Of a stretch of DNA of 64,000 nt, positions 1 to 64,000 are shown piece by piece. Source of the DNA: an uncultured Eubacteriales bacterium (GTDB lineage Bacteria; Bacillota; Clostridia; Oscillospirales; CAG-272). Under the pieces are notes generated by a model. The model worked only from the letters and a program-made list of their open reading frames with translations, was not told the origin of the DNA and ran no database searches. The position numbers and the translations under genes were made by a program. Numbering within the stretch: the first letter of the stretch is position 1; each line of letters begins with the position of its first letter. Where the stretch lies: NCBI GenBank assembly GCA_900545935.1, contig URAP01000004.1, positions 13,808 through 77,807 on the forward strand, written 5' to 3'.

Positions 1-737
1 GGGTGATCGGAAAAAATGTTGTCCATCTGCCGTATAACCGGTTTTCCGTCCTCAAGGTCGTGCATTCCGACAAGCCCGGTGTGCAGTGACGGTGTAAGCT
101 CAAACGAGCTGTTGCGCATTCCGAGCGGGAGAAAAATATTTTCGTAAGCAAAGTGCTCTATGCTCTGCCCGGAGACTCGTTCTACGACTGCGGCGAGTAG
201 GTCGAACGCTGCTGTCGGACTGTATGAGCGTCTGCTGCCGGGATCGAATGTGAGGCGGGCATTTTCCGAATAGAAGCGAACGGCTGAGCGGAGCGAGCTT
301 TTTGCTCCCGCCATACTCATAAGGGAATCGAGACGCACAGCGTCCTCGTCGGTTCCGAAGCCGGCGGTATGCGACAGCAGGTCAAGCAGCGTTATCTCGC
401 GCACCGGAGGTCTGCAACTGCCGCTCGGCTCATATACGAGCAGCCCGGAAAAGCCGTCGAGGTGCTCGGACAGTCGGTCGGAGACGGATAACAGTCCGCG
501 CTCCTCGCAGAGCAGTATTGCGGCTGCCGTTATCGGCTTTGTCATCGAGGCGAGGCGGAAAACGGCATCCTGCCGCAGCGGTTCTTCGGAGTCGGTGTCG
601 GCACAGCCGAATTCGGCGCTCAGCAGCAGCTCTCCGCTTTGTGCTATGCGCACGGCACAACCCGCAGTTTTTCCTTCAGCTAACAGCTCGGCTGCGGAAT
701 CGGCGATTCTCCGCCGCAGCTTTTCGGTGTCATTCAT
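1..737 (-). CDS. serine hydrolase / beta-lactamase-family protein (3' end outside window)
   Basis: Absent from the ORF track because it runs off the window edge. My manual translation from the ATG at 737 reads MNDTEKLRRRIADSAAELLAEGKTAGCAVRIAQSGELLL...DAVFRLASMTKPITAAAILLCEERGLL. It carries an S-x-x-K motif (SMTK) typical of PF00144-type serine hydrolases. I saw no stop codon down to base 1. Confidence 0.7.
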   Translation of the reverse strand, partial: MNDTEKLRRRIADSAAELLAEGKTAGCAVRIAQSGELLLSAEFGCADTDSEEPLRQDAVFRLASMTKPITAAAILLCEERGLLSVSDRLSEHLDGFSGLLVYEPSGSCRPPVREITLLDLLSHTAGFGTDEDAVRLDSLMSMAGAKSSLRSAVRFYSENARLTFDPGSRRSYSPTAAFDLLAAVVERVSGQSIEHFAYENIFLPLGMRNSSFELTPSLHTGLVGMHDLEDGKPVIRQMDNIFSDH

Positions 738-863
738 CGGTTCGGTCCTCGTTTCCTGCATTTTTGTACCGATATTTTATCACATTGCGCTCGATATTTC
801 AATTATTTATATATTTTCATTAATTTGCTCATATAAAAATTTGCACCGACTGTGGAAAACATA

Positions 864-892
864 TTGCATTTTGAAAAGCAGTGTGATATAAT
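864..892 (+). promoter_or_regulatory. sigma-70-like promoter candidate for the 973 gene
   Basis: TTGCAT (864-869), a 17-nt spacer, then TATAAT (887-892) preceded by a TG-containing spacer. It lies about 80 nt upstream of the ATG at 973. Confidence 0.5.
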
Positions 893-972
893 ATGTAGCA
901 GAATAGCATTACTGCGACCGGGTCGCGGTGTGCGCGCATTATCCGTGGCTAAGAAAGGATCGGTCATAACAA

Positions 973-1827
973 ATGGCTCTCACAACCAACGAAATGACAA
1001 ACTTTGACGAGCTTACTATCGACAAGTACGTCGAGGGCTCGTATAAGGCTAAGCGTGTGCTTATGACACTCGCATATATCTTCGTGCCGCTTGCATTTAT
1101 CGTATTTCTTTTTGCGATAGGTCTCGGTGCGATCGGACTTATCATATTTATCCCGCTGTTTTATTGCTGGGCTTTCGGTAAGTTCGTTGTCCCGCTCACG
1201 TGGAGATATGTTAATATTTCGTATACCTACATCGTTAAGGCGGGCAAGTTTACGATGCTGACCGTCTATAACTCCAAGGGCTCGAAGAAGGTCAAGAATA
1301 CCTTTACTCCCGTTACCATCGATGACATGACTGCAATTGCACCTTTCTCGGATAAGTTCGCAGACGCGCTCCGCTCCGGAAAGATCGACAATTTTTATTC
1401 CTGCTGTGCATATCTCGACCATCCCGATAACTATTACTTTACTTGGATCGACGAGAACGGCAAGACCTGCGCATGTGTTTTCCAGGCTACAAACAGCACT
1501 CTCAAGATAATGAAGTTCCATAACCGCAATACCGTGGTTGAGCCCGTACAGTGCGTCTCCGCCGAGGAGGGCAAGCACAACCCCGAGAATGACGGTGTAA
1601 GAGCTATCGCCGAGGCAGGCATCAAGGTTATGTCTGCTAAGCAGCTTCGCAGCAAGGGCTCTATCAGAGCTATCTGTACCTCTGCGGGTATTGTAGTAGT
1701 CCTCGTTGCAGTGCTCGTTGTCAACGGCATCGTATCCGGCAAGGCTGTCGATAAGTCTGGCAGACTCTATGTCGGCTCTGCCTGCCTTGATAATATCGGT
1801 CAGACCGAGACCACTGCTGCCGAATAA
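973..1827 (+). CDS. hypothetical membrane protein
   Basis: 284-aa ORF with an AAAGGA Shine-Dalgarno upstream. It has hydrophobic segments (LAYIFVPLAFIVFLFAIGLGAIGLIIFIPLFY and AGIVVVLVAVLVVNGIV) and a strong terminator follows. I recognise no family. Confidence 0.7.
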   Translation: MALTTNEMTNFDELTIDKYVEGSYKAKRVLMTLAYIFVPLAFIVFLFAIGLGAIGLIIFIPLFYCWAFGKFVVPLTWRYVNISYTYIVKAGKFTMLTVYNSKGSKKVKNTFTPVTIDDMTAIAPFSDKFADALRSGKIDNFYSCCAYLDHPDNYYFTWIDENGKTCACVFQATNSTLKIMKFHNRNTVVEPVQCVSAEEGKHNPENDGVRAIAEAGIKVMSAKQLRSKGSIRAICTSAGIVVVLVAVLVVNGIVSGKAVDKSGRLYVGSACLDNIGQTETTAAE

Positions 1828-1888
1828 GTCGGCGAGAGGGCGCTCCGAGCGGCTTTCGGCATAAGAAAAAAATCAGTAATACAAGGCT

Positions 1889-1926
1889 CTCCCCGAGCAT
1901 ATTCTTGCTCGGGGAGGGATTTTTTT
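1889..1926 (+). terminator. rho-independent terminator
   Basis: An 11-bp stem (ctccccgagca / tgctcggggag) with a 6-nt loop, followed by a T6 run. Confidence 0.8.
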
Positions 1927-1971
1927 ATGCTTGATGATAAAGGCTTATTTCCATTTTTAACCCGTAATATT

Positions 1972-2778
1972 ATGCGCAAGTGCCGAAATAGCACCGAAAT
2001 GACGCGGCTTGCGTCGATGTCTGCAAATAGCTCTGCCGGAGTTGTGCGCCGCACGGCGATGCTGCTGCCGATGGCACTGCTGCTATCCTTGCTCGGCTGC
2101 GGAGCATCGCCGAAACGCGAGATCGGGTGGCAGGAGTATCCGTTTACACTAAAGGCGGAGGCACAGTGCCGCGAGCGCTTCGGCGAAAACGGCGCGGATA
2201 TACGGCTCACAGCCACTGCACCGGGGGAGGGCGAGCTGGAATTTCTTGCGCCCGATTCGCTTAAGGGACTTTGCGTTTCGGTGCATGACGGAGAGGGCGA
2301 GCTCCGTCTCGGCGAGCTATGTTCGCCGCTGTGCGGCAGCGTTCTCGACGATGCTTTGGCGCTGTTCTCCCTGACGGCGCTCGACACATCGCGTATGACG
2401 GACATCAGCCTTGAGGACGGAGCGGGCAGTGTTAATGTGGCGCAGATAACACTCTGTCTGCCGACCGACGACGATGCGGAGACTGACAACGATGGGCAGA
2501 TATCCGAGCGCACCGGCGGCAGGAGCAAGAATGATGCGGATAGCTCGAATGACGGCGCAGAAACGGTAGGGATTCTGACGGTTCGTATAGATTCCGAAAC
2601 GGGTAATCCGCTTGAGATGCAGGCGGACTTTATCTCAGGTGAGGCTCTGCGGCTGCGCATATATGATTATTCGGTTGGAGATGGCGCGGGCGGATCGGGA
2701 TCGGTTGTAAGCGCTCCGCCCGATCCTGCCGACGGTGCGGCTGATAAATCTGCCGATGATGCGGCGAACGAACCGTAA
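1972..2778 (+). CDS. putative secreted lipoprotein, acidic C-terminus
   Basis: The track ORF starts at 1927 but overlaps the upstream terminator, so I prefer the internal ATG at 1972 (or 1999). A signal-peptide-like segment ends in the lipobox-like LLGC (MLLPMALLLSLLGCGAS). No family recognised. Confidence 0.55.
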   Translation: MRKCRNSTEMTRLASMSANSSAGVVRRTAMLLPMALLLSLLGCGASPKREIGWQEYPFTLKAEAQCRERFGENGADIRLTATAPGEGELEFLAPDSLKGLCVSVHDGEGELRLGELCSPLCGSVLDDALALFSLTALDTSRMTDISLEDGAGSVNVAQITLCLPTDDDAETDNDGQISERTGGRSKNDADSSNDGAETVGILTVRIDSETGNPLEMQADFISGEALRLRIYDYSVGDGAGGSGSVVSAPPDPADGAADKSADDAANEP

Positions 2779-3023
2779 GGCGGCTTTTCGGACGCAGATG
2801 CGGGCGGCATGACCGATTGACGAGCGTACTGATAGATATCGATAGAATTACGAACGGTATAAATTATATACCGGCAGACAGGTATTATCAAAGGCTATCG
2901 TTATATCGTACGGCACAGTCATATGCCTAAATTATACGTAGCTCTATGCAGCTGTCGGAGTTATCTATGTCCCACACGCTATCGGTACGGTAATAAACAG
3001 ACGATTTTTTTGATCCTGAATAT

Positions 3024-3057
3024 AAAAAAACTCCGATGCACGGTATGCGCATCGGAG
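3024..3057 (-). terminator. rho-independent terminator downstream of ftsZ
   Basis: A 9-bp stem (ctccgatgc / gcatcggag). The A7 run on the plus strand reads as a T7 run after the hairpin on the minus strand. Confidence 0.7.
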
Positions 3058-3110
3058 AATGTATTTATTTTTGAGTCTCAAAGCAAGGCGTCAAAGAGAA
3101 GTGACCGCAC

Positions 3111-4244
3111 TCAGCGCTGCTGACCTCTTGACTTCTTCAGAATGTTGATGATATCGCCGAAGTCTTCCTCGGAGATGCCGTCATCCTTCTTAACATCGCT
3201 CTCCTCATCGTCGGCTTCAACCGGAGCAGAAGCGGGAGCTGCTGCGGAGGGCTTGCTTACGGGACGAGCGGCGGTAGTTCCGCCGTCGACCGAATCAAAG
3301 CCGGTAGCAATGACTGTGAGGTTCATAGCGTCCTCGAGCGAAGCGTCGAAGGTAGTACCCCAGATGACCATTGCGTCGGGTGCTGCCTCCTCCTCGACCA
3401 TCGAGGAAGCGATCTCGCACTCGTCGAGTCCGATATCGGGGGAAGCGGTGACATTGATAAGAATGCCCTTTGCGCCCTTGATGGAGGTCTCGAGCAGCGG
3501 GCTGGAGATAGCCATCTTAGCTGCCTCGGTAGCCTTGTCCTTACCGGTCGCAAAGCCTACGCCCATGTGTGCGCAGCCGGCGTCCTTCATTATTGCGGTA
3601 ACATCGGCAAAGTCGAGGTTGACAAAGCCGGGGTTGTTGATAAGATCGCTGATAGCCTGTGCGCCGCGGCGGAGAACATCGTCTGCCTCGGCAAAGGCGT
3701 TTGCAAGAGTGATCCTTGTCTCGGATATCTGCTTCAGACGCTCGTTCGGGATAACGACGAGCGAGTCGACGTTTTCGCGCATTTCTGTGATTCCGCGCTC
3801 TGCGGACTCCATGCGGCGGCGACCCTCGAAAGCGAAAGGCTTTGTAACTATACCGATGGTGAGTATTCCGAGATCCTTAGCAGCCTTTGCGACTACGGGA
3901 GCAGCGCCTGTTCCGGTACCGCCGCCCATTCCTGCGGTGATAAAGACCATATCAGCACCCTTGAGTGCGTTGGTGATCTCCTCGAGATTTTCCTCGGCAG
4001 CCTTAGCGCCGACGGTAGGATCGGCGCCTGCGCCGTGACCCTTGGTGATCTTTTCGCCGATCGGGATCTTTACCTCTGCACTCGACTGGAGCAGAGCCTG
4101 CTTATCAGTGTTAACGACGATGAATTCAACGCCGCGGATATTCGTTGCTATCATACGGTTAACGGCGTTGTTTCCTCCGCCGCCTACACCTATTATCTTT
4201 ATTACTACACCGCTTTCGTAGCTGTCTTCGAGTTCAAATGGCAT
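3111..4244 (-). CDS. ftsZ: cell division GTPase FtsZ
   Basis: 377 aa containing [17 protein letters not shown] and the tubulin signature [13 protein letters not shown]. It has an acidic C-terminal linker and a conserved terminal peptide (DIINILKK). Confidence 0.97.
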
Positions 4245-4599
4245 TTTTCTTTCCTCCGTTAATTTATGTAATTTATGATTCGTGAGTAAATCGATTTTTC
4301 TGTTTCAGTGAGCTGCTTTTCCGATGCGTCTCTTTGCACCGTGAAAACCGCGATCTTTTCTCATCGGGCAATGCATTCCGCAATGCTCGCGCGTCCCGCC
4401 TGTTATTTATAAGGTATAAGGGCGACTGTGTCGCCGTGCGGGAATGGGATAAAGTACGTCTCTGCATCTGTGATTATTTTGCCGAGCAGAGTATACAATC
4501 TGCCTATATACAATAATAATATAGGTTTTTATGTTGTTTTTCAATGGTTTCAAAAATAATTTATTGTGAGTTAATAATAAATTTACATCTGCGCGCCGT

Positions 4600-5457
4600 C
4601 TATGCAGGCTCAAGCTCACTCTGCTCGATGTAAAAAGCCGCGCCGCTATCGACGTTGATTATCCCGCGCCCGCTGCTGCCGAGGTCTGCGATGATAGCGG
4701 AGGCGTAGGTCAGCTTGGCCTCGAGGTTGTCCGTATCGCCTACGACGATGCGGTATCTGTCGTCATAGATGAAGAATACACCGAATTTGTCCGAGCAGTC
4801 GATAAGCGAGATGTATTTTGTCATCGTGCAGTCGGCAAATATCTGCAGCGTTCGGAGCGCATAGTGATAGCTGCCGTCGCTCTTAAAGCCGAGCTGCTGT
4901 CCGACGATTGCGCGGCGTATGCCGGAAAGGCGTATGCGCAGCAGGTCGGGATGACGGTTCTGCATCAGATCCTCGTCCGAGATTATCTCGAGCACACGCA
5001 GCGAGTCGGAGAGGATGTAGTATTCACCGTCGAGTGTGAAATAATATGCCGCCTTTTGCTCGGTCACGGCAAGCTCTATGACCGACGGCGACGGATGCCG
5101 CACAGAAACGGAGCTGATGTACGGAAAGCTCTTCGTTATTTCCTTTTCGACCGTCGCGCGGCTGACCGAATACGAATTCTGTCCGGTCTTGATGCCGGAG
5201 GCATCGACTATTCGCCAGTCATCGTACATTGAGAGCCCGGACACATTTACATGCTTAACTCTGAAAAATACTGCGAACAGCACGACCGCGAGTGCAATGC
5301 AGAAACCGGAGAGCAGCGCGATATATATTGCCGTTTTTCGCCCGAGACGGCGGCGCGACTTGCCGACAGCGCGCTCAAATGCACCGCGGGAGAGCAGCTC
5401 TATCTCGGCGGTCTTTTCCGCATCGGTGAGTCGTTTTTCGTTTTGTTCCTCTGACAA
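4600..5457 (-). CDS. ftsQ: cell division protein FtsQ/DivIB (POTRA domain)
   Basis: 285 aa with a TTG start 7 nt after GGAGA. It has a basic N-terminus, one TM segment (IYIALLSGFCIALAVVLFAVFF), then the POTRA-like sequence VKHVNVSGLSMYDDWRIVDASGIKTGQN. Its position next to ftsZ supports the call. Confidence 0.75.
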   Translation of the reverse strand: MSEEQNEKRLTDAEKTAEIELLSRGAFERAVGKSRRRLGRKTAIYIALLSGFCIALAVVLFAVFFRVKHVNVSGLSMYDDWRIVDASGIKTGQNSYSVSRATVEKEITKSFPYISSVSVRHPSPSVIELAVTEQKAAYYFTLDGEYYILSDSLRVLEIISDEDLMQNRHPDLLRIRLSGIRRAIVGQQLGFKSDGSYHYALRTLQIFADCTMTKYISLIDCSDKFGVFFIYDDRYRIVVGDTDNLEAKLTYASAIIADLGSSGRGIINVDSGAAFYIEQSELEPA

Positions 5458-5543
5458 GCTCTCATCTCCTCTCGGCAGTAATTCGGCGTTCGCTGCCGTT
5501 TTGCCGTGCTGCCGCAGTATACGGATGCACGCTTACTCTTGTA

Positions 5544-5572
5544 ATTATAACACGTATTTACGGTTTTATCAA
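5544..5572 (-). promoter_or_regulatory. sigma-70-like promoter candidate for ftsQ
   Basis: On the minus strand: TTGATA, a 17-nt spacer, then TATAAT. It lies about 85 nt upstream of the ftsQ TTG start. Confidence 0.55.
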
Positions 5573-5711
5573 TAGTATCTCGCAACAGAGTCTCCGCCGC
5601 GCGAAAATTTACATTTGACATCCGAGTGAAATCGCCGATTCGAGCCTCATGTGCTCGACCGTTAAGAAGATCCCGCGATCAAATTGCCTCCGATGGATTT
5701 TCGGAACTTGG

Positions 5712-5728
5712 TTTTGATTTTGCGTATG
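5712..5728. repeat. 17-nt direct repeat, copy 1 (ttttgattttgcgtatg)
   Basis: An exact 17-mer that recurs at 6113-6129. The two copies bracket the small-ORF cassette. Confidence 0.8.
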
Positions 5729-5790
5729 CGATGTATTATTACAATAGATGTGTTGCGCCGAGAAAAAAGAATGGCAATTGAGAGCCGATT

Positions 5791-5823
5791 AAAAGGAATG
5801 GCGGCTTACACAAGCAAGCCGCC
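5791..5823 (-). terminator. rho-independent terminator of the small-ORF unit
   Basis: An 8-bp stem (ggcggctt / aagccgcc) with an 8-nt loop, followed on the minus strand by a T-rich tract (attcctttt). Confidence 0.65.
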
Positions 5824-5840
5824 GAAAAATCCAACCGGGA

Positions 5841-5960
5841 TTAAAGATCGGGAAGTTCAATAGGTGCTCTGTTATCGCTGGTAGTAACCGTCTCGCCGCT
5901 CATTTCGATAAACAGCTCCTCTGCGAAGAGAACGACCTCTGCTTCAGGACGTACAAACAT
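5841..5960 (-). CDS. 39-aa acidic small protein/peptide (MFVRPEAEVVLFAEELFIEMSGETVTTSDNRAPIELPDL)
   Basis: This is an internal ATG of the 100-aa track ORF, preceded by AAAGGAGA with a 7-nt spacer. It has its own promoter candidate and its own terminator. The upstream part of the 100-aa ORF has no SD sequence and odd composition. Confidence 0.5.
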   Translation of the reverse strand: MFVRPEAEVVLFAEELFIEMSGETVTTSDNRAPIELPDL

Positions 5961-6054
5961 ATCATTATCTCCTTTCTGAAAACAATAGATATTCGATCGA
6001 TCTGGAAACCAAACATGTATTGTCCCACACCACAGGACACACATACACAATGGA

Positions 6055-6083
6055 AGCATAGCACAATGTTTGTGATTTGTCAA
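6055..6083 (-). promoter_or_regulatory. promoter candidate for the small ORF
   Basis: On the minus strand: TTGACA, a 17-nt spacer, then TGc-TATGCT (extended -10-like). Confidence 0.45.
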
Positions 6084-6112
6084 GCCCGGAGCACAAAAAA
6101 CAAGATCACGGA

Positions 6113-6129
6113 TTTTGATTTTGCGTATG
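6113..6129. repeat. 17-nt direct repeat, copy 2 (ttttgattttgcgtatg)
   Basis: Identical to 5712-5728. It lies just upstream of the -35 of the TerB-gene promoter and about 30 nt upstream of the small-ORF promoter on the other strand. Confidence 0.8.
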
Positions 6130-6137
6130 TGAAACAT

Positions 6138-6166
6138 TGACACGGGCGACTATATATGATAAAATA
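6138..6166 (+). promoter_or_regulatory. sigma-70-like promoter candidate for the TerB-N/C operon
   Basis: TTGACA (6138-6143), a 17-nt spacer, then TAAAAT (6161-6166). The ATG at 6226 follows with a GGAAGGAGGGAG SD. Confidence 0.55.
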
Positions 6167-6225
6167 TTATGATTTAAATTCGGCCTTGATTTTGATCGAT
6201 ATCGGCACCGGAAGGAGGGAGAGCA

Positions 6226-8580
6226 ATGCCGGATAAAAGGTATGACGGACACAGTAAAAAAATTGTCGATGAATTCGGCAATGAATATGCCAACGGATTC
6301 GGCGCGGGAGCAGATGGGCATTTCGGCTCGGACGACGGTGCCGTCGCCAATTCATTCTCCGGCAGCTTCGACGATGATGTTTTTGAGGCATTGCCCCCGA
6401 TACCGAAAAAATATTTGCGCGAGTTTTCACCCGATACCGAGACTCCGCTAATTGAGATAGGTAAGGATGACAGGATAATTGATCCTGTTTCGGTACAGGG
6501 CAGCGGCGAGCGCTCAAGGGATAGGCTGAGTGATGGTATACCTCCATCGAATATGCTGACGTACGGCGGGCATGACGCCTCGGATGATACTCCGGAGGCG
6601 CGGAAGGATCACGAAAAGGACAGGATGTCTGCACGGTGTGAGGATACCGACGGTAATACCGATAAGCGCGGCTCGAGCCTTGTAAATGTGCCGATAGAGC
6701 ACGACGGAGGGGAGACGTCGGCGAATGAAGATGATTCGATATCCGACACGACGGATAGTAGAAGTGACCCCGGTATCGGAGACGTACTGCCGCAGAGCGG
6801 CGGAAAGGGCGGATGGCGCGGCATAGCACCCGCTCCCGTACCGGCGGCAGGTCAGCGGCAGCGCAGTGCCGCAGACGAAGAGATATCCGAGCTGTTTGCA
6901 CGGCTGCGCAGCAGAAGCGGCTCCGGACAGCATAGGGAAAACGATACCGACTTTTCGATAGCGGTGCCGCGCAGCAGCTCGTTCCGTGATACCGGACTTA
7001 TCCGCTCATATGAGCCGAGGCATCCGTTTCTGCGTCATGTGGATATACTGACGTGGCCGTCGAGCTACACGTTTTATGAGCGTTTCCGTGCCGACGCAGT
7101 CTCCTTTTTCTCACGAGAGGGGCGGGAGGTACCGTACGCGGAATTTGTCTCATATGTGCCGCAGTATTCGATGATGACCGGTGCACAGCTTTCATATTAT
7201 TTTTACTGGCGCAGCTGCATGCGTGCGGGCAGGCTGATAAAGGCATCGCGCAGCTATGTGCTGCTGTTCATCTATGAGGTGATAAATCTGCCCGACCTTA
7301 TCGCACCTACCGACGGTGTACGGCAGCTCTGCCGCGTTATAACCGGCTATGCCGAAACGGTCATCGGAGTACGTAATTCGGTCATACCGTGGCTGCGCGA
7401 CTACTGCCTTATTCACGGCGTATCGCTGCCGGAGGAATATATGCGCGATATCGCGGCGATAGCAGGGAGATATACGGCGCTGCCGGAGTTTTTCGTCTGT
7501 TATAATGCCGAAACGGGAAAAGCCGATCCGCTGTCGCTCGCCTCGGTGCTTTCGCACTATTCGTGGCAGGAGAGCAAGTATATGACGGCTGCGGCGCGCA
7601 GCTGCTACGAGCGTCATATGCCCGCAGCGATAGCGGCGGCGATGGCTGCTATGGGAACCGGGACGATAACCGACGGCATCCCGCAGCGTTATATCGCCGA
7701 GTCGTACAGCGGAGCCGTCTGCTCCTCGGAGGTGAAATGCCGCTTGCGTATAGACTATATCCGCGCGTCTGACTGTGCGGATGCCGAGGCTGTCACGGTG
7801 GCGGTCAAGTATGCGGAAAACCAGGTGCGCAGACTGCTCGGAATAAAGTCGCGGTTTAAGATATCGGCGCTGCCGAGCGGTATGCGCGATGCGATAGATC
7901 TATACTTTGAGCCGGTCTTTGCACGAGAGGAGAGCATGCGTCGAACGATGCTCAGAAAAGCATCCGCACCGCCCGAGGTCGCCCCGGAGTATGAGCATTT
8001 TTATGCGCCCGAGAGCAGCGGAATGTCATTCGATCGGGCTTTGGAGATCGAACGTCGATCGTGGCGAATGACAGAGCGGCTCGAGGAGGCATTCTCGGAG
8101 GATGCGGAGGCATCCGCGCATACGGGAAAAACCGATGCGGATAATGCAGATGAGCGCGATACGGCTGTATCCGGTATGATGGATGATGCGGCGTCGAATG
8201 CCGACTATATGGAGAATGCCGGCAGTGCAGTCGATGCAGCTCACGAGGCGGAGAATAACGGTGCGTCGGCGGCTTTGGCTCACGGAACGGCGGCTCACGG
8301 AACGGATAAGCTTGGTGTATCAGGCAGAAAGGCTTCGAGCAGTCCGGAGATAGCCGGGCTGAGATTGCTGCTTAACGGAGACAGTGCGGGCTTTGAGCTC
8401 TGCGCATGCGCCGCTGCGCTGCTGCCCGAGGCGCTGTGCGACCGTATAAACGAGCTTTTGTACGACGATGTCGGAGATTCGACGGCGGAGCATACCGCAG
8501 CCGGATATTCGATCATAGAGGATTACAGAGACGAAGCGGAGGAGTATCTCCGCAGATATGATTCTGGGGAGGTATGCTGA
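6226..8580 (+). CDS. TerB-N / TerB-C domain protein with a long acidic, low-complexity N-terminal region
   Basis: 784 aa. The central block VPYAEFVSYVPQYSMMTGAQLSYYFYWRSCMRAGRLIKASRSYVLLFIYEVINL matches my memory of the TerB_N domain. The C-terminal block LLPEALCDRINELLYDDVGDSTAEHTAAGYSIIEDYRDE matches the TerB_C pattern. The stop TGA (8578-8580) abuts the next ATG. Confidence 0.8.
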   Translation: MPDKRYDGHSKKIVDEFGNEYANGFGAGADGHFGSDDGAVANSFSGSFDDDVFEALPPIPKKYLREFSPDTETPLIEIGKDDRIIDPVSVQGSGERSRDRLSDGIPPSNMLTYGGHDASDDTPEARKDHEKDRMSARCEDTDGNTDKRGSSLVNVPIEHDGGETSANEDDSISDTTDSRSDPGIGDVLPQSGGKGGWRGIAPAPVPAAGQRQRSAADEEISELFARLRSRSGSGQHRENDTDFSIAVPRSSSFRDTGLIRSYEPRHPFLRHVDILTWPSSYTFYERFRADAVSFFSREGREVPYAEFVSYVPQYSMMTGAQLSYYFYWRSCMRAGRLIKASRSYVLLFIYEVINLPDLIAPTDGVRQLCRVITGYAETVIGVRNSVIPWLRDYCLIHGVSLPEEYMRDIAAIAGRYTALPEFFVCYNAETGKADPLSLASVLSHYSWQESKYMTAAARSCYERHMPAAIAAAMAAMGTGTITDGIPQRYIAESYSGAVCSSEVKCRLRIDYIRASDCADAEAVTVAVKYAENQVRRLLGIKSRFKISALPSGMRDAIDLYFEPVFAREESMRRTMLRKASAPPEVAPEYEHFYAPESSGMSFDRALEIERRSWRMTERLEEAFSEDAEASAHTGKTDADNADERDTAVSGMMDDAASNADYMENAGSAVDAAHEAENNGASAALAHGTAAHGTDKLGVSGRKASSSPEIAGLRLLLNGDSAGFELCACAAALLPEALCDRINELLYDDVGDSTAEHTAAGYSIIEDYRDEAEEYLRRYDSGEVC

Positions 8581-9954
8581 ATGGCGGTTGAAAATAAGCG
8601 TGAGCGTGTGCCGAAGCGGGTGCTTTCGGCGCTTGTCAGCTCGGTAGCCGCAGGAGTCGTTCCGAGAGTCGGCGCGCCCTATATAGCCATCGGAAGGGCA
8701 GATGAGCTTGAGGCGCTGCTCTCCGATCTCGAAACTATAAGTGAGGGCGGCTCGGCTATGCGCTTTATCATAGGCAGATACGGAAGCGGAAAGAGCTTTC
8801 TCATGCAGCTGCTGCGCGGGTATGCCTGCGAGCGCGGCTTTGTTACGGCGGATGCCGACCTCTCGCCCGAGCGCAGAATATGCGGCGGCGCGGGCACCGG
8901 TATTGCAACCTACCGTGAATTGATAAAGAACCTCGCATGCAAGACCTCGCCGGACGGCGGTGCGCTGCCGGTAATGATCGCGCGTTGGCTTTCCGATGTT
9001 CAGAGTGCGCTCGTTGCGGACGGCTATGCATACGGCAGCGAGGATTTCTCGGAGGAGATGTCGCGTAGAATACTCACTACATCGCGCGAGCTTCAGGGAT
9101 ATGTCGGCGGCTTTGATTTTTCCGCCGTAATAATGACCTATTACCGTGCCGTTCAGAACGGCGACGACGATATGCAGAGCCGCTGCATGAAGTGGCTGCG
9201 CGGAGAATACCGCACAAAGACCGAGGCTAAGCGCGAGCTGCCGATCGGCGATATTATCGGCGACGATAATTGGCAGGACATGATAAAGCTGCTCGCGGTC
9301 TTTGCGCGAAAGACGGGCTATCGCGGACTTGTCGTGTTCATCGACGAATGCGTAAATCTGTATAAGATACCGAACCGCATCTCGCGCGAGAATAACTACG
9401 AAAAGCTGCTCTCGCTCTTCAACGACACCATGCAGGGGCGCTCGGAGGGGCTCGGGTGGATATTCGGCGGAACGCCGCAGTTTCTCGAGGACCCGCGCCG
9501 AGGGCTGTTCTCATATGAGGCGCTGCGCAGCAGACTGTGCGACAGCCGCTACGATTCGCCAGAGTATAAGAATCTGCTCAGTCCCGTTATCAGGCTGCGC
9601 CGTCTATCGGATAACGAGCTGCTCGCACTGCTTGCCCGCATGACCGAGCTGCATGCGCAGTACTACGGGTGGGAGCCGCCGGTAACGCCGGAAAATATCG
9701 AGAGCTTTCTCTCCCGCTGTCTCGAGCGTGCGGGCGCGGACACGCTGCTTACCCCTCGCGAGCTTCTGCGCGATTATATGGCGGTGCTCGGCATACTGAT
9801 GCAGAATCCCGATGCGACCTTTGACGGCGTTGTAGGCTCATCCGGCGTTGCACTCGGCGCGCCTGCCGAGCCGTCTGCGGAAGCCGACGGCGAAAAAATA
9901 CAAAAATCCGTACGTTCCGGCGCAGAAATTACGGCGGAAGATATTGACCTTTGA
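8581..9954 (+). CDS. P-loop ATPase of the DUF2791 / BREX-type ATP-binding family
   Basis: 457 aa with Walker A in FIIGRYGSGKSFLMQLLRGY and Walker B-like LVVFIDECVNL. It is translationally coupled to the TerB gene (TGAATG junction). Confidence 0.8.
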   Translation: MAVENKRERVPKRVLSALVSSVAAGVVPRVGAPYIAIGRADELEALLSDLETISEGGSAMRFIIGRYGSGKSFLMQLLRGYACERGFVTADADLSPERRICGGAGTGIATYRELIKNLACKTSPDGGALPVMIARWLSDVQSALVADGYAYGSEDFSEEMSRRILTTSRELQGYVGGFDFSAVIMTYYRAVQNGDDDMQSRCMKWLRGEYRTKTEAKRELPIGDIIGDDNWQDMIKLLAVFARKTGYRGLVVFIDECVNLYKIPNRISRENNYEKLLSLFNDTMQGRSEGLGWIFGGTPQFLEDPRRGLFSYEALRSRLCDSRYDSPEYKNLLSPVIRLRRLSDNELLALLARMTELHAQYYGWEPPVTPENIESFLSRCLERAGADTLLTPRELLRDYMAVLGILMQNPDATFDGVVGSSGVALGAPAEPSAEADGEKIQKSVRSGAEITAEDIDL

Positions 9955-10016
9955 GCCGGAATATTTTATAATATACAGTAATGCCGCCGTGCGCGGCTGA
10001 GAAAGGATATCAGACC

Positions 10017-12659
10017 ATGAAATGGACCTCACTTAACGACCTTCGCGAGATGTATCTCTCATTTTTCGAGTCAAAGGGACATCTCCGTCACAAGAGCTAT
10101 CCGCTCGTACCTATCGACGACAAGTCCATACTGCTCATCAATGCGGGTATGACCCCGCTGAAAAAATACTTCACCGGTGAGGTGGAGCCTCCGCGCCACC
10201 GCATGACCACCTGTCAGAAGTGCATCCGTACCCCGGATATCGAGCGTGTCGGTATCACCGCGCGCCACGGTACATATTTCGAGATGCTCGGAAACTTCTC
10301 GTTCGGAGATTATTTTAAGAACGAGGCTATTCCGTGGGCATGGGAATTCTGCACGAAGGTGCTTGAGCTGCCAGAGGACAAGCTGTGGGTGACCATATAT
10401 CTCGACGACGACGAGGCATACGACATTTGGCACAACAAGATAGGCGTTCCCGCCGAGCGCATCGTCCGCCTCGGTAAGGAGGATAACTTCTGGGAGCACG
10501 GCAGCGGTCCATGCGGTCCTTGCTCAGAGATACATTTTGATCGCGGCGAGAAGTACGGCTGCGGAAAGCCCGACTGCAAGCCCGGCTGTGACTGCGACCG
10601 CTTTATGGAGTTCTGGAACCTCGTATTCACGCAGTTCGACGGCGACGGAAAGGGCGGCTATACCCGTCTTGCAAACCCGAACATCGACACTGGTATGGGA
10701 CTCGAGCGTCTTGCATGTCTTATGCAGGGCGTTGACAATCTGTTCGAGGTCGACACCGTCCGCAATATCATGCTTGCTGTCAGCGAAAAGGCGAATGTCA
10801 AGTACGGCGAGGACGAGAAGAAGGATATTTCGCTCCGCGTCATCACCGACCATATAAGAAGCACGACCTTCCTTATCTGTGACGGCGTTGTTCCCTCGAA
10901 CGAGGGCAGGGGCTACGTGCTACGCCGTCTGCTCCGCCGCGCCGCACGTCACGGCAGACTGCTCGGTATCAAGGGCACATTCCTTGCCGACATCGTTCCC
11001 GTCGTAGCGCGTGAGAATTTCAGCGAGTATCCCGAGCTGACCGAAAAGCTCGATTACATCAAAAAGGTCGTTGCCATCGAGGAGGAGCGCTTTGCCGCTA
11101 CCATCGACAGCGGGCTTGATATTCTTGATTCGATGATAAAGGAGACCAAGGCTGCCGGCGCGGACACGCTTCCCGGAGAGGATGTATTCAAGCTCAGCGA
11201 TACATTCGGCTTTCCCGTAGACCTTACTCGCGAGATAGCGCTTGAGGCGGGACTCGGAATAGACGAGGAGGGCTTTGAGGCGCTGCTCGCAGAGCAGAAA
11301 AAGCGCGCAAGAGCCGCACGCGCCGCAATGGGCGATCTCGGCTGGACAAGCGACGCTATTCCCGCACTCGGAAGGCTTCCGGCTACCGAGTTTACCGGAT
11401 ATACCGAGACCGAGAGCGAGGCACACGTGCTTGCGCTTATCGACGCAGAGACGACCGAGGAGCTGCCCGACGCATCGGACGGCAAGGTAATGTTAGTTCT
11501 CGACCGTACTCCTTTCTACGGAGAGGGCGGCGGTCAGGTCGGCGACACGGGTATTATCGAATGCGCGGGACGCAGCATTCCCGTCGTCGATACAAAGAAG
11601 AACAGTGGCATCTATATGCATATCTGCGAGCTTGACGGCACACCCGTTTCGGTCGGCGATACCGTTACGGCACGCATAGACGCGGTTCGCCGCGAGGCTA
11701 TCCGCCGCAATCACTCCGCCGCGCATCTGCTTCAGGCGGCACTGCGCACCGTTCTCGGCGACCATGTCGAGCAGGCAGGCTCTTATGTGGACGCGGAGCG
11801 CGTGAGATTCGACTTTAAGCACTACTCGGCTATGACCGAGGAGGAGCTTGCCCGCGTTGAGGCTCTTGTAAACGAGGAGATACTGCGCGGCGAGGAGATA
11901 GTTACCGTCGAGACCGATGTCGAGACCGCAAGGAAGGACGGCGCTACCGCACTCTTCGGCGAAAAGTACGGCAGCGTTGTCCGCATGGTAAAGATGGGCG
12001 ATTTCTCGACCGAGCTGTGCGGTGGTACACATGCGTCGAACACAGCAAAGCTCGGACTCTTCAAGATAATCTCAGAGACCGGAATCGCCGCAGGCGTTCG
12101 CCGTATCGAGGGTACGACCGGGCTCGGCGTGCTTGCGCTGCTCTCGGAGCGTGACACGCTAATCTCCGAGACCGCAAAGGAGCTTAAGGCGGCAAATGTT
12201 CACGACATCGCCCGCCGTGCAGCGGCGCTCCAGACCGAGCTCCGCAGCGCAAAGCGCGAGACCGAGGTGCTCAACTCTCGCATCGCCGCCATGCAGACCG
12301 AGGCTATTCTCGGCAGCGCGGTAGAGGTAGGTGCGGTCAAGGTAGTGACCAAGCAGACGAGCGGCAGCGGCGTTGATACCGCAAGAGCTATCTGTGACGA
12401 GATAAAGGCATCGCACGACGACTATGTTGTCGTTATCTCCACCGATTGCGACGGAAAGCTCAACTTTATCTGCGCATGCGGTAAGGCTGCCGTTGCGGCA
12501 GGCGCAAATGCCGGAGCTATCCTCCGCGAGATAAGCGCTATTGCAGGCGGTAAGGGCGGCGGACGTCCCGATTCCGCTACCTCCGGCGCAAAGGATGCGG
12601 ATAAGATCCCCGCAGCACTTGCAGCAGTTGCGGATACCGTACGCGGGATGCTTAAGTAA
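10017..12659 (+). CDS. alaS: alanine--tRNA ligase
   Basis: I place the start at MKWTSLNDLREMYLSFFESKGH (the track ORF starts 36 nt earlier). It has class II motifs, FEMLGNFSFGDYFK, and the editing-domain HSAAHLL and CGGTH motifs. Confidence 0.97.
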   Translation: MKWTSLNDLREMYLSFFESKGHLRHKSYPLVPIDDKSILLINAGMTPLKKYFTGEVEPPRHRMTTCQKCIRTPDIERVGITARHGTYFEMLGNFSFGDYFKNEAIPWAWEFCTKVLELPEDKLWVTIYLDDDEAYDIWHNKIGVPAERIVRLGKEDNFWEHGSGPCGPCSEIHFDRGEKYGCGKPDCKPGCDCDRFMEFWNLVFTQFDGDGKGGYTRLANPNIDTGMGLERLACLMQGVDNLFEVDTVRNIMLAVSEKANVKYGEDEKKDISLRVITDHIRSTTFLICDGVVPSNEGRGYVLRRLLRRAARHGRLLGIKGTFLADIVPVVARENFSEYPELTEKLDYIKKVVAIEEERFAATIDSGLDILDSMIKETKAAGADTLPGEDVFKLSDTFGFPVDLTREIALEAGLGIDEEGFEALLAEQKKRARAARAAMGDLGWTSDAIPALGRLPATEFTGYTETESEAHVLALIDAETTEELPDASDGKVMLVLDRTPFYGEGGGQVGDTGIIECAGRSIPVVDTKKNSGIYMHICELDGTPVSVGDTVTARIDAVRREAIRRNHSAAHLLQAALRTVLGDHVEQAGSYVDAERVRFDFKHYSAMTEEELARVEALVNEEILRGEEIVTVETDVETARKDGATALFGEKYGSVVRMVKMGDFSTELCGGTHASNTAKLGLFKIISETGIAAGVRRIEGTTGLGVLALLSERDTLISETAKELKAANVHDIARRAAALQTELRSAKRETEVLNSRIAAMQTEAILGSAVEVGAVKVVTKQTSGSGVDTARAICDEIKASHDDYVVVISTDCDGKLNFICACGKAAVAAGANAGAILREISAIAGGKGGGRPDSATSGAKDADKIPAALAAVADTVRGMLK

Positions 12660-12788
12660 TATCGTGCTCGGAATGCGTAGGCAATATCGCATGCGGATGA
12701 CAGTCGATAATGCTCGGCATGTTTTCGGCGATATTGCCCGCAGAAAGCCTATAATATTTCCGTTAATTATGCTGCCGGCGGCGTAAAA

Positions 12789-12823
12789 CAGCGGCACCGT
12801 GCTTTTTCGCGGTGCCGCTGTTT
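12789..12823 (+). terminator. terminator candidate downstream of alaS
   Basis: An 11-bp stem (cagcggcaccg / cggtgccgctg) followed by only a short T tract (tttcgg). Confidence 0.55.
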
Positions 12824-13001
12824 CGGTGTACGGTTGATTTATTCTACCGTGAGTTGATATCGCGCAGCCGACGCAATATTTATCGGAATTATTCGGCGCG
12901 GTATTGCGTTTTTTACGCACTCATGATAAAATATCTTCAGTCGCAGAGCACGTTCCGTGTCGCGTACGGAAGCGGTCGGTCTGCTTGCGGAGAGGTGTTT
13001 T

Positions 13002-13820
13002 ATGGAGAAAATTGTCGAATATATCACGAGCGCACGCGCCATATCGAGCGTTATCGCCGTCGGCGTTGGCGTGCTGCTCTTCTTTCTGCTGAAAAAGCTG
13101 TATACGCGCTATATCGCTTCCGATCGTTCAAAGGGTCAGCATGCGACATTTGTGCGTGTCGCGTTCAGCGTCGCCCGCTTTATGCTCATAGCCATCACCG
13201 TGCTCTGGGTGCTGCAGCTCAACGGAGTGAACGTCAGCTCGGCGGTCGCCGGACTCGGACTGCTGAGCGCCATCATCGGTCTTGCGATACAGGACGTGCT
13301 GAAGGATGTCATAATGGGTATTCATATTATGAGCGACCATTTCTTTGCAGTCGGCGATGTTGTGCGGTATAAGGATATTGAGAGCGTAGTTGTCGGCTTT
13401 ACGATGAAAACAACCACCCTGCGCAGTACTGTCGATAATACCATTATTACCGTTTGCAACCGTAATATTTCGGAAATTACGAGATTGCCGAAGCTGCTTA
13501 TGATAGATATTGATGTTCCGCTGTCCTACGACGAGGATTTTAATCACGTTGATGAGGTAATGCGCGGCATCAGCGAGCGTATAGGTCTGCTCAGCGGCGT
13601 AAAAAAGAGCAGCTATAAAGGCACTCAGGAGTTTGAGGCTTCCGCTGTCGTCTATCGTTTGCGCTTCTTCTGCCCGCCGGAGGATAAGTACGAGCGCCGC
13701 CGCGAAGCGCTGCGGCTGATACAGAGCGGGCTTGCCGAGGCTGGAATGCAGATACCTTACAATCAGCTCGATGTTCATACAGACGCGCCTGCGGTGCATA
13801 GGGATGCGGAGTATTATTGA
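13002..13820 (+). CDS. mechanosensitive ion channel, MscS family
   Basis: Start at MEKIVEY, after a GGAGAGG SD. TM helices are followed by LGLLSAIIGLAIQDVLKDVIMGIHIMSDHFFAVGDVVRY, typical of the MscS pore helix and beta domain. Confidence 0.85.
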   Translation: MEKIVEYITSARAISSVIAVGVGVLLFFLLKKLYTRYIASDRSKGQHATFVRVAFSVARFMLIAITVLWVLQLNGVNVSSAVAGLGLLSAIIGLAIQDVLKDVIMGIHIMSDHFFAVGDVVRYKDIESVVVGFTMKTTTLRSTVDNTIITVCNRNISEITRLPKLLMIDIDVPLSYDEDFNHVDEVMRGISERIGLLSGVKKSSYKGTQEFEASAVVYRLRFFCPPEDKYERRREALRLIQSGLAEAGMQIPYNQLDVHTDAPAVHRDAEYY

Positions 13821-13899
13821 TCTCATAGACTTTACTCGTCTATTCTGCTGTATAAGATTGGCATAGTGCCATGCAGCTATGCCGTAATTTAATAAAAAA

Positions 13900-13934
13900 T
13901 AAAAAGCAGGTCATTGGGGGCACTCACTTAACGA
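13900..13934. repeat. attL-like site (aaaaagcaggtcattgggggcactcacttaacgac)
   Basis: Matches the reverse complement of 28511-28545 at 26 of 35 positions by hand alignment. Seven of the nine mismatches fall in the central 8 nt. Confidence 0.55.
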
Positions 13935-13982
13935 CAGTTCAAATTAACTGGTTTTAGTGGCGTCTTCAAGCGGTGCCAACAG

Positions 13983-14024
13983 AAAGACCACATCTTTGGA
14001 GTAAAATCCTTGGATGTGGTCTTT
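13983..14024 (-). terminator. terminator of the six-gene defence operon (possibly bidirectional)
   Basis: A 12-bp stem (aaagaccacatc / gatgtggtcttt) lying 24 nt past the stop of the 811-aa gene, with T-rich tracts on both sides. Confidence 0.55.
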
Positions 14025-14047
14025 TGCACTAATAAGGTTTCAAATGA

Positions 14048-16483
14048 TCAAATATGAAGTTTTTCAAATAATTCATCAAACTCATTAAATGCCGTCATAA
14101 AAGCATCCATAATCTTGTCACCAATTTGCCATTCATCAGGATATGTCATATCCTCAGGATCATAGTGGTCAGCATCCGTTCTTCCTCCATTTAATTGATC
14201 CATATATACTCCAAACTGATCTTTCGACATAGATACATTCTGGATAGCAATCCCCAGTGTATTCCAATTGTTTCTTATTACTTTTTTAAGACTGGAGAAA
14301 TACATAATGAATTTCTTGTGATCAAAAAACTCCGTAAATTGGCAAGAGTTAATGTCAGGGATAGGCGTACATCTTGGATTAATTAATATTTGCGACCTGG
14401 AAAAACAGTTTTTCATAAATGCTATCCCTGCCACATCTCCACCGTTGTATGTAAAATACTGAATTATATACTTTTTTAGTTTTCGCTCACATAACTGTAC
14501 TTTGTCTTGTATATATTGTCTGCGTTCATCATTTGACATATCACTTGGTGATTTGGTTTCAGTTCTGCAAATATAGTTTTTTAATCCATAGATAGTGAAA
14601 TCTATAAAACAAGTTAAAGCGTCATATTCAATTAATCCGTATTTAATCAAATGATCAATAATACTAACATCATCGCTTTCTACCTTTTTATACTTTCCTG
14701 GAGTCAAAGCAAATTTTTTGAGCATTTCATGCTCTTCTTTATATATGCAAAGATGCTGAAGAATTGTTTTAAAAACTTGGCTTCCCTTTACTGAATTATT
14801 GAATTCAGATACCAACGCAGAAAAAGTTGGTTTCGATATTTCGTATACCTTGTCAGGGGAACGGTATTGTTTAATGTTGTCAAACATGAAAGCGCTAAAT
14901 TGTCGTATGGCATATGGCTGTCCGCCAAAAGTCCTATTTATATCAACATAGATTTCATTAAAGGCAACATTACTATAGCCGCCCAGTGTGTTTAACATAT
15001 ATTTTGTTTGCTCATCTGTAAAGATCGGTAAATATGTTTTTGAAAAATCAGCGCAATTATGAATTCGCTCATACATCGGATTATCGCAGGATGCACCTTT
15101 GTATTCAATGATACTTCGCTCGTTTATGGTCGAATTAACTCCACACACGATTAATGAACAGCCCGAATCTCGTAAAGCGCCCCAAAATCCTTTATAAGAA
15201 TCGAGACTTTGCCAAACTAGAGATGTAGCTGTATTATATGTTATCAATTCTATTTCATCAATGGCAAGAACGAAGTTTGGATAATCCCTTGTATAGAGCT
15301 TTACGTCTTCAACGAAACATTGAGTTGGGCGTTTTTCGTAATCGTCTTCTGTGCTAGCCAGTCTTAGCCTCTCCTGAAAGTCATGCCGAGATTCGCCATC
15401 ACCTTGTATAAATCCTGTGGTATCGATTCGAATATGCCTTGCAATATCAAACAGAGCGGTTTTCCAGGAGTCAACCGGTTCCAATTCGGAACGCGCTTCT
15501 ACGACAGAATACTTAATCTCGTCGTTGTCAAGTCTACGTGTTACAGCCCTCAGAACAGATGATTTTCCGCTTCTACGCAGCCCAAATATTCCAGAGTGCT
15601 TTCCTTCACGACATCTTTGAACAATAGAATCAGCAATTTTTCCACGGTCACCGAACAATAGTTGTTCGTCTTCTATGGGGTTTTCTTCCCCTAGCATATT
15701 GTTCTCAAAGAGGTATTCGCCAAATCTATCTAGAATTAATCTTTCAAGCTGACTATTGCTTTCACAATTAAGTATTTCTTCAAATGTAAACGGAATAATT
15801 GCTGCATCTGTTCCGCCTTTCATTTTATCAATTTCAGATTTAAGGTGTATTGCATTGCTTATCAGCATATAAAAATTTACTAACGGACGCCGTTCAGCAA
15901 TTTCCTTCCTCTTTCGAATGAAACTAATCGCCTTAACTGTATTCTGCTGCCATGAACGATTATCAAAGTGTGAAAATAGCAAAAGGAACTCATACATACC
16001 GTGTATATATGGCTTTAGGAACTCAGTTGCTCCAATCAAGCAAAACGGAAAAGAAGCTCCGCCAAATCCCATATCATGATGACCAACATGAGAAACATAA
16101 AGAACACTCTTTAATTTTTGAAGCACTTCATACTCGCCAGAATTCGGTTTTAGATGTTCTTCACGCATACGAACACGATCCATATTCCGATAGTATCCAG
16201 GTGTATAAAACTCTCTTAATGGGTGTTGTTCAGATGCTTTATCTGTATCGCCAGTGTTGTCTTTTTCAATTAATCGTACGCCTAACGCAGATGGCCTACC
16301 TTGCGCATCTGTGAAGGTAGAAGAGTATTCGACAGTATCCCCCATAAAAAAATCTGACATTTCCAAACCATCAGACAATGATCTACTGTCAAAATAGATT
16401 GATTGTCCATTGTCAAGTTTTATAAACCCATATTCTAGCCCGTTAGTTTTATTCGTTTTTATACAGTCTACTTTGCCTTTCAT
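14048..16483 (-). CDS. 811-aa protein: N-terminal cold-shock/OB-like domain, about 200-aa unassigned domain, Arch_ATPase/ORC-like P-loop NTPase, long helical C-terminus
   Basis: The N-terminus KGKVDCIKTNKTNGLEYGFIKLDNGQSIYFDSRSL...GDTVEYS resembles a CSD. Walker A is in GIFGLRRSGKSSVLRAV and Walker B in FVLAIDEIELI. The start lies 9 nt after the Mrr stop and has a GAGG SD. Confidence 0.8.
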   Translation of the reverse strand: MKGKVDCIKTNKTNGLEYGFIKLDNGQSIYFDSRSLSDGLEMSDFFMGDTVEYSSTFTDAQGRPSALGVRLIEKDNTGDTDKASEQHPLREFYTPGYYRNMDRVRMREEHLKPNSGEYEVLQKLKSVLYVSHVGHHDMGFGGASFPFCLIGATEFLKPYIHGMYEFLLLFSHFDNRSWQQNTVKAISFIRKRKEIAERRPLVNFYMLISNAIHLKSEIDKMKGGTDAAIIPFTFEEILNCESNSQLERLILDRFGEYLFENNMLGEENPIEDEQLLFGDRGKIADSIVQRCREGKHSGIFGLRRSGKSSVLRAVTRRLDNDEIKYSVVEARSELEPVDSWKTALFDIARHIRIDTTGFIQGDGESRHDFQERLRLASTEDDYEKRPTQCFVEDVKLYTRDYPNFVLAIDEIELITYNTATSLVWQSLDSYKGFWGALRDSGCSLIVCGVNSTINERSIIEYKGASCDNPMYERIHNCADFSKTYLPIFTDEQTKYMLNTLGGYSNVAFNEIYVDINRTFGGQPYAIRQFSAFMFDNIKQYRSPDKVYEISKPTFSALVSEFNNSVKGSQVFKTILQHLCIYKEEHEMLKKFALTPGKYKKVESDDVSIIDHLIKYGLIEYDALTCFIDFTIYGLKNYICRTETKSPSDMSNDERRQYIQDKVQLCERKLKKYIIQYFTYNGGDVAGIAFMKNCFSRSQILINPRCTPIPDINSCQFTEFFDHKKFIMYFSSLKKVIRNNWNTLGIAIQNVSMSKDQFGVYMDQLNGGRTDADHYDPEDMTYPDEWQIGDKIMDAFMTAFNEFDELFEKLHI

Positions 16484-16492
16484 TCTTTTACC

Positions 16493-17377
16493 TCAAACTC
16501 TCTCGAAGAAATCCTTATCGACTTCGTAAATTGTCCGTTCTTTCACGCCAAGTCCATATTCGATGAGCTTGCTGATGAATTCCTCGCCGTCAATAAGATC
16601 GATCTGCTGCTTTCCGGCATTTGATGCTTCTTCGCGGGCGGCCTTTGTAAAGCTGCCTGTGGTAATGAAAACCCCCTTCTCAATATCCGTTGTCAGCGAT
16701 CCACGGAAATCACGGATATCCCCTGCGCAAACGCTACCAGTATAGCGTTTGCATTGGAACGCCACGTTGAAGCTGAAAATGCCGTTGATACGCAGCTTGC
16801 CGGTTCCGTCAATCCCGCCATCGCTGGATTTTTTGGTAACGGTAACCTGGGAGAATCCGCATTCCCGGAGCAGTAGCATTGCCAGACGCTCGAAAGCATA
16901 AGGGTTCATGCTGTGCAGGGTTTCCGCCAGTTCCGCTCTCCAAGGTTCCGAATCCTCGATGGTATCGATACCGTCATTGGAGGGATCTCCGTCTTGGAGA
17001 ATCGTATCGACCTCCTTCTCGGTTTTGCCCTTCAGCTTCGTGACCTTGATATTTTCGGTCACTTCTTCCCGAGTTATGGATTTGCGTCCGGCATACTCCG
17101 GGGTGATCATCCATACGCCACGCTTGCTGTTGATGATAGCGCCGAGGTTTTTCAGCCTGGTACGCGCCCAGGCAAGCTGATACTCGAGTTCTGTCTGCTG
17201 TGACGCATTGCCCTTATGAGGCTCGTCAACCACATCATCGGAGAGTTTCAGCTTCTTTATGATATTATCGCGTATCTCGTCAATTGTAGCAGAACCGCCC
17301 AATTCGACTAGCACAGCAAACAACGGTTCCACCAACTCAAGCTGTGTGGGACTTTTGATTTTCTTTAATCTCGCCAT
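16493..17377 (-). CDS. Mrr-family restriction endonuclease (Mrr_N winged helix + Mrr_cat PD-(D/E)xK)
   Basis: 294 aa. The N-terminus is LFAVLVELGGSATIDEIRDNIIKKL...AWARTRLKNLGAIINSKRGVWMITPEY. The C-terminus is FERLAMLLLRECGF...SSDGGIDGTG...AFQCKRY...GVFITTGSFTKAA, the classic Mrr catalytic core. Confidence 0.85.
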   Translation of the reverse strand: MARLKKIKSPTQLELVEPLFAVLVELGGSATIDEIRDNIIKKLKLSDDVVDEPHKGNASQQTELEYQLAWARTRLKNLGAIINSKRGVWMITPEYAGRKSITREEVTENIKVTKLKGKTEKEVDTILQDGDPSNDGIDTIEDSEPWRAELAETLHSMNPYAFERLAMLLLRECGFSQVTVTKKSSDGGIDGTGKLRINGIFSFNVAFQCKRYTGSVCAGDIRDFRGSLTTDIEKGVFITTGSFTKAAREEASNAGKQQIDLIDGEEFISKLIEYGLGVKERTIYEVDKDFFERV

Positions 17378-17388
17378 ATTCGCCTCCG

Positions 17389-18891
17389 TTATAGACCCTG
17401 AAAGTAAACCAGGCTACTTTGAACTTGGGGCCAATCAATCTCCAAGCCAACGCCAATTCTGTATGCGGCTTTTCCACCCTTCTCTTTTACAAACCCCATC
17501 TTTTTCAGGAATGAGATTTCGGCCTGAAAAGATTTTCTTGTTCCACCAGCACGGATGGTACTTTTCTTTGACAAGTGCAAATCGTTGGCGAATACGTCAT
17601 CAAGCCAATTCAAGTATTCTTGCGGTTTAAACACATGGTTGCCACGAGCATCGGTTTGTGTGAAAGCGAAAAGATCGGACGAGAACTTTTCTTCTGATAG
17701 TTTGTAGAAATAATGAAGCATCGCTCCATACTGACCATTCTGAAGCACGGATGCGCGGAGAATCTCAAGGGGTATTCCAGCGTAAGGAGTTCCAATTCTC
17801 TCACACGCATCAACATATTTGTAACCCAGATCTGTTAGGGTACCGTCTGGTGCGACAAAACCAATATGATACAGCCCCGAATCAATTACTTCCCGATAAC
17901 TATGAGAGTCGCTTCTAACTTTTCTAGCGTATTCCTCCCAGGCATCAGCCTCACTTGTTGTCCCAGCATTTAGCTTGCTAACAATTTTGGATTTGATTGA
18001 ATCCACACGACCGCTAAACAGATTCTGAAAGCGAGTGCTGTCAATCATAATTCTCGTTGATACAGCATTGACAGTATACGGAGTAGTAGAAGAGTAAATT
18101 GGCATCAGGTCGTTCCAGAAATAGTAATTAAACCATACATATCTCCACGCTTTGTCCGAAATTGAATCACCGGGAGTGTTTGAAAGATACTTAAAAGCAT
18201 CAGCAGTAGAGTCTATTCTCCTGACGGCATTCTCCAATTCAACAGGAATATGTATATTATCCAAGTTATCGCCTGTTGCAGTTATTACCTTTACAGCTTG
18301 GCAAAATCTAAAAAAGGCATCAGGGTGACTCATTCCTTCCCTCATATGGGCCCATAATGTTGATGCACTTCCCATTGTTGCCGTACCAGCACCTGTTCTG
18401 GCAATCCGTCGACACGAAGGCAAGGAAATATCTCTAACGCAGTTGAGCTTACCCAGAAAAGGCCTTGTAGCTGAGAGATTTGGGGGAGAATACGTATAAA
18501 TGCTTATAGGTATATCAGGGGAGACTGCATCAATGACACGACATACGTGCTCCCCTGGAGCGGAATGCGATGAGTAACGCTCGGGGATAACCATCACAGA
18601 AGCATCATACCCCTTTTCAAGATAGGCATATGATTGTCCCAAGGCGGTAAGTATGCCATGAACCCCCTCATTAGGGCGTTTGAACTCAAACGCAATGTTT
18701 ATATCATTAGAGGTTGTGTTTTGTGCGCTTAACACTCCATCTGCCAAGGGCCATTGATGCCCGCCCTCACGTCCGGCAAATACGGACCACGCACCAGCTG
18801 TTCCCATAGTTCCGAAGTAATTCGCTTGATTTTGCATAATCAATTCAGCAACTTCTGATGATGCATATGCGGCTTCAACATCGTGGCTCAT
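17389..18891 (-). CDS. 500-aa candidate type II restriction endonuclease (PD-(D/E)xK-like N-terminus, wHTH-like C-terminal repeats)
   Basis: Its start overlaps the methyltransferase stop by 4 nt (ATGA). It has a D-x5-E-x-K-like motif (SNDINIAFEFKRP). The C-terminus has GFVAPDGTLTDLGYKYV and MGFVKEKGGKAAYRIGVGL, which look like winged-helix recognition units. No family recognised by eye. Confidence 0.55.
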   Translation of the reverse strand: MSHDVEAAYASSEVAELIMQNQANYFGTMGTAGAWSVFAGREGGHQWPLADGVLSAQNTTSNDINIAFEFKRPNEGVHGILTALGQSYAYLEKGYDASVMVIPERYSSHSAPGEHVCRVIDAVSPDIPISIYTYSPPNLSATRPFLGKLNCVRDISLPSCRRIARTGAGTATMGSASTLWAHMREGMSHPDAFFRFCQAVKVITATGDNLDNIHIPVELENAVRRIDSTADAFKYLSNTPGDSISDKAWRYVWFNYYFWNDLMPIYSSTTPYTVNAVSTRIMIDSTRFQNLFSGRVDSIKSKIVSKLNAGTTSEADAWEEYARKVRSDSHSYREVIDSGLYHIGFVAPDGTLTDLGYKYVDACERIGTPYAGIPLEILRASVLQNGQYGAMLHYFYKLSEEKFSSDLFAFTQTDARGNHVFKPQEYLNWLDDVFANDLHLSKKSTIRAGGTRKSFQAEISFLKKMGFVKEKGGKAAYRIGVGLEIDWPQVQSSLVYFQGL

Positions 18892-19955
18892 TTTGCCACC
18901 TCCTCTGACAAGTATGTCGCTATCTTACGCATAAAAGGTTCAGCCATCTTTGGCGGGACAGCATTACCAACCTGAATACACTGTTGCTGCCTTGTCCCAA
19001 AGAAAATATGTGTGTCGGGAAAAGTTTGAATTCTCGCAGCCTCCCGTGCCGTCAGAGTACGATTAAGCGTCGGATGGATAGGAAAGGCGTTATGACCTGG
19101 AACCATAGTTGTGGACGGGCGGTTTCTGTCCAGTCGTTTAAACACATGACTATAGTTCGCCACTTTCCCCGTTTTTGCATCCCGGCGAGTGGCGACAGCC
19201 AACTCAGGCGGAAGGTCATCAACGTTTAATTTGCACCCTTCTTTCACATAAGCGTATCTTGCTGCAACAATCGGTTTATGCGCTAACGGAATATGATTTG
19301 GAAAATCGTTCTCTTTCCCAACTAAATCCATTATTGCAGAACCGACTGTAGAGTACTCGGGTGTCTTGCCTGAACCAATGGGAAAGTGTGATTTTTCGGG
19401 AGGAGCATACTCTATTCCCAGGCAGTTTCCAATCATGAACATTCGATACCGCTCTTGAGGGACACCATAATCAGCAGCACAAACAATCTCACACCAAATA
19501 CTGTCGTAGCCTAGGGTTCTAAACTGATTTTTTACTTCTTCAATGAATAGGCCTCCATCGAGATTCGTAAAGCCCTTCACATTTTCCATAAAGAAAAACT
19601 TCGGCCTAAGAATAGAAACGACTCTTATAAATTCATAAACCAAATGGTTACGAGGATCCTCCTTGGGATTATATCCCTTGGTGTTAACAAACCGTCTCTT
19701 TCCAAACACCGAAAACCCCTGGCATGGAGGGCCTCCGACGATGAGATCCACTGATTCTCCCTGAAGCACAGATTCAATCTCTTCAGCAGTAAGTTCCTTG
19801 ATGTCTTTTTGGATTAGAGGAATCTCTGGGAAATTATACTTATGTGTTTCAGAAAAGGTTGGATCAATTTCGTTCGCCATCAGAACATTAAAACCGCTAT
19901 TTTTCAATGCGATAGTCAACCCTCCGGCGCCAGAAAACAAGTCGATAGCATTCAA
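18888..19955 (-). CDS. DNA (cytosine-5)-methyltransferase, copy 2
   Basis: Motif I is DLFSGAGGLT, motif IV GGPPCQGFS, motif VI ENV, motif VIII QERYR, plus TAREAARIQTFPD and motif X GNAVPP. Confidence 0.93.
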   Translation of the reverse strand: MNAIDLFSGAGGLTIALKNSGFNVLMANEIDPTFSETHKYNFPEIPLIQKDIKELTAEEIESVLQGESVDLIVGGPPCQGFSVFGKRRFVNTKGYNPKEDPRNHLVYEFIRVVSILRPKFFFMENVKGFTNLDGGLFIEEVKNQFRTLGYDSIWCEIVCAADYGVPQERYRMFMIGNCLGIEYAPPEKSHFPIGSGKTPEYSTVGSAIMDLVGKENDFPNHIPLAHKPIVAARYAYVKEGCKLNVDDLPPELAVATRRDAKTGKVANYSHVFKRLDRNRPSTTMVPGHNAFPIHPTLNRTLTAREAARIQTFPDTHIFFGTRQQQCIQVGNAVPPKMAEPFMRKIATYLSEEVAK

Positions 19956-21004
19956 TTTTTATCACCTCCGTTGCCAGATAAAAGCGATAGGACAAATTTC
20001 CCGAGTTTTTCTGAAAACATTGGCGGAACAGCATTCCCTACTTGATGGCCTTGCTGCCTACGATTTCCTTCAAATATCATCTCGTCGGGGAATGTCTGAA
20101 TACGTGCGGCTTCTCTTACTGTAAGGCTTCTATTCAATTCAGGATGAATAGGGAATGCATCGTTTCCGGGAACCATGGTCAATGCAGGGCGTTTTCTGTC
20201 TAAGCGTTTATATGTGTTGCCGAAGTTTCTTCGGTATAACTCCGGTGGAAGGTTATCTTCCGGCAGGCGTCCTCCTTCTGGAATCAACTTATAGCGCTCT
20301 ATGTTTTTGGGTGTATGTTTCAATGCCACATGATTAAACTCCGGACAATCACCCAGATCGACCAGGTCTTTAAGCACATCCCAGCAGTTATTCCATGGCA
20401 GCAATCCATCTTCCGGATTGTCGGAATGATCTCGCTTGGGGAAAGAAACGGGCAAGCCAAGTCTATTGCCGAGAATGATTACGCGTTCACGTATTTGAGG
20501 GACACCATAATCTGCCATATTGATCAAACGATAGTCAACAGAATACCCGGCGTCCCGAAGCATTGACAAAACGCTTTGAAGATAGTTTCCACCATCTTTT
20601 GTAATGATGCCTTTAACATTTTCCATCACAATAAACTTAGGCTGAAGCGCACGTATGAGGTTAGCATAGGTGATTACGAGTTCATTTCGTGGATCAAAAG
20701 CGTACCTTTTCTGCGGATCAGAGGAGACACGTTTGCCTATCGTAGAAAAACCTTGACAGGGAGGGCCACCAATTACCACATCAACAGTACCGTCATCAAG
20801 GAATGCCTTTATTTCATCTGGCGTAACAGTACGGATATCCCTGTTGATCATAGGAATATTAGGGAAATTTTTTCTATGGGTCCTCTCTACAAGATTGTCA
20901 TTGTCGATACAGAGCTTTATATCAAACCCCGCTCTTTCAAATCCAATATGCAATCCGCCTGCCCCAGAAAAAAGATCTATGGCTGACAATTTGCCGTTGC
21001 TCAT
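19952..21004 (-). CDS. DNA (cytosine-5)-methyltransferase, copy 1
   Basis: Motifs seen: DLFSGAGGLHIGF, GGPPCQGFS, ENV, QIRERV, TVREAARIQTFPD and GNAVPP. It has 4-nt overlaps with both neighbouring genes. Confidence 0.93.
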   Translation of the reverse strand: MSNGKLSAIDLFSGAGGLHIGFERAGFDIKLCIDNDNLVERTHRKNFPNIPMINRDIRTVTPDEIKAFLDDGTVDVVIGGPPCQGFSTIGKRVSSDPQKRYAFDPRNELVITYANLIRALQPKFIVMENVKGIITKDGGNYLQSVLSMLRDAGYSVDYRLINMADYGVPQIRERVIILGNRLGLPVSFPKRDHSDNPEDGLLPWNNCWDVLKDLVDLGDCPEFNHVALKHTPKNIERYKLIPEGGRLPEDNLPPELYRRNFGNTYKRLDRKRPALTMVPGNDAFPIHPELNRSLTVREAARIQTFPDEMIFEGNRRQQGHQVGNAVPPMFSEKLGKFVLSLLSGNGGDKN

Positions 21005-21216
21005 TTTTTCTCCTCCAATTCGTGCCTGATATCGAAATCTATACTACGGCTCTTGCAAAAATCATCGATAAGCTTCATTGTCTTATATGTGGGTTTCGTT
21101 TTGCCGGATTCCCATCTGTTGACTGTGGCAAACGACACCCCCAGTTCTTTTGCAAAAGCCTCCTGGGAGAGAAAGCACTTCTGACGAATTTCTCTTATAT
21201 CATCACAGAACCCCAT
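21001..21216 (-). CDS. XRE-family HTH protein, controller (C-protein)-like first gene of the R-M operon
   Basis: 71 aa with the HTH LSQEAFAKELGVSFATVNRWESGKTKP. It overlaps the first methyltransferase start by 4 nt. Confidence 0.8.
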   Translation of the reverse strand: MGFCDDIREIRQKCFLSQEAFAKELGVSFATVNRWESGKTKPTYKTMKLIDDFCKSRSIDFDIRHELEEKK

Positions 21217-21251
21217 ATGGCACCTCCATCTGCTTGCAAAGCTATAACAGT

Positions 21252-21280
21252 ATTATAACATGTATCTATGAATTTTTCTA
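21252..21280 (-). promoter_or_regulatory. promoter candidate for the C-protein/R-M operon
   Basis: On the minus strand: TAGAAA, a 17-nt spacer, then TGT-TATAAT (extended -10). A tgttata direct repeat overlaps the -10. A TTGCAA palindrome lies between the -10 and the SD and may be an operator. Confidence 0.4.
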
Positions 21281-21615
21281 CCCCTTTCGGAAATTTTCCG
21301 AGAAGGGCTTTTTCATTCTTCGATTCTGTCAAGATGTTTTGCGATGAGCGTTTGGAAATCCTCTTCATCCATGCCCTGGGATTTCAGCAACTGATGGATC
21401 CCTACGAATTTATCCAAATACGCATTGAGAGACCAGAATGGTGTCTGATTTCCACGCACTTCATCAACTATCACCTTGTCTCTTGTTTCTTCGTCACCGA
21501 CCACATCCTCATGAGGATTCCAGAACGAAGAAAAATATGCTGCCCAGTCTTATGAGCTTCCCCGGGTGATGCGTCTCATCGGCACACTAGTTACCTTCCT
21601 CGACGGAATACGGTG

Positions 21616-21911
21616 TCAGTTTGCCGCCCCGCATAATACGGCTCTCGTGATGAATTCTGCAGCAGACTTTGCCGCAATCGCACTGCCGCCCTGATTTCCC
21701 ATGAGCCAGTCAATGGAAACGCCGAAGTAATGGGCAATATCAAAGATCTGCTCAATGGCGAACCTTTTACCTCCCGTATTGTGAATGACATGGTTGAAGT
21801 TTGGCTGCGACATACCGAGCGCCTGTGCCATTTTTCCCGCGTCATGGAGTTATTCACCATAAGCGCCGAGATTTTCAAGATCAAATAATCATTATTGAAC
21901 TTTTTCAACAT
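21616..21911 (-). pseudogene. XRE-family repressor-like HTH gene split by a frameshift in an A5/T5 run
   Basis: The track ORFs 21591-21917 (N-terminal MLKKFNNDYLILKISALMVNNSMTREK) and 21616-21831 (MAQALGMSQPNFNHVIHNTGGKRFAIEQIFDIAHYFGVSIDWLMG) join into one canonical HTH_3 protein. This requires adding one base to the homopolymer at 21831-21835. Confidence 0.6.
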
Positions 21912-22149
21912 CTTCAACGCCCTTCTTGCAGATTTTCTATGGGAGGGCTTATTTTTTTGCTTTTTTCGGCCAATGTGTTCATTCCTGTCCAGATGGGTCT
22001 ATGAAAAGAGGATTTCAAAAATCATGGGACCAAATGCACTTCCCGTGTCCGGTGGTACCCCAGGATAAGTGCGCCCTTTTCGTAATCAGGCCTTATTCTG
22101 CGGCGATGCGTTCCGGCTCTTTTCGTTCTCGGGCGGAAAGGAACACGCC

Positions 22150-22560
22150 GTGAAGATACGCTACAACGATCCGTATGGATCACCCTTTGAACTCATCATA
22201 CCGGATGGAGAGCCGGAGGCGTTAAAGGAGATCATTGAGTATCTTAATGAGAATGCACGTCTCATCCGAAATGCCGAATGCCGGGAGGCCTATCACACTT
22301 TATATCTTCTTGAGGCACTGGGCTACGAAGGCAACTCCATTGCCTACCTCGACACACCTGAGCACATCGTTATCCGAAAGGAGGAAGCCGAGCATATCCA
22401 AAGCACACTCACATTACTGACAGAGACGAAGCAACGTCGCTTATGGATGTTGAGTGAGAATATGACGCTGTGTGAGATCGCAGCAGTAGAGGGGGCATCA
22501 GCCGGCGCCGTAAAAGAAAGCCTGGATGCGGCAAAAAAGAAATTTCAAAAAAATTTCTGA
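22150..22560 (+). CDS. sigma-70 region-4-like HTH protein of the element
   Basis: GTG start after GGAAAGGAA. The C-terminal sequence LTETKQRRLWMLSENMTLCEIAAVEGASAGAVKESLDAAKKKF resembles the region-4/LuxR-type HTH common in clostridial integrative elements. Confidence 0.65.
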   Translation: MKIRYNDPYGSPFELIIPDGEPEALKEIIEYLNENARLIRNAECREAYHTLYLLEALGYEGNSIAYLDTPEHIVIRKEEAEHIQSTLTLLTETKQRRLWMLSENMTLCEIAAVEGASAGAVKESLDAAKKKFQKNF

Positions 22561-22665
22561 AAACACCCTGACAAAACCCCTGTTTTTTCTATGTATAGTG
22601 AGGAGGCTTCCTCAGAAAGGAGAGTAACACCATGAAAAACATTTTTGCGAAAGGAGGAGACTGCC

Positions 22666-23168
22666 GTGAGACCAATCACACTGTACACCGCAAACTGCCG
22701 GGGCAATAAGTTCAATGTCTGCTATCCGGTCAAACGGGAGATCACCTCGGTCGAGGGCCTGTGCGAAGCCGTTCGGTACGACCAGGTCTTTGCCGAATAC
22801 AGAGATCACCACAGAGCCGTTGCGGATTTTATCCGTTCGGATTGTTTGCCGTTTGACTGCGATAACGACCATTCGGATGAGGAATGCGAATGGAAAACCG
22901 CTGCGGATGTGGAAAAGGCTTTTCCGGGCGTCCCGTTCTACTTAGTCTACAGTCGCCACCATATGGCGTGGAAAGGCAGCCGCTCACCAAGGCCCCGGTT
23001 TTTCCCATTGACCCGATTACGAACGGAGACGATTACCGTATGCTGAAAGAGTCGGTCATGGCTTTCTTCCCGTATTTCGACACGGGAGCGAAGGATGCTG
23101 CACGATTCTTCTTTGGTGTACGGAATCCGGTAGTCGAACTGCACGGAGGTGAAAACAATGAACCTTAA
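22666..23168 (+). pseudogene. prim-pol (AEP)-like N-terminal replication protein, frameshifted in a T5 run
   Basis: GTG start after AGGAGGAG. Frame 1 gives VRPITLYTANC...LPFDCDNDHSDEE...VYSRHHMAWKGSRSPRPRF. Frame 2 continues FPIDPITNGDDYRMLKESVMAFFPYFDTGAKDAARFFFGV. The switch occurs at ccccggttttt (T run at 22999-23003). DxD and SxH-like motifs fit archaeo-eukaryotic primases. Confidence 0.6.
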
Positions 23169-24966
23169 CCGCTTTATGGCGGACAAGTCTCAAGCCTTGA
23201 AAAAAACACAAGTAGATTCGGCAGCGTCATACGACTCTTTCGCTGAGCTGCCCGACGGACACATCCCCGAAGGGCGGCGAAACACTGTCATGTCTCACAT
23301 TGCCGGGAGATTGGTCAAGCGGCACGGCGATACCCATGAGGCAAGGGGGATATTTCTTGAAAAGGCGAAAAGTTGCGTCCCGCCTTTAGATGAAAACGAA
23401 CTGAATGGCATCTGGAGCAGCGCCGTGAAATTCGGCAAAGTGGTTTCCGCTCAACCGGGGTATGTACCGCCGGAAGAATACAACGATCCCACTCCTTGCA
23501 AACCGGATGATTATTCCGATGTTGGACAAGCCTATGCCTTTGCCAAGCACTGCCGCAATTATGTCAGCTATTCCCCGGCTACCGACTACATCGTATATGA
23601 TGGTGCCTGTTGGCAGGAATCAAGACCCCGCTCTCAAGCGGCGATGCAACAGTTTACGGATACCCAACTCGCAGAGGCTGAAGCCTGGCTCACCCGAGCC
23701 GAGGAGCACCTGGAAGAGACCGGAGCAAAAGCCGTTATCGCCGCACACGGAAAGAAAGCTTCCGAATTCATGACCAAGGAACAGAAAACCGCACTCTTTG
23801 CACAGCGTGGAGCCGTCGCCTACAGAAAGTTCGTCCTACAGCGCAGAGATTCCAAATACCAGGTCGCAGCACTGCGTGAAGCCCGACCAATGGTGGAGAT
23901 CGATCACGGTGAATTGGACAAGGACGGGTTTCTGCTCAACACGCCCGAATATACCGTGGACCTTCGAAAAGGCATGAACGGCAAGCAGGCACACTGCGCC
24001 GAGGACTTCATCACCAAATGCACTGCGGTTTCTCCCGGCAGTCGGGGAGCAGACCTGTGGAAGGATGCCCTGCACACCTTTTTCTGCGGGGATGCCGAAC
24101 TGAAAGAATATGTGCAGCACATTGCCGGATTGGCGCTTATCGGTCATGTCTATATCGAGGCACTGATCATTGCCCACGGTGACGGTAGGAACGGCAAATC
24201 CACCTTCTGGAATGTGTTGGCTCGTGTCATGGGTTCCTACAGCGGCAACATTTCCGCCGATGCTTTGACGGTAGGCTGCAAGAGGAACGTCAAGCCGGAA
24301 TTGGCGGAGACAAAGGGCAAGCGTCTGCTGATCGCCGCCGAGCTGGAAGAGGGCATGAGGCTGAACACATCTGTTGTAAAGCAGTTCTGTTCTACGGACG
24401 AGATATACGCCGAAAAGAAGTACAAAGACCCATTTGCTTTCACTCCTACGCATACGCTCGTTCTATACACGAATCACCTGCCGAAAGTCGGTGCCAATGA
24501 CCCGGGCACTTGGCGCAGATTGATCGTTGTGCCGTTCAACGCAAGGATCGTCGGCAGCGGTGATGTCAAAAACTACGCCGACTACCTTTTCGACAATGCC
24601 GGTCCCGCCGTTCTTGCGTGGATGATCGAGGGAGCTGAGAAAGTTATCTCGGACAACTTCCGTATCGCTCAACCGGAATGTGTTAAGAAAGTCACGGCGC
24701 TTTATCGGGAAAACAGCGACTGGCTGTCGCACTTTCTGGAGGAGTGCTGCGAGGTCGGCGATACCTACAGTGGGCGCTCCGGTGATCTGTACGCCGCATA
24801 TCGCAGCTTTTGCGGTCGAAGCGGAGAATACACCCGTTCCACCACGGACTTTTACGCAGCGGTCGACACCTCTGGTTTCGAGAGAAAGCACACAAAAAAG
24901 GGACGCATAGTTCTCGGCCTACGGCTCAAGTCGGAGTTCGCATCTGTGTTCGCTGCGGATGAGTAA
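23149..24966 (+). CDS. phage/plasmid primase-helicase, P4/D5 family (PriCT-like N-terminus + D5_N + P-loop)
   Basis: 605 aa containing IPEGRRNTVMSHIAGRLVKRHGD (PriCT-like) and Walker A AHGDGRNGKSTFWNVL. The element TDEIYAEKKYKDPFAFTPTHTLVLYTNHLP is typical of the P4-family C-terminal domain. Confidence 0.88.
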   Translation: MKTMNLNRFMADKSQALKKTQVDSAASYDSFAELPDGHIPEGRRNTVMSHIAGRLVKRHGDTHEARGIFLEKAKSCVPPLDENELNGIWSSAVKFGKVVSAQPGYVPPEEYNDPTPCKPDDYSDVGQAYAFAKHCRNYVSYSPATDYIVYDGACWQESRPRSQAAMQQFTDTQLAEAEAWLTRAEEHLEETGAKAVIAAHGKKASEFMTKEQKTALFAQRGAVAYRKFVLQRRDSKYQVAALREARPMVEIDHGELDKDGFLLNTPEYTVDLRKGMNGKQAHCAEDFITKCTAVSPGSRGADLWKDALHTFFCGDAELKEYVQHIAGLALIGHVYIEALIIAHGDGRNGKSTFWNVLARVMGSYSGNISADALTVGCKRNVKPELAETKGKRLLIAAELEEGMRLNTSVVKQFCSTDEIYAEKKYKDPFAFTPTHTLVLYTNHLPKVGANDPGTWRRLIVVPFNARIVGSGDVKNYADYLFDNAGPAVLAWMIEGAEKVISDNFRIAQPECVKKVTALYRENSDWLSHFLEECCEVGDTYSGRSGDLYAAYRSFCGRSGEYTRSTTDFYAAVDTSGFERKHTKKGRIVLGLRLKSEFASVFAADE

Positions 24967-24974
24967 CACGCCAA

Positions 24975-25076
24975 GGTGAAGCTCGGTGACGCTCTCTTCA
25001 TAAGACCCTTTATAGTGTGTTATTCGGCATACCACTCTAAAGAGAGTTTTATTTATCGACCGTCACGACCTTCACC
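24975..25076 (+). other. nested long-range stem structure in the primase-to-capsid intergenic region
   Basis: The outer arms ggtgaagctcggtgacg (24975-24991) and cgtcacgaccttcacc (25061-25076) can pair over about 15 bp. The inner arms are ctctctt (24992-24998) and aagagag (25040-25046), followed by a T-rich tract. Confidence 0.4.
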
Positions 25077-25236
25077 GCACACGAACGATAAATTCTGCGC
25101 CATTGACCTGGGGCGGCTTAAATCTCCGGGACTTTGACCATTGGGCAGCGGCCCGGGGGCTTACGCACAAAAACAGCGAAATCAAAAGGGTAATTAACAC
25201 GCACCCGAAAAACATCTATCGAGGAGGAAAATACAC

Positions 25237-25554
25237 ATGAGAAACTACACTTTTTACAACTACAAAGGAGGTAAAACGCTGTTCCCGAAGAACGACTGGC
25301 TGACCGAGGAGTACCTGGCGGAGCACGAAAAGATCTTCATGACGGAATATTTGGCGAATGATGATCGGAGAAAGGTCTATCACCGTTATCGCCTCCGCAC
25401 TTGTGACCCGACCCGCTTCACGGACACCCTGGAATACGATCTCAAATGCCCTCATTGCAACGGTGATCTACGCCTTTGCGGACTGCCGCTCGATGCCACC
25501 ACTCACGGCCTGTATAAATGCAGACGCTGCGATGAAGCAACCGAAAGGAGATAA
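25237..25554 (+). CDS. hypothetical Zn-ribbon protein
   Basis: 105 aa with a GAGGAGG SD. The CPHC...CRRC pairs form a putative zinc ribbon. Confidence 0.7.
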   Translation: MRNYTFYNYKGGKTLFPKNDWLTEEYLAEHEKIFMTEYLANDDRRKVYHRYRLRTCDPTRFTDTLEYDLKCPHCNGDLRLCGLPLDATTHGLYKCRRCDEATERR

Positions 25555-25559
25555 GAATA

Positions 25560-26507
25560 ATGAAAACGATCAACGAGATCAGAAACATTACGGCCACGCA
25601 GGAATACGATAAACATTTCTGGAATGCCATGAGGCTTAAGCCCGACAGCGAGATGGCTATGCGTGATGCGATGGACAGCGTCACCGGAACATACTTTACC
25701 CCGACTGCCGGAGAAGCCGACCTTCGTAAGGTGGTCGTCCGGGAAAGCATCATTCGTCCACTCGCAACGAACCTGAAGAAGTACCAGGGCGGGTCGGTGA
25801 TCTGGGCGGCTGATTCCCGTGATTACGCATCTTTCGTCCCGGAGGGCGCACCCATCCCCGGCTTTGATGTCGAGGAGGATTTTACCCGTATCCGTGTCGG
25901 CAGTCACAAAATCGCCTGCCTGCTTAAACTGAGCGAGGAGTTTGCTCTTGATGCGGACTTTGACCTCAAAAAGTACATTTCCGAGCGCATGGGTAAGTCT
26001 TTCGCATATGCGGAGGACAAAGCATTCATCTGCGGTAGCGGCGTAAACGAGCCATTTGGGCTGCTCCATAACACCGAAGGGGCAGAAATAGGAACTGCGG
26101 TATCTGCGCTGACCTATGATGCCGTCATTGACTTGTTCTTCTCTGTGAAGCCGGAGTATCGCACCCATGCTGCTTGGCTGATGAATGATCGCACCGCTGC
26201 GGCGCTTCGGAAGTTGAAAGATGATTCGGGCAACTATCTTTGGAACAGCAGCACGGATACCGTTCTCGGCAAGCCGATCCGCATCTGCAATGAACTTCCG
26301 AACATTGCTGCCGGAGCAAAGCCCGTACTATTCGGTGACTTCCGGTACTACTGGATCGTAGACCGCTCTCCCGTCAGCATGAAAGCACTGAAGGAGCGCT
26401 TTGCCATGAGCGGTCGTGTGGGATATGTTGCGTTCGAGTTGCTCGATGCCCGACTTGTGCGCAGGGATGCCGTAAAAGCGATCTCCGTTATTGAAGAAAG
26501 CGTGTGA
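25560..26507 (+). CDS. HK97-fold phage major capsid protein
   Basis: 315 aa. The sequences GSHKIACLLKLSEEFALDADFDLKKYISERMGKSFAYAEDKAFICGSGVNEPFGLL and AAWLMNDRTAAALRKLKDDSGNYLW...LGKPIRICNELP match the conserved core of HK97-family capsid proteins as I know it. Confidence 0.85.
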   Translation: MKTINEIRNITATQEYDKHFWNAMRLKPDSEMAMRDAMDSVTGTYFTPTAGEADLRKVVVRESIIRPLATNLKKYQGGSVIWAADSRDYASFVPEGAPIPGFDVEEDFTRIRVGSHKIACLLKLSEEFALDADFDLKKYISERMGKSFAYAEDKAFICGSGVNEPFGLLHNTEGAEIGTAVSALTYDAVIDLFFSVKPEYRTHAAWLMNDRTAAALRKLKDDSGNYLWNSSTDTVLGKPIRICNELPNIAAGAKPVLFGDFRYYWIVDRSPVSMKALKERFAMSGRVGYVAFELLDARLVRRDAVKAISVIEESV

Positions 26508-26511
26508 TCCT

Positions 26512-26709
26512 ATGAGCGCAGCGGTCGGCACATATGAAGGCAGACCCTGCACCGTTTCGGAAATGGCCGTGGGCAACACTCTGTTCACGGTCATCTCCGT
26601 ACAAAGCGATTCTGCAAGGGAAACTGCTTTTGAAAAGGTCAAAAAACTGATCCTGGGCAACTGCACATCAGCTCCGGAAAAGTTATCTCAAAATTCAAAT
26701 AAACATTGA
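26512..26709 (+). CDS. TnpW-like small transposon-encoded protein
   Basis: Start at MSAAVGTYEGRPCTVSEMAVGNTLFTVISVQSDSARETAFEKVKKLIL. This is the pattern of TnpW-family proteins found beside large serine recombinases in clostridial elements. Confidence 0.65.
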   Translation: MSAAVGTYEGRPCTVSEMAVGNTLFTVISVQSDSARETAFEKVKKLILGNCTSAPEKLSQNSNKH

Positions 26710-26761
26710 AGAAATAACTTGCTTTTTCTGCGACAGTACGGGAATATGTAGTACCGCTTGA

Positions 26762-28465
<1,704 letters not shown>

Positions 28466-28510
28466 CCTACATGATCGTAAGTTATGCCGTATCCTTTTTG
28501 AGCACCTTTC

Positions 28511-28545
28511 GTCCTTAAGTGAATGCGGACTTGAACCTGCTTTTT
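28511..28545. repeat. attR-like site (gtccttaagtgaatgcggacttgaacctgcttttt)
   Basis: An inverted partner of 13900-13934 (26/35 identity), lying 45 nt downstream of the recombinase stop codon. Confidence 0.55.
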
Positions 28546-28815
28546 CGGTACTTGAGGAATATTATCTGCGTATGTTGGATGCGTAGCTTTGCCGGCTCTG
28601 CACTCGATAGAATTACGTCGAACCGATTACTTGACCGATATAAAGGAATGGCTCCCGTCAACTTATGTCAACAGGAGCGTTCACCGGCAAAGAACCGCAA
28701 TTTGGGTTGAAACGTGTTGAAAGGGTGCAGCTTCGGATCGAGGGCGTTTTTCGGTTTAATTGAAGCACTATCGGCGTACTATAACACTAAAATGCTGCTT
28801 TTTGCCAAGTTAGTT

Positions 28816-28902
28816 TGGTGCCGGTGGCGGGGGTCGAACCCGCACGGTATTGCTACCAACGGATTTTGAATCCGTCACGTCTGCCAATTCCATCACACCG
28901 GC
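28816..28902 (-). tRNA. tRNA-Leu (anticodon CAA)
   Basis: Hand-folded. The acceptor is GCCGGTG/CACCGGC. The anticodon stem ACGGA/TCCGT has the loop TTCAAAA. There is a long variable arm, a T arm GCGGG-TTCGACC-CCCGC, and an encoded CCA. Confidence 0.9.
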
Positions 28903-28991
28903 GTACTCGTATATAATACCATAGTACCGGCAAAAAATCAATAGCCGGGGAGAAATTTTCGGTAGGTCGTGATTATTTTTGATAAAACATA

Positions 28992-29020
28992 TTGACAAAT
29001 CACCCGCTTTGTGCTATAAT
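28992..29020 (+). promoter_or_regulatory. near-consensus promoter for tRNA-Gly
   Basis: TTGACA (28992-28997), a 17-nt spacer ending in TGc, then TATAAT (29015-29020). Confidence 0.65.
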
Positions 29021-29041
29021 TCAAACGTTCACCGATAATAT

Positions 29042-29115
29042 GCGAGTGTAGTTCAATGGTAGAATCCCAGCCTTCCAAGCTGGTCGCGTGGGTTCGATTC
29101 CCATCACTCGCTCCA
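29042..29115 (+). tRNA. tRNA-Gly (anticodon UCC)
   Basis: Hand-folded. The acceptor is GCGAGTG/CACTCGC. The anticodon stem CCAGC/GCTGG has the loop CTTCCAA. The T loop is TTCGATT and CCA is encoded. Confidence 0.9.
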
Positions 29116-29121
29116 TCATGC

Positions 29122-29154
29122 CACCGTAATCCGGAAGGATTACGGTGTTTTTTT
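29122..29154 (+). terminator. rho-independent terminator after tRNA-Gly
   Basis: An 11-bp stem (caccgtaatcc / ggattacggtg) with a GGAA loop, followed by a T7 run. Confidence 0.85.
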
Positions 29155-29330
29155 CTTTTTTTGTCGTATAGTTGTATGATTAAAAGAATACTGCGTTGCG
29201 GCGCCGATAAGGTTCGCGGTGCGGCAATTTGTTTTTAATTGATGCATATATCGAAAATCGGACTTTTATGATGAAAAATGAATTGCCTCACCGTTGATCA
29301 TCAGCCCGACCCGGCGAGCCTTTAACGAGC

Positions 29331-29993
29331 TTATACCTTCATAACAAAATGGCTTTTATGAAAATCAATAAGCCCCTCGCGGCGCAGTTTACCGAGCTCG
29401 AGCGAAAGCCCGCTGCGCTCGACCGCAAGGTAATCGGCGAGCTGCTGCCTTGAAAAGGGAATATCAAACTCATATTTTTCGAGTCGCTGCGCCTCTGCGG
29501 AGAGGTAGGACATCAGCTTTGCGCGCGTCGTGCGCTGCCCCGTATGTGTGAGCTTTCCCTCAAGATGCAGGTTTTTCTCGGCGAGCACGCCGAGCAGATT
29601 TCGGATAATACGGCTGTGATGCTCGCATGCGGACGGACAGATATTCAGAACACGCTTGACATTCAGAAACATTGCGATAACCGGCGTTTCTGCCGAGACG
29701 CTAACATTCAACACCGAGCCGGGCGCGCATGCATACGCGGCGGCAAAGGTCTGCCCCGGTCCCGACTTGGAGAGAATATTGCGGTTGCCCCAGATATCCT
29801 CCTGTATTATCAGAACGCTCCCCGACAGCACGAGACCAATCGATTCCGTCGTATCTCCGGCGCGAAGCAGAAATGTATCCTTCGGAAAGCTCTCGGTCTT
29901 TGTGTCGAGGCAGGTGAGCATGGCTGCGATCTCTTCCTCGGTAATTCCCAAAAATAGCTGAGATGAGCGAATAACGGATAAAAATTCTTTCAT
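29331..29993 (-). CDS. Crp/Fnr-family transcriptional regulator
   Basis: I prefer the start at MKEFLSVIRSSQLFLGITEEE (ATG at 29993). It has a cNMP-binding fold plus the C-terminal HTH FSRQQLADYLAVERSGLSLELGKLRREGLI. The 137-codon upstream extension in the track ORF overlaps the divergent promoter region. Confidence 0.85.
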   Translation of the reverse strand: MKEFLSVIRSSQLFLGITEEEIAAMLTCLDTKTESFPKDTFLLRAGDTTESIGLVLSGSVLIIQEDIWGNRNILSKSGPGQTFAAAYACAPGSVLNVSVSAETPVIAMFLNVKRVLNICPSACEHHSRIIRNLLGVLAEKNLHLEGKLTHTGQRTTRAKLMSYLSAEAQRLEKYEFDIPFSRQQLADYLAVERSGLSLELGKLRREGLIDFHKSHFVMKV

Positions 29994-30077
29994 ATAAATC
30001 TTCTTTCGTTGAAAATTCAACAGAATTGTTGTGTCTATTATACTATAATATACATAAAGAATCAAGGAGGCTATGTT

Positions 30078-30797
30078 ATGAAAAGAAGAATTATTGAGAT
30101 AGACAGAGATAAATGCAACGGCTGCGGCGCTTGTGCCGATGCTTGCCACGAGGGCGCGATAGCTATGGTCGACGGCAAGGCGCAGCTTATGCGCGACGAT
30201 TACTGCGACGGTCTCGGCGATTGCCTGCCGACCTGTCCCACCGGCGCGATCGCCTTTGTAGAGCGTGAAGCGGTCGCTTACGACGAAAAAACGGCTATGG
30301 AGAATAAGCAGAAAAGGATGCAGGAGAAGATGAAAAAAGAGGGAATGACTCTGCCGTGCGGCTGCCCGGGAACGCAGTCGAGAAGAATAGAGCGTGCGGA
30401 ACACACCGAGACAGAGCTCTCACGCGAATCTGTCAGCCGACTGTCGCAGTGGCCGGTGCAGATAAAGCTCGTCCCTGTGAATGCACCGTATTTTGACGGC
30501 GCAAAGCTGCTTATTGCCGCCGATTGTACGGCATACGCATATGCGGCATTTCACGAGCACTTTATCAGAGGGCATATTACCCTTGTCGGCTGCCCGAAGC
30601 TCGACAGTGTTGACTATTCGGAGAAGCTCACCGAAATTATCCGCAAAAATGACATCAAGAGTGTGACTGTTGTCCGGATGGAGGTCCCATGCTGCGGAGG
30701 ATTGGAGCACGCGGCAAAAACGGCATTGCAGAAGAGCGGAAAGTTTATTCCGTGGCAGGTCGTGACTATTTCTACCGACGGCAGGATACTTGACTGA
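30078..30797 (+). CDS. 4Fe-4S dicluster domain protein (ferredoxin-like N-terminus, Cys-rich C-terminal domain)
   Basis: Start at MKRRIIEIDRDKC after AGGAGG. It has two cluster motifs, CNGCGACADACHEGAI and CDGLGDCLPTCPTGAI. It is divergent from the Crp/Fnr gene. Confidence 0.85.
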   Translation: MKRRIIEIDRDKCNGCGACADACHEGAIAMVDGKAQLMRDDYCDGLGDCLPTCPTGAIAFVEREAVAYDEKTAMENKQKRMQEKMKKEGMTLPCGCPGTQSRRIERAEHTETELSRESVSRLSQWPVQIKLVPVNAPYFDGAKLLIAADCTAYAYAAFHEHFIRGHITLVGCPKLDSVDYSEKLTEIIRKNDIKSVTVVRMEVPCCGGLEHAAKTALQKSGKFIPWQVVTISTDGRILD

Positions 30798-30820
30798 CAT
30801 GATATTCGGGTACAACACGT

Positions 30821-30949
30821 AAACATGCCATAGGCGGCAACCGCCGATCTATAATGGGACGACGTGCAAATATGCCTCGGCGGAGGCCGCCGATTTATAA
30901 CCGCGCAAATATGCCATGCCTCGGCGGCAGCCTCCGCTCTATGCGGCGC
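30821..30949. repeat. three tandem degenerate 39-47-bp repeats, each with a GC-rich hairpin
   Basis: Each unit starts aaa(c/t)atgcc and contains ggcgg-N3/4-ccgcc (ggcggcaaccgcc, ggcggaggccgcc, ggcggcagcctccgc). The array sits immediately after the 4Fe-4S gene. Confidence 0.6.
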
Positions 30950-31461
30950 TGATCCGCTCAGATAGGCTCTGTGCAAATTATTATTCAGTCCGCTGTGACC
31001 GTTTTGTGTTTACAGCAGACTGATTCTGTTTATCCGGTCGTGATGGAGTGCCGTATACCCGCATAAGAAGATCGGCTCGTATCGAACCTGCATAGATTTT
31101 TTTGTTGATTTATCGGAAAGTCGAGACGGGATTCTTGTGAATGAGACGGCATGTGAGACTTTTTATCATAAAATGTCTTTCTTTTTACGATGTTATATGA
31201 TATAATACAAATATAAGCATGAAAAGTATCTCACAGTCGCAATGCGGCGATTTTTGATTTCTTGCCGTATCAAACGGTTGCCGACAATAGGACAAAGCAA
31301 TGGCAATTTGCGTTTTTATCCTATGCTTACAGGCTCGATGCGGTCTTAATGACATTCATGGCTTGAATATTTTATACCGGTTATGAAATTCAGTCCCGAT
31401 ACCGTCATCTGACGGAGCGGGAACGGATATACTTAATAAGAAAAAAGGAAGGCTTTCTCCA

Positions 31462-32145
31462 ATGAAAAAAATGAGCGGAATTCTATGGGGCATTGCAATA
31501 ACGGCGGTAGGCGTTATTCTCGCACTGAATGCCATCGGTCTTACAGACATCAATATCTTCTTTCACGGCTGGTGGACGCTGTTTATTATTGTTCCGTCCT
31601 TTATCGGTCTGGTCACCGACCGTAACAAGACCGGCAGTATAATCGGACTGTGCATCGGCGTTTGTCTGCTGCTCGGCTGCCTCGGAATACTCAGCCTCTC
31701 TATGGTGTGGAAGCTGCTCGTGCCCGCTGTGATAGTCGTGATAGGTGTTCGCCTGATAATCCGTGCGGTAATGCCGGATAAGGGCGCGAGGGTATGGAAG
31801 GATATCAAGATCGAGGGCGACAACGTAGGTCAGGGAAATGCAACCTTTTCCGGCGCAAAGCTGAATTATGACGGCAGAGCTTTCCACGGCGCGGAGCTTA
31901 ACGCGGTGTTCGGAGGTGTCGAGTGCGACCTGCGCGGCGCGACCTTTGAGGGCGACAGCGCTATCAACGCAAGCGCCATCTTCGGCGGCATTGATATTTT
32001 TGTGCCCGACGGGATAAACGTCTGTCTGCGTTCGAGCTCTATCTTCGGCGGCGCTTCCGACAAGCTCAACCGTCCGCATATCGAGGGCGCACCCACGTTA
32101 TATGTGAACGCGACCTGCGTTTTCGGAGGGCTTGAACTGAAATGA
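31462..32145 (+). CDS. LiaF-like cell-wall-stress membrane protein (DUF2154-type C-terminus)
   Basis: 227 aa with 4-5 TM segments followed by a beta-rich repeat region (AELNAVFGGVECDLRG...SAIFGGIDIFVPDG...SSIFGGASD). Confidence 0.7.
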   Translation: MKKMSGILWGIAITAVGVILALNAIGLTDINIFFHGWWTLFIIVPSFIGLVTDRNKTGSIIGLCIGVCLLLGCLGILSLSMVWKLLVPAVIVVIGVRLIIRAVMPDKGARVWKDIKIEGDNVGQGNATFSGAKLNYDGRAFHGAELNAVFGGVECDLRGATFEGDSAINASAIFGGIDIFVPDGINVCLRSSSIFGGASDKLNRPHIEGAPTLYVNATCVFGGLELK

Positions 32146-32966
32146 CATCCTTTCAGAAATTTATAAAATACTGTGCAATCGCACTGGCTGCCGTTATTAT
32201 CGTCTCGATCGTCGGCGGTGCCGCTTGGGGTATTTCGGCGATAGTCGGGCTTGCCGACGGCGTGCAGCGCGGTGAATATGAGGGGGCTGACGGAGATATG
32301 AATAGGTATTCTGTAAGCGGAGATATAACCGCAGTGATTATTGATGTGTCGGCTGCGCGGATCTGTGTCGGTACCGGCGAGACGTTGTCTCTTGAGAGCA
32401 CGATTTCCGACCTGACAGTAAAAAATGACGGCGGCAGACTTGTAATCAAGGACAAGAAACATATTATCTACAACAACAGCAACAAGAATACTGTCGATCT
32501 TACGCTCCCGGAGGGAATCACTCTCGACGAGCTCGATATAGACGGCGGTGCGGGAACGCTCGATGTAAGCGGTATCACCTCGCGCCGGCTGTCCGTTGAT
32601 ATCGGTGCAGGCAGTACCAGACTCTCGTCGCTGACCGTTACCGAGAGCGCGGATATAGACGGCGGCGCGGGCAGACTGGTCATTGACGGCTGCGATATTA
32701 CCGCTCTTGACTTTGATATGGGAACCGGAAAGGCGGTGCTTGACTGCCGTCTGTCCGGAGATTGCAGCATAGATCAGGGCGTAGGAGCGCTCGAGCTCAC
32801 GCTCCGCGGCACCCCGAACGACTATCGCATCAAGCTCGATAAGGGTATCGGCTCGGCAAGGCTCGGCGGCTCCGGCGTGGGAGACGGGACCTATGGCAGC
32901 GGTGCCTGTACCGTTGATCTGGACGGCGGTATCGGTTCGATGATCATCGACTTTGCTGAGGATTGA
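32142..32966 (+). CDS. DUF4097-family beta-strand repeat protein (LiaG-like putative adhesin)
   Basis: 274 aa with an N-terminal TM segment and repeated DIDGGAG / DLDGGIG beta-helix-like units. Its start overlaps the LiaF-like stop by 4 nt. Confidence 0.7.
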   Translation: MTSFQKFIKYCAIALAAVIIVSIVGGAAWGISAIVGLADGVQRGEYEGADGDMNRYSVSGDITAVIIDVSAARICVGTGETLSLESTISDLTVKNDGGRLVIKDKKHIIYNNSNKNTVDLTLPEGITLDELDIDGGAGTLDVSGITSRRLSVDIGAGSTRLSSLTVTESADIDGGAGRLVIDGCDITALDFDMGTGKAVLDCRLSGDCSIDQGVGALELTLRGTPNDYRIKLDKGIGSARLGGSGVGDGTYGSGACTVDLDGGIGSMIIDFAED

Positions 32967-33116
32967 GCGATTCGGCGGCTTTGCCGAAACCGTGCTGCGG
33001 CTGATATGGAGATGGATATCCTTGATCTGTCGGGCTTGCCTTATGTAGGATATGCCGCGCCGGAGCGCGGTATACGACCGCTTGTCAATGATAGGGTCGT
33101 AACGTAAATATATGAA

Positions 33117-33177
33117 AATACTGCGGAGCAGCTGTTTTATCGACGGCTGTCCGCAGTATTTTTCGTTTTTTTCGCTC
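33117..33177. terminator. bidirectional terminator between convergent genes
   Basis: About a 15-bp stem (aatactgcggagcagc / gctgtccgcagtatt, with one bulge). T runs follow on the plus strand and an A-rich tract precedes it. Confidence 0.75.
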
Positions 33178-33302
33178 TATTGCCGTCGCGGACGCGCCGA
33201 TTTTCGGCATGGATATGTGAGGAACGATAGAGGAATGATAAAATATTATTCGGCTTATGCGGCGTGCGGAAGATCGGTCGGAAGCTCCGTCCGACGCTTT
33301 GA

Positions 33303-35039
33303 TTATTCCTCCACCATCGGCGGAGTAAAGCTCTCGATGGCGGCGCGCAGTTTCGGGTGGTGTATTACGAAATGGATGGCGGGTGCATTGCTCTTGGATA
33401 TCATAGCCCACCGTCCTTCATGGATGAGTATACATAGATTTCTGAACGGATTTGCCGCGGTGAGCGTGACGGTATAGTTCGGGTGCTCTTCCGCAAAGCT
33501 AAGGGTCTGCTCGATATGCTCACGGTATTCGTCGGGCGTGTATGTGATATCATGCCCGTAGAAAAGCCCCGAGAGCGGGAGCACAGCCGGGTGACGTGAG
33601 AATTCTTCGTCGTTTAGCTGAGGTATTTCATCCTCTATCGTGCCGACGGTAAGTAACTGCTCGGAACGCTTGAGCTGCGATGCGGCATATTCGTGTATCC
33701 TTGCACGTTCCTCTTCGGATACCGAATTTCTGCGCAGTATGTGCTCGAGCATATCGGGAGAAATGGTGTATATCGGCGGTGCAGAGAGAATGCTGCGCCT
33801 GCGTCCGTTCTGCTTCAGGTCGGTGAGCAGAAAGGCGCTCAGCTCGCCCGCGCGTTCCTCTCGATAGATCTCCATCAGCGGAGTTGCGTTTTTCAGCAGA
33901 TCGTCCGCGCGCCGGCGGTAGTAGGCTATGTCCTCCTTGGTCTTTGAGAGATAGTACCGCCCGTCCGAATGATATCCGGCAATAGCCTCACCCGATAGTG
34001 CGGCGGCTCCCGAAACACGCAGAAAGTGATTAAAGGCACCGCTCTGCGGCGAACGCAGGTAATACGGAGATATCTGACCGGTCATGTACATCGGTATCCA
34101 GCTCTCGAGACCGAGCATCATCTCGTCGAACGAGCGTTCGAGGTTGTGGATATTATTCAGGTGCAGTCCCTTTTTCAGCATCATAGCCATGCCGAACATC
34201 CATTTCTTCGGGAATTCGGGGTCTTTCGCCATTTCCGTCATCGGCATATCGCTGTACAGCGTGACCGGCTCTGTCGATTTTGAAAGCACCGTCGCCTTGA
34301 GAAAGTCGAGCTCGCTGTCCATCATCTCTCGAAGCCCGTAGTACATTTTAGAGGTCGGGAGCTGAAAAGGAAGCGTCGGTACCTTCAGCTCGTCGAATTT
34401 GATAGCTTTAATATACACACCGAGGTCAAAGCTGTCGAGCTTTGCAAGAAATCCCGAGATGCTGCTTTCTTTCTGCTCTCCGGTACTGCCGCCGAGCAGC
34501 CAGTCACGCAGACGGGTAAAGCGTACCGAGCGGTCTGATAGCTCGTCCGGCTCCGCCCCTATCAAATGTGCGAGGACCTGAAGGTCGGTCTCGGAATCAA
34601 GCTCATGAGCGGTAAATGCGGCGACGTCAGATGCAAAATGCTCCGGATCTGACGGCTGTCTCTCGCCGCTGCGAAAACGGAAAACGGTCGATACATCGTA
34701 GTTTGCCTGACGGCATAGCTTTGAGATGTTCAGACCGGCAGCGGATATGAGGGCTGAAAAATTTGCCCTGAGCTGCTCCTTGTCGGTGGTCTTTATATCA
34801 TCACAGGCGAGAAAGCTCTCGCGTATCTCCGCTTCGCTCGGCATATCTGCCTCCGATGATGCCGGTGCGGCAAGCGCGGCGCACAGCTTCATCAGCTGCT
34901 CCGAGTCTGCTTCCGGTACGCGTTCTCCAGAGCGATAGCGGCTGAGTGTAGCGGGGGAAATGCCCGAGACTGCACTGAGCTCCTTTGCGGTACAGCCCGC
35001 CGCGGTGATATATTCATTCAGCTTCTCATTGAATTTCAT
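33303..35039 (-). CDS. 578-aa XRE-family HTH regulator with a large uncharacterised C-terminal domain
   Basis: The N-terminus LNEYITAAGCTAKELSAVSGISPATLSRYRSGERVP is a canonical HTH_3. A second HTH-like segment is LCRQANYDVSTVFRFRSGERQP. Confidence 0.75.
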   Translation of the reverse strand: MKFNEKLNEYITAAGCTAKELSAVSGISPATLSRYRSGERVPEADSEQLMKLCAALAAPASSEADMPSEAEIRESFLACDDIKTTDKEQLRANFSALISAAGLNISKLCRQANYDVSTVFRFRSGERQPSDPEHFASDVAAFTAHELDSETDLQVLAHLIGAEPDELSDRSVRFTRLRDWLLGGSTGEQKESSISGFLAKLDSFDLGVYIKAIKFDELKVPTLPFQLPTSKMYYGLREMMDSELDFLKATVLSKSTEPVTLYSDMPMTEMAKDPEFPKKWMFGMAMMLKKGLHLNNIHNLERSFDEMMLGLESWIPMYMTGQISPYYLRSPQSGAFNHFLRVSGAAALSGEAIAGYHSDGRYYLSKTKEDIAYYRRRADDLLKNATPLMEIYREERAGELSAFLLTDLKQNGRRRSILSAPPIYTISPDMLEHILRRNSVSEEERARIHEYAASQLKRSEQLLTVGTIEDEIPQLNDEEFSRHPAVLPLSGLFYGHDITYTPDEYREHIEQTLSFAEEHPNYTVTLTAANPFRNLCILIHEGRWAMISKSNAPAIHFVIHHPKLRAAIESFTPPMVEE

Positions 35040-35165
35040 GGCATTGACCTCTGCATTATTTGTTTATTCCTCCGTTATTTTCTATTATAACCGTTATTTT
35101 TCTGAAATACAAGAGCATTTTTTTCAGTGATTTCAAAAATGACATTTGACAAATCGGAAATTCTG

Positions 35166-35517
35166 TTGAAAAATCGGAGCTCGGCGGTATATTATATACG
35201 AAAGGACGTGTCGAAAGACCGCCCGGCAAGCTGCGTGCCGCCGTGAGTGCAGAACGCATATATTGTCTGTTTCCCGGGCTTTATCCGTCATACCGCGTCT
35301 TTATTGCGGGATATTTGAATTACGCGATAGAGCACGGATTTGCGGCTTGAATCCGCATTGCTCTTGACGGTAAGGATCCGTGCTGATATGTGCGACGGCG
35401 GCATAGTTTATGCTTGATTTCTTTCAATATAATAATGTTCTCAAAAGAGCGTCGCTTATTTTATGCGCTTGCCCGTATCCTTTGCACCGAGCCTTGTATT
35501 ATATGGCTCGGTTTTTT
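35166..35517 (+). ncRNA. candidate orphan transcription unit (sRNA or cis-regulatory RNA) in the 920-bp intergenic region
   Basis: Promoter-like TTGAAA-16nt-TATATT (35166-35193). Mutually exclusive stems follow: agagca/tgctct versus agcacggat/atccgtgct, around a tgcgg-cttgaat-ccgca hairpin (35328-35392). A clean terminator accgagcc/ggctcggt+T6 lies at 35486-35517. I see no SD-preceded ORF. Confidence 0.3.
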
Positions 35518-35820
35518 GATCAAAATGATAACCGATCGGATATTTCACATCAAATAAACATATAATGGCAACGGATGCAGAGGAGTGTCGGGATTGATTC
35601 ATATTCATTTTTTCCCCCAATTGTCGAAATATGTAATGTTAAAATGCACAGAAAAGTTGCACAAATTTTGTGCCGTTTGTAGTCATTTACGACCCGATTC
35701 ATATTGCGTTAAAAAGGCAGAAAACCTTATAAAATAAGGCTTTTCGACGCTTTGGAGGAGATGTACAAGACGGACTTATTTTTGTTTGTGTATATTTAAT
35801 AAAAAATGTGTGAAAATCGG

Positions 35821-35849
35821 TTGACATAAGCGCTAAATTATGATACAAT
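35821..35849 (+). promoter_or_regulatory. near-consensus promoter of giant protein 1
   Basis: TTGACA, a 17-nt spacer, then TACAAT. There is about 110 nt of leader before the ATG at 35963. Confidence 0.6.
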
Positions 35850-35962
35850 TACAAGCGTAAGCCGAGTGTATCGGCATGTACAAATCTGAATTTGCCCGGC
35901 GGAGAGAAAGTGGGTGTGATTCTCCGAAGGCAAACCAAAAATTCTTTATAGGAGAAGAAAGT

Positions 35963-38900
35963 ATGAAGAAAACATTCAAAAAAGTGCTTTCGACAGTAGT
36001 TGCTTCACTGTTTGTACTTCAGTCTGCTGCACTTGCCGCTGTAAGCGTCGGCGCAGTTGATGCAAATGTACTTAAGTATACGCCTACTATCGATGGTGTG
36101 CTTGACAATGCTTATCTCAACTCGGCTAAGGTCGATCTTGATACAAGCAAAGTCGCAGGTATGGGTACAAGCCCGAATTTAAAGGGTACTGCTTATTACC
36201 TTTGGGATGGCGGCTACCTCTATATGGCAGCAGAGATCACGGGAGATCCTAAGCTTGAAGCTACCGGAAATTCTCCGTGGACCGACAGTGCTGCTTTCAC
36301 CTTCTTCAAAAAGGGCGAGGAGCAGGTAGAGGCAGGCAGAATTGTAGTCGAGCCGATGGAGGGTACGTTCCAGTTCAGCAACACGAACGGCACCGCATGC
36401 GGTAGCAACCTTCCTGCGGTAGGAACCACTGCTAAGATCAGTGATTACAGCAGCGAAGTTGCGTACACCGCAGATACCGTAAAGGGTACATATATCGTTG
36501 AGGCAAGGATGAAGTTTGATTCCGCTGCTGCCGGAACTCAGTACAGCATCAACTTCGGTGCGCTTGACGGACAGAATTATGCTGTTATCGGTGACTGGGG
36601 ATGGGCAGGCCCCGTAGGCGGCACGCTTACACTCAGCTCCGAGGAGTATATTGACGCTCCTACGACCGTAGCTAAGTACACACCCGAGCTTGACGGCGTT
36701 AAGGATAAGGCATACGATGCATCTATCTCTCATGCAGTTGAGGGTGTAACATATAACTTCCTCTATGATGATAGTTATATTTACCTCTATGCAGAGGGCA
36801 CGATGACTGTTGACGCTACCTCTTATCTGAACATCACTTTTACCGGTACTCCGGTAAATGCAGGTGTTATAACCAGCGAAGGCATTAACTTTATTATTCA
36901 GCCTTTCCACAACCCGACCTCCGGTGTTGTAGGTAATGTTCAGACATGGCAGGCCATCGGCGGCGGTCAGGCCAACATGGGCTCTAACCTCGCAAAAGAC
37001 GCTTCCGCTGCGACCGAGTTCAAGATCACGGTAGACGGCGGCAAATTTACCGCTGAGGTAAGAGTTGCAAACGCAACCGCACTCGATAAGGTCGTTGCTT
37101 TTGCAAACGGCGTTTACAATGCCGGCACTCTTACCGCCGGTGAGGGCGACTACTGGAAATTCTGGGGCGACGGCTCTGCTCCTAAGTATACCGCTCTGAC
37201 CCTCGGTGAGGCTTATAATCCCGGTCATACTCACACCTTCGAGGATGAGTTCACCGTTGATGAGGCTGCTACCTGTCTTAAGGTTGGTTCCAAGTCCCGT
37301 CACTGCGTAGATTTTGATACCTGCGGCGGCAAGACCGACGTTACCGAGATCCCCGTTATCGACCATAATATCGAGAACGGTGTCTGCACTATGTGCGGTA
37401 TGCTGCTTATTCAGCGCGGCACACCTACAATCGACGGTGTTGTCGATGCTGCTTATGCTACCACCGGAAGCAATACCGTTAACAGCGGTACCGTTAAGTT
37501 CCTCTGGGACGATAACTATATCTATGCTATCGTAACCACCAAGGAGACTGATGCTAAGGTCACTGTTGAGAGTATCTCCGATCTTTGGGGTCATACCATC
37601 GGCATGGGCATTGATTTTGCAAGCAGAACCTTAACTCCCGCTTCTGATGATTGGACCTATATTACTCTTAATAATAAGGGTACTTTTGCACAGAACCTCT
37701 ATTTGAAAGATAAGCTTGTCGGTGTCGAGGGCGTTGATTATGCTTTCGGCTCAGACGCTGATACAAACATCTTCGAGATAAAGATTGCGACCGATACCGC
37801 TTTCCTCGATCAGAACGATTATGTTGTCGGATTTGGCTCCGGCGCATGCGACGAGAACCTTTGGAAGTGGAACGGTACTATCTATAACGGCGGTGATGCT
37901 GCAAAGGGCACCGGTCTCAAGACCCTGTTTGCTCATGCGGCAAGCTGTGACAAGGTATTCTCCGCGGATTATACCGTTGTTGTAGCTCCTACCTGCACCG
38001 AGGTCGGTTACAAGGCACGCCTCTGCGCATGCGGCGTTACCACCGACGTTACCACCGTTCCCGCACTCGGACACACTTTCGTTAACGGAAAGTGCTCTGT
38101 CTGCGGCACTATCGAGGTTGCAGTTCCTAATACAAGTGTTCCTTACGTAACTGCTGCAGTTGACGGTGTTAAGGACGCAGCTTACGATTCCGGTGTTAAG
38201 TATTATGTAAACGGTGCTACCGCTTACCTCCTCTACGACAAGGATTACTTCTATGTATACGTTGAGGCTGATGAGGGTGAGAATGTAACCTACTTCACTC
38301 TCGGTAACCCCGACAAGACCGATACAGTTGGTCCTTTCTGGTCTCACACTGCTTCCGTTAAGTTTGACTTCAATGCTAAGAATGTTACCACCAAGGGATG
38401 GGAGTACGGTGTCTTCAATCAGAACGGACAGTCCACATTTGCGGATAACATTTCCGTAGACGGCGGCGATACTTGCCTTGCAAAGGCAGGAACCGATTAT
38501 GTATTTGCTGACGGCGCTAAGGCTGCCGAGCTTAAGATCCATATCGGCGAGGGCTATGCTACTAACAACTACGCAGGCAGAGCCTATGTAGGCAGCACTA
38601 TCTACTCCATCGGTTTCGGAACCGAGACCGACGGTATCAATCTTACGGGTGGCGCACTCCATGCTCAGGTTATTAACGGCAAGTGCACTCCTCTTACTCT
38701 TGCAAGATGTCTTAACGGCTGCACCGCAGCTGAAGCTCGCGTTGTCATCACCGAGCCTACCTGCCACTCTGTCGGTACCTCTGCTGAGGTCTGCGCAGTC
38801 TGCGGCGGCATAATTGAGGGCAGCGAGCAGGAAATCGCTATGACCGAGCACAACTGGGCATACGAGATCGATGTTGCGCCTACCTGCACAACAGAGGGCT

Positions 38901-40042
38901 CCGCTTCCATGAGATCTTGTACAAACGAGGGCTGCTCTGAGGTCCAGGTTGGTGACTATGTTATCCCCGCTAAGGGCCACAGCTACGTATATAGCTGCGC
39001 AGCAAATCAGACACAGAATAGCTTCCGTAAGGGACACATCGGAAAGTGCTCGGTATGCGGCGACGTAACCGAAACAATAGCACATACACCGAACGAGCTC
39101 GGAATCTGCTCCGAGTGCGGCGGAAATGTAAAGCTTCTCGTAAGCAGCTACTCCGTATCTCTTGCAGACGTACTTAACCTTAACATTAAGGTTGACACCG
39201 CAAACTTTGAGGGCTATGACAGCTTCTTCGTTAAGTTTGTGGAGCACTTCTCTGACGGCAGTGACGATCTTGTAACAACAATATCCAATTATACAACAGA
39301 GGGTTCGAGATACGTATTCAGCTACGGTGCACCTCCTCAGAGAGCAGTAAACAACATTGACGTATATGTATGCGGTGTTAAGAACGGCGAGACCTATACC
39401 GGCAGTTACCGTACCTTCAACATCAAGGATTACATCTATCTCCAGCTGAACAAGACCAATGTTGAGACCGCGCTCAAGACCGTTTATGTACACCTGCTCG
39501 ACTACATCACCGAGGCACAGCGTGTTGTAAACTATAATCTTGACAATCTCGCAAATGCAGCACTTACCGATGAGATGACTGCACTCAGACTTCCTGAAAA
39601 CAAGGTATATACCAATATCGCAGGAACGACTGTAAACGAGGGCGCATCCGGTGCAACATATAAGTCCAGATCGCTCTACTGCGCAGATGCAGTATCCTTC
39701 AAGTACAACTTCACTCTTGATAATGCACAGTACACCACCGATAATGTAAAGGTCGTTGTAACCTATAAGGATGACGGCGTTGTAATGGCAGAGTATACCG
39801 GCAATCAGATCACATATGACGAGACAACCGGCAGATATACAGTGGTCGTAGGTCTTATCGCTCAGAACATGAGCAAGGCATTCGAACTCAACGTATACAC
39901 TCTCGACGGAACCCTTATCACCGGTAAGACCCTGACCAACTCCATCGAGTCTCAGGTAGCTACCAATAAGGATACCACCATCACTGCAATGCTCGATGCT
40001 ATGATGCAGTACGGCAGAGCAGCTGCTAAGCTTGTCGGCTGA
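35963..40042 (+). CDS. giant secreted protein 1: signal peptide, four CBM9/DOMON-like modules, Cys-motif linkers, shared C-terminal module
   Basis: Start at MKKTFKKVLSTVVASLFVLQSAALA after GGAGAAG. The module openers recur (TPTIDGVLDNAY, TPELDGVKDKAY, TPTIDGVVDAAY, AAVDGVKDAAY). It has repeated xTCxxxGxxxxxCxxCG...GH motifs. The last 355 aa are identical to those of protein 2. Confidence 0.85.
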   Translation: MKKTFKKVLSTVVASLFVLQSAALAAVSVGAVDANVLKYTPTIDGVLDNAYLNSAKVDLDTSKVAGMGTSPNLKGTAYYLWDGGYLYMAAEITGDPKLEATGNSPWTDSAAFTFFKKGEEQVEAGRIVVEPMEGTFQFSNTNGTACGSNLPAVGTTAKISDYSSEVAYTADTVKGTYIVEARMKFDSAAAGTQYSINFGALDGQNYAVIGDWGWAGPVGGTLTLSSEEYIDAPTTVAKYTPELDGVKDKAYDASISHAVEGVTYNFLYDDSYIYLYAEGTMTVDATSYLNITFTGTPVNAGVITSEGINFIIQPFHNPTSGVVGNVQTWQAIGGGQANMGSNLAKDASAATEFKITVDGGKFTAEVRVANATALDKVVAFANGVYNAGTLTAGEGDYWKFWGDGSAPKYTALTLGEAYNPGHTHTFEDEFTVDEAATCLKVGSKSRHCVDFDTCGGKTDVTEIPVIDHNIENGVCTMCGMLLIQRGTPTIDGVVDAAYATTGSNTVNSGTVKFLWDDNYIYAIVTTKETDAKVTVESISDLWGHTIGMGIDFASRTLTPASDDWTYITLNNKGTFAQNLYLKDKLVGVEGVDYAFGSDADTNIFEIKIATDTAFLDQNDYVVGFGSGACDENLWKWNGTIYNGGDAAKGTGLKTLFAHAASCDKVFSADYTVVVAPTCTEVGYKARLCACGVTTDVTTVPALGHTFVNGKCSVCGTIEVAVPNTSVPYVTAAVDGVKDAAYDSGVKYYVNGATAYLLYDKDYFYVYVEADEGENVTYFTLGNPDKTDTVGPFWSHTASVKFDFNAKNVTTKGWEYGVFNQNGQSTFADNISVDGGDTCLAKAGTDYVFADGAKAAELKIHIGEGYATNNYAGRAYVGSTIYSIGFGTETDGINLTGGALHAQVINGKCTPLTLARCLNGCTAAEARVVITEPTCHSVGTSAEVCAVCGGIIEGSEQEIAMTEHNWAYEIDVAPTCTTEGSASMRSCTNEGCSEVQVGDYVIPAKGHSYVYSCAANQTQNSFRKGHIGKCSVCGDVTETIAHTPNELGICSECGGNVKLLVSSYSVSLADVLNLNIKVDTANFEGYDSFFVKFVEHFSDGSDDLVTTISNYTTEGSRYVFSYGAPPQRAVNNIDVYVCGVKNGETYTGSYRTFNIKDYIYLQLNKTNVETALKTVYVHLLDYITEAQRVVNYNLDNLANAALTDEMTALRLPENKVYTNIAGTTVNEGASGATYKSRSLYCADAVSFKYNFTLDNAQYTTDNVKVVVTYKDDGVVMAEYTGNQITYDETTGRYTVVVGLIAQNMSKAFELNVYTLDGTLITGKTLTNSIESQVATNKDTTITAMLDAMMQYGRAAAKLVG

Positions 40043-40067
40043 TTCTCTATTCGATAGGACTAACCGA
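38978..40067 (+). repeat. 1,090-bp direct repeat, copy A
   Basis: Identical, in every stretch I compared by eye and per the identical ORF-track translations on both strands, to 43511-44600 (offset 4,533 bp). The first mismatch is at 40068 (a versus g). Confidence 0.85.
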
Positions 40068-40076
40068 ATAACCTCC

Positions 40077-40109
40077 GCAGCCCGCGATTCGTCGCGGGCT
40101 GCATTTTTT
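40077..40109 (+). terminator. rho-independent terminator after giant protein 1
   Basis: An 11-bp GC-rich stem (gcagcccgcga / tcgcgggctgc) with a TTCG loop and a T6 run. Confidence 0.85.
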
Positions 40110-40152
40110 ATGCAAAGTAACACATTTGACGCAGCATATAAATCTAATACTA

Positions 40153-40180
40153 TTGACTTTACAGATAAATGTGCTATAAT
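40153..40180 (+). promoter_or_regulatory. promoter of giant protein 2
   Basis: TTGACT, a 16-nt spacer ending in TGc, then TATAAT. Confidence 0.6.
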
Positions 40181-40240
40181 TGACATATAGAATTATATCT
40201 GTTGCAAAGAAAATACAATAATGAAAAGGTTGGTCACGAC

Positions 40241-43200
40241 ATGAAAACAAAAGCGTGTAGCAGAGCCGCAGCGTGGTTTCTTTCGGTAGCGACCCTTATA
40301 TCCGCGTCGGCGCTTTCATTTACCGTATCTGTAAGTGCGGCGGGCAAGGTCGCCGATACCTCCCCGAAAACATCAAAGACTCTTTATAACGGTGTCAGCT
40401 ACGATTATTACGAGCTTCCGTCAAGCTCAAAATACGGCGCCAAGGATTTCAGCGTTGTTGAATTTGATCTTGCGCAAAGCGATCTTTATCTCGATGTAGT
40501 TTCGGCAGGCTCATATTCAAATCAGCTTGCACCAACATCGAAAATTCTTTCAAATTTTAATAAGAATAATACCGAGGGCAAAACTGCGATTGCCGCAATA
40601 AACGGCGATTTGTGGATGGTTAATTATTGCCATTCGAGAACCTCCAATATTACCTATGGCGGTGTTCAATACGGACCGGTCGTAAAAAAGACACTCACGC
40701 TCCCTCGCGGGTTTAATGTCAGCGACGGTGAGATAATCTCTTCGGCATGTATACCGGAGGAAACGCCGTACGAGAGTGATTTCTATACCTTCGGAATTAC
40801 AGATGACTATGTGCCGTTTATGTGCAATCCCGGAACCGGCATTACGGTCACGAATACGACCCGCAATGCTAAGTTCTATACCGAGGCGCTCAACCGTCTG
40901 CCTGTCGAGGATGCGACGGTAGTCTATACCGATAAGGGCTGCCTGAATAACTATGCGCTCGATGATGCCTATGAGGTGGTCGTCGATGTTCCGTATGACT
41001 ACAAGGTTGCGCACGGCTGCAGCATAACCGGTACGGTCAGCGGCATATACGGGCCGAGCAGCAGCGGTAATCCGACAATGCAGGCGAACCGTATAATTCT
41101 TACGGCGCGCGGCAGTACACAGATCGCGCAGCTCTCCTCCTACAAGGTCGGAGACAGCGTTACGATATCGGTCAATACCTATGATAAATGGGGTCATTAT
41201 ACAGACCTGCTGCATCGCATATCAGAGGGTGTCGGCGGACATATACCGCTTGTTATTGATGGTGAGTATTGCGACGAACTGTGTGCGGGGCTTACGAATC
41301 TTTATGCGACCTCGATAATCGGCTATACTTCTACCGGCAGCATCAAGCTGCTTACGCTCGACAGTGTGTCAAGTAGCTCCTCATCCAAGTATTTTCGTAT
41401 AGCAGATATGCCCGCACTTTGCCGAGAACTTGATATCGTAAATGCCTTCTTACTTGATGGCGGCGGATCTGCGACGATGGTGACGCTTGACAGCGGCTCC
41501 TATAAGCTGCAGGGTACACCGAGCGACGGCAGCGAGCGTTCTGTTATCAATGCTATAATTCTCTCGCACGGTCCCGAAAAGGCAGCGCAGGGCAGCTTTA
41601 TACCTGTGCCGAACTATAACGATAATCTTTCGGAGCTGCGCTTTACCTCCTCCGATTCGATGAAGTATTTTCTTCAGCGATCTTCCCTCAAGGCAGAAAA
41701 GCTCGTCAGCCTCGGTTACAGTGATACGGAAAAGGCACTTGAGATAACCACAGTGACTGATAACGATCCGTATTTTTACATCAATTATTCAAAGAGCACT
41801 GTCAAGCTCTCGGCTGATAATTATAAGTATGCCGTAATGACATACAAGAATCCTACGACAAATTCCGATAAGGCCGCAAGGGCGAGCTTGTTCCCATGTG
41901 CCGGCAGCCAGACCCTGGCATCGCCGACCTGCTCCGTGACCTTTGATCTCGAACGCAGTAATTCTTATTGCAGTAAGGTCATAGATTTGTCCTCGCTCAG
42001 CGCATGGACCGGAACGATAAACGCTATGCGGTGGGACTTCTTTGATGAAGCGAGCGTCGGCGATAAGCTGTATGTTAAATCTCTTATTCTCTGTAAGACT
42101 GAGGCAGAGGCTGCCGCTGTTGCCGAGAGTGAGAAGAACAGAGCGGAGATCAGTTTCGGCTCGGAAAAGATGCTCCGTCATACACCTAAAATAGACGGCA
42201 GGCTTGATGATGCCTACCTTGCTTCGTGCGGCGTGGTGCTTGATACCACCGTGATCAAAAATGCCGTTACCGGCAAGCCGGTTTCCGATACCGTTCGCAG
42301 CAAGTATGCCGGCGACCTTTGGGCATATGCATACTACCTCTATGATTCAAATTATATTTATGCTTATGTTACCGTTCATGATACTACCTTGACTCCCGCC
42401 TCCGGTGTAACCGCATCTAACGCCGCGCGAAACAATAATGTTTATCTTTCGGTATGGAACGGAGCGACATGGCCCGGAAGCTCTGCTGAGATACTGCTGA
42501 ATGCGACCAACGGATATGCCTTTGTTTCCGGTTCTGCGGGCGGCTTCGGATCGAACTTTGCTGCCGCATACGGAACCGAAACGCCGTCTACCGAATACGC
42601 ATATTCGCTGAATTCGGACGGCAGCGGCTATGTTATCGAGGCGCGCATATATGCTCCCGGCTATAATACCGGTGATAGCGTTTCGATAGCTCTCGGAGCA
42701 AATGATCTTGTTACGAGCAGCTTGAATTTCTGGCGCTTCGGAAATGTATATTCTTACGATAAGGATGCGTCATTTGATGCGACCGTAACTCTCGGCGACT
42801 ATTACGAGTCACACACTCATACATGGGAGAGCGATTATACCGTTGATACTCCCGCGACCTGCACCTCGGTAGGCAGCAAGAGCATCCATTGCAGCGGCTG
42901 CGGCGAGATAAAGCCCGGCTCTGCCGTTTCGATCCCGATGCTGTCGCACAGCTATGTCCTCTCTTCCTCTGTTGCGCCGACCTGTGTCAACAGCGGAACA
43001 GAAACCTATATATGCTCCGTATGCGGAAAAAATGATGTCAGGAGCATTCCGGCGCTCGGTCATAGCTATAATGCCGACGGCATATGTGAGCGCTGCGGTT
43101 ACAGTGAAAAGCCAATTGTTAAGTCCTTCACAGAGTCCGGTGCGCTAAAACCGGGCGATACCGTGATCTTTACACTCTCTCTTGACGGTTGTGCATCGCT

Positions 43201-44575
43201 CAAATCGCTCCGTGTCATTCCTAAATTCGACAGCTCTGTTTTTGAGATCGTTTCAATGCGTTGGCTTATTACCGGAACATCTATATCCGATGTCTCGGAT
43301 GCGTACGCCGTTGCCGCTTATGCGACAGAGACCTCCGGTGTCGGCGGCGATATCTTTGAGTGTGAATTGAGAGTAAAGGATAATGCTGCTGCCGGCGAAC
43401 ATTCGGTTGGCTTTGACGTTATGATAAAGAGCAAGGCGACCGGAACCGAGACGGCACTGAATATCGTTCAGCCCGAGGATTGGACTGTGACTGTTGAACC
43501 CGCGCATGTTCACAGCTACGTATATAGCTGCGCAGCAAATCAGACACAGAATAGCTTCCGTAAGGGACACATCGGAAAGTGCTCGGTATGCGGCGACGTA
43601 ACCGAAACAATAGCACATACACCGAACGAGCTCGGAATCTGCTCCGAGTGCGGCGGAAATGTAAAGCTTCTCGTAAGCAGCTACTCCGTATCTCTTGCAG
43701 ACGTACTTAACCTTAACATTAAGGTTGACACCGCAAACTTTGAGGGCTATGACAGCTTCTTCGTTAAGTTTGTGGAGCACTTCTCTGACGGCAGTGACGA
43801 TCTTGTAACAACAATATCCAATTATACAACAGAGGGTTCGAGATACGTATTCAGCTACGGTGCACCTCCTCAGAGAGCAGTAAACAACATTGACGTATAT
43901 GTATGCGGTGTTAAGAACGGCGAGACCTATACCGGCAGTTACCGTACCTTCAACATCAAGGATTACATCTATCTCCAGCTGAACAAGACCAATGTTGAGA
44001 CCGCGCTCAAGACCGTTTATGTACACCTGCTCGACTACATCACCGAGGCACAGCGTGTTGTAAACTATAATCTTGACAATCTCGCAAATGCAGCACTTAC
44101 CGATGAGATGACTGCACTCAGACTTCCTGAAAACAAGGTATATACCAATATCGCAGGAACGACTGTAAACGAGGGCGCATCCGGTGCAACATATAAGTCC
44201 AGATCGCTCTACTGCGCAGATGCAGTATCCTTCAAGTACAACTTCACTCTTGATAATGCACAGTACACCACCGATAATGTAAAGGTCGTTGTAACCTATA
44301 AGGATGACGGCGTTGTAATGGCAGAGTATACCGGCAATCAGATCACATATGACGAGACAACCGGCAGATATACAGTGGTCGTAGGTCTTATCGCTCAGAA
44401 CATGAGCAAGGCATTCGAACTCAACGTATACACTCTCGACGGAACCCTTATCACCGGTAAGACCCTGACCAACTCCATCGAGTCTCAGGTAGCTACCAAT
44501 AAGGATACCACCATCACTGCAATGCTCGATGCTATGATGCAGTACGGCAGAGCAGCTGCTAAGCTTGTCGGCTGA
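40241..44575 (+). CDS. giant secreted protein 2: phosphodiester glycosidase (NAGPA/DUF2233-like) domain, CBM9-like module, Cys motifs, cohesin-like module, shared C-terminal module
   Basis: Start at MKTKACSRAAAWFLSVATLISASALS. AAINGDLWM and NAFLLDGGGSATMV are typical of the phosphodiester glycosidase family. TPKIDGRLDDAY opens a CBM9-like module. GDTVIFTLSLDGCASLKSLRVIPKFDSSVFEIV is cohesin-like (tentative). Confidence 0.85.
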   Translation: MKTKACSRAAAWFLSVATLISASALSFTVSVSAAGKVADTSPKTSKTLYNGVSYDYYELPSSSKYGAKDFSVVEFDLAQSDLYLDVVSAGSYSNQLAPTSKILSNFNKNNTEGKTAIAAINGDLWMVNYCHSRTSNITYGGVQYGPVVKKTLTLPRGFNVSDGEIISSACIPEETPYESDFYTFGITDDYVPFMCNPGTGITVTNTTRNAKFYTEALNRLPVEDATVVYTDKGCLNNYALDDAYEVVVDVPYDYKVAHGCSITGTVSGIYGPSSSGNPTMQANRIILTARGSTQIAQLSSYKVGDSVTISVNTYDKWGHYTDLLHRISEGVGGHIPLVIDGEYCDELCAGLTNLYATSIIGYTSTGSIKLLTLDSVSSSSSSKYFRIADMPALCRELDIVNAFLLDGGGSATMVTLDSGSYKLQGTPSDGSERSVINAIILSHGPEKAAQGSFIPVPNYNDNLSELRFTSSDSMKYFLQRSSLKAEKLVSLGYSDTEKALEITTVTDNDPYFYINYSKSTVKLSADNYKYAVMTYKNPTTNSDKAARASLFPCAGSQTLASPTCSVTFDLERSNSYCSKVIDLSSLSAWTGTINAMRWDFFDEASVGDKLYVKSLILCKTEAEAAAVAESEKNRAEISFGSEKMLRHTPKIDGRLDDAYLASCGVVLDTTVIKNAVTGKPVSDTVRSKYAGDLWAYAYYLYDSNYIYAYVTVHDTTLTPASGVTASNAARNNNVYLSVWNGATWPGSSAEILLNATNGYAFVSGSAGGFGSNFAAAYGTETPSTEYAYSLNSDGSGYVIEARIYAPGYNTGDSVSIALGANDLVTSSLNFWRFGNVYSYDKDASFDATVTLGDYYESHTHTWESDYTVDTPATCTSVGSKSIHCSGCGEIKPGSAVSIPMLSHSYVLSSSVAPTCVNSGTETYICSVCGKNDVRSIPALGHSYNADGICERCGYSEKPIVKSFTESGALKPGDTVIFTLSLDGCASLKSLRVIPKFDSSVFEIVSMRWLITGTSISDVSDAYAVAAYATETSGVGGDIFECELRVKDNAAAGEHSVGFDVMIKSKATGTETALNIVQPEDWTVTVEPAHVHSYVYSCAANQTQNSFRKGHIGKCSVCGDVTETIAHTPNELGICSECGGNVKLLVSSYSVSLADVLNLNIKVDTANFEGYDSFFVKFVEHFSDGSDDLVTTISNYTTEGSRYVFSYGAPPQRAVNNIDVYVCGVKNGETYTGSYRTFNIKDYIYLQLNKTNVETALKTVYVHLLDYITEAQRVVNYNLDNLANAALTDEMTALRLPENKVYTNIAGTTVNEGASGATYKSRSLYCADAVSFKYNFTLDNAQYTTDNVKVVVTYKDDGVVMAEYTGNQITYDETTGRYTVVVGLIAQNMSKAFELNVYTLDGTLITGKTLTNSIESQVATNKDTTITAMLDAMMQYGRAAAKLVG

Positions 44576-44600
44576 TTCTCTATTCGATAGGACTAACCGA
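43511..44600 (+). repeat. 1,090-bp direct repeat, copy B
   Basis: See copy A. The repeat covers the last 1,065 nt of the CDS including the stop, plus 25 nt downstream. Confidence 0.85.
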
Positions 44601-44826
44601 GTAACCTCGGAGATGACAAAAAGTTAGAACCGAAAAAGTGAAGAAGAGCTCATCCTGCTTCGGTATGTCCGAGCAACAAAGAAAAGAGGACGAGATACTA
44701 TCGGATTTCTCTTATAGAATGAAATTCACTTTTTCTGCAGATGATCCTGTCGTCCGGGGCGAGCTTGTACGTCTGATATGGTAAAACTACATGCATTGAA
44801 CATATTTACCTGTTCTCGAGTGATCA

Positions 44827-44864
44827 GGGACTGTTAAAAAACTTGTTTTTTAACAGTCCCTTTT
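44827..44864 (+). terminator. rho-independent terminator about 250 nt after giant protein 2
   Basis: A 15-bp stem (gggactgttaaaaaa / ttttttaacagtccc) with a 4-nt loop and a T4 run. Confidence 0.7.
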
Positions 44865-44956
44865 ATATTTGCCTGCGTATATTCCGTAATTCTCGTGCTT
44901 TTCTTCAACCGTAACGACGCGCTGCTTCTGCCATTTGTGATCGTAGTTTTATTAAC

Positions 44957-45000
44957 AAAAAACGTCTCCCCGCAGGTCTACTTGACCATGCGGGGAGACG
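44957..45000 (-). terminator. rho-independent terminator of pyrR-pyrP
   Basis: A 10-12-bp stem (cgtctccccg / cggggagacg). The A6 run on the plus strand reads as a T6 run after the hairpin on the minus strand. Confidence 0.8.
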
Positions 45001-45038
45001 AAAAACGAATGTATTTACAAGACTTAATATTTGGGATA

Positions 45039-46379
45039 TTACTTCTCGTCCTTCTTCTTGCCGGAGAGGAGGAGATTGGTTAGGATTCCGAGGATGAGTG
45101 CGGAAGCGACCTCGGTTATGGTGACCGGGCCGATGCCGATGGACATTCCGCCGATACCGGTGATAAGTATTACCGAAACAACGAATAGGTTGTGGTTATC
45201 GCCGAGATCGATTTTCTGTATCATCTTAAGACCGGAGACTGCGATGAATCCGTAAAGGGTGATGCACACACCGCCCATTACGCAGGAAGGGATGGTCGCA
45301 AGGAAGGTCACAAAGGGCGCGAAGAACGAAGCGATAATAGCGAGAATTGCGGTCGTAAAAATGGTGTAAACGGAAGCATTACCTGTGATAGCAACGCATC
45401 CGACCGACTCGCCGTAGGTGGTGTTCGGGCAGCCGCCGAAGATCGCGCCGACGATCGAGCCTACGCCGTCGCCGAGCAGGGTGCGATGGAGACCGGGCTC
45501 CTCAAGAAGCTCGTGTCCGATGATGGAGGAGAGGTTCTTGTGGTCTGCTATGTGCTCGGCGAAAACAACGAATGCGACGGGAACATATGCAACCGCGATC
45601 GTTGCTATGTACTGGCCGTTTATCTCGCTAAGGCCCTTTGCCGCCTTGATGAAGGTGAAGTCAGGGTACCACTGCATGTTGGCGAAGCGCGAGAAGTCGA
45701 TGATGACCATAGCCTCGTTGCCTGTCGCATTGCCGATAACGGTGAACACGGTAGCTACGAGATAGCCTGCGATAATACCGATCACGAAAGGAATGAGCTT
45801 AGCCATTTTCTTTCCGTAGACCGAGCAAACGGTGACGACTGCGAGGGTCACAAGTGCGCAGATGAGGCAGAGCCAGCCGTGGAGGTTCATCTGGAATACT
45901 CCGCCGTCGGTCTTGGCGATGGAGATCGCGTCGCTGACAGCATTGCCTGCGAGCGAGAGACCGATGATAGCGACGGTAGGTCCGATGATAACAGCGGGCA
46001 TGAGCTTGTTAATCCAACGAACGCCTGCGAACTTAACGATAATTGCTATAAGCACATATACGAGCCCTGCGAATGCAGCGCCGATGATTATGCCCGCGAA
46101 GCCTGCCTCTGCGGTAGCTGCGCCCGCGAAGGCTGCCGACATGGAGCCGAGGAATGCGAACGAGGAGCCGAGGAATACGGGGCTTCTGAACTTGGTGAAG
46201 AGCAGATAAACGATGGTGCCCACGCCTGCGCCGAAGAGCGCTGCGGACTGGGACATTCCGTTGCCGATAATAGAAGGAACGGCGATCGTTGCCGCAAGAA
46301 TTGCGAGCAGCTGCTGGAGCGCAAATATAAGATTCGCGCCGAATTTAGGCTTGTCTTTGACCTGGTAGATAAGATTCAT
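45039..46379 (-). CDS. pyrP: uracil permease (NCS2 family)
   Basis: 446 aa, polytopic, with NCS2-type motifs (FALQQLLAILAATIAVP, GDGVGSIVGAIFGGCPNTTYGESVG). It lies directly downstream of pyrR and has a GGAGGAT SD. Confidence 0.88.
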   Translation of the reverse strand: MNLIYQVKDKPKFGANLIFALQQLLAILAATIAVPSIIGNGMSQSAALFGAGVGTIVYLLFTKFRSPVFLGSSFAFLGSMSAAFAGAATAEAGFAGIIIGAAFAGLVYVLIAIIVKFAGVRWINKLMPAVIIGPTVAIIGLSLAGNAVSDAISIAKTDGGVFQMNLHGWLCLICALVTLAVVTVCSVYGKKMAKLIPFVIGIIAGYLVATVFTVIGNATGNEAMVIIDFSRFANMQWYPDFTFIKAAKGLSEINGQYIATIAVAYVPVAFVVFAEHIADHKNLSSIIGHELLEEPGLHRTLLGDGVGSIVGAIFGGCPNTTYGESVGCVAITGNASVYTIFTTAILAIIASFFAPFVTFLATIPSCVMGGVCITLYGFIAVSGLKMIQKIDLGDNHNLFVVSVILITGIGGMSIGIGPVTITEVASALILGILTNLLLSGKKKDEK

Positions 46380-46430
46380 CTTATTGATCCTCCGGTTATT
46401 ATTTATGTAAATACTTTCGTATTTATATAC

Positions 46431-46967
46431 TCATTCTCCGTAGAGCTCGACGCCCATAGTGTCGTCGTACGGCGGTATAAGCACCGAGACACGCTCGTTC
46501 TGAGCGGTCGGGATGCTTTTTCCTATATAGTCGGCGCGGAAAGGCAGTTCTCTGTGCCCGCGGTCGATGAGGATTGCGAGTCGGATGGCACGCGGCCGTC
46601 CGATCGAGAATATAGCGTCGATTGCGGCTCTTACGGTCCGACCGGTGTAGAGCACATCATCGACGAGCACGACCTTTTTGTTAACTATGTCAAATCCGAG
46701 CTCTGAGGTCGAGATGACGGGACTTTCATACCGATGTGTGAGATCGTCTCTGTAAAACTTGATGTCGATCGCGCCGCAGGGAACATGAACGCCCTCCGAG
46801 CGATAGATGTTCTCGGCGATCATTTCCGCCAAACGCTCTCCGCGCCGACGTACACCGACTATGCAGAGGTCGTCTGTGCCCTTGTTTTTTTCGACTATCT
46901 CAAATGAAATTCTGCGGACGGTGCGGCAGAGCGTCTCGCCGTCCATAATACGTGCTTTTAGCTGCAT
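46431..46967 (-). CDS. pyrR: bifunctional pyr operon regulator / uracil phosphoribosyltransferase PyrR
   Basis: Start at MQLKARIMDGE after GGAGGTG. It has the PRPP-binding loop VVLVDDVLYTGRTVRAAIDA and IDRGHRELPFRADYIGK. Confidence 0.92.
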   Translation of the reverse strand: MQLKARIMDGETLCRTVRRISFEIVEKNKGTDDLCIVGVRRRGERLAEMIAENIYRSEGVHVPCGAIDIKFYRDDLTHRYESPVISTSELGFDIVNKKVVLVDDVLYTGRTVRAAIDAIFSIGRPRAIRLAILIDRGHRELPFRADYIGKSIPTAQNERVSVLIPPYDDTMGVELYGE

Positions 46968-47100
46968 GTTGCACCTCCGGATTTTTTCAGAGCAAAAGAA
47001 AAGAACCCTGCGGCAGAGGGCGCGCAAGATCCGTATAGGCGGCAAAAGCCGTGTGAGTTTATAATCGGATCTTGTCGGTCTCTCTGTACCGAACTTAAAG
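46968..47100 (-). promoter_or_regulatory. candidate PyrR-binding attenuator leader
   Basis: The minus-strand RNA has the hairpin UCGGU-ACAGAGAG-ACCGA (47075-47092), resembling the PyrR binding loop (CAGAGAG core). A 9-bp long-range pairing CAAGAUCCG/CGGAUCUUG follows, then a U-rich tract before the SD. The terminator stem itself looks weak. Confidence 0.45.
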
Positions 47101-47316
47101 ACTCGTTTTTGCTTTCAGAATTCTATCACTTCAGGCGAAAAATGTCAATATGTTTTGCAAAAAAAACAAAAAAATTTTTGTTCGATTTTATACCCATAAA
47201 ATCAAACGGGAAAATATTCATATAGGCAAATTCAGAACGTGTATTGCATATTTTTCATCCATATGATATAATTTTCTTGCTATAAAAAGGCGATACGCCG
47301 AAAAACGGAGGACGCT

Positions 47317-48207
47317 ATGCTGTATTCTATTGAAAATGACAGACTCAGAGTCGAGATAAACGATATCGGCGCGGAGCTGTATTCGATAAAGGACAAGGCC
47401 GACGGCTTTGAATATCTTTGGCAGGGCGATCCGCAGTATTGGTCGGGCAGAGCATATAATCTGTTCCCGATATGCGGCAGGATCACAGAGGAACGGTATA
47501 CATATAAGGGCGGTTCGTATGATATCTGTCTGCACGGCTTTGCACGCGACGCGGTCTTTACATGCGTAGAGCAGGGCGGCTATACTGCGTGCTTCGAGCT
47601 TAGAGCAGATGCGGAAACAAGGAAAAGCTATCCGTTCGATTTTTGCCTGCGTGTCAGATATATTCTTGACGGCAGCTCGCTCCGCACCGTATATGAGCTT
47701 GACAATATGGGTGATAACGAGATGATATTTGCACTCGGCGGTCATCCGGGCTTTAATCTGCCGCTTGAGGATGGTAAGGGCTTCTCGGATTACCGTCTTG
47801 AATTTGCCGAACCGCGTGAGAACGTACATGAGCTTGTACACAGCGAGCGCTGCTATATAACTCACGAGGAGCGTACATATCCGCTGAAGGATGGGCGTGT
47901 GCTGCCGCTCAAACACTCGCTGTTCGATCATGACGCCGTTTTTCTGTACGATACCTGCGGCAGTCTTACGCTGACCGCGGGCGGTAAGAGAAGCGTACGT
48001 GTTGATTATCCGAATATGAAATATATCGGCTTTTGGCATCTCCCGCACACCGAGGCTCCGTATGTCTGTATCGAGCCGTGGACGAGCTGCCCGTCCTACG
48101 ACGGAGAGCTCGACGATCTCGAGACCAAGCGCGATATGATGCGCCTTGCCTCGGGCGGACATTATACGACCGATTTTTCAATGACATTCAATACGGACGG
48201 TAACTGA
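47317..48207 (+). CDS. aldose 1-epimerase family protein
   Basis: 296 aa containing YLWQGDPQYWSGRAYNLFPICGR, HGFARD and GGHPGFNLPL, typical of mutarotase-like proteins. Confidence 0.85.
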   Translation: MLYSIENDRLRVEINDIGAELYSIKDKADGFEYLWQGDPQYWSGRAYNLFPICGRITEERYTYKGGSYDICLHGFARDAVFTCVEQGGYTACFELRADAETRKSYPFDFCLRVRYILDGSSLRTVYELDNMGDNEMIFALGGHPGFNLPLEDGKGFSDYRLEFAEPRENVHELVHSERCYITHEERTYPLKDGRVLPLKHSLFDHDAVFLYDTCGSLTLTAGGKRSVRVDYPNMKYIGFWHLPHTEAPYVCIEPWTSCPSYDGELDDLETKRDMMRLASGGHYTTDFSMTFNTDGN

Positions 48208-48210
48208 CGG

Positions 48211-49134
48211 ATGAGTAAGAAAAGATCACGCGAGCAGAAGATATTCCGCCGCATTATCACTGCCCTTGTTATTGCAATTTTCTCGGTCATTCTTGTGTCG
48301 GTGTCGGTGGTCGCCGCGTATAGGCTGCTGCCGGGACTCGGACGTTCCGTGCCCGAGACATCCGCCGAGATGACCGAGGAGTCAGCTCCGACCACCTCGG
48401 CAGCGCCTGCCGAAACCTTCGAGGAGACTGATGCGGCACCCGCGGCAGCGGAGCCCGGACGTATGCCGACCGTGCTGCTTGATCCCGGTCACGGCTTTGA
48501 CGATGTTGGCTGCGGCTCTGAATTCCTCGGCGAGACATGGGAGAAGAATTTGACGCTCGATATGGCGAAAAAGCTCGGTGAATTGCTGACCGAGCGCGGC
48601 TGCACCGTACTCTATACTCACGACGGCGTTACATTTCCGTCGGTGTCCGAGATTACCTCCGAGGCGAAGCGGCTCGGCGTTGAATATGAGTGGGAAAAGC
48701 TCGCGGACAATAATATTTTCAGCGCCTATGAGCGCTCGATTTATGCTAACTGCCTCGCTGCCGAGCAGGATATAGATTTCTTTCTTTCTATACATGTAAA
48801 CGCGATGGAGAATATGCCGGAGCGGTCCGGCTTTGAGATAGACTATTACGCCGAGGGCGAGGATGCTGCGCTTTCCCGCGCATATTTCAACGGAATTATC
48901 GCCTCGATAGCCGATAATATGCCCGGTATGGGTATCGACAGCTGGGAGGACTCGTGGGATGAGGCGTTCATCGTGACAAAGATAACGCGCCTGCCTGCCG
49001 TGCTCATCGAGACCGGCTTTGCCTCCAACGCTTCCGATGCCGCATTCCTGCTGTCCGAGGATAACCGCAGCTTACTTATGAACGCGGTATGTGACGGTAT
49101 TCTGCGCGGATGGAGCGTGGTTTGCGCAAGCTGA
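48211..49134 (+). CDS. N-acetylmuramoyl-L-alanine amidase (Amidase_3), membrane-anchored
   Basis: An N-terminal TM segment, then VLLDPGHGFDDVGC, FLSIHVNA and LIETGFASN, the Zn-amidase core motifs. Confidence 0.85.
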   Translation: MSKKRSREQKIFRRIITALVIAIFSVILVSVSVVAAYRLLPGLGRSVPETSAEMTEESAPTTSAAPAETFEETDAAPAAAEPGRMPTVLLDPGHGFDDVGCGSEFLGETWEKNLTLDMAKKLGELLTERGCTVLYTHDGVTFPSVSEITSEAKRLGVEYEWEKLADNNIFSAYERSIYANCLAAEQDIDFFLSIHVNAMENMPERSGFEIDYYAEGEDAALSRAYFNGIIASIADNMPGMGIDSWEDSWDEAFIVTKITRLPAVLIETGFASNASDAAFLLSEDNRSLLMNAVCDGILRGWSVVCAS

Positions 49135-49434
49135 TAAAACTGTACCCTATCGACTCATATCGGTTGTTGTGAGCCCTTTGAGTATACTTGTTTTCCGACT
49201 CTCCCATATAACTTGCTTTTTTGCTTTCTTCAAGAGATGCCGTCTTTTCAAAAAATGTTTACGACGAATTGATTATATTGACAAAAAAGCGGATTTGTGG
49301 TAACATATAATCTGCATGTGTTGTGCGTATATACATAACTGTTTTGCGTTGATTGAATTAGACTTTTACAGCGCTATTGTTATATTACATCAGCTTATGA
49401 TAATTGTGCTCGGTAACATTTTTAAAAGGAGGCT

Positions 49435-50298
49435 GTGATTTTGCCTGCAATATTGATCGTTGCTTTGGTCCTTATCTGTATATTGCTTGTACTCGGAATT
49501 ATAGCCTTTTTTGTAAAGCCGAGAACGATTTATTCCAATAAGGATGAAAGAAACCCGGTGGAGAACATGCGGGTAATATTTGTTTATGACGAATCCGATG
49601 AGGAGAACGCCGACGGTGTAAGAGGTCATCTGGAGGTTGTCGGCGAGGAACTGATACATAATAATTTGTATTGCGGATATATCAAGCGAATTGCGGATAT
49701 ACTGCTTTCGTTTTTCGGCTTAGTGCTGTTGTCACCGGTATTTCTTATCATTATTGCGGCAATTAAGCTCGACGATCCGGGACCGGCTTTTTTCACGCAG
49801 AAGCGCGTCGGACGGAATAAACGATATTTTAAGCTGCATAAATTTCGTTCTATGAAGATTGCGACTCCGCACAATGTTCCTACGCACATGCTCGAAAATC
49901 CCGAACAGTATATTACGAGGGTAGGCGGATTTGTTCGTTCGCACAGCCTTGATGAGCTGCCGCAGATATGGGATATTTTTGTCGGAAACATGTCAATAAT
50001 AGGGCCGCGTCCCGCGCTGTGGAATCAAGATCTGCTTACTGCAGAACGCGATAAATACGGCGCAAACGATGTAAAGCCGGGGTTGACGGGATGGGCGCAG
50101 ATAAACGGCAGAGACGAGCTCGAAATATCCGAAAAGGCAAGATTGGACGGCGAATATGTCAAGAATATCAGCTTTTTACTTGACTGCAGGTGCTTTTTCG
50201 GAACAATTCGCTCTGTATTAAATGACGATAGCGTGGTAGAAGGCGGTACGGGCGAATTGAAGCGAAAAGAGCAAGAAAAGGAAACAGTCGAGAAATGA
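49435..50298 (+). CDS. undecaprenyl-phosphate sugar phosphotransferase (bacterial sugar transferase family)
   Basis: IKRIADILLSFFGLVLLSPVFLIIIAAIKLDDPGPAFFTQKRVG...HKFRSM...DELPQIWDIFVGNMSIIGPRP. The start is GTG at 49435 or TTG at 49441 after AAAAGGAGG. Confidence 0.9.
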   Translation: MILPAILIVALVLICILLVLGIIAFFVKPRTIYSNKDERNPVENMRVIFVYDESDEENADGVRGHLEVVGEELIHNNLYCGYIKRIADILLSFFGLVLLSPVFLIIIAAIKLDDPGPAFFTQKRVGRNKRYFKLHKFRSMKIATPHNVPTHMLENPEQYITRVGGFVRSHSLDELPQIWDIFVGNMSIIGPRPALWNQDLLTAERDKYGANDVKPGLTGWAQINGRDELEISEKARLDGEYVKNISFLLDCRCFFGTIRSVLNDDSVVEGGTGELKRKEQEKETVEK

Positions 50299-51158
50299 AG
50301 AAGGTGCTGATTACCGGTGCGGGTAGCTATATAGGAACCTCGTTTGAACATTATTTGACGGAACATTATCCGGGCATATATGATGTTTGCACTGTGGATA
50401 TGCGGAGCGACGGATGGAGAAATATGGCGTTTCGGGGGTATGATGTTGTTTTCCATGTCGCGGGAATCGCCCATATCAAGGAAACAGACGAAAATGCAGA
50501 GCTGTATTACAAGGTCAATCGCGATCTGACTGTGGAATGCGCGAAAAAAGCTCTGTCGGAGCAGGTGCCGCATTTTGTTTTTTTGAGCTCTATGAGTGTT
50601 TACGGCATGAATTCCGGCAGAATTATAAAAGAAACCGAACCGTCTCCGACGACAAATTACGGCAAATCAAAGCTTGAGGCAGAGAATGACCTGAATATAT
50701 TGGCAAATCAATTTCCAAATACATTTACCGTAGCTATCCTGCGTCCGCCTATGATATACGGGAAAGGCTGTAAGGGTAATTATAATGCACTAAAAAAGAT
50801 TGCATTGAGCGTGCCGCTGTTTCCTGATATAATTAATAGACGTTCGATGCTATATATCGACAATCTGTGTGAGTTTGTCAGGCGGATTATTGATAAAAAA
50901 GGAAGCGGACTCTTTTTTCCCCAGAACAACTACTATATGAACACAACGCAATTGGCGGATACAATCTGTAATTGTCATGGACGTCGGCTGCACAAAACAA
51001 AACTGTTTAATCCGATTATTAGCGCTATGAGCAAAAGAGTATGCTTGATCGAAAAAGCCTTCGGAAGTTTAACATATGATATGTCGCTGAGTGGTGATAC
51101 CCGTGATTATTGTGTAACAGACATTGAAACTTCTATAAGGAGAACCGAGGAGGAGTAA
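50295..51158 (+). CDS. NAD-dependent epimerase/dehydratase family protein
   Basis: Rossmann motif VLITGAGSYIG and catalytic YGKSK. It has a 4-nt overlap with the upstream gene. Confidence 0.85.
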   Translation: MKKVLITGAGSYIGTSFEHYLTEHYPGIYDVCTVDMRSDGWRNMAFRGYDVVFHVAGIAHIKETDENAELYYKVNRDLTVECAKKALSEQVPHFVFLSSMSVYGMNSGRIIKETEPSPTTNYGKSKLEAENDLNILANQFPNTFTVAILRPPMIYGKGCKGNYNALKKIALSVPLFPDIINRRSMLYIDNLCEFVRRIIDKKGSGLFFPQNNYYMNTTQLADTICNCHGRRLHKTKLFNPIISAMSKRVCLIEKAFGSLTYDMSLSGDTRDYCVTDIETSIRRTEEE

Positions 51159-51983
51159 ATGAAGCAAAACATTTCGGTATTAATGAGCGTATATAAAAAC
51201 GAGAAGCCGGAGTATTTCAGAGCTGCCGTGAACAGTGTTTTGAATCAGACCGTGTTGCCCGAGGAAATAGTGCTTGTCCGCGACGGTGAAGTTCCGGATG
51301 CCCTTCAGGCCGAGATAGACAAATTGCTTAGTGAATGCAGTATCAGAATCAAATATCTGCCGCTGCCCGAGAACGGTGGCTTGGGAAAAGCCTTGAATCT
51401 CGGTGTACGAGCTGCCTCAAATGAGCTTATCGCCAGGATGGATACGGATGATATTTCTGTTCCGCAGCGTTTTGAAAAGCAGTTGGAGGAATTCAATCTT
51501 AAACCGAATGTTGATGTAATGGGCGGACAAGTGCTTGAATTTGAAGGCGACACTTCAATGCCGACCGGAAAGCGAACCGTTCCTACCTCCAATGAAGAAA
51601 TTGCCCTGTTTTTGAAAAAACGTAACGCATTCAATCACCCAACCGTGATGTTTAAAAAATCGTCTGTGATAAATGCAGGCAATTATTCGGATAGACATTA
51701 CGTTGAGGACTATGATTTGTGGCTGAGAATGCTGAAGAACGGAAGCCGTTTTGAAAATTTGCCCGAGACGCTTGTATATATGAGGGTAAACGGGGATACG
51801 TATTCAAGGCGGGGAGGGATGGCATATTTTCGATCACTCAAGAAGCTTGAAAAGGACAAGCTGATTATGAGTGTAATCAGCTTGCCGCAGTATTTAGGAA
51901 ATGTAATTGTCAGATATGTACAATGCGTACTGCTGCGTGGGAGGATGCGTAAGCTCATATATCGACGAATTCTCAGAAAATAG
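51159..51983 (+). CDS. family 2 glycosyltransferase
   Basis: ISVLMSVYKNEKPEYFRAAVNSVLNQT and the DTDD motif (ARMDTDDIS). Confidence 0.88.
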   Translation: MKQNISVLMSVYKNEKPEYFRAAVNSVLNQTVLPEEIVLVRDGEVPDALQAEIDKLLSECSIRIKYLPLPENGGLGKALNLGVRAASNELIARMDTDDISVPQRFEKQLEEFNLKPNVDVMGGQVLEFEGDTSMPTGKRTVPTSNEEIALFLKKRNAFNHPTVMFKKSSVINAGNYSDRHYVEDYDLWLRMLKNGSRFENLPETLVYMRVNGDTYSRRGGMAYFRSLKKLEKDKLIMSVISLPQYLGNVIVRYVQCVLLRGRMRKLIYRRILRK

Positions 51984-51995
51984 GAGTGTAGAATC

Positions 51996-53294
51996 GTGGA
52001 AAGACATCGCAGGGTCCTTATTGTTGGAACAGTGCCGTACAATGAAATGTCCACCTCGAGAGCATTTGATTCATATTTTCATTTTTGGGAAAAGGAAAAC
52101 CTGGCGCAGATCTTTTCCAATGCCAAGGCTCCGGCTAAAGGACATTGCGGAACGCTTTATCAGATTACCGATGCTCGTATGCTGAAGAGACGGTTTGATA
52201 AAAAAACAAAGACCGGTGTTATTTTTAATTATGAAGCTCTTAACGACGGTTGGAAGGACAGCAGCCTTGAGGTAGGTTCGGTAACCGCTAAAATGTACGG
52301 ATGGGGGAGCAAAAAGAATTCTCTTGTTTACCTGCTTCGTAAATTCATATGGAAAAAGAAATATTGGTGTACCGATGAGCTGCTTTCATGGCTTGATAAG
52401 TTTTCTCCCGAGTGTGTTTTTTTGAGCTTTTCCGATGATTTCTTTATCCCTCAGATCGCGCTGTTTGTTGCAGAGCGGTATAATATTCCCATAGTTTCGT
52501 CAATCGGAGACGATTATTATTTTAATTACAAGTTTTCATTATCGCCGCTCTACCATATATATAAGCTCTCTTATCGGAGATTGATAAGAAAAGTTTTTTC
52601 GCATAAGGGAAGCGCAATATATATCGGCAACAAAATACGTGACAAGTATAATGAAAGCTTTGGCTTGGATGGCAAGACCGTTTATCTTACTTCCGAGATA
52701 AAGCGGCATCCTTTCAGAGAAATACCGGTCAGATCTCCGGTAATATCATATTTCGGGAATATCCGCCTCGGCAGGAATGAATCACTCAGAGAGATCGGCG
52801 ATGCTCTCGGCAGAATTGACAGCAGCTATATTTTGAATGTTTATTCCAATGAAAAGGACGAGCACTATATCGGAATATTTGACGGATCTCGCAATGTAAA
52901 GTTCTGCGGCACGGTCCCTTATTCCGAGGTTATGAAAAAAAGCGCAGAGAGCGATATTTTGATTGTTGTCGAGGGCTTTAAGAAGAAGGATGTCGATATT
53001 ACAAGATATTCGCTTTCGACTAAGGTGGCGGATTCTCTTTCCTCAGGCGCGGCGGTGTTTGCCTACGGCTCGGAGGAATGCGGAGCGATAGAGTATGCCG
53101 AATCGACCGGGTGCATAACTACATGTACTGACAAAGATATGCTTGAAGTATCGCTTCGAAGCCTTATATATGATACCGAGCTGCAGAGAAGAAATTATGA
53201 AAAAGGAATAACCGTTGTGGAAAACAATCATCGGCTTGAAAACAGCACCAGCATTTTTGAGTCGGTAGTCAACGGCGTTTGCGGGGATTTATAA
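51996..53294 (+). CDS. putative glycosyltransferase (GT-B-like C-terminal half)
   Basis: 432 aa with a GTG start. The call rests on locus context and a C-terminal block (ILIVVEGFKK...YSLSTKVADSLSSGAAVFAYG) reminiscent of GT-B enzymes. The family is not firmly recognised. Confidence 0.55.
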   Translation: MERHRRVLIVGTVPYNEMSTSRAFDSYFHFWEKENLAQIFSNAKAPAKGHCGTLYQITDARMLKRRFDKKTKTGVIFNYEALNDGWKDSSLEVGSVTAKMYGWGSKKNSLVYLLRKFIWKKKYWCTDELLSWLDKFSPECVFLSFSDDFFIPQIALFVAERYNIPIVSSIGDDYYFNYKFSLSPLYHIYKLSYRRLIRKVFSHKGSAIYIGNKIRDKYNESFGLDGKTVYLTSEIKRHPFREIPVRSPVISYFGNIRLGRNESLREIGDALGRIDSSYILNVYSNEKDEHYIGIFDGSRNVKFCGTVPYSEVMKKSAESDILIVVEGFKKKDVDITRYSLSTKVADSLSSGAAVFAYGSEECGAIEYAESTGCITTCTDKDMLEVSLRSLIYDTELQRRNYEKGITVVENNHRLENSTSIFESVVNGVCGDL

Positions 53295-53296
53295 TT

Positions 53297-54091
53297 ATGT
53301 TAAAGGATAAAATGACACTTGTGATAAATTCCTGCGATAAGTTTTCTGATCTGTGGGATGAGCATGTCAGGATATTGAACGAGAATTGGTCTGACAGAGA
53401 GGTTGAAACTCTTCTTGTTACCGATCGTCCTACCGACAGAAAGCTCGAGCGAGTGAGAATATTCTCTGCGGGAGAGGGTAAAGAGTATCCTCAGCGTATG
53501 GCTGCCGTTCTTCCGGAGATAAGAACGGAGTATGTTCTTATTACGCTTGACGATTATTTTCCCATAAATAAAATATACAACGATAGGCTGGAGAGACTGA
53601 TCGGCATTATGGATGCGGAGGGGATTGATTACCTCAGGCTGTTTTCCGATCCTAATTCACATAAAAGATTTAAGGATTATAAGGGTCTGTATGAAATACC
53701 GCTCGATGTAAATTATGCCGTTAATCTTTATCAAGGCATCTGGCGTAGAGATTTTATCGAAAAGACACTCGGAGATTCTCAGACTATATGGAAATATGAG
53801 GTATCTCTGACCCCGACGGCAAGGCAGATAGCGGCGAGATGCGTTCTGAGCAAGGGAAAGGAATTTGAGATACTGGATGTTATCAGGAAGGGAAAGCTGC
53901 TTCATAAAGCTAATCGTTGGTTAAAAAGCCACGGAAGGTCTCTACCGGAACGTGAAATTATCTCATATAAAGAAGAACTGCGTATAAAAATTTTCAGCAC
54001 CGGAAAGAAGGTCCTTCCTAAGCGGCTTGCTGTCTGTGTAAAAAACAAACTCAAAAAGAAAGGGTATGTGTTTTTCAGCGATTCGGTTTGA
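53297..54091 (+). CDS. hypothetical polysaccharide-locus protein
   Basis: Start at MLKDKMTLVINSCDKFSDLW, 2 nt after the upstream stop. It has a possible GT-A-like LDDYF motif. Function unassigned. Confidence 0.6.
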   Translation: MLKDKMTLVINSCDKFSDLWDEHVRILNENWSDREVETLLVTDRPTDRKLERVRIFSAGEGKEYPQRMAAVLPEIRTEYVLITLDDYFPINKIYNDRLERLIGIMDAEGIDYLRLFSDPNSHKRFKDYKGLYEIPLDVNYAVNLYQGIWRRDFIEKTLGDSQTIWKYEVSLTPTARQIAARCVLSKGKEFEILDVIRKGKLLHKANRWLKSHGRSLPEREIISYKEELRIKIFSTGKKVLPKRLAVCVKNKLKKKGYVFFSDSV

Positions 54092-54111
54092 AAAACATAT
54101 CGGCATGATAA

Positions 54112-55164
54112 ATGAAGCAGCGGAATGCAACAGTTGATTATATTCGAGGCATAGCGATCCTGCTTGTGATAATCGGTCATACCGTTTCCAATAACGGAAT
54201 TACCGATTATTCCGGCAGTGGGCTGTACAGAGTGGTCTTTGCATTGCAGATGCCGTTGTTTATGCTTGTCAGCGGATATGTTACCGTATATTCAAAGCCG
54301 ATCGAATCGGCGGGAATGCTCGGCTCCTTTATCGGCAGACGCAGCCTCGGTTATCTTCTTCCTTGGACGGTCTGGACGGTATTCAGAGGCTTTGCGTTCG
54401 GCGGATGGGCAATAGGCAATATGAAGGCAAATTTACTTTCGCTTCTGTGGAATATGGATTCGGGGTACTGGTTTTTGTTTTCGCTTTGGACGACATGTAT
54501 TGTTTGGGGCATTTCATCGTTCTTTGCAAATAAACTGACCGCCAAAAAGTTTTTAAGAGTCGTATTCTGCACTGCGTTTTCGATGCTTTTTGCAATGCTG
54601 TTGTTGCTTGTCGGAATAAAGGTGGGAATAACATTTTTAAATATAAAATTAACTCTGTACTATATTCCGTATTTCTTTTTAGGATATATTTTCGCATCAT
54701 TCAGTACCGATATTCGAGCAAAGAAATATTATAAGAGTATCGAGAGCATCGTTGTCGCTGCCTCTTTTGTCATATTCGTTTGTCTGTCGCTGCGTTTCAA
54801 TGTCGCGACATCGGGCGAGACTGTCATTGAGATCGCGACCCGGATCATCTGCTCTCTTACAGGATGTATTTCGCTTATATATTTTGCATCAAGGTTTTAC
54901 GAAGATTTCAAAACGTGTTCTTTCGCCGAAAAGTTCAATTCCGTAACAGTAACGGCAGGGAAAGAATCGCTCGGGCTGTATTTGATCCACTATCTGTTCT
55001 TGAATGTGATTCGGCTGCCGGAGGGGATGTCAATATATTCATTTGATGCATTTGCGGTCAGTCTGCTAAATTTTTTAATCACGCTCCTGCTTTCCGCGGC
55101 AGTGATTTATATTATTGATCATAACGATAAATTGAAATTAATTCTTTTAGGTAAAAGAAGATAG
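54112..55164 (+). CDS. acyltransferase family 3 (O-acyltransferase)
   Basis: VDYIRGIAILLVIIGH at the N-terminus and about 10 TM segments. Confidence 0.85.
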   Translation: MKQRNATVDYIRGIAILLVIIGHTVSNNGITDYSGSGLYRVVFALQMPLFMLVSGYVTVYSKPIESAGMLGSFIGRRSLGYLLPWTVWTVFRGFAFGGWAIGNMKANLLSLLWNMDSGYWFLFSLWTTCIVWGISSFFANKLTAKKFLRVVFCTAFSMLFAMLLLLVGIKVGITFLNIKLTLYYIPYFFLGYIFASFSTDIRAKKYYKSIESIVVAASFVIFVCLSLRFNVATSGETVIEIATRIICSLTGCISLIYFASRFYEDFKTCSFAEKFNSVTVTAGKESLGLYLIHYLFLNVIRLPEGMSIYSFDAFAVSLLNFLITLLLSAAVIYIIDHNDKLKLILLGKRR

Positions 55165-55178
55165 GATAGCTTTGTGAT

Positions 55179-56393
55179 ATGCGTGTAGTACAGATAAACG
55201 GCGGCGTTTTCGGGAGCACCGGCTCGATAATGTTCGGGATCGCAGAGCAATTGGAACGCAGCGGCGGTGAATGTATCTGTTTCTCACCGGTCACGGTGAC
55301 AAATCGTAATAAAGAACCGGATCATAGGTATGAAAAAATCGGCACATTCAACTCGCGCAGATTAAATGTGCTGCTCGGTCGAATTACCGGATCGGACGGA
55401 TGCTTTTCGCTTTTTGTGACGCTGAAGCTCATAAAAAAGATAAAGCGTTTTTCACCGGATATTATGCACCTGCATAATATACACGGCGACTATGTGAATA
55501 TTCCGCTTTTGTTTAGATTTGCCGAGAAGCACAATGTACGCATTGTTTGGACGCTTCATGATTGTTGGGCTTTTACCGGGCACTGCCCGCATTATGATAT
55601 GATCGGCTGCAAAAAGTGGCAGACGGAATGTCATGACTGCCCCATTTATCGTGAATATCCGCAGAGCGTTTTTGATAATTCGAAGAGGATGTTTCATCTC
55701 AAGGAAAAATGGTACGGTAATTTTAACAGCCTGACTCTTGTGACTCCGTCCCACTGGCTTGCCGAACAAGTTGAAAAATCTTTTCTCTCACATTGCAGGA
55801 TTTCGGTTATAAATAACGGCATAGATTTAGATACTTTCAAGCCTAAGCCGACGAATTTCAGAGTTGAGCATGACATGACCGATGAGCAAATAATGCTGCT
55901 CGGCGTTTCATTTGTATGGAACGATAAAAAGGGGCTCGATGTTTTTAAACAATTATCAGAGCGCTTGGATCCCGATAAATACAGAATAGTTCTTGTCGGG
56001 GCGGATAAGTCGGTTATCGCATCGCTTCCCGAAAATATCATTGCGATAGAAAGAACTCAGAACAAGGATGAGCTTGTCGAAATATATTCTGCTGCCGATG
56101 TATTTATCAACCCGACAAGGGAAGACACATTTCCGACGGTAAATATTGAGTCTTTAGCTTGCGGAACACCGGTCATAACATTCGATGTCGGCGGAGCATC
56201 CGAAATTATTGATAAAACATGCGGAGAGGCTGTCCCCAAAGACAATGTAGATGTTATGGAAGAAATGATCAATTACGTTTGTGACCGAAAGCCGTTTTCG
56301 GAGAATAACTGCCGTCAGCGTGCCTTGAATTTTGATAAAAAAGATAGATTTAAAGAGTATGTTGAAATGTACCGGAGTATAATGGATGAATGA
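55179..56393 (+). CDS. family 1 (GT4-type) glycosyltransferase
   Basis: A C-terminal E-x7-E-type block, REDTFPTVNIESLACGTPVITFDVGGASEII. Confidence 0.88.
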   Translation: MRVVQINGGVFGSTGSIMFGIAEQLERSGGECICFSPVTVTNRNKEPDHRYEKIGTFNSRRLNVLLGRITGSDGCFSLFVTLKLIKKIKRFSPDIMHLHNIHGDYVNIPLLFRFAEKHNVRIVWTLHDCWAFTGHCPHYDMIGCKKWQTECHDCPIYREYPQSVFDNSKRMFHLKEKWYGNFNSLTLVTPSHWLAEQVEKSFLSHCRISVINNGIDLDTFKPKPTNFRVEHDMTDEQIMLLGVSFVWNDKKGLDVFKQLSERLDPDKYRIVLVGADKSVIASLPENIIAIERTQNKDELVEIYSAADVFINPTREDTFPTVNIESLACGTPVITFDVGGASEIIDKTCGEAVPKDNVDVMEEMINYVCDRKPFSENNCRQRALNFDKKDRFKEYVEMYRSIMDE

Positions 56394-57234
56394 ACTTCAA
56401 AAAGTCGAATTTGATTTGCTGTGTGAAGCGGTAAGGATCTTTTCTGATTTGAAATTGACATATTATCTTGTCTGCGGCAGCGCGCTCGGCGCGATAAAAT
56501 ACGGCGGATTTATCCCATGGGATGATGATATGGATATCGCACTGCCTCGGGATGACTATGAAATTTTCATAAAAGAGGCGGGGCGCAGATTGCCGGATGG
56601 ACTGTTTTTGCAGAACCATCATACCGAAGCGTCATTTCCGCAGATATTCAGTAAGCTGAGAAATTCAAGAACCACATATATTGAAAAGAGTATCTCCGCT
56701 CTTCCGATAAACCACGGTGTCTACATAGATATTTTCCCTCTGGATGAATATCCGGCAGACAGAGGTGCGCAGCGCCGGCTGGAATTTGAAAAGCAGCGCT
56801 TATTCTTAAAGCTCAGTGTGGTATATTGCTCGAAAAAGACCGGGCGCGCAGCGCTGTATCAGCACCTGAACAGATTATTTCACTATGACAGACATGTGCA
56901 TGAAAATGTCGAGAGGCTCGAGAGGGTGCTGACTTGCAGCAATGGACAGCGCTCCGACATTCTTTGCAACCACGGCAATTGGCAGGGAAGTCTTGAATAT
57001 GCTCCGCGCGAACAGTATGGTGACGGAGCATGGGCGGATTTTGAAGGCCTCAGAGTTCGTGTCCCGGAAAAATATGATGATTACCTTACTCAAAAATACG
57101 GCGACTGGCGTGCCGATCTTCCTCCGGAAGAGCAGGTGGGACATCATTATGCCGAGATTATAGATCTCTGCAGACCGTATACTGATTATTTGGAAGAGCT
57201 TCCGGGCGGAGGTATCCATATTAAATCACAGTAA
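56386..57234 (+). CDS. LicD-family phosphotransferase
   Basis: YYLVCGSALGAIKYGGFIPWDDDMDIALPRDDY is the LicD nucleotidyl/phospho-transferase signature. Confidence 0.88.
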   Translation: MNELQKVEFDLLCEAVRIFSDLKLTYYLVCGSALGAIKYGGFIPWDDDMDIALPRDDYEIFIKEAGRRLPDGLFLQNHHTEASFPQIFSKLRNSRTTYIEKSISALPINHGVYIDIFPLDEYPADRGAQRRLEFEKQRLFLKLSVVYCSKKTGRAALYQHLNRLFHYDRHVHENVERLERVLTCSNGQRSDILCNHGNWQGSLEYAPREQYGDGAWADFEGLRVRVPEKYDDYLTQKYGDWRADLPPEEQVGHHYAEIIDLCRPYTDYLEELPGGGIHIKSQ

Positions 57235-57322
57235 GGCTCGGAATGATCCGAATTGAAGCCGAAGTAACTGTATATAACGCCGATGGGCGATTATATAAAA
57301 AATAAAAATAAGGAGAGAACGT

Positions 57323-60300
57323 ATGAAACAGCGCAAATTTCTTACCAAAGCACTGGCAGGAATTCTTTGTGTGCTGATGCTTACGAGCGTTATTCCCGTA
57401 GCCTCGTTTGCAGCGTACAACAAGGACTTTGTGTCAGAAACGCACGATGTGTTTAAGAGCACGTCGTCAACTCTTGCGCCCGGCGTAGACCAGTATATAA
57501 ATTATGCCTATGCCAAGGACGGAAAGCAGATGGTCTACTATGTAGCCACTGCGGATATTACCCGCGATGACGTTGTCATTCAGACTTCGTATCTGAAGCA
57601 GCATGAGAACGGCATTATGGGTATGGACAAGCTGACAAATCAGATTGCCTATGCTAATCAGAAGTACAGCAATCCCGAGGATTCTCAGTTTATCAGCGAA
57701 TACTACAATGTAGTAGCAGGTGTCAATGCCTCCTTCTACAACATGACCACGGGTCAGCCTATCGGTATAACCTATATTGACGGTGTATCCTTTGGTACAG
57801 CAAGCTATGATAACTTTTTTGCAATTCTAAAGGATGGCAAGACTGCTGTTATAGACTATGCCAAGAATATAGGAAACTATGTCGATGAGAACGGAAACAG
57901 TACTATTTGGCAGGCGGCTGCCGGATCTCAGTGGCTGGTCAGAGACGGTAAGGATGTAACTGCCGGCGCAACCGGTAGCTATAATACTCAGCGTCATTCC
58001 CGTACCTGCGTCGGCGTAACGGCAGAGGGTAAGGTCGTTATGATGGTTCTTGACGGACGTCAGGAGCCGTTCTCCTGCGGTGGCTCTATGCACGAGCTTG
58101 CACAGATCATGCTGGAGGCAGGCTGCGTTGCGGCAGTAAACCTCGACGGCGGCGGATCGACCACATATGCATCCCGTCCCGAGGGCTCTGACGCGATAGA
58201 GGTAATCAACAGACCTTCCGACGGCTCGGAGCGTTCCATTTCGTCCGGACTTATTATCGCATCGACCGCCGTTCCCTCCAATGCGTTCGATCATGTTACA
58301 ATGAATGCGTCGGATGAGTATGTTACCCCCGGCACCTCCACCGAGGTCACCGTTGCAGGTGTTTCCTCCTCCGGCAGCGCTGCCGATATTCCGGGTGATC
58401 TTACCTATACCGTGACCAACGGCACATATGCAAACGGTGTTCTTACCGCAGGTGAGGCGGGTGACGTTGTTCTTACCGCAGTTCACGGCGGCAGGGAGGT
58501 CGGATCGCTTACGATTCATGCTGTAATTCCGGAGTCGCTTGCCTTCGTTAGCCCTACGATTACCGTACCTTACGGAAAGACAATCGCTTTCGATATCAAG
58601 GCAATATACGGACTTAACAATGTTAAGTTTAAAGCCGATGATATTGTGTTTGGGCTTTCGGATGCCGGTGTCGGTACAGTTGACGGTCTCAACTTTATTG
58701 CCGGGGACGGTACCGTTTCGACAAGCGAGGTAACAGCTACCTTTATCGGAACAGATATTACTGCCAATGCTACGATAAACCTCGGTAAAGGTTCTGAGGT
58801 TCTTTGGGACTTTGAGGATGGTGACATCAGCGAGTTTTATCGTGCGGCAGCAGCTAACTACAACTATATTATTACCCCGGGTACCTGTAATCTTGTAACT
58901 GCGGAGAACGGTAAGGTTCACAGCGGAAATTATGCAATGAAGTTTAATGCAGACTTTTCCGTTTCTACGGAATCCGGTTACATGAACGGCAGATTGTGCT
59001 TAAAGAATAAGAGCGGGGAGCGTATAGATCTTAAGGGCGCAACACGCCTTGGAATGTGGATTTATTTCCCGATTGAAGCCAAGTCTCTTAACGGAAGAAT
59101 ATTCCTTCAGGCTGTAACGGCGAGAAATGAAGACGGTTCTATAAAATCTGTTGCTGGCTCCTATACAACTGCAACTCTTATAGATAACGGCGGTGACTGG
59201 GATTGCGGTTTTACAATGGAATATGACGAGCCCGGTTGGCATTATGTCTATTTTGAGCTTGCCGGCGGCGATTGGTGCATACCTGCCAATTGGAATATGC
59301 TTGATTTCTATGTCAACGACCGTGACGGAAGTAAACACGGCTACAACCACTTTGAACACAAATCTCAGAACTCCAATGTGGTGATGTATCTTGACGATAT
59401 TACCGTTGACTATTCGTCGGCTGTCGAGGACAGAGATGCACCCGTATTCAGCGCTGTAAAATGGGCTGATTCGAAGATGAGCGACGCCGCTAACTTTACA
59501 AGAGGTAAGGTCGCGGAAACTACCGACAACCGTATTTCATTCGGCGCAAATGTTGCCGACCTTGCTAAGGATAACGCGACCGGGCTTGATGCAACTACTG
59601 CAAAGGCATATATTGACGGAGTTGAGATTCCCTGCACTATTCAGGGCGGTGTTATGTCCGTGGCTGATCGTACCCTTGCAGACGGAATACACACGATAAA
59701 GTTTTCCATATGTGATAAGCAGGGTAATTATGCGTCTGCAATTCGTCAGATAAAGGTGACCGCAGGCTCGGCAATGTCGACCGTTAAGCTGGCTGCACAT
59801 GACGATTCGCTGAACAACATTCTTCTCGGTTCACTCTATTACATTGATCTTGTTGCAACCGATATTGAAAAGATTCAGTCGGTAAGTGCCGATATTGATC
59901 TTAACAACATCAGCCGTTGGGAGCTTGATCATATGGAGGTCGCCGAGGGCTTCACCGCTTCTTACGTTATTTCCGATGAGGACGAGAACATTGCAACCAT
60001 TACCGTTACTCGTACCGGCAAAAACGATGCGACGGGAGAGGGAATGCTCGTTTCCATGCCCGTCAGAACTTGGGAACTGCCCGTAATCGTAGCTGACGGA
60101 GTGCGTAATAACGTTTGGATGTATCCCGAATACAGAAAAGGCAATGAAATCTGGCCCATCGACATAAGCGCTTCCGTCGTTCGCGGCGAGGTTGAATTTG
60201 TCGACGGCGCAACCGATACATTTACCGGCGATAAGGTTCAGGTTGATACAGAGGCACACTACTGGACGAACGAAACCAAGCCTGCCGAATATGCATCCTG

Positions 60301-62119
60301 GAACGGCGGACATGATCACAGAGCGGAAACAAAGCAGTATTATTCCGCAACCGCGACCAATCATGTTGATGCAGTTGCCCTTCCCGACAAGGCTGCGACC
60401 TGCACGGAGGCAGGTTATACAGGCAGAACATTCTGCGATGTATGTAACTCCGTTGTTGACTGGGGCACGACTGTTGCGGCAACCGGACACAGTTATGAAA
60501 TTGTTGACGGAACCCTCAAGTGCGTTGCTTGCGGCGATCTCTTTACCGGAACATGGATTGACGGCAAGGAATACAAGGATGGCATTCCGGCTAAAAACTA
60601 TATTCTTGTTGATGGTAAATACTATATTTATGAAAACGGCACACAGGGCGGCGTTTATACCGGACTTGTTGAGAACGACGGTAAGTGGGGTTACTCGAAG
60701 CTCGGAGCTCTTTCCGGCGGCTGGGTAATGATCGATGATGAGTGGTACTACTTTGATACCGAGACCCTTACCGCTGTAAGCACGTATAATAACGGCAAGG
60801 TTACATTCGAATTTAAAGAAAACGGTAAGTTGGTATCCGGTCAGTGGTATATAACCGCTGCCGGTGCAAGATACTATTACGGTCCTAATTACTACGGTCA
60901 CGGTTGGCATACGATCGACGGATATGATTATTACTTCGGAGATGCGAATGTCGAGCCCGGTTACAGATATGAAGGACTCAGGTACGTAATCAACTCTAAC
61001 AGCCATACTCCTCAGTGGTACGATTTCGGAACCGACGGTAAGGCTGTTAAGCTCGATACGACCGGATTGCTGACCGTATCCGGCAAGCTCTACTATCTTG
61101 TTGACGGAATTTCTCAGACCGGTCTTCAGCTGGTTGACGGAGAGTATTACTACTTCTCCGGTACCTATGAGGCAAAGAGCGGTATAGTATATGTTTCCAA
61201 TGCAAAGAACAACTCACTGCTTCCCGAGGGCTATTATCTCTTTAAGGATAATCACGCAATGGCTAATAACGAATTCTGTCTCTGGCAGAATTCGCTGCGC
61301 TATATAAGAAACGGACAGCCGTGCTTTGCAGGACTTATTCTCAACGAAGATGGAAAAATTATCTATATCGGTTCTGACTGCATGCTCGGCAAGGGTACTT
61401 GTACCGTTTCCGCAGGTAAGACTAACGGCCTGCTTCCCGAAGGTACTTATGCTTTCGGCGAGGACGGTGTCCTTGTTGACAACGCATTTGCAATGTGGCA
61501 GGGCAATATGTGCTATATGAGAAACGGTCAGCCTTATGCTGCCGGTCTCGTAAGGATCGGTGAGGATATATACTATATCCGCAGCAATTGTCAGGCAGCA
61601 ACCGGTATGTACTGGGTAGCCGCTAATAAGACGAGCGGCATACTTGAGGAAGGTTTCTACCTGTTCCACAACGACGGTACTCTTATTGACGGAGAATTTG
61701 CTGACTGGAAGGGCGAAAACTGTTATATCATAATGGGTCGTCCGTACTTTGCGGGTGTTATCGAGTATAACGGCAAGACAATATATGTAGGCAGCGATTG
61801 CAAGCTGAATACCGGTGTCTGCTATGTTACCGATGCCGCAGGAAACGGAATTCTCAGTGAGGGCTACTACTACTTTACAGAGAGCGGTGAGCTGCTGGCT
61901 TCCGGCTTTGCAAAGTGGACTGACGGTGTGACCTATTATTTCAGAAACGGTCAGAGAACCGCTGCCGGTGTGATTGAGCTTGACGGCTCCATATATTACG
62001 TCAACAGCGGCTGCAGACCGGTAACCGGTAAGTATTTTGTACCCGCAAACAAAGGAAACGGAATCCTTGAAGAGGGTTATTATACTTTTGACAGCAACGG
62101 TAAATTGATTCAGAACTGA
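57323..62119 (+). CDS. 1,598-aa secreted phosphodiester glycosidase protein with Ig-like domains, Cys motif and C-terminal cell-wall-binding repeats
   Basis: Signal peptide MKQRKFLTKALAGILCVLMLTSVIPVASFA. NAGPA-type motifs GVNASFYN and AVNLDGGGSTTY. A Big_2-like segment. The Cys motif ATCTEAGYTGRTFCDVCNSV...ATGHSY. GW/YYF-type repeats are followed by 70-aa tandem repeats. Confidence 0.88.
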   Translation: MKQRKFLTKALAGILCVLMLTSVIPVASFAAYNKDFVSETHDVFKSTSSTLAPGVDQYINYAYAKDGKQMVYYVATADITRDDVVIQTSYLKQHENGIMGMDKLTNQIAYANQKYSNPEDSQFISEYYNVVAGVNASFYNMTTGQPIGITYIDGVSFGTASYDNFFAILKDGKTAVIDYAKNIGNYVDENGNSTIWQAAAGSQWLVRDGKDVTAGATGSYNTQRHSRTCVGVTAEGKVVMMVLDGRQEPFSCGGSMHELAQIMLEAGCVAAVNLDGGGSTTYASRPEGSDAIEVINRPSDGSERSISSGLIIASTAVPSNAFDHVTMNASDEYVTPGTSTEVTVAGVSSSGSAADIPGDLTYTVTNGTYANGVLTAGEAGDVVLTAVHGGREVGSLTIHAVIPESLAFVSPTITVPYGKTIAFDIKAIYGLNNVKFKADDIVFGLSDAGVGTVDGLNFIAGDGTVSTSEVTATFIGTDITANATINLGKGSEVLWDFEDGDISEFYRAAAANYNYIITPGTCNLVTAENGKVHSGNYAMKFNADFSVSTESGYMNGRLCLKNKSGERIDLKGATRLGMWIYFPIEAKSLNGRIFLQAVTARNEDGSIKSVAGSYTTATLIDNGGDWDCGFTMEYDEPGWHYVYFELAGGDWCIPANWNMLDFYVNDRDGSKHGYNHFEHKSQNSNVVMYLDDITVDYSSAVEDRDAPVFSAVKWADSKMSDAANFTRGKVAETTDNRISFGANVADLAKDNATGLDATTAKAYIDGVEIPCTIQGGVMSVADRTLADGIHTIKFSICDKQGNYASAIRQIKVTAGSAMSTVKLAAHDDSLNNILLGSLYYIDLVATDIEKIQSVSADIDLNNISRWELDHMEVAEGFTASYVISDEDENIATITVTRTGKNDATGEGMLVSMPVRTWELPVIVADGVRNNVWMYPEYRKGNEIWPIDISASVVRGEVEFVDGATDTFTGDKVQVDTEAHYWTNETKPAEYASWNGGHDHRAETKQYYSATATNHVDAVALPDKAATCTEAGYTGRTFCDVCNSVVDWGTTVAATGHSYEIVDGTLKCVACGDLFTGTWIDGKEYKDGIPAKNYILVDGKYYIYENGTQGGVYTGLVENDGKWGYSKLGALSGGWVMIDDEWYYFDTETLTAVSTYNNGKVTFEFKENGKLVSGQWYITAAGARYYYGPNYYGHGWHTIDGYDYYFGDANVEPGYRYEGLRYVINSNSHTPQWYDFGTDGKAVKLDTTGLLTVSGKLYYLVDGISQTGLQLVDGEYYYFSGTYEAKSGIVYVSNAKNNSLLPEGYYLFKDNHAMANNEFCLWQNSLRYIRNGQPCFAGLILNEDGKIIYIGSDCMLGKGTCTVSAGKTNGLLPEGTYAFGEDGVLVDNAFAMWQGNMCYMRNGQPYAAGLVRIGEDIYYIRSNCQAATGMYWVAANKTSGILEEGFYLFHNDGTLIDGEFADWKGENCYIIMGRPYFAGVIEYNGKTIYVGSDCKLNTGVCYVTDAAGNGILSEGYYYFTESGELLASGFAKWTDGVTYYFRNGQRTAAGVIELDGSIYYVNSGCRPVTGKYFVPANKGNGILEEGYYTFDSNGKLIQN
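61191..62116 (+). repeat. about 4.4 tandem copies of a degenerate 210-bp (70-aa) coding repeat
   Basis: Units start YVSNAKNNSLLPEGYYLF, CTVSAGKTNGLLPEGTYAF, YWVAANKTSGILEEGFYLF, CYVTDAAGNGILSEGYYYF and YFVPANKGNGILEEGYYTF. Each has a conserved NGQP.AAG...G.IYY..S.C core. Confidence 0.8.
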
Positions 62120-62250
62120 TTTGGTTCTCCCCCCCCTCCGTATTAATCGGAGGGGGAGCCATGCTGATCGGTGCCTCCGCGCGGCGCATGGCGGACAACG
62201 GAATGTTTCCGGCAAAACCGATCTCTGATTTGTACCGAGAGGAGAAGAAT

Positions 62251-63414
62251 ATGTTTATAACATATTTGGCATTATTACTTTTTTCAATGAATTTTATGCT
62301 ATGCGGAAGATATATTCTCCTCGTAGCCTTTGTCGGTCTGTGCATACATAAAGGTAAAATACGCATTGATGCTAAATGCTGCGTTTTGGCTGCGTTTTCA
62401 TTAATATATTCAATAGTTGTTTTTGTTACGTCCGGAGATGCCCATATAGATGTAATGATACTGCCGTTTGCGTATCTGTTCGGAATGAATTTGTCTATGG
62501 GTTGCGAGGATAAAAATAAATTTGTCTCGAATATTTTTGTTTGTTTAGCTATCGGAATGTGCTTCCATGTGTTTTTGAACTGTGCTTCCGAGATTGTTCA
62601 GAACGGCGGATTCGATTACGGTGCAGTACATTATGATTTTTGGTCCGGATCTGTTTCATCCTCTACCGGACAGATGATAAATTACTCTTTTGCTGCTGCG
62701 CTTTTGACCTTTATTGTAATGAAGCGCGGGAAATATCTGAGTATATTACTTCTGATAATTCCGTGCCTTGTTTACGGCGCTATTGTAGGAAGCAGAGCAA
62801 CGATAATTATATCTGTTGTTTCTGTTATTGTCGGCATACTTATTCTCGCTCTCAATGCAAAAACAAAGAAAGCGAGGATATCATTGACTCTGGTGATAAT
62901 CTTGCTGACGATCATTCTTTTAGCGATCCAATATAATGTGTTCGGTCTATCCGAAATAATAAGCAACAGCTATTTGTTCAGAAGAATAGACTCTTCTTCT
63001 CCGAACTCAGAGGGCTTTTTTGCAACCGAAAGATGGCAGATCAAAATTGAATATCTCAAAAATATAATTAAATATCCTTGGGGCGGCGGGAATATACGTC
63101 AAGCCGTAGGAGGGATCTATGCACATGATCTGTTGCTTGATACGCTGAGCGAGGGTGGAGTTTTTGCTTTTGCTATGCTTATGGCATATTTGGTCTTGTG
63201 GGTAAAAAGTACAGTCAAATTTGTTCGAGGGAGCAATTCCTTGGCTTGTAGGGTGCTGCTGATACCGTATACGGTCGTTGCTGCTATTCAGATGTTTCTT
63301 GAGCCGATTCTTGAAGGCGCACCTATATTTATGCTCAGTGTTGTTTTGCTGGACGGTGTTGTGACCAACATGAACAGAATGAGGCAAGAAGATGAGAATA
63401 GTATTTCTGTCTAA
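62251..63414 (+). CDS. Wzy-like polysaccharide polymerase / O-antigen ligase-family membrane protein
   Basis: I prefer the start at MFITYLALLLFSMNF after GAGGAG. It has about 10 TM segments with a larger loop region, and sits in a polysaccharide locus. Confidence 0.6.
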   Translation: MFITYLALLLFSMNFMLCGRYILLVAFVGLCIHKGKIRIDAKCCVLAAFSLIYSIVVFVTSGDAHIDVMILPFAYLFGMNLSMGCEDKNKFVSNIFVCLAIGMCFHVFLNCASEIVQNGGFDYGAVHYDFWSGSVSSSTGQMINYSFAAALLTFIVMKRGKYLSILLLIIPCLVYGAIVGSRATIIISVVSVIVGILILALNAKTKKARISLTLVIILLTIILLAIQYNVFGLSEIISNSYLFRRIDSSSPNSEGFFATERWQIKIEYLKNIIKYPWGGGNIRQAVGGIYAHDLLLDTLSEGGVFAFAMLMAYLVLWVKSTVKFVRGSNSLACRVLLIPYTVVAAIQMFLEPILEGAPIFMLSVVLLDGVVTNMNRMRQEDENSISV

Positions 63415-64000
63415 TTACTTTAATCACCATCAAAAACCGCTTTCGGATGCGTTGTTTTGCAGGTGCGAGGATTACCGTTTTATATCAACGAAGGAAATGA
63501 GCGCCGAGCGAGAAGCCCTTGGATATAAAAAGATCACCGCACCGTATGTGCTGAGCTTGAGCAGCAAAACCGAATCGGAAATTCTCCGGCTTGTCAACGA
63601 TGCGGATGTAGTTATAGTAGGGTCTGCTCCGGAATACCTGATCAAAGAGCGGAAAAAGAATAAAAAGTTGATTTACAGATATTCCGAGAGACCGATCAAA
63701 GGAAGAAGAGAGCCGATAAAATTCCTTCCGAGATTTCTCAAGTGGAGCTCAAGAAATCCGCGCAGGCTGCCTATATATTTATTGAGCGCAAGCGCATATG
63801 CCCCCTACGAGTACAGCCGTTTTTTCTTGTTTAAGAACAAGTCGCTGAAATGGGGGTATTTTACAGAGGTTATTAAATATCCGGGCGGGTATGAGGATTT
63901 AAGAAAACTCAAAAGAGCCGATTCGCTCCTTTGGGTTGCACGTATGATAGACTTAAAGCATCCGGAATATGCCGTTTATATTGCTGAGAGGTTAAAAAAT
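63392..64000 (+). CDS. glycosyltransferase-like protein (3' end outside window)
   Basis: Not in the ORF track because it is truncated by the window edge. My manual translation from the ATG at 63392 gives MRIVFLSNYFNHHQKPLSDALF...DADVVIVGSAPEYLIKERKK... and is open through 64000. It overlaps the Wzy-like gene's 3' end by 23 nt. Confidence 0.55.
   Translation, partial: MRIVFLSNYFNHHQKPLSDALFCRCEDYRFISTKEMSAEREALGYKKITAPYVLSLSSKTESEILRLVNDADVVIVGSAPEYLIKERKKNKKLIYRYSERPIKGRREPIKFLPRFLKWSSRNPRRLPIYLLSASAYAPYEYSRFFLFKNKSLKWGYFTEVIKYPGGYEDLRKLKRADSLLWVARMIDLKHPEYAVYIAERLKN

What the first reader, a model, noticed from the sequence alone, without database searches (positions are those of the whole stretch)
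6226..9954. TerB-N/TerB-C protein translationally coupled to a DUF2791 ATPase, without the helicase usually found with them, embedded among core genes
The 784-aa protein combines an acidic, probably disordered N-terminal region of about 270 aa with TerB_N- and TerB_C-like domains. Its stop abuts the ATG of a DUF2791/BREX-type P-loop ATPase (TGAATG junction).

From memory, TerB-N/TerB-C + this ATPase + a SWI2/SNF2 or DEAD helicase (sometimes with a nuclease) is a described conflict-system neighbourhood. The three-gene Shango defence system has a TerB/ATPase/helicase composition. Here the next gene is alaS, so no helicase or nuclease is present. The pair has host-like composition and sits between ftsQ and alaS. 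That argues for either a minimal two-gene variant or a housekeeping or envelope-stress role for a module usually interpreted as defence.
Basis: partly seen in the sequence, partly recalled or inferred. Interest (0 to 1): 0.55.

Follow-up and report, generated by a model that had tools for sequence, protein, structure and literature searches.

The report
Shango defence pair lacking its helicase
Two coupled genes of the Shango anti-phage system, without the helicase that normally completes it, sit just upstream of the essential alaS gene in a group of gut Clostridia and are still kept intact by selection, so the pair appears to work without a neighbouring helicase.

Summary
ORF 6226-8580 is an SngA-type TerB_N/TerB_C protein. 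ORF 8581-9954 is an SngB-type DUF2791 AAA+ ATPase (PADLOC SngB 532 bits). They are joined by TGAATG, and alaS follows.

No SngC helicase lies in the 64-kb window, or within about 10 kb beyond each end in contigs of the same species.

All ten first-sampled relatives with SngB at 62-69% identity carry the canonical SngA-SngB-SngC. Every relative at 73% or more has SngA-SngB-alaS. That alaS-linked clade had 100/100 bootstrap support.

Both genes are under purifying selection (SngB dN/dS 0.09, SngA 0.17). Their site-by-site conservation matches that of helicase-bearing relatives, so the pair is not a decaying remnant.

Other helicase-less SngAB pairs turned up in unrelated housekeeping contexts: 18 of 62 distinct classifiable loci. 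No third gene is shared among them.

I read this as a stable two-gene variant of Shango. Whether a helicase is supplied from elsewhere in the genome could not be tested. The function, defence or otherwise, is inferred rather than shown. Shango's own mechanism is unknown.

The parts
5712..5731 (+). Distal copy of a 17-20 nt direct repeat (TTTTGATTTTGCGTATG) in the ftsQ-sngA intergenic region
   Evidence: two exact copies in the window against 0.03 expected by chance; found only in loci of the same species. Function unknown; listed as a possible regulatory site.
6113..6132 (+). Proximal copy of the same direct repeat, ending 4 nt before the -35 hexamer of the sngA promoter-like site
6137..6165 (+). 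Promoter-like site for sngA-sngB (TTGACA, 17 nt, TAAAAT, with TG before the -10 hexamer)
   Evidence: 11 of 12 consensus matches. This is a consensus match only, not shown to be active.
6210..6219 (+). Ribosome-binding site of sngA (GGAAGGAGGG)
   Evidence: Read from the sequence; ends 6 nt before ATG 6226.
6226..8580 (+). sngA: a 784-aa TerB_N/TerB_C protein of the Shango family
   Evidence: PADLOC SngA 125 bits. Pfam TerB_N 56.7 bits and TerB_C 21.8 bits. dN/dS 0.17 against the 92% relative. AF2 model of residues 262-784 has pLDDT 81.7.
6226..7035 (+). sngA N-terminal 270 residues: conserved short motif (about residues 49-73) followed by a variable, acidic, low-complexity linker
   Evidence: Composition. 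Alignment with 14 homologues. D51 and F53 conserved in both helicase-bearing and helicase-less groups.
7075..7611 (+). TerB_N domain of SngA (residues 284-462)
   Evidence: Pfam PF13208, 56.7 bits. dN/dS 0.10. High-confidence helical model.
8071..8535 (+). TerB_C-like region of SngA (residues 616-770): helix, then a disordered acidic linker (about 631-703), then a small helix-helix-helix-strand-strand-helix module
   Evidence: Pfam PF15615 at 21.8 bits, below the cutoff. AF2 model. Only weak, non-significant Foldseek resemblance to winged-helix DNA-binding domains (E about 0.6).
8566..8583 (+). Translational-coupling junction: sngB ribosome-binding site GGGGAGG inside sngA, then TGA stop directly abutting the ATG
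8581..9954 (+). sngB: a 457-aa DUF2791/BrxC_BrxD-family AAA+ ATPase of the Shango family
   Evidence: PADLOC SngB 532 bits against BrxD 156 bits. Pfam PF10923 495 bits. NCBIfam BrxD equivalog 157 bits, below the 350 cutoff. dN/dS 0.09. AF2 with Foldseek gives an AAA+ fold.
8773..8796 (+). Walker A motif of SngB (GRYGSGKS, residues 65-72)
   Evidence: G65, G68, G70, K71 and S72 are invariant in alignments A1 and A3.
9328..9348 (+). Walker B motif of SngB (LVVFIDE, residues 250-256)
   Evidence: D255 and E256 are invariant.
9944..9972 (+). Promoter-like site for alaS (TTGACC, 17 nt, TATAAT) overlapping the last codons of sngB
   Evidence: Conserved in L002 and L103 but absent from L003 and L101, where only a ribosome-binding site separates sngB from alaS.
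10017..12659 (+). alaS (alanyl-tRNA synthetase), the conserved downstream partner in gene order; no terminator-like site between sngB and alaS
   Evidence: Pfam 643 bits. Start inferred. Terminator scan. The sngB-alaS gap is 27-62 nt in all alaS-clade loci.

Best explanation
The pair is a helicase-less derivative of the three-gene Shango system (SngA-SngB-SngC). It is fixed immediately upstream of alaS in one clade of gut Clostridia, inherited vertically with alaS, and still functional as a two-protein module.

Shown:
- The family assignments of both proteins.
- The absence of sngC nearby.
- Conservation of the sngA-sngB-alaS order across species.
- Purifying selection on both genes.
- Intact ATPase motifs in SngB.
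- The lack of any other shared neighbouring gene among helicase-less loci.

Inferred mechanism:
- The two proteins are made in fixed proportion by translational coupling and form a complex.
- SngB is an oligomeric AAA+ ATPase. It has a large helical insertion between Walker A and Walker B, resembling HslU/ClpX and ORC/Cdc6.
- SngA is a soluble scaffold or sensor with a conserved N-terminal peptide motif, a TerB_N core and a small C-terminal module that may be a winged helix.
- ATP binding or hydrolysis by SngB switches the complex in response to an infection-related cue, probably foreign nucleic acid.
- In canonical Shango the Lhr/BrxHI-like helicase SngC would act alongside or downstream of this module. 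In this clade that step is dispensable, and SngAB alone gives the selected benefit.
- The pair is probably transcribed from its own promoter (6137-6165) and read through into alaS.
For: Family assignment:
- PADLOC SngA 125 bits and SngB 532 bits; Pfam TerB_N and BrxC_BrxD.

Helicase present in relatives but absent here:
- All 10 loci first fetched with SngB at 62-69% identity have a 740-790-aa SngC directly after sngB (PADLOC SngC 787-820 bits for the eight that were scanned).
- All loci with SngB at 73% identity or more have alaS there instead.
- A tblastn search with 10 SngC queries found nothing in the window or in any alaS-linked locus.
- Contigs of the same species extend about 10 kb beyond both window ends with no helicase.

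Functional maintenance:
- dN/dS against the 92% relative is 0.09 for SngB and 0.17 for SngA (0.08-0.10 in the folded core), compared with 0.035 for AlaS.
- Walker A and B motifs are invariant.
- Per-site entropy profiles of SngB and SngA are the same in helicase-less and helicase-bearing groups, with no relaxed segment.

Vertical inheritance:
- The alaS clade is monophyletic in 100 of 100 bootstraps.
- SngB and AlaS divergences run in parallel.

Recurrence of the two-gene form:
- 18 of 62 distinct classifiable loci lack SngC. They sit next to unrelated housekeeping genes: GH20, BacA-FtsK, RNase Y, FeoB and PGA_cap.
- SngA and SngB are the only gene families shared across these loci; every other shared family is confined to a few related loci.

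Fold and expression:
- AAA+ fold from AF2 and Foldseek: HslU, ClpX, ORC/Cdc6, E from 1e-5 to 1e-3.
- Coupling junction, promoters and absence of a terminator.
Against: - The complete genome could not be searched, so a helicase encoded elsewhere is not excluded.
- The unchanged constraint profile of SngB and SngA is what one would expect if a helicase partner still existed somewhere.
- No experiment in the literature found here shows which Shango genes are needed for defence. The mechanism of the three-gene system is itself unknown.
- The SngB model is only moderately confident (pLDDT 67) and its TM-scores are low, 0.3-0.4.
- The winged-helix reading of the SngA C-terminus rests on non-significant matches (E about 0.6).
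- An SngA-SngB complex, its oligomeric state and its trigger are all inferred.
- A single origin for all helicase-less lineages is not supported (0-2 of 100 bootstraps). The wider 'family' of two-gene forms may therefore be several independent losses.
Confidence: 0.5

Rival explanations
1. The system is still three-component. The helicase gene moved elsewhere in the chromosome, or a resident Lhr-type helicase or a second complete Shango locus supplies the activity in trans. In that case sngAB next to alaS is simply a split Shango.
For: SngB and SngA show no relaxation of constraint anywhere after loss of the neighbouring helicase. This fits an unchanged set of partners. SngC is an Lhr/DEXH-like helicase, and such helicases have housekeeping paralogues in bacteria (for the SngC/BrxHI clade).
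Against: In the survey, 52 of 85 classifiable loci have sngC within 2.5 kb after sngB, most directly adjacent. A split arrangement would therefore be exceptional. No SngC lies within 6-10 kb on either side in any helicase-less locus, or within about 84 kb around the pair in this species. Helicase-less pairs recur in several lineages and contexts.
Confidence: 0.25
2. The pair has been domesticated for a housekeeping or stress function unrelated to phage defence. That function is tied to its fixed position in an operon with alaS, for example nucleic-acid or chromosome surveillance during growth or sporulation.
For: The pair has host-like GC content and sits among core genes. It is inherited vertically with alaS across species, with a 27-62 nt gap and no terminator. 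In some lineages there is no separate alaS promoter. No relatives were found on viral contigs. Canonical Shango loci of related Clostridia also sit among core genes such as tig-clpP-clpX and nrdD.
Against: Nothing links the proteins to alanine or tRNA biology. No T-box or other known RNA element is present. Other helicase-less pairs are not next to alaS. Both proteins keep the same architecture and conserved sites as defence-type Shango components. Conserved gene order with alaS may be historical accident.
Confidence: 0.15
3. The pair is an inactive remnant of Shango. It is kept only because disrupting it would disturb transcription of the essential alaS gene downstream.
For: Defence systems often decay by gene loss. 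In L003 and L101 alaS has no recognisable promoter of its own in the 27-30 nt gap, so it may depend on upstream transcription.
Against: Selection for read-through transcription would not hold amino-acid change to dN/dS 0.09 (SngB) or 0.08-0.10 (SngA core). It would also not keep Walker motifs and every conserved site of the family intact across lineages as far apart as 73% SngB identity. In the window, L002 and L103 alaS has its own promoter-like site.
Confidence: 0.05

Closest known systems
Shango anti-phage system (SngA TerB-like protein, SngB ATPase, SngC DEAD/DEAH helicase) of E. coli and Pseudomonas aeruginosa PA14
   Same: SngA and SngB are clear family members (PADLOC 125 and 532 bits). 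Gene order, orientation and tight coupling of sngA-sngB match those of canonical loci in related Clostridia. Domain architecture and conserved residues also match.
   Different: There is no SngC. The described and tested systems are three-gene operons in defence islands or hotspots. Here the pair sits in a core-gene context, directly upstream of alaS, and is inherited vertically. Anti-phage activity of a two-gene form has not been reported in the literature searched.
BREX BrxD ATPase, found with BrxHI/BrxHII helicases
   Same: SngB shares the Pfam BrxC_BrxD/DUF2791 family. SngC of related loci is closest to BrxHI after SngC itself (about 410-420 bits). An ATPase-plus-helicase pairing is therefore common to both systems.
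   Different: SngB scores 157 bits against the NCBIfam BrxD equivalog, which has a 350-bit cutoff, and 156 bits against PADLOC BrxD compared with 532 for SngB. No methyltransferase, PglZ or BrxC is adjacent; the neighbours are ftsQ and alaS.
Other TerB-containing defence systems (Bunzi BnzA, Dionysus DinB) and the tellurite-resistance TerB protein
   Same: All are linked by name, and distantly by the TerB-associated domains. TerB proteins are proposed to take part in membrane or stress surveillance.
   Different: SngA here has TerB_N and a TerB_C-like region but no hit to the TerB domain itself. It has no predicted membrane segment. No pore-forming or membrane partner is present.
AAA+ ATPases with inserted domains (HslU, ClpX) and initiator/loader ATPases (ORC/Cdc6)
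   Same: These are the best structural matches of the SngB model (E from 1e-5 to 1e-3, probability 1.0). SngB also has Walker A and B motifs and a C-terminal helical lid.
   Different: TM-scores are low (0.3-0.4) and sequence identity is 9-15%. The SngB model is only moderately confident (pLDDT 67). This is a fold-level resemblance only, not family membership.

Membership tests
Shango (SngABC) defence system | SngA: a TerB_N/TerB_C-type protein | tested here: met
   PADLOC SngA 125 bits, E 1e-36, covering profile positions 81-526 of 528. Pfam TerB_N 56.7 bits.
Shango (SngABC) defence system | SngB: a DUF2791 P-loop ATPase encoded directly after sngA | tested here: met
   PADLOC SngB 532 bits, E 4e-160. 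TGAATG junction.
Shango (SngABC) defence system | SngC: a DEAD/DEAH helicase in the same operon | tested here: not met
   alaS follows sngB. A tblastn search with 10 SngC queries found nothing in the 64-kb window, and none lies within about 10 kb beyond either end in contigs of the same species. The rest of the genome was not available.
Shango (SngABC) defence system | Protection against phage when expressed | not testable with these tools
   Shown for three-gene systems only.
BREX (BrxD as a component) | ATPase reaches the BrxD equivalog score | tested here: not met
   NCBIfam NF033438 at 157 bits against a cutoff of 350.
BREX (BrxD as a component) | Neighbouring PglX/BrxX methyltransferase, PglZ and BrxC | tested here: not met
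   The flanking genes are ftsQ/ftsZ and alaS/mscS. PADLOC found no BREX components among the large ORFs of the window.
Tellurite-resistance TerB proteins | TerB domain (PF05099) and ter-operon neighbours | tested here: not met
   A Pfam scan at E of 0.01 or less returned only TerB_N and TerB_C. There are no ter genes nearby.
AAA+ ATPases | Walker A and Walker B motifs and the AAA+ core fold | tested here: met
   GRYGSGKS and LVVFIDE, invariant across homologues. Foldseek matches to HslU, ClpX and ORC at E from 1e-5 to 1e-3, with the caveat of a moderate-confidence model.

The most novel reading that the evidence does not exclude
SngA-SngB is an autonomous module, inherited vertically on the chromosome, whose selected function needs no helicase at all. 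On this reading, SngAB is the core sensing and acting unit of Shango and SngC is an accessory. In gut Clostridia the pair may have moved from mobile defence cargo to a near-housekeeping surveillance function expressed together with alaS.
Probability: 0.3. Interest if true: 0.65.

Novelty: new variant of a known kind. Interest (0 to 1): 0.45.

Why it matters
Shango is a validated anti-phage system whose mechanism is unknown. Detection tools are built around the three-gene form (from memory: PADLOC and DefenseFinder require all three genes), so two-gene loci like this one would go uncounted.

A natural two-gene form that has stayed under purifying selection across species suggests that the TerB_N/TerB_C protein and the AAA+ ATPase form a functional unit on their own. 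It also offers a simple comparison, sngAB against sngABC from sister lineages, for working out what the helicase contributes.

In addition, components of a system usually read as mobile defence cargo can sit stably in core operons of abundant gut Clostridia. This bears on how 'incomplete' defence systems are interpreted in genome surveys.

Tried and rejected
1. A T-box or other leader RNA placing sngAB under alaS-type control. An Rfam gathering-threshold scan of the whole window found only two tRNAs. Rejected.

2. alaS replaced sngC at a syntenic locus, suggested by an AP_endonuc_2 gene downstream in L016, L017 and L103. The proteins are only 27% identical, so they are not orthologues. Rejected.

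3. A replacement partner gene in helicase-less loci. All-against-all clustering of neighbours in 20 helicase-less loci found no family shared across them other than SngA and SngB; every other shared family was confined to a few related loci. The 740-aa ORF after sngB in L067 is a spurious antisense ORF with no Pfam or BLAST matches.

4. An extra domain in SngA compensating for the helicase. The architecture is the same in both forms, and N-terminal length varies in both.

5. A single origin for all helicase-less lineages. They lie in neighbouring parts of the NJ tree, but the split is recovered in only 0-2 of 100 bootstraps. Left unresolved.

6. Solved structures. phmmer against PDB found nothing for either protein. 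Foldseek of the SngA model gave no significant match.

7. Carriage on phages. No relatives were found in IMG/VR viral contigs with these search patterns.

8. The 2012 Anantharaman/Iyer/Aravind paper on Ter systems could not be retrieved. Statements about it rest on citations and on memory.

9. Genome-wide search for a trans-encoded helicase.


Full report
**What is in the sequence**

ORF 6226-8580 (784 aa) and ORF 8581-9954 (457 aa) lie on the plus strand. The stop of the first abuts the start of the second (GGGGAGG-TATGC-TGA-ATG).

The first protein hits Pfam TerB_N above threshold (56.7 bits). It hits TerB_C below threshold (21.8 bits against a 26.3 cutoff). It aligns almost end to end with the PADLOC SngA profile (125 bits).

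The second protein is a BrxC_BrxD/DUF2791 ATPase (495 bits). It scores 532 bits on PADLOC SngB against 156 on BrxD. It fails the NCBIfam BrxD equivalog cutoff (157 against 350 bits). Walker A (GRYGSGKS) and Walker B (LVVFIDE) are present.

The first 270 residues of SngA are acidic and low in complexity. They also carry the short N-terminal motif found across the family.

Upstream, on the opposite strand, are an ftsQ-type POTRA gene and ftsZ. Downstream are alaS and an MscS channel gene. The alaS ORF opens at 9981, but the conserved start MKWTSLNDL with its ribosome-binding site is at 10017. GC content matches the neighbours.

**No helicase nearby**

A tblastn search with ten SngC helicases from related loci finds nothing in the 64-kb window. 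The window is a human-gut-type metagenome scaffold from a Clostridia organism. Contigs of the same species that extend about 10 kb past each window end carry sporulation, transport and polysaccharide genes but no helicase. The rest of the genome could not be examined.

**What relatives show**

SngB is very well conserved among Clostridia. The best 120 database hits are all at least 63% identical.

In the ten loci first fetched whose SngB is 62-69% identical to the window's, a 740-790-aa DEAD/Helicase_C protein follows sngB. Eight were scanned and score 787-820 bits on PADLOC SngC. One has a PHP-domain gene in between. These are canonical Shango loci.

In every locus whose SngB is at least 73% identical, alaS follows instead, 27-62 nt after the sngB stop. 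This holds for L002 (92%), L014, L018, L003/L015, L101/L102, L103 and several copies from the same species.

This alaS-linked group is monophyletic in 100 of 100 NJ bootstraps of SngB.

The upstream neighbour is not conserved. It is ftsQ here, a tyrosine recombinase in L002, glmS-glmM in L003 and L101, and a HAD hydrolase in L103. Nucleotide homology with L002 begins inside sngA. The conserved unit is therefore sngA-sngB-alaS.

**Is the pair decaying?**

No. Against the 92% relative, dN/dS is 0.09 for SngB and 0.17 for SngA. Within SngA it is 0.10 in TerB_N, 0.08 in the middle region, and higher in the two disordered or variable ends. AlaS gives 0.035.

ATPase motifs and more than 150 other SngB positions are invariant across helicase-less and helicase-bearing sequences.

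Per-site entropy profiles of SngB (421 columns) and SngA (515 columns) are essentially the same in the two groups. No segment shows relaxed constraint, and there are no fixed differences between groups.

This rules out a remnant kept only for transcriptional read-through. It cuts both ways on the trans-helicase question. It shows the function is retained. It is also what one would expect if a helicase partner still existed somewhere.

**How common is the two-gene form?**

A metagenome scan with an SngB alignment gave 80 more loci. Of 96 loci with a full-length sngB:
- 52 have sngC just downstream;
- 33 do not (13 followed by alaS, 4 by a PGA_cap gene, 16 by other genes);
- 11 are too short to tell.

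After removing near-duplicates the counts are 44, 18 and 9.

Downstream genes in the other helicase-less loci are unrelated housekeeping genes: GH20, BspA-type LRR with radical SAM, BacA-FtsK, RNase Y and FeoB. No gene family other than SngA and SngB is shared across these loci; other shared families were confined to a few related loci.

Most helicase-less lineages sit in neighbouring parts of the SngB tree, between helicase-bearing clades. A single origin is not supported by bootstrapping. At least one loss, and probably several, occurred.

The sample is biased toward relatives of the window, so the 29% figure is not a general frequency.

**Structure and likely mechanism**

The AF2 model of SngA residues 262-784 is confident (pLDDT 81.7). 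It shows:
- a mostly helical core covering TerB_N and the middle region;
- a long helix carrying the conserved EYE..Y...IE..SW motif;
- a disordered acidic linker;
- a small C-terminal helix-helix-helix-strand-strand-helix module.

Foldseek finds no significant PDB match. The best matches are about 80-residue winged-helix DNA-binding domains at E about 0.6, which is only a hint.

The SngB model is moderate (pLDDT 67). It matches AAA+ ATPases with inserted domains (HslU, ClpX) and ORC/Cdc6 at E from 1e-5 to 1e-3 with low TM-scores.

Neither protein has a predicted membrane segment.

From this I infer a soluble SngA-SngB complex in which an oligomeric AAA+ ATPase acts as a nucleotide-driven switch on a scaffold or sensor protein. 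The papers I could search and read offer no mechanism for Shango. Every step beyond the fold assignments is therefore inference.

**Expression**

A strong promoter-like site (TTGACA, 17 nt, TAAAAT) lies 61 nt before sngA. No terminator-like site separates sngB from alaS. A second promoter-like site overlaps the end of sngB in the window, L002 and L103. In L003 and L101 only a ribosome-binding site lies between the genes. Co-transcription of sngAB with alaS is therefore likely, but not shown.

**Comparison with known systems and verdict**

The two proteins are members of the SngA and SngB families. The locus fails the third defining feature of Shango, the helicase, so I do not file it as a Shango system. 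I file it as a two-gene variant derived from Shango. It is not BREX and not a Ter cluster.

I found no description of a conserved helicase-less form in the papers searched. That search covers open-access literature only.

Its weight depends on whether a helicase is supplied from elsewhere, which remains open. Interest is moderate (0.45). Novelty class: a new variant of a known kind.

Noticed in passing
window 13827-28815: A 15-kb low-GC (0.33-0.45) integrative element lies between mscS and a tRNA-Leu/tRNA-Gly pair. It carries an 811-aa STAND-like ATPase with no family assignment, an Mrr-type restriction enzyme, a type II restriction enzyme with two C5 cytosine methyltransferases, a D5-type primase-helicase and a large serine recombinase. 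It is absent from a strain of the same species (L022) and from L002, so it is strain-specific defence cargo 4 kb from the sngAB pair but separate from it.
   Followed up: partly
window 9944-10017: The alaS ORF is called from ATG 9981, but the conserved start is ATG 10017. The 62-nt leader holds a promoter-like site and a GC-rich hairpin (GCCGCCGTGCGCGGC, 9984-9998). The hairpin is conserved in L002 and, with one change, in L103. It could be an alaS regulatory element. From memory, E. coli AlaRS represses its own promoter through a palindrome.
   Followed up: partly
window 5712-5731 and 6113-6132: Two exact copies of TTTTGATTTTGCGTATG lie 401 nt apart in the ftsQ-sngA intergenic region (0.03 expected by chance). 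One ends 4 nt before the sngA -35 hexamer. The repeat was found only in loci of the same species. It may be an operator or a duplicated promoter-upstream element.
   Followed up: partly
window 5841-6143 (minus strand): An ORF of up to 100 aa with no family hit lies between ftsQ and sngA. It has a good terminator-like hairpin just downstream (5823-5800) and a promoter-like site at 6083-6055. In a contig of the same species it is called as only 39 aa (L105). It may be a small peptide gene or a non-coding transcript divergent from sngA.
   Followed up: no
L008 11331-12203; also L047 and L069: In some canonical Shango loci a 290-aa PHP-domain (phosphoesterase) gene is inserted between sngB and sngC. 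In L054, L056 and L059 about 1.5 kb separates sngB from sngC. Four-gene Shango variants therefore exist in Clostridia.
   Followed up: no
L017 (GCA_054273695.1), L016, L019: Canonical and helicase-less Shango loci of related Clostridia sit among core genes (tig-clpP-clpX ... nrdD; BacA-FtsK-RecD2) rather than in obvious defence islands. SngB stays 62-69% identical across many species. This is unusually stable for a defence component.
   Followed up: partly
window 6226-12659 compared with L002: Synonymous divergence is uneven along the conserved block: dS is 1.14 in sngA, 0.51 in sngB and 0.37 in alaS. Nucleotide homology with L002 starts only inside sngA. The cause could be recombination at the 5' end of the block, or codon-usage constraint on alaS.
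   Followed up: no
L023 5971-8595: One strain of the same species has a 2.6-kb insertion between alaS and mscS that is absent from the window. Its content was not examined.
   Followed up: no
window 35876-44575 and 57323-62119: There are three very large secreted-type proteins (1388, 1457 and 1598 aa). They carry CBM9, phosphodiester glycosidase (NAGPA) and choline-binding-repeat domains. A cell-wall polysaccharide gene cluster lies nearby (glycosyltransferases, LicD, Wzy-like).
   Followed up: no
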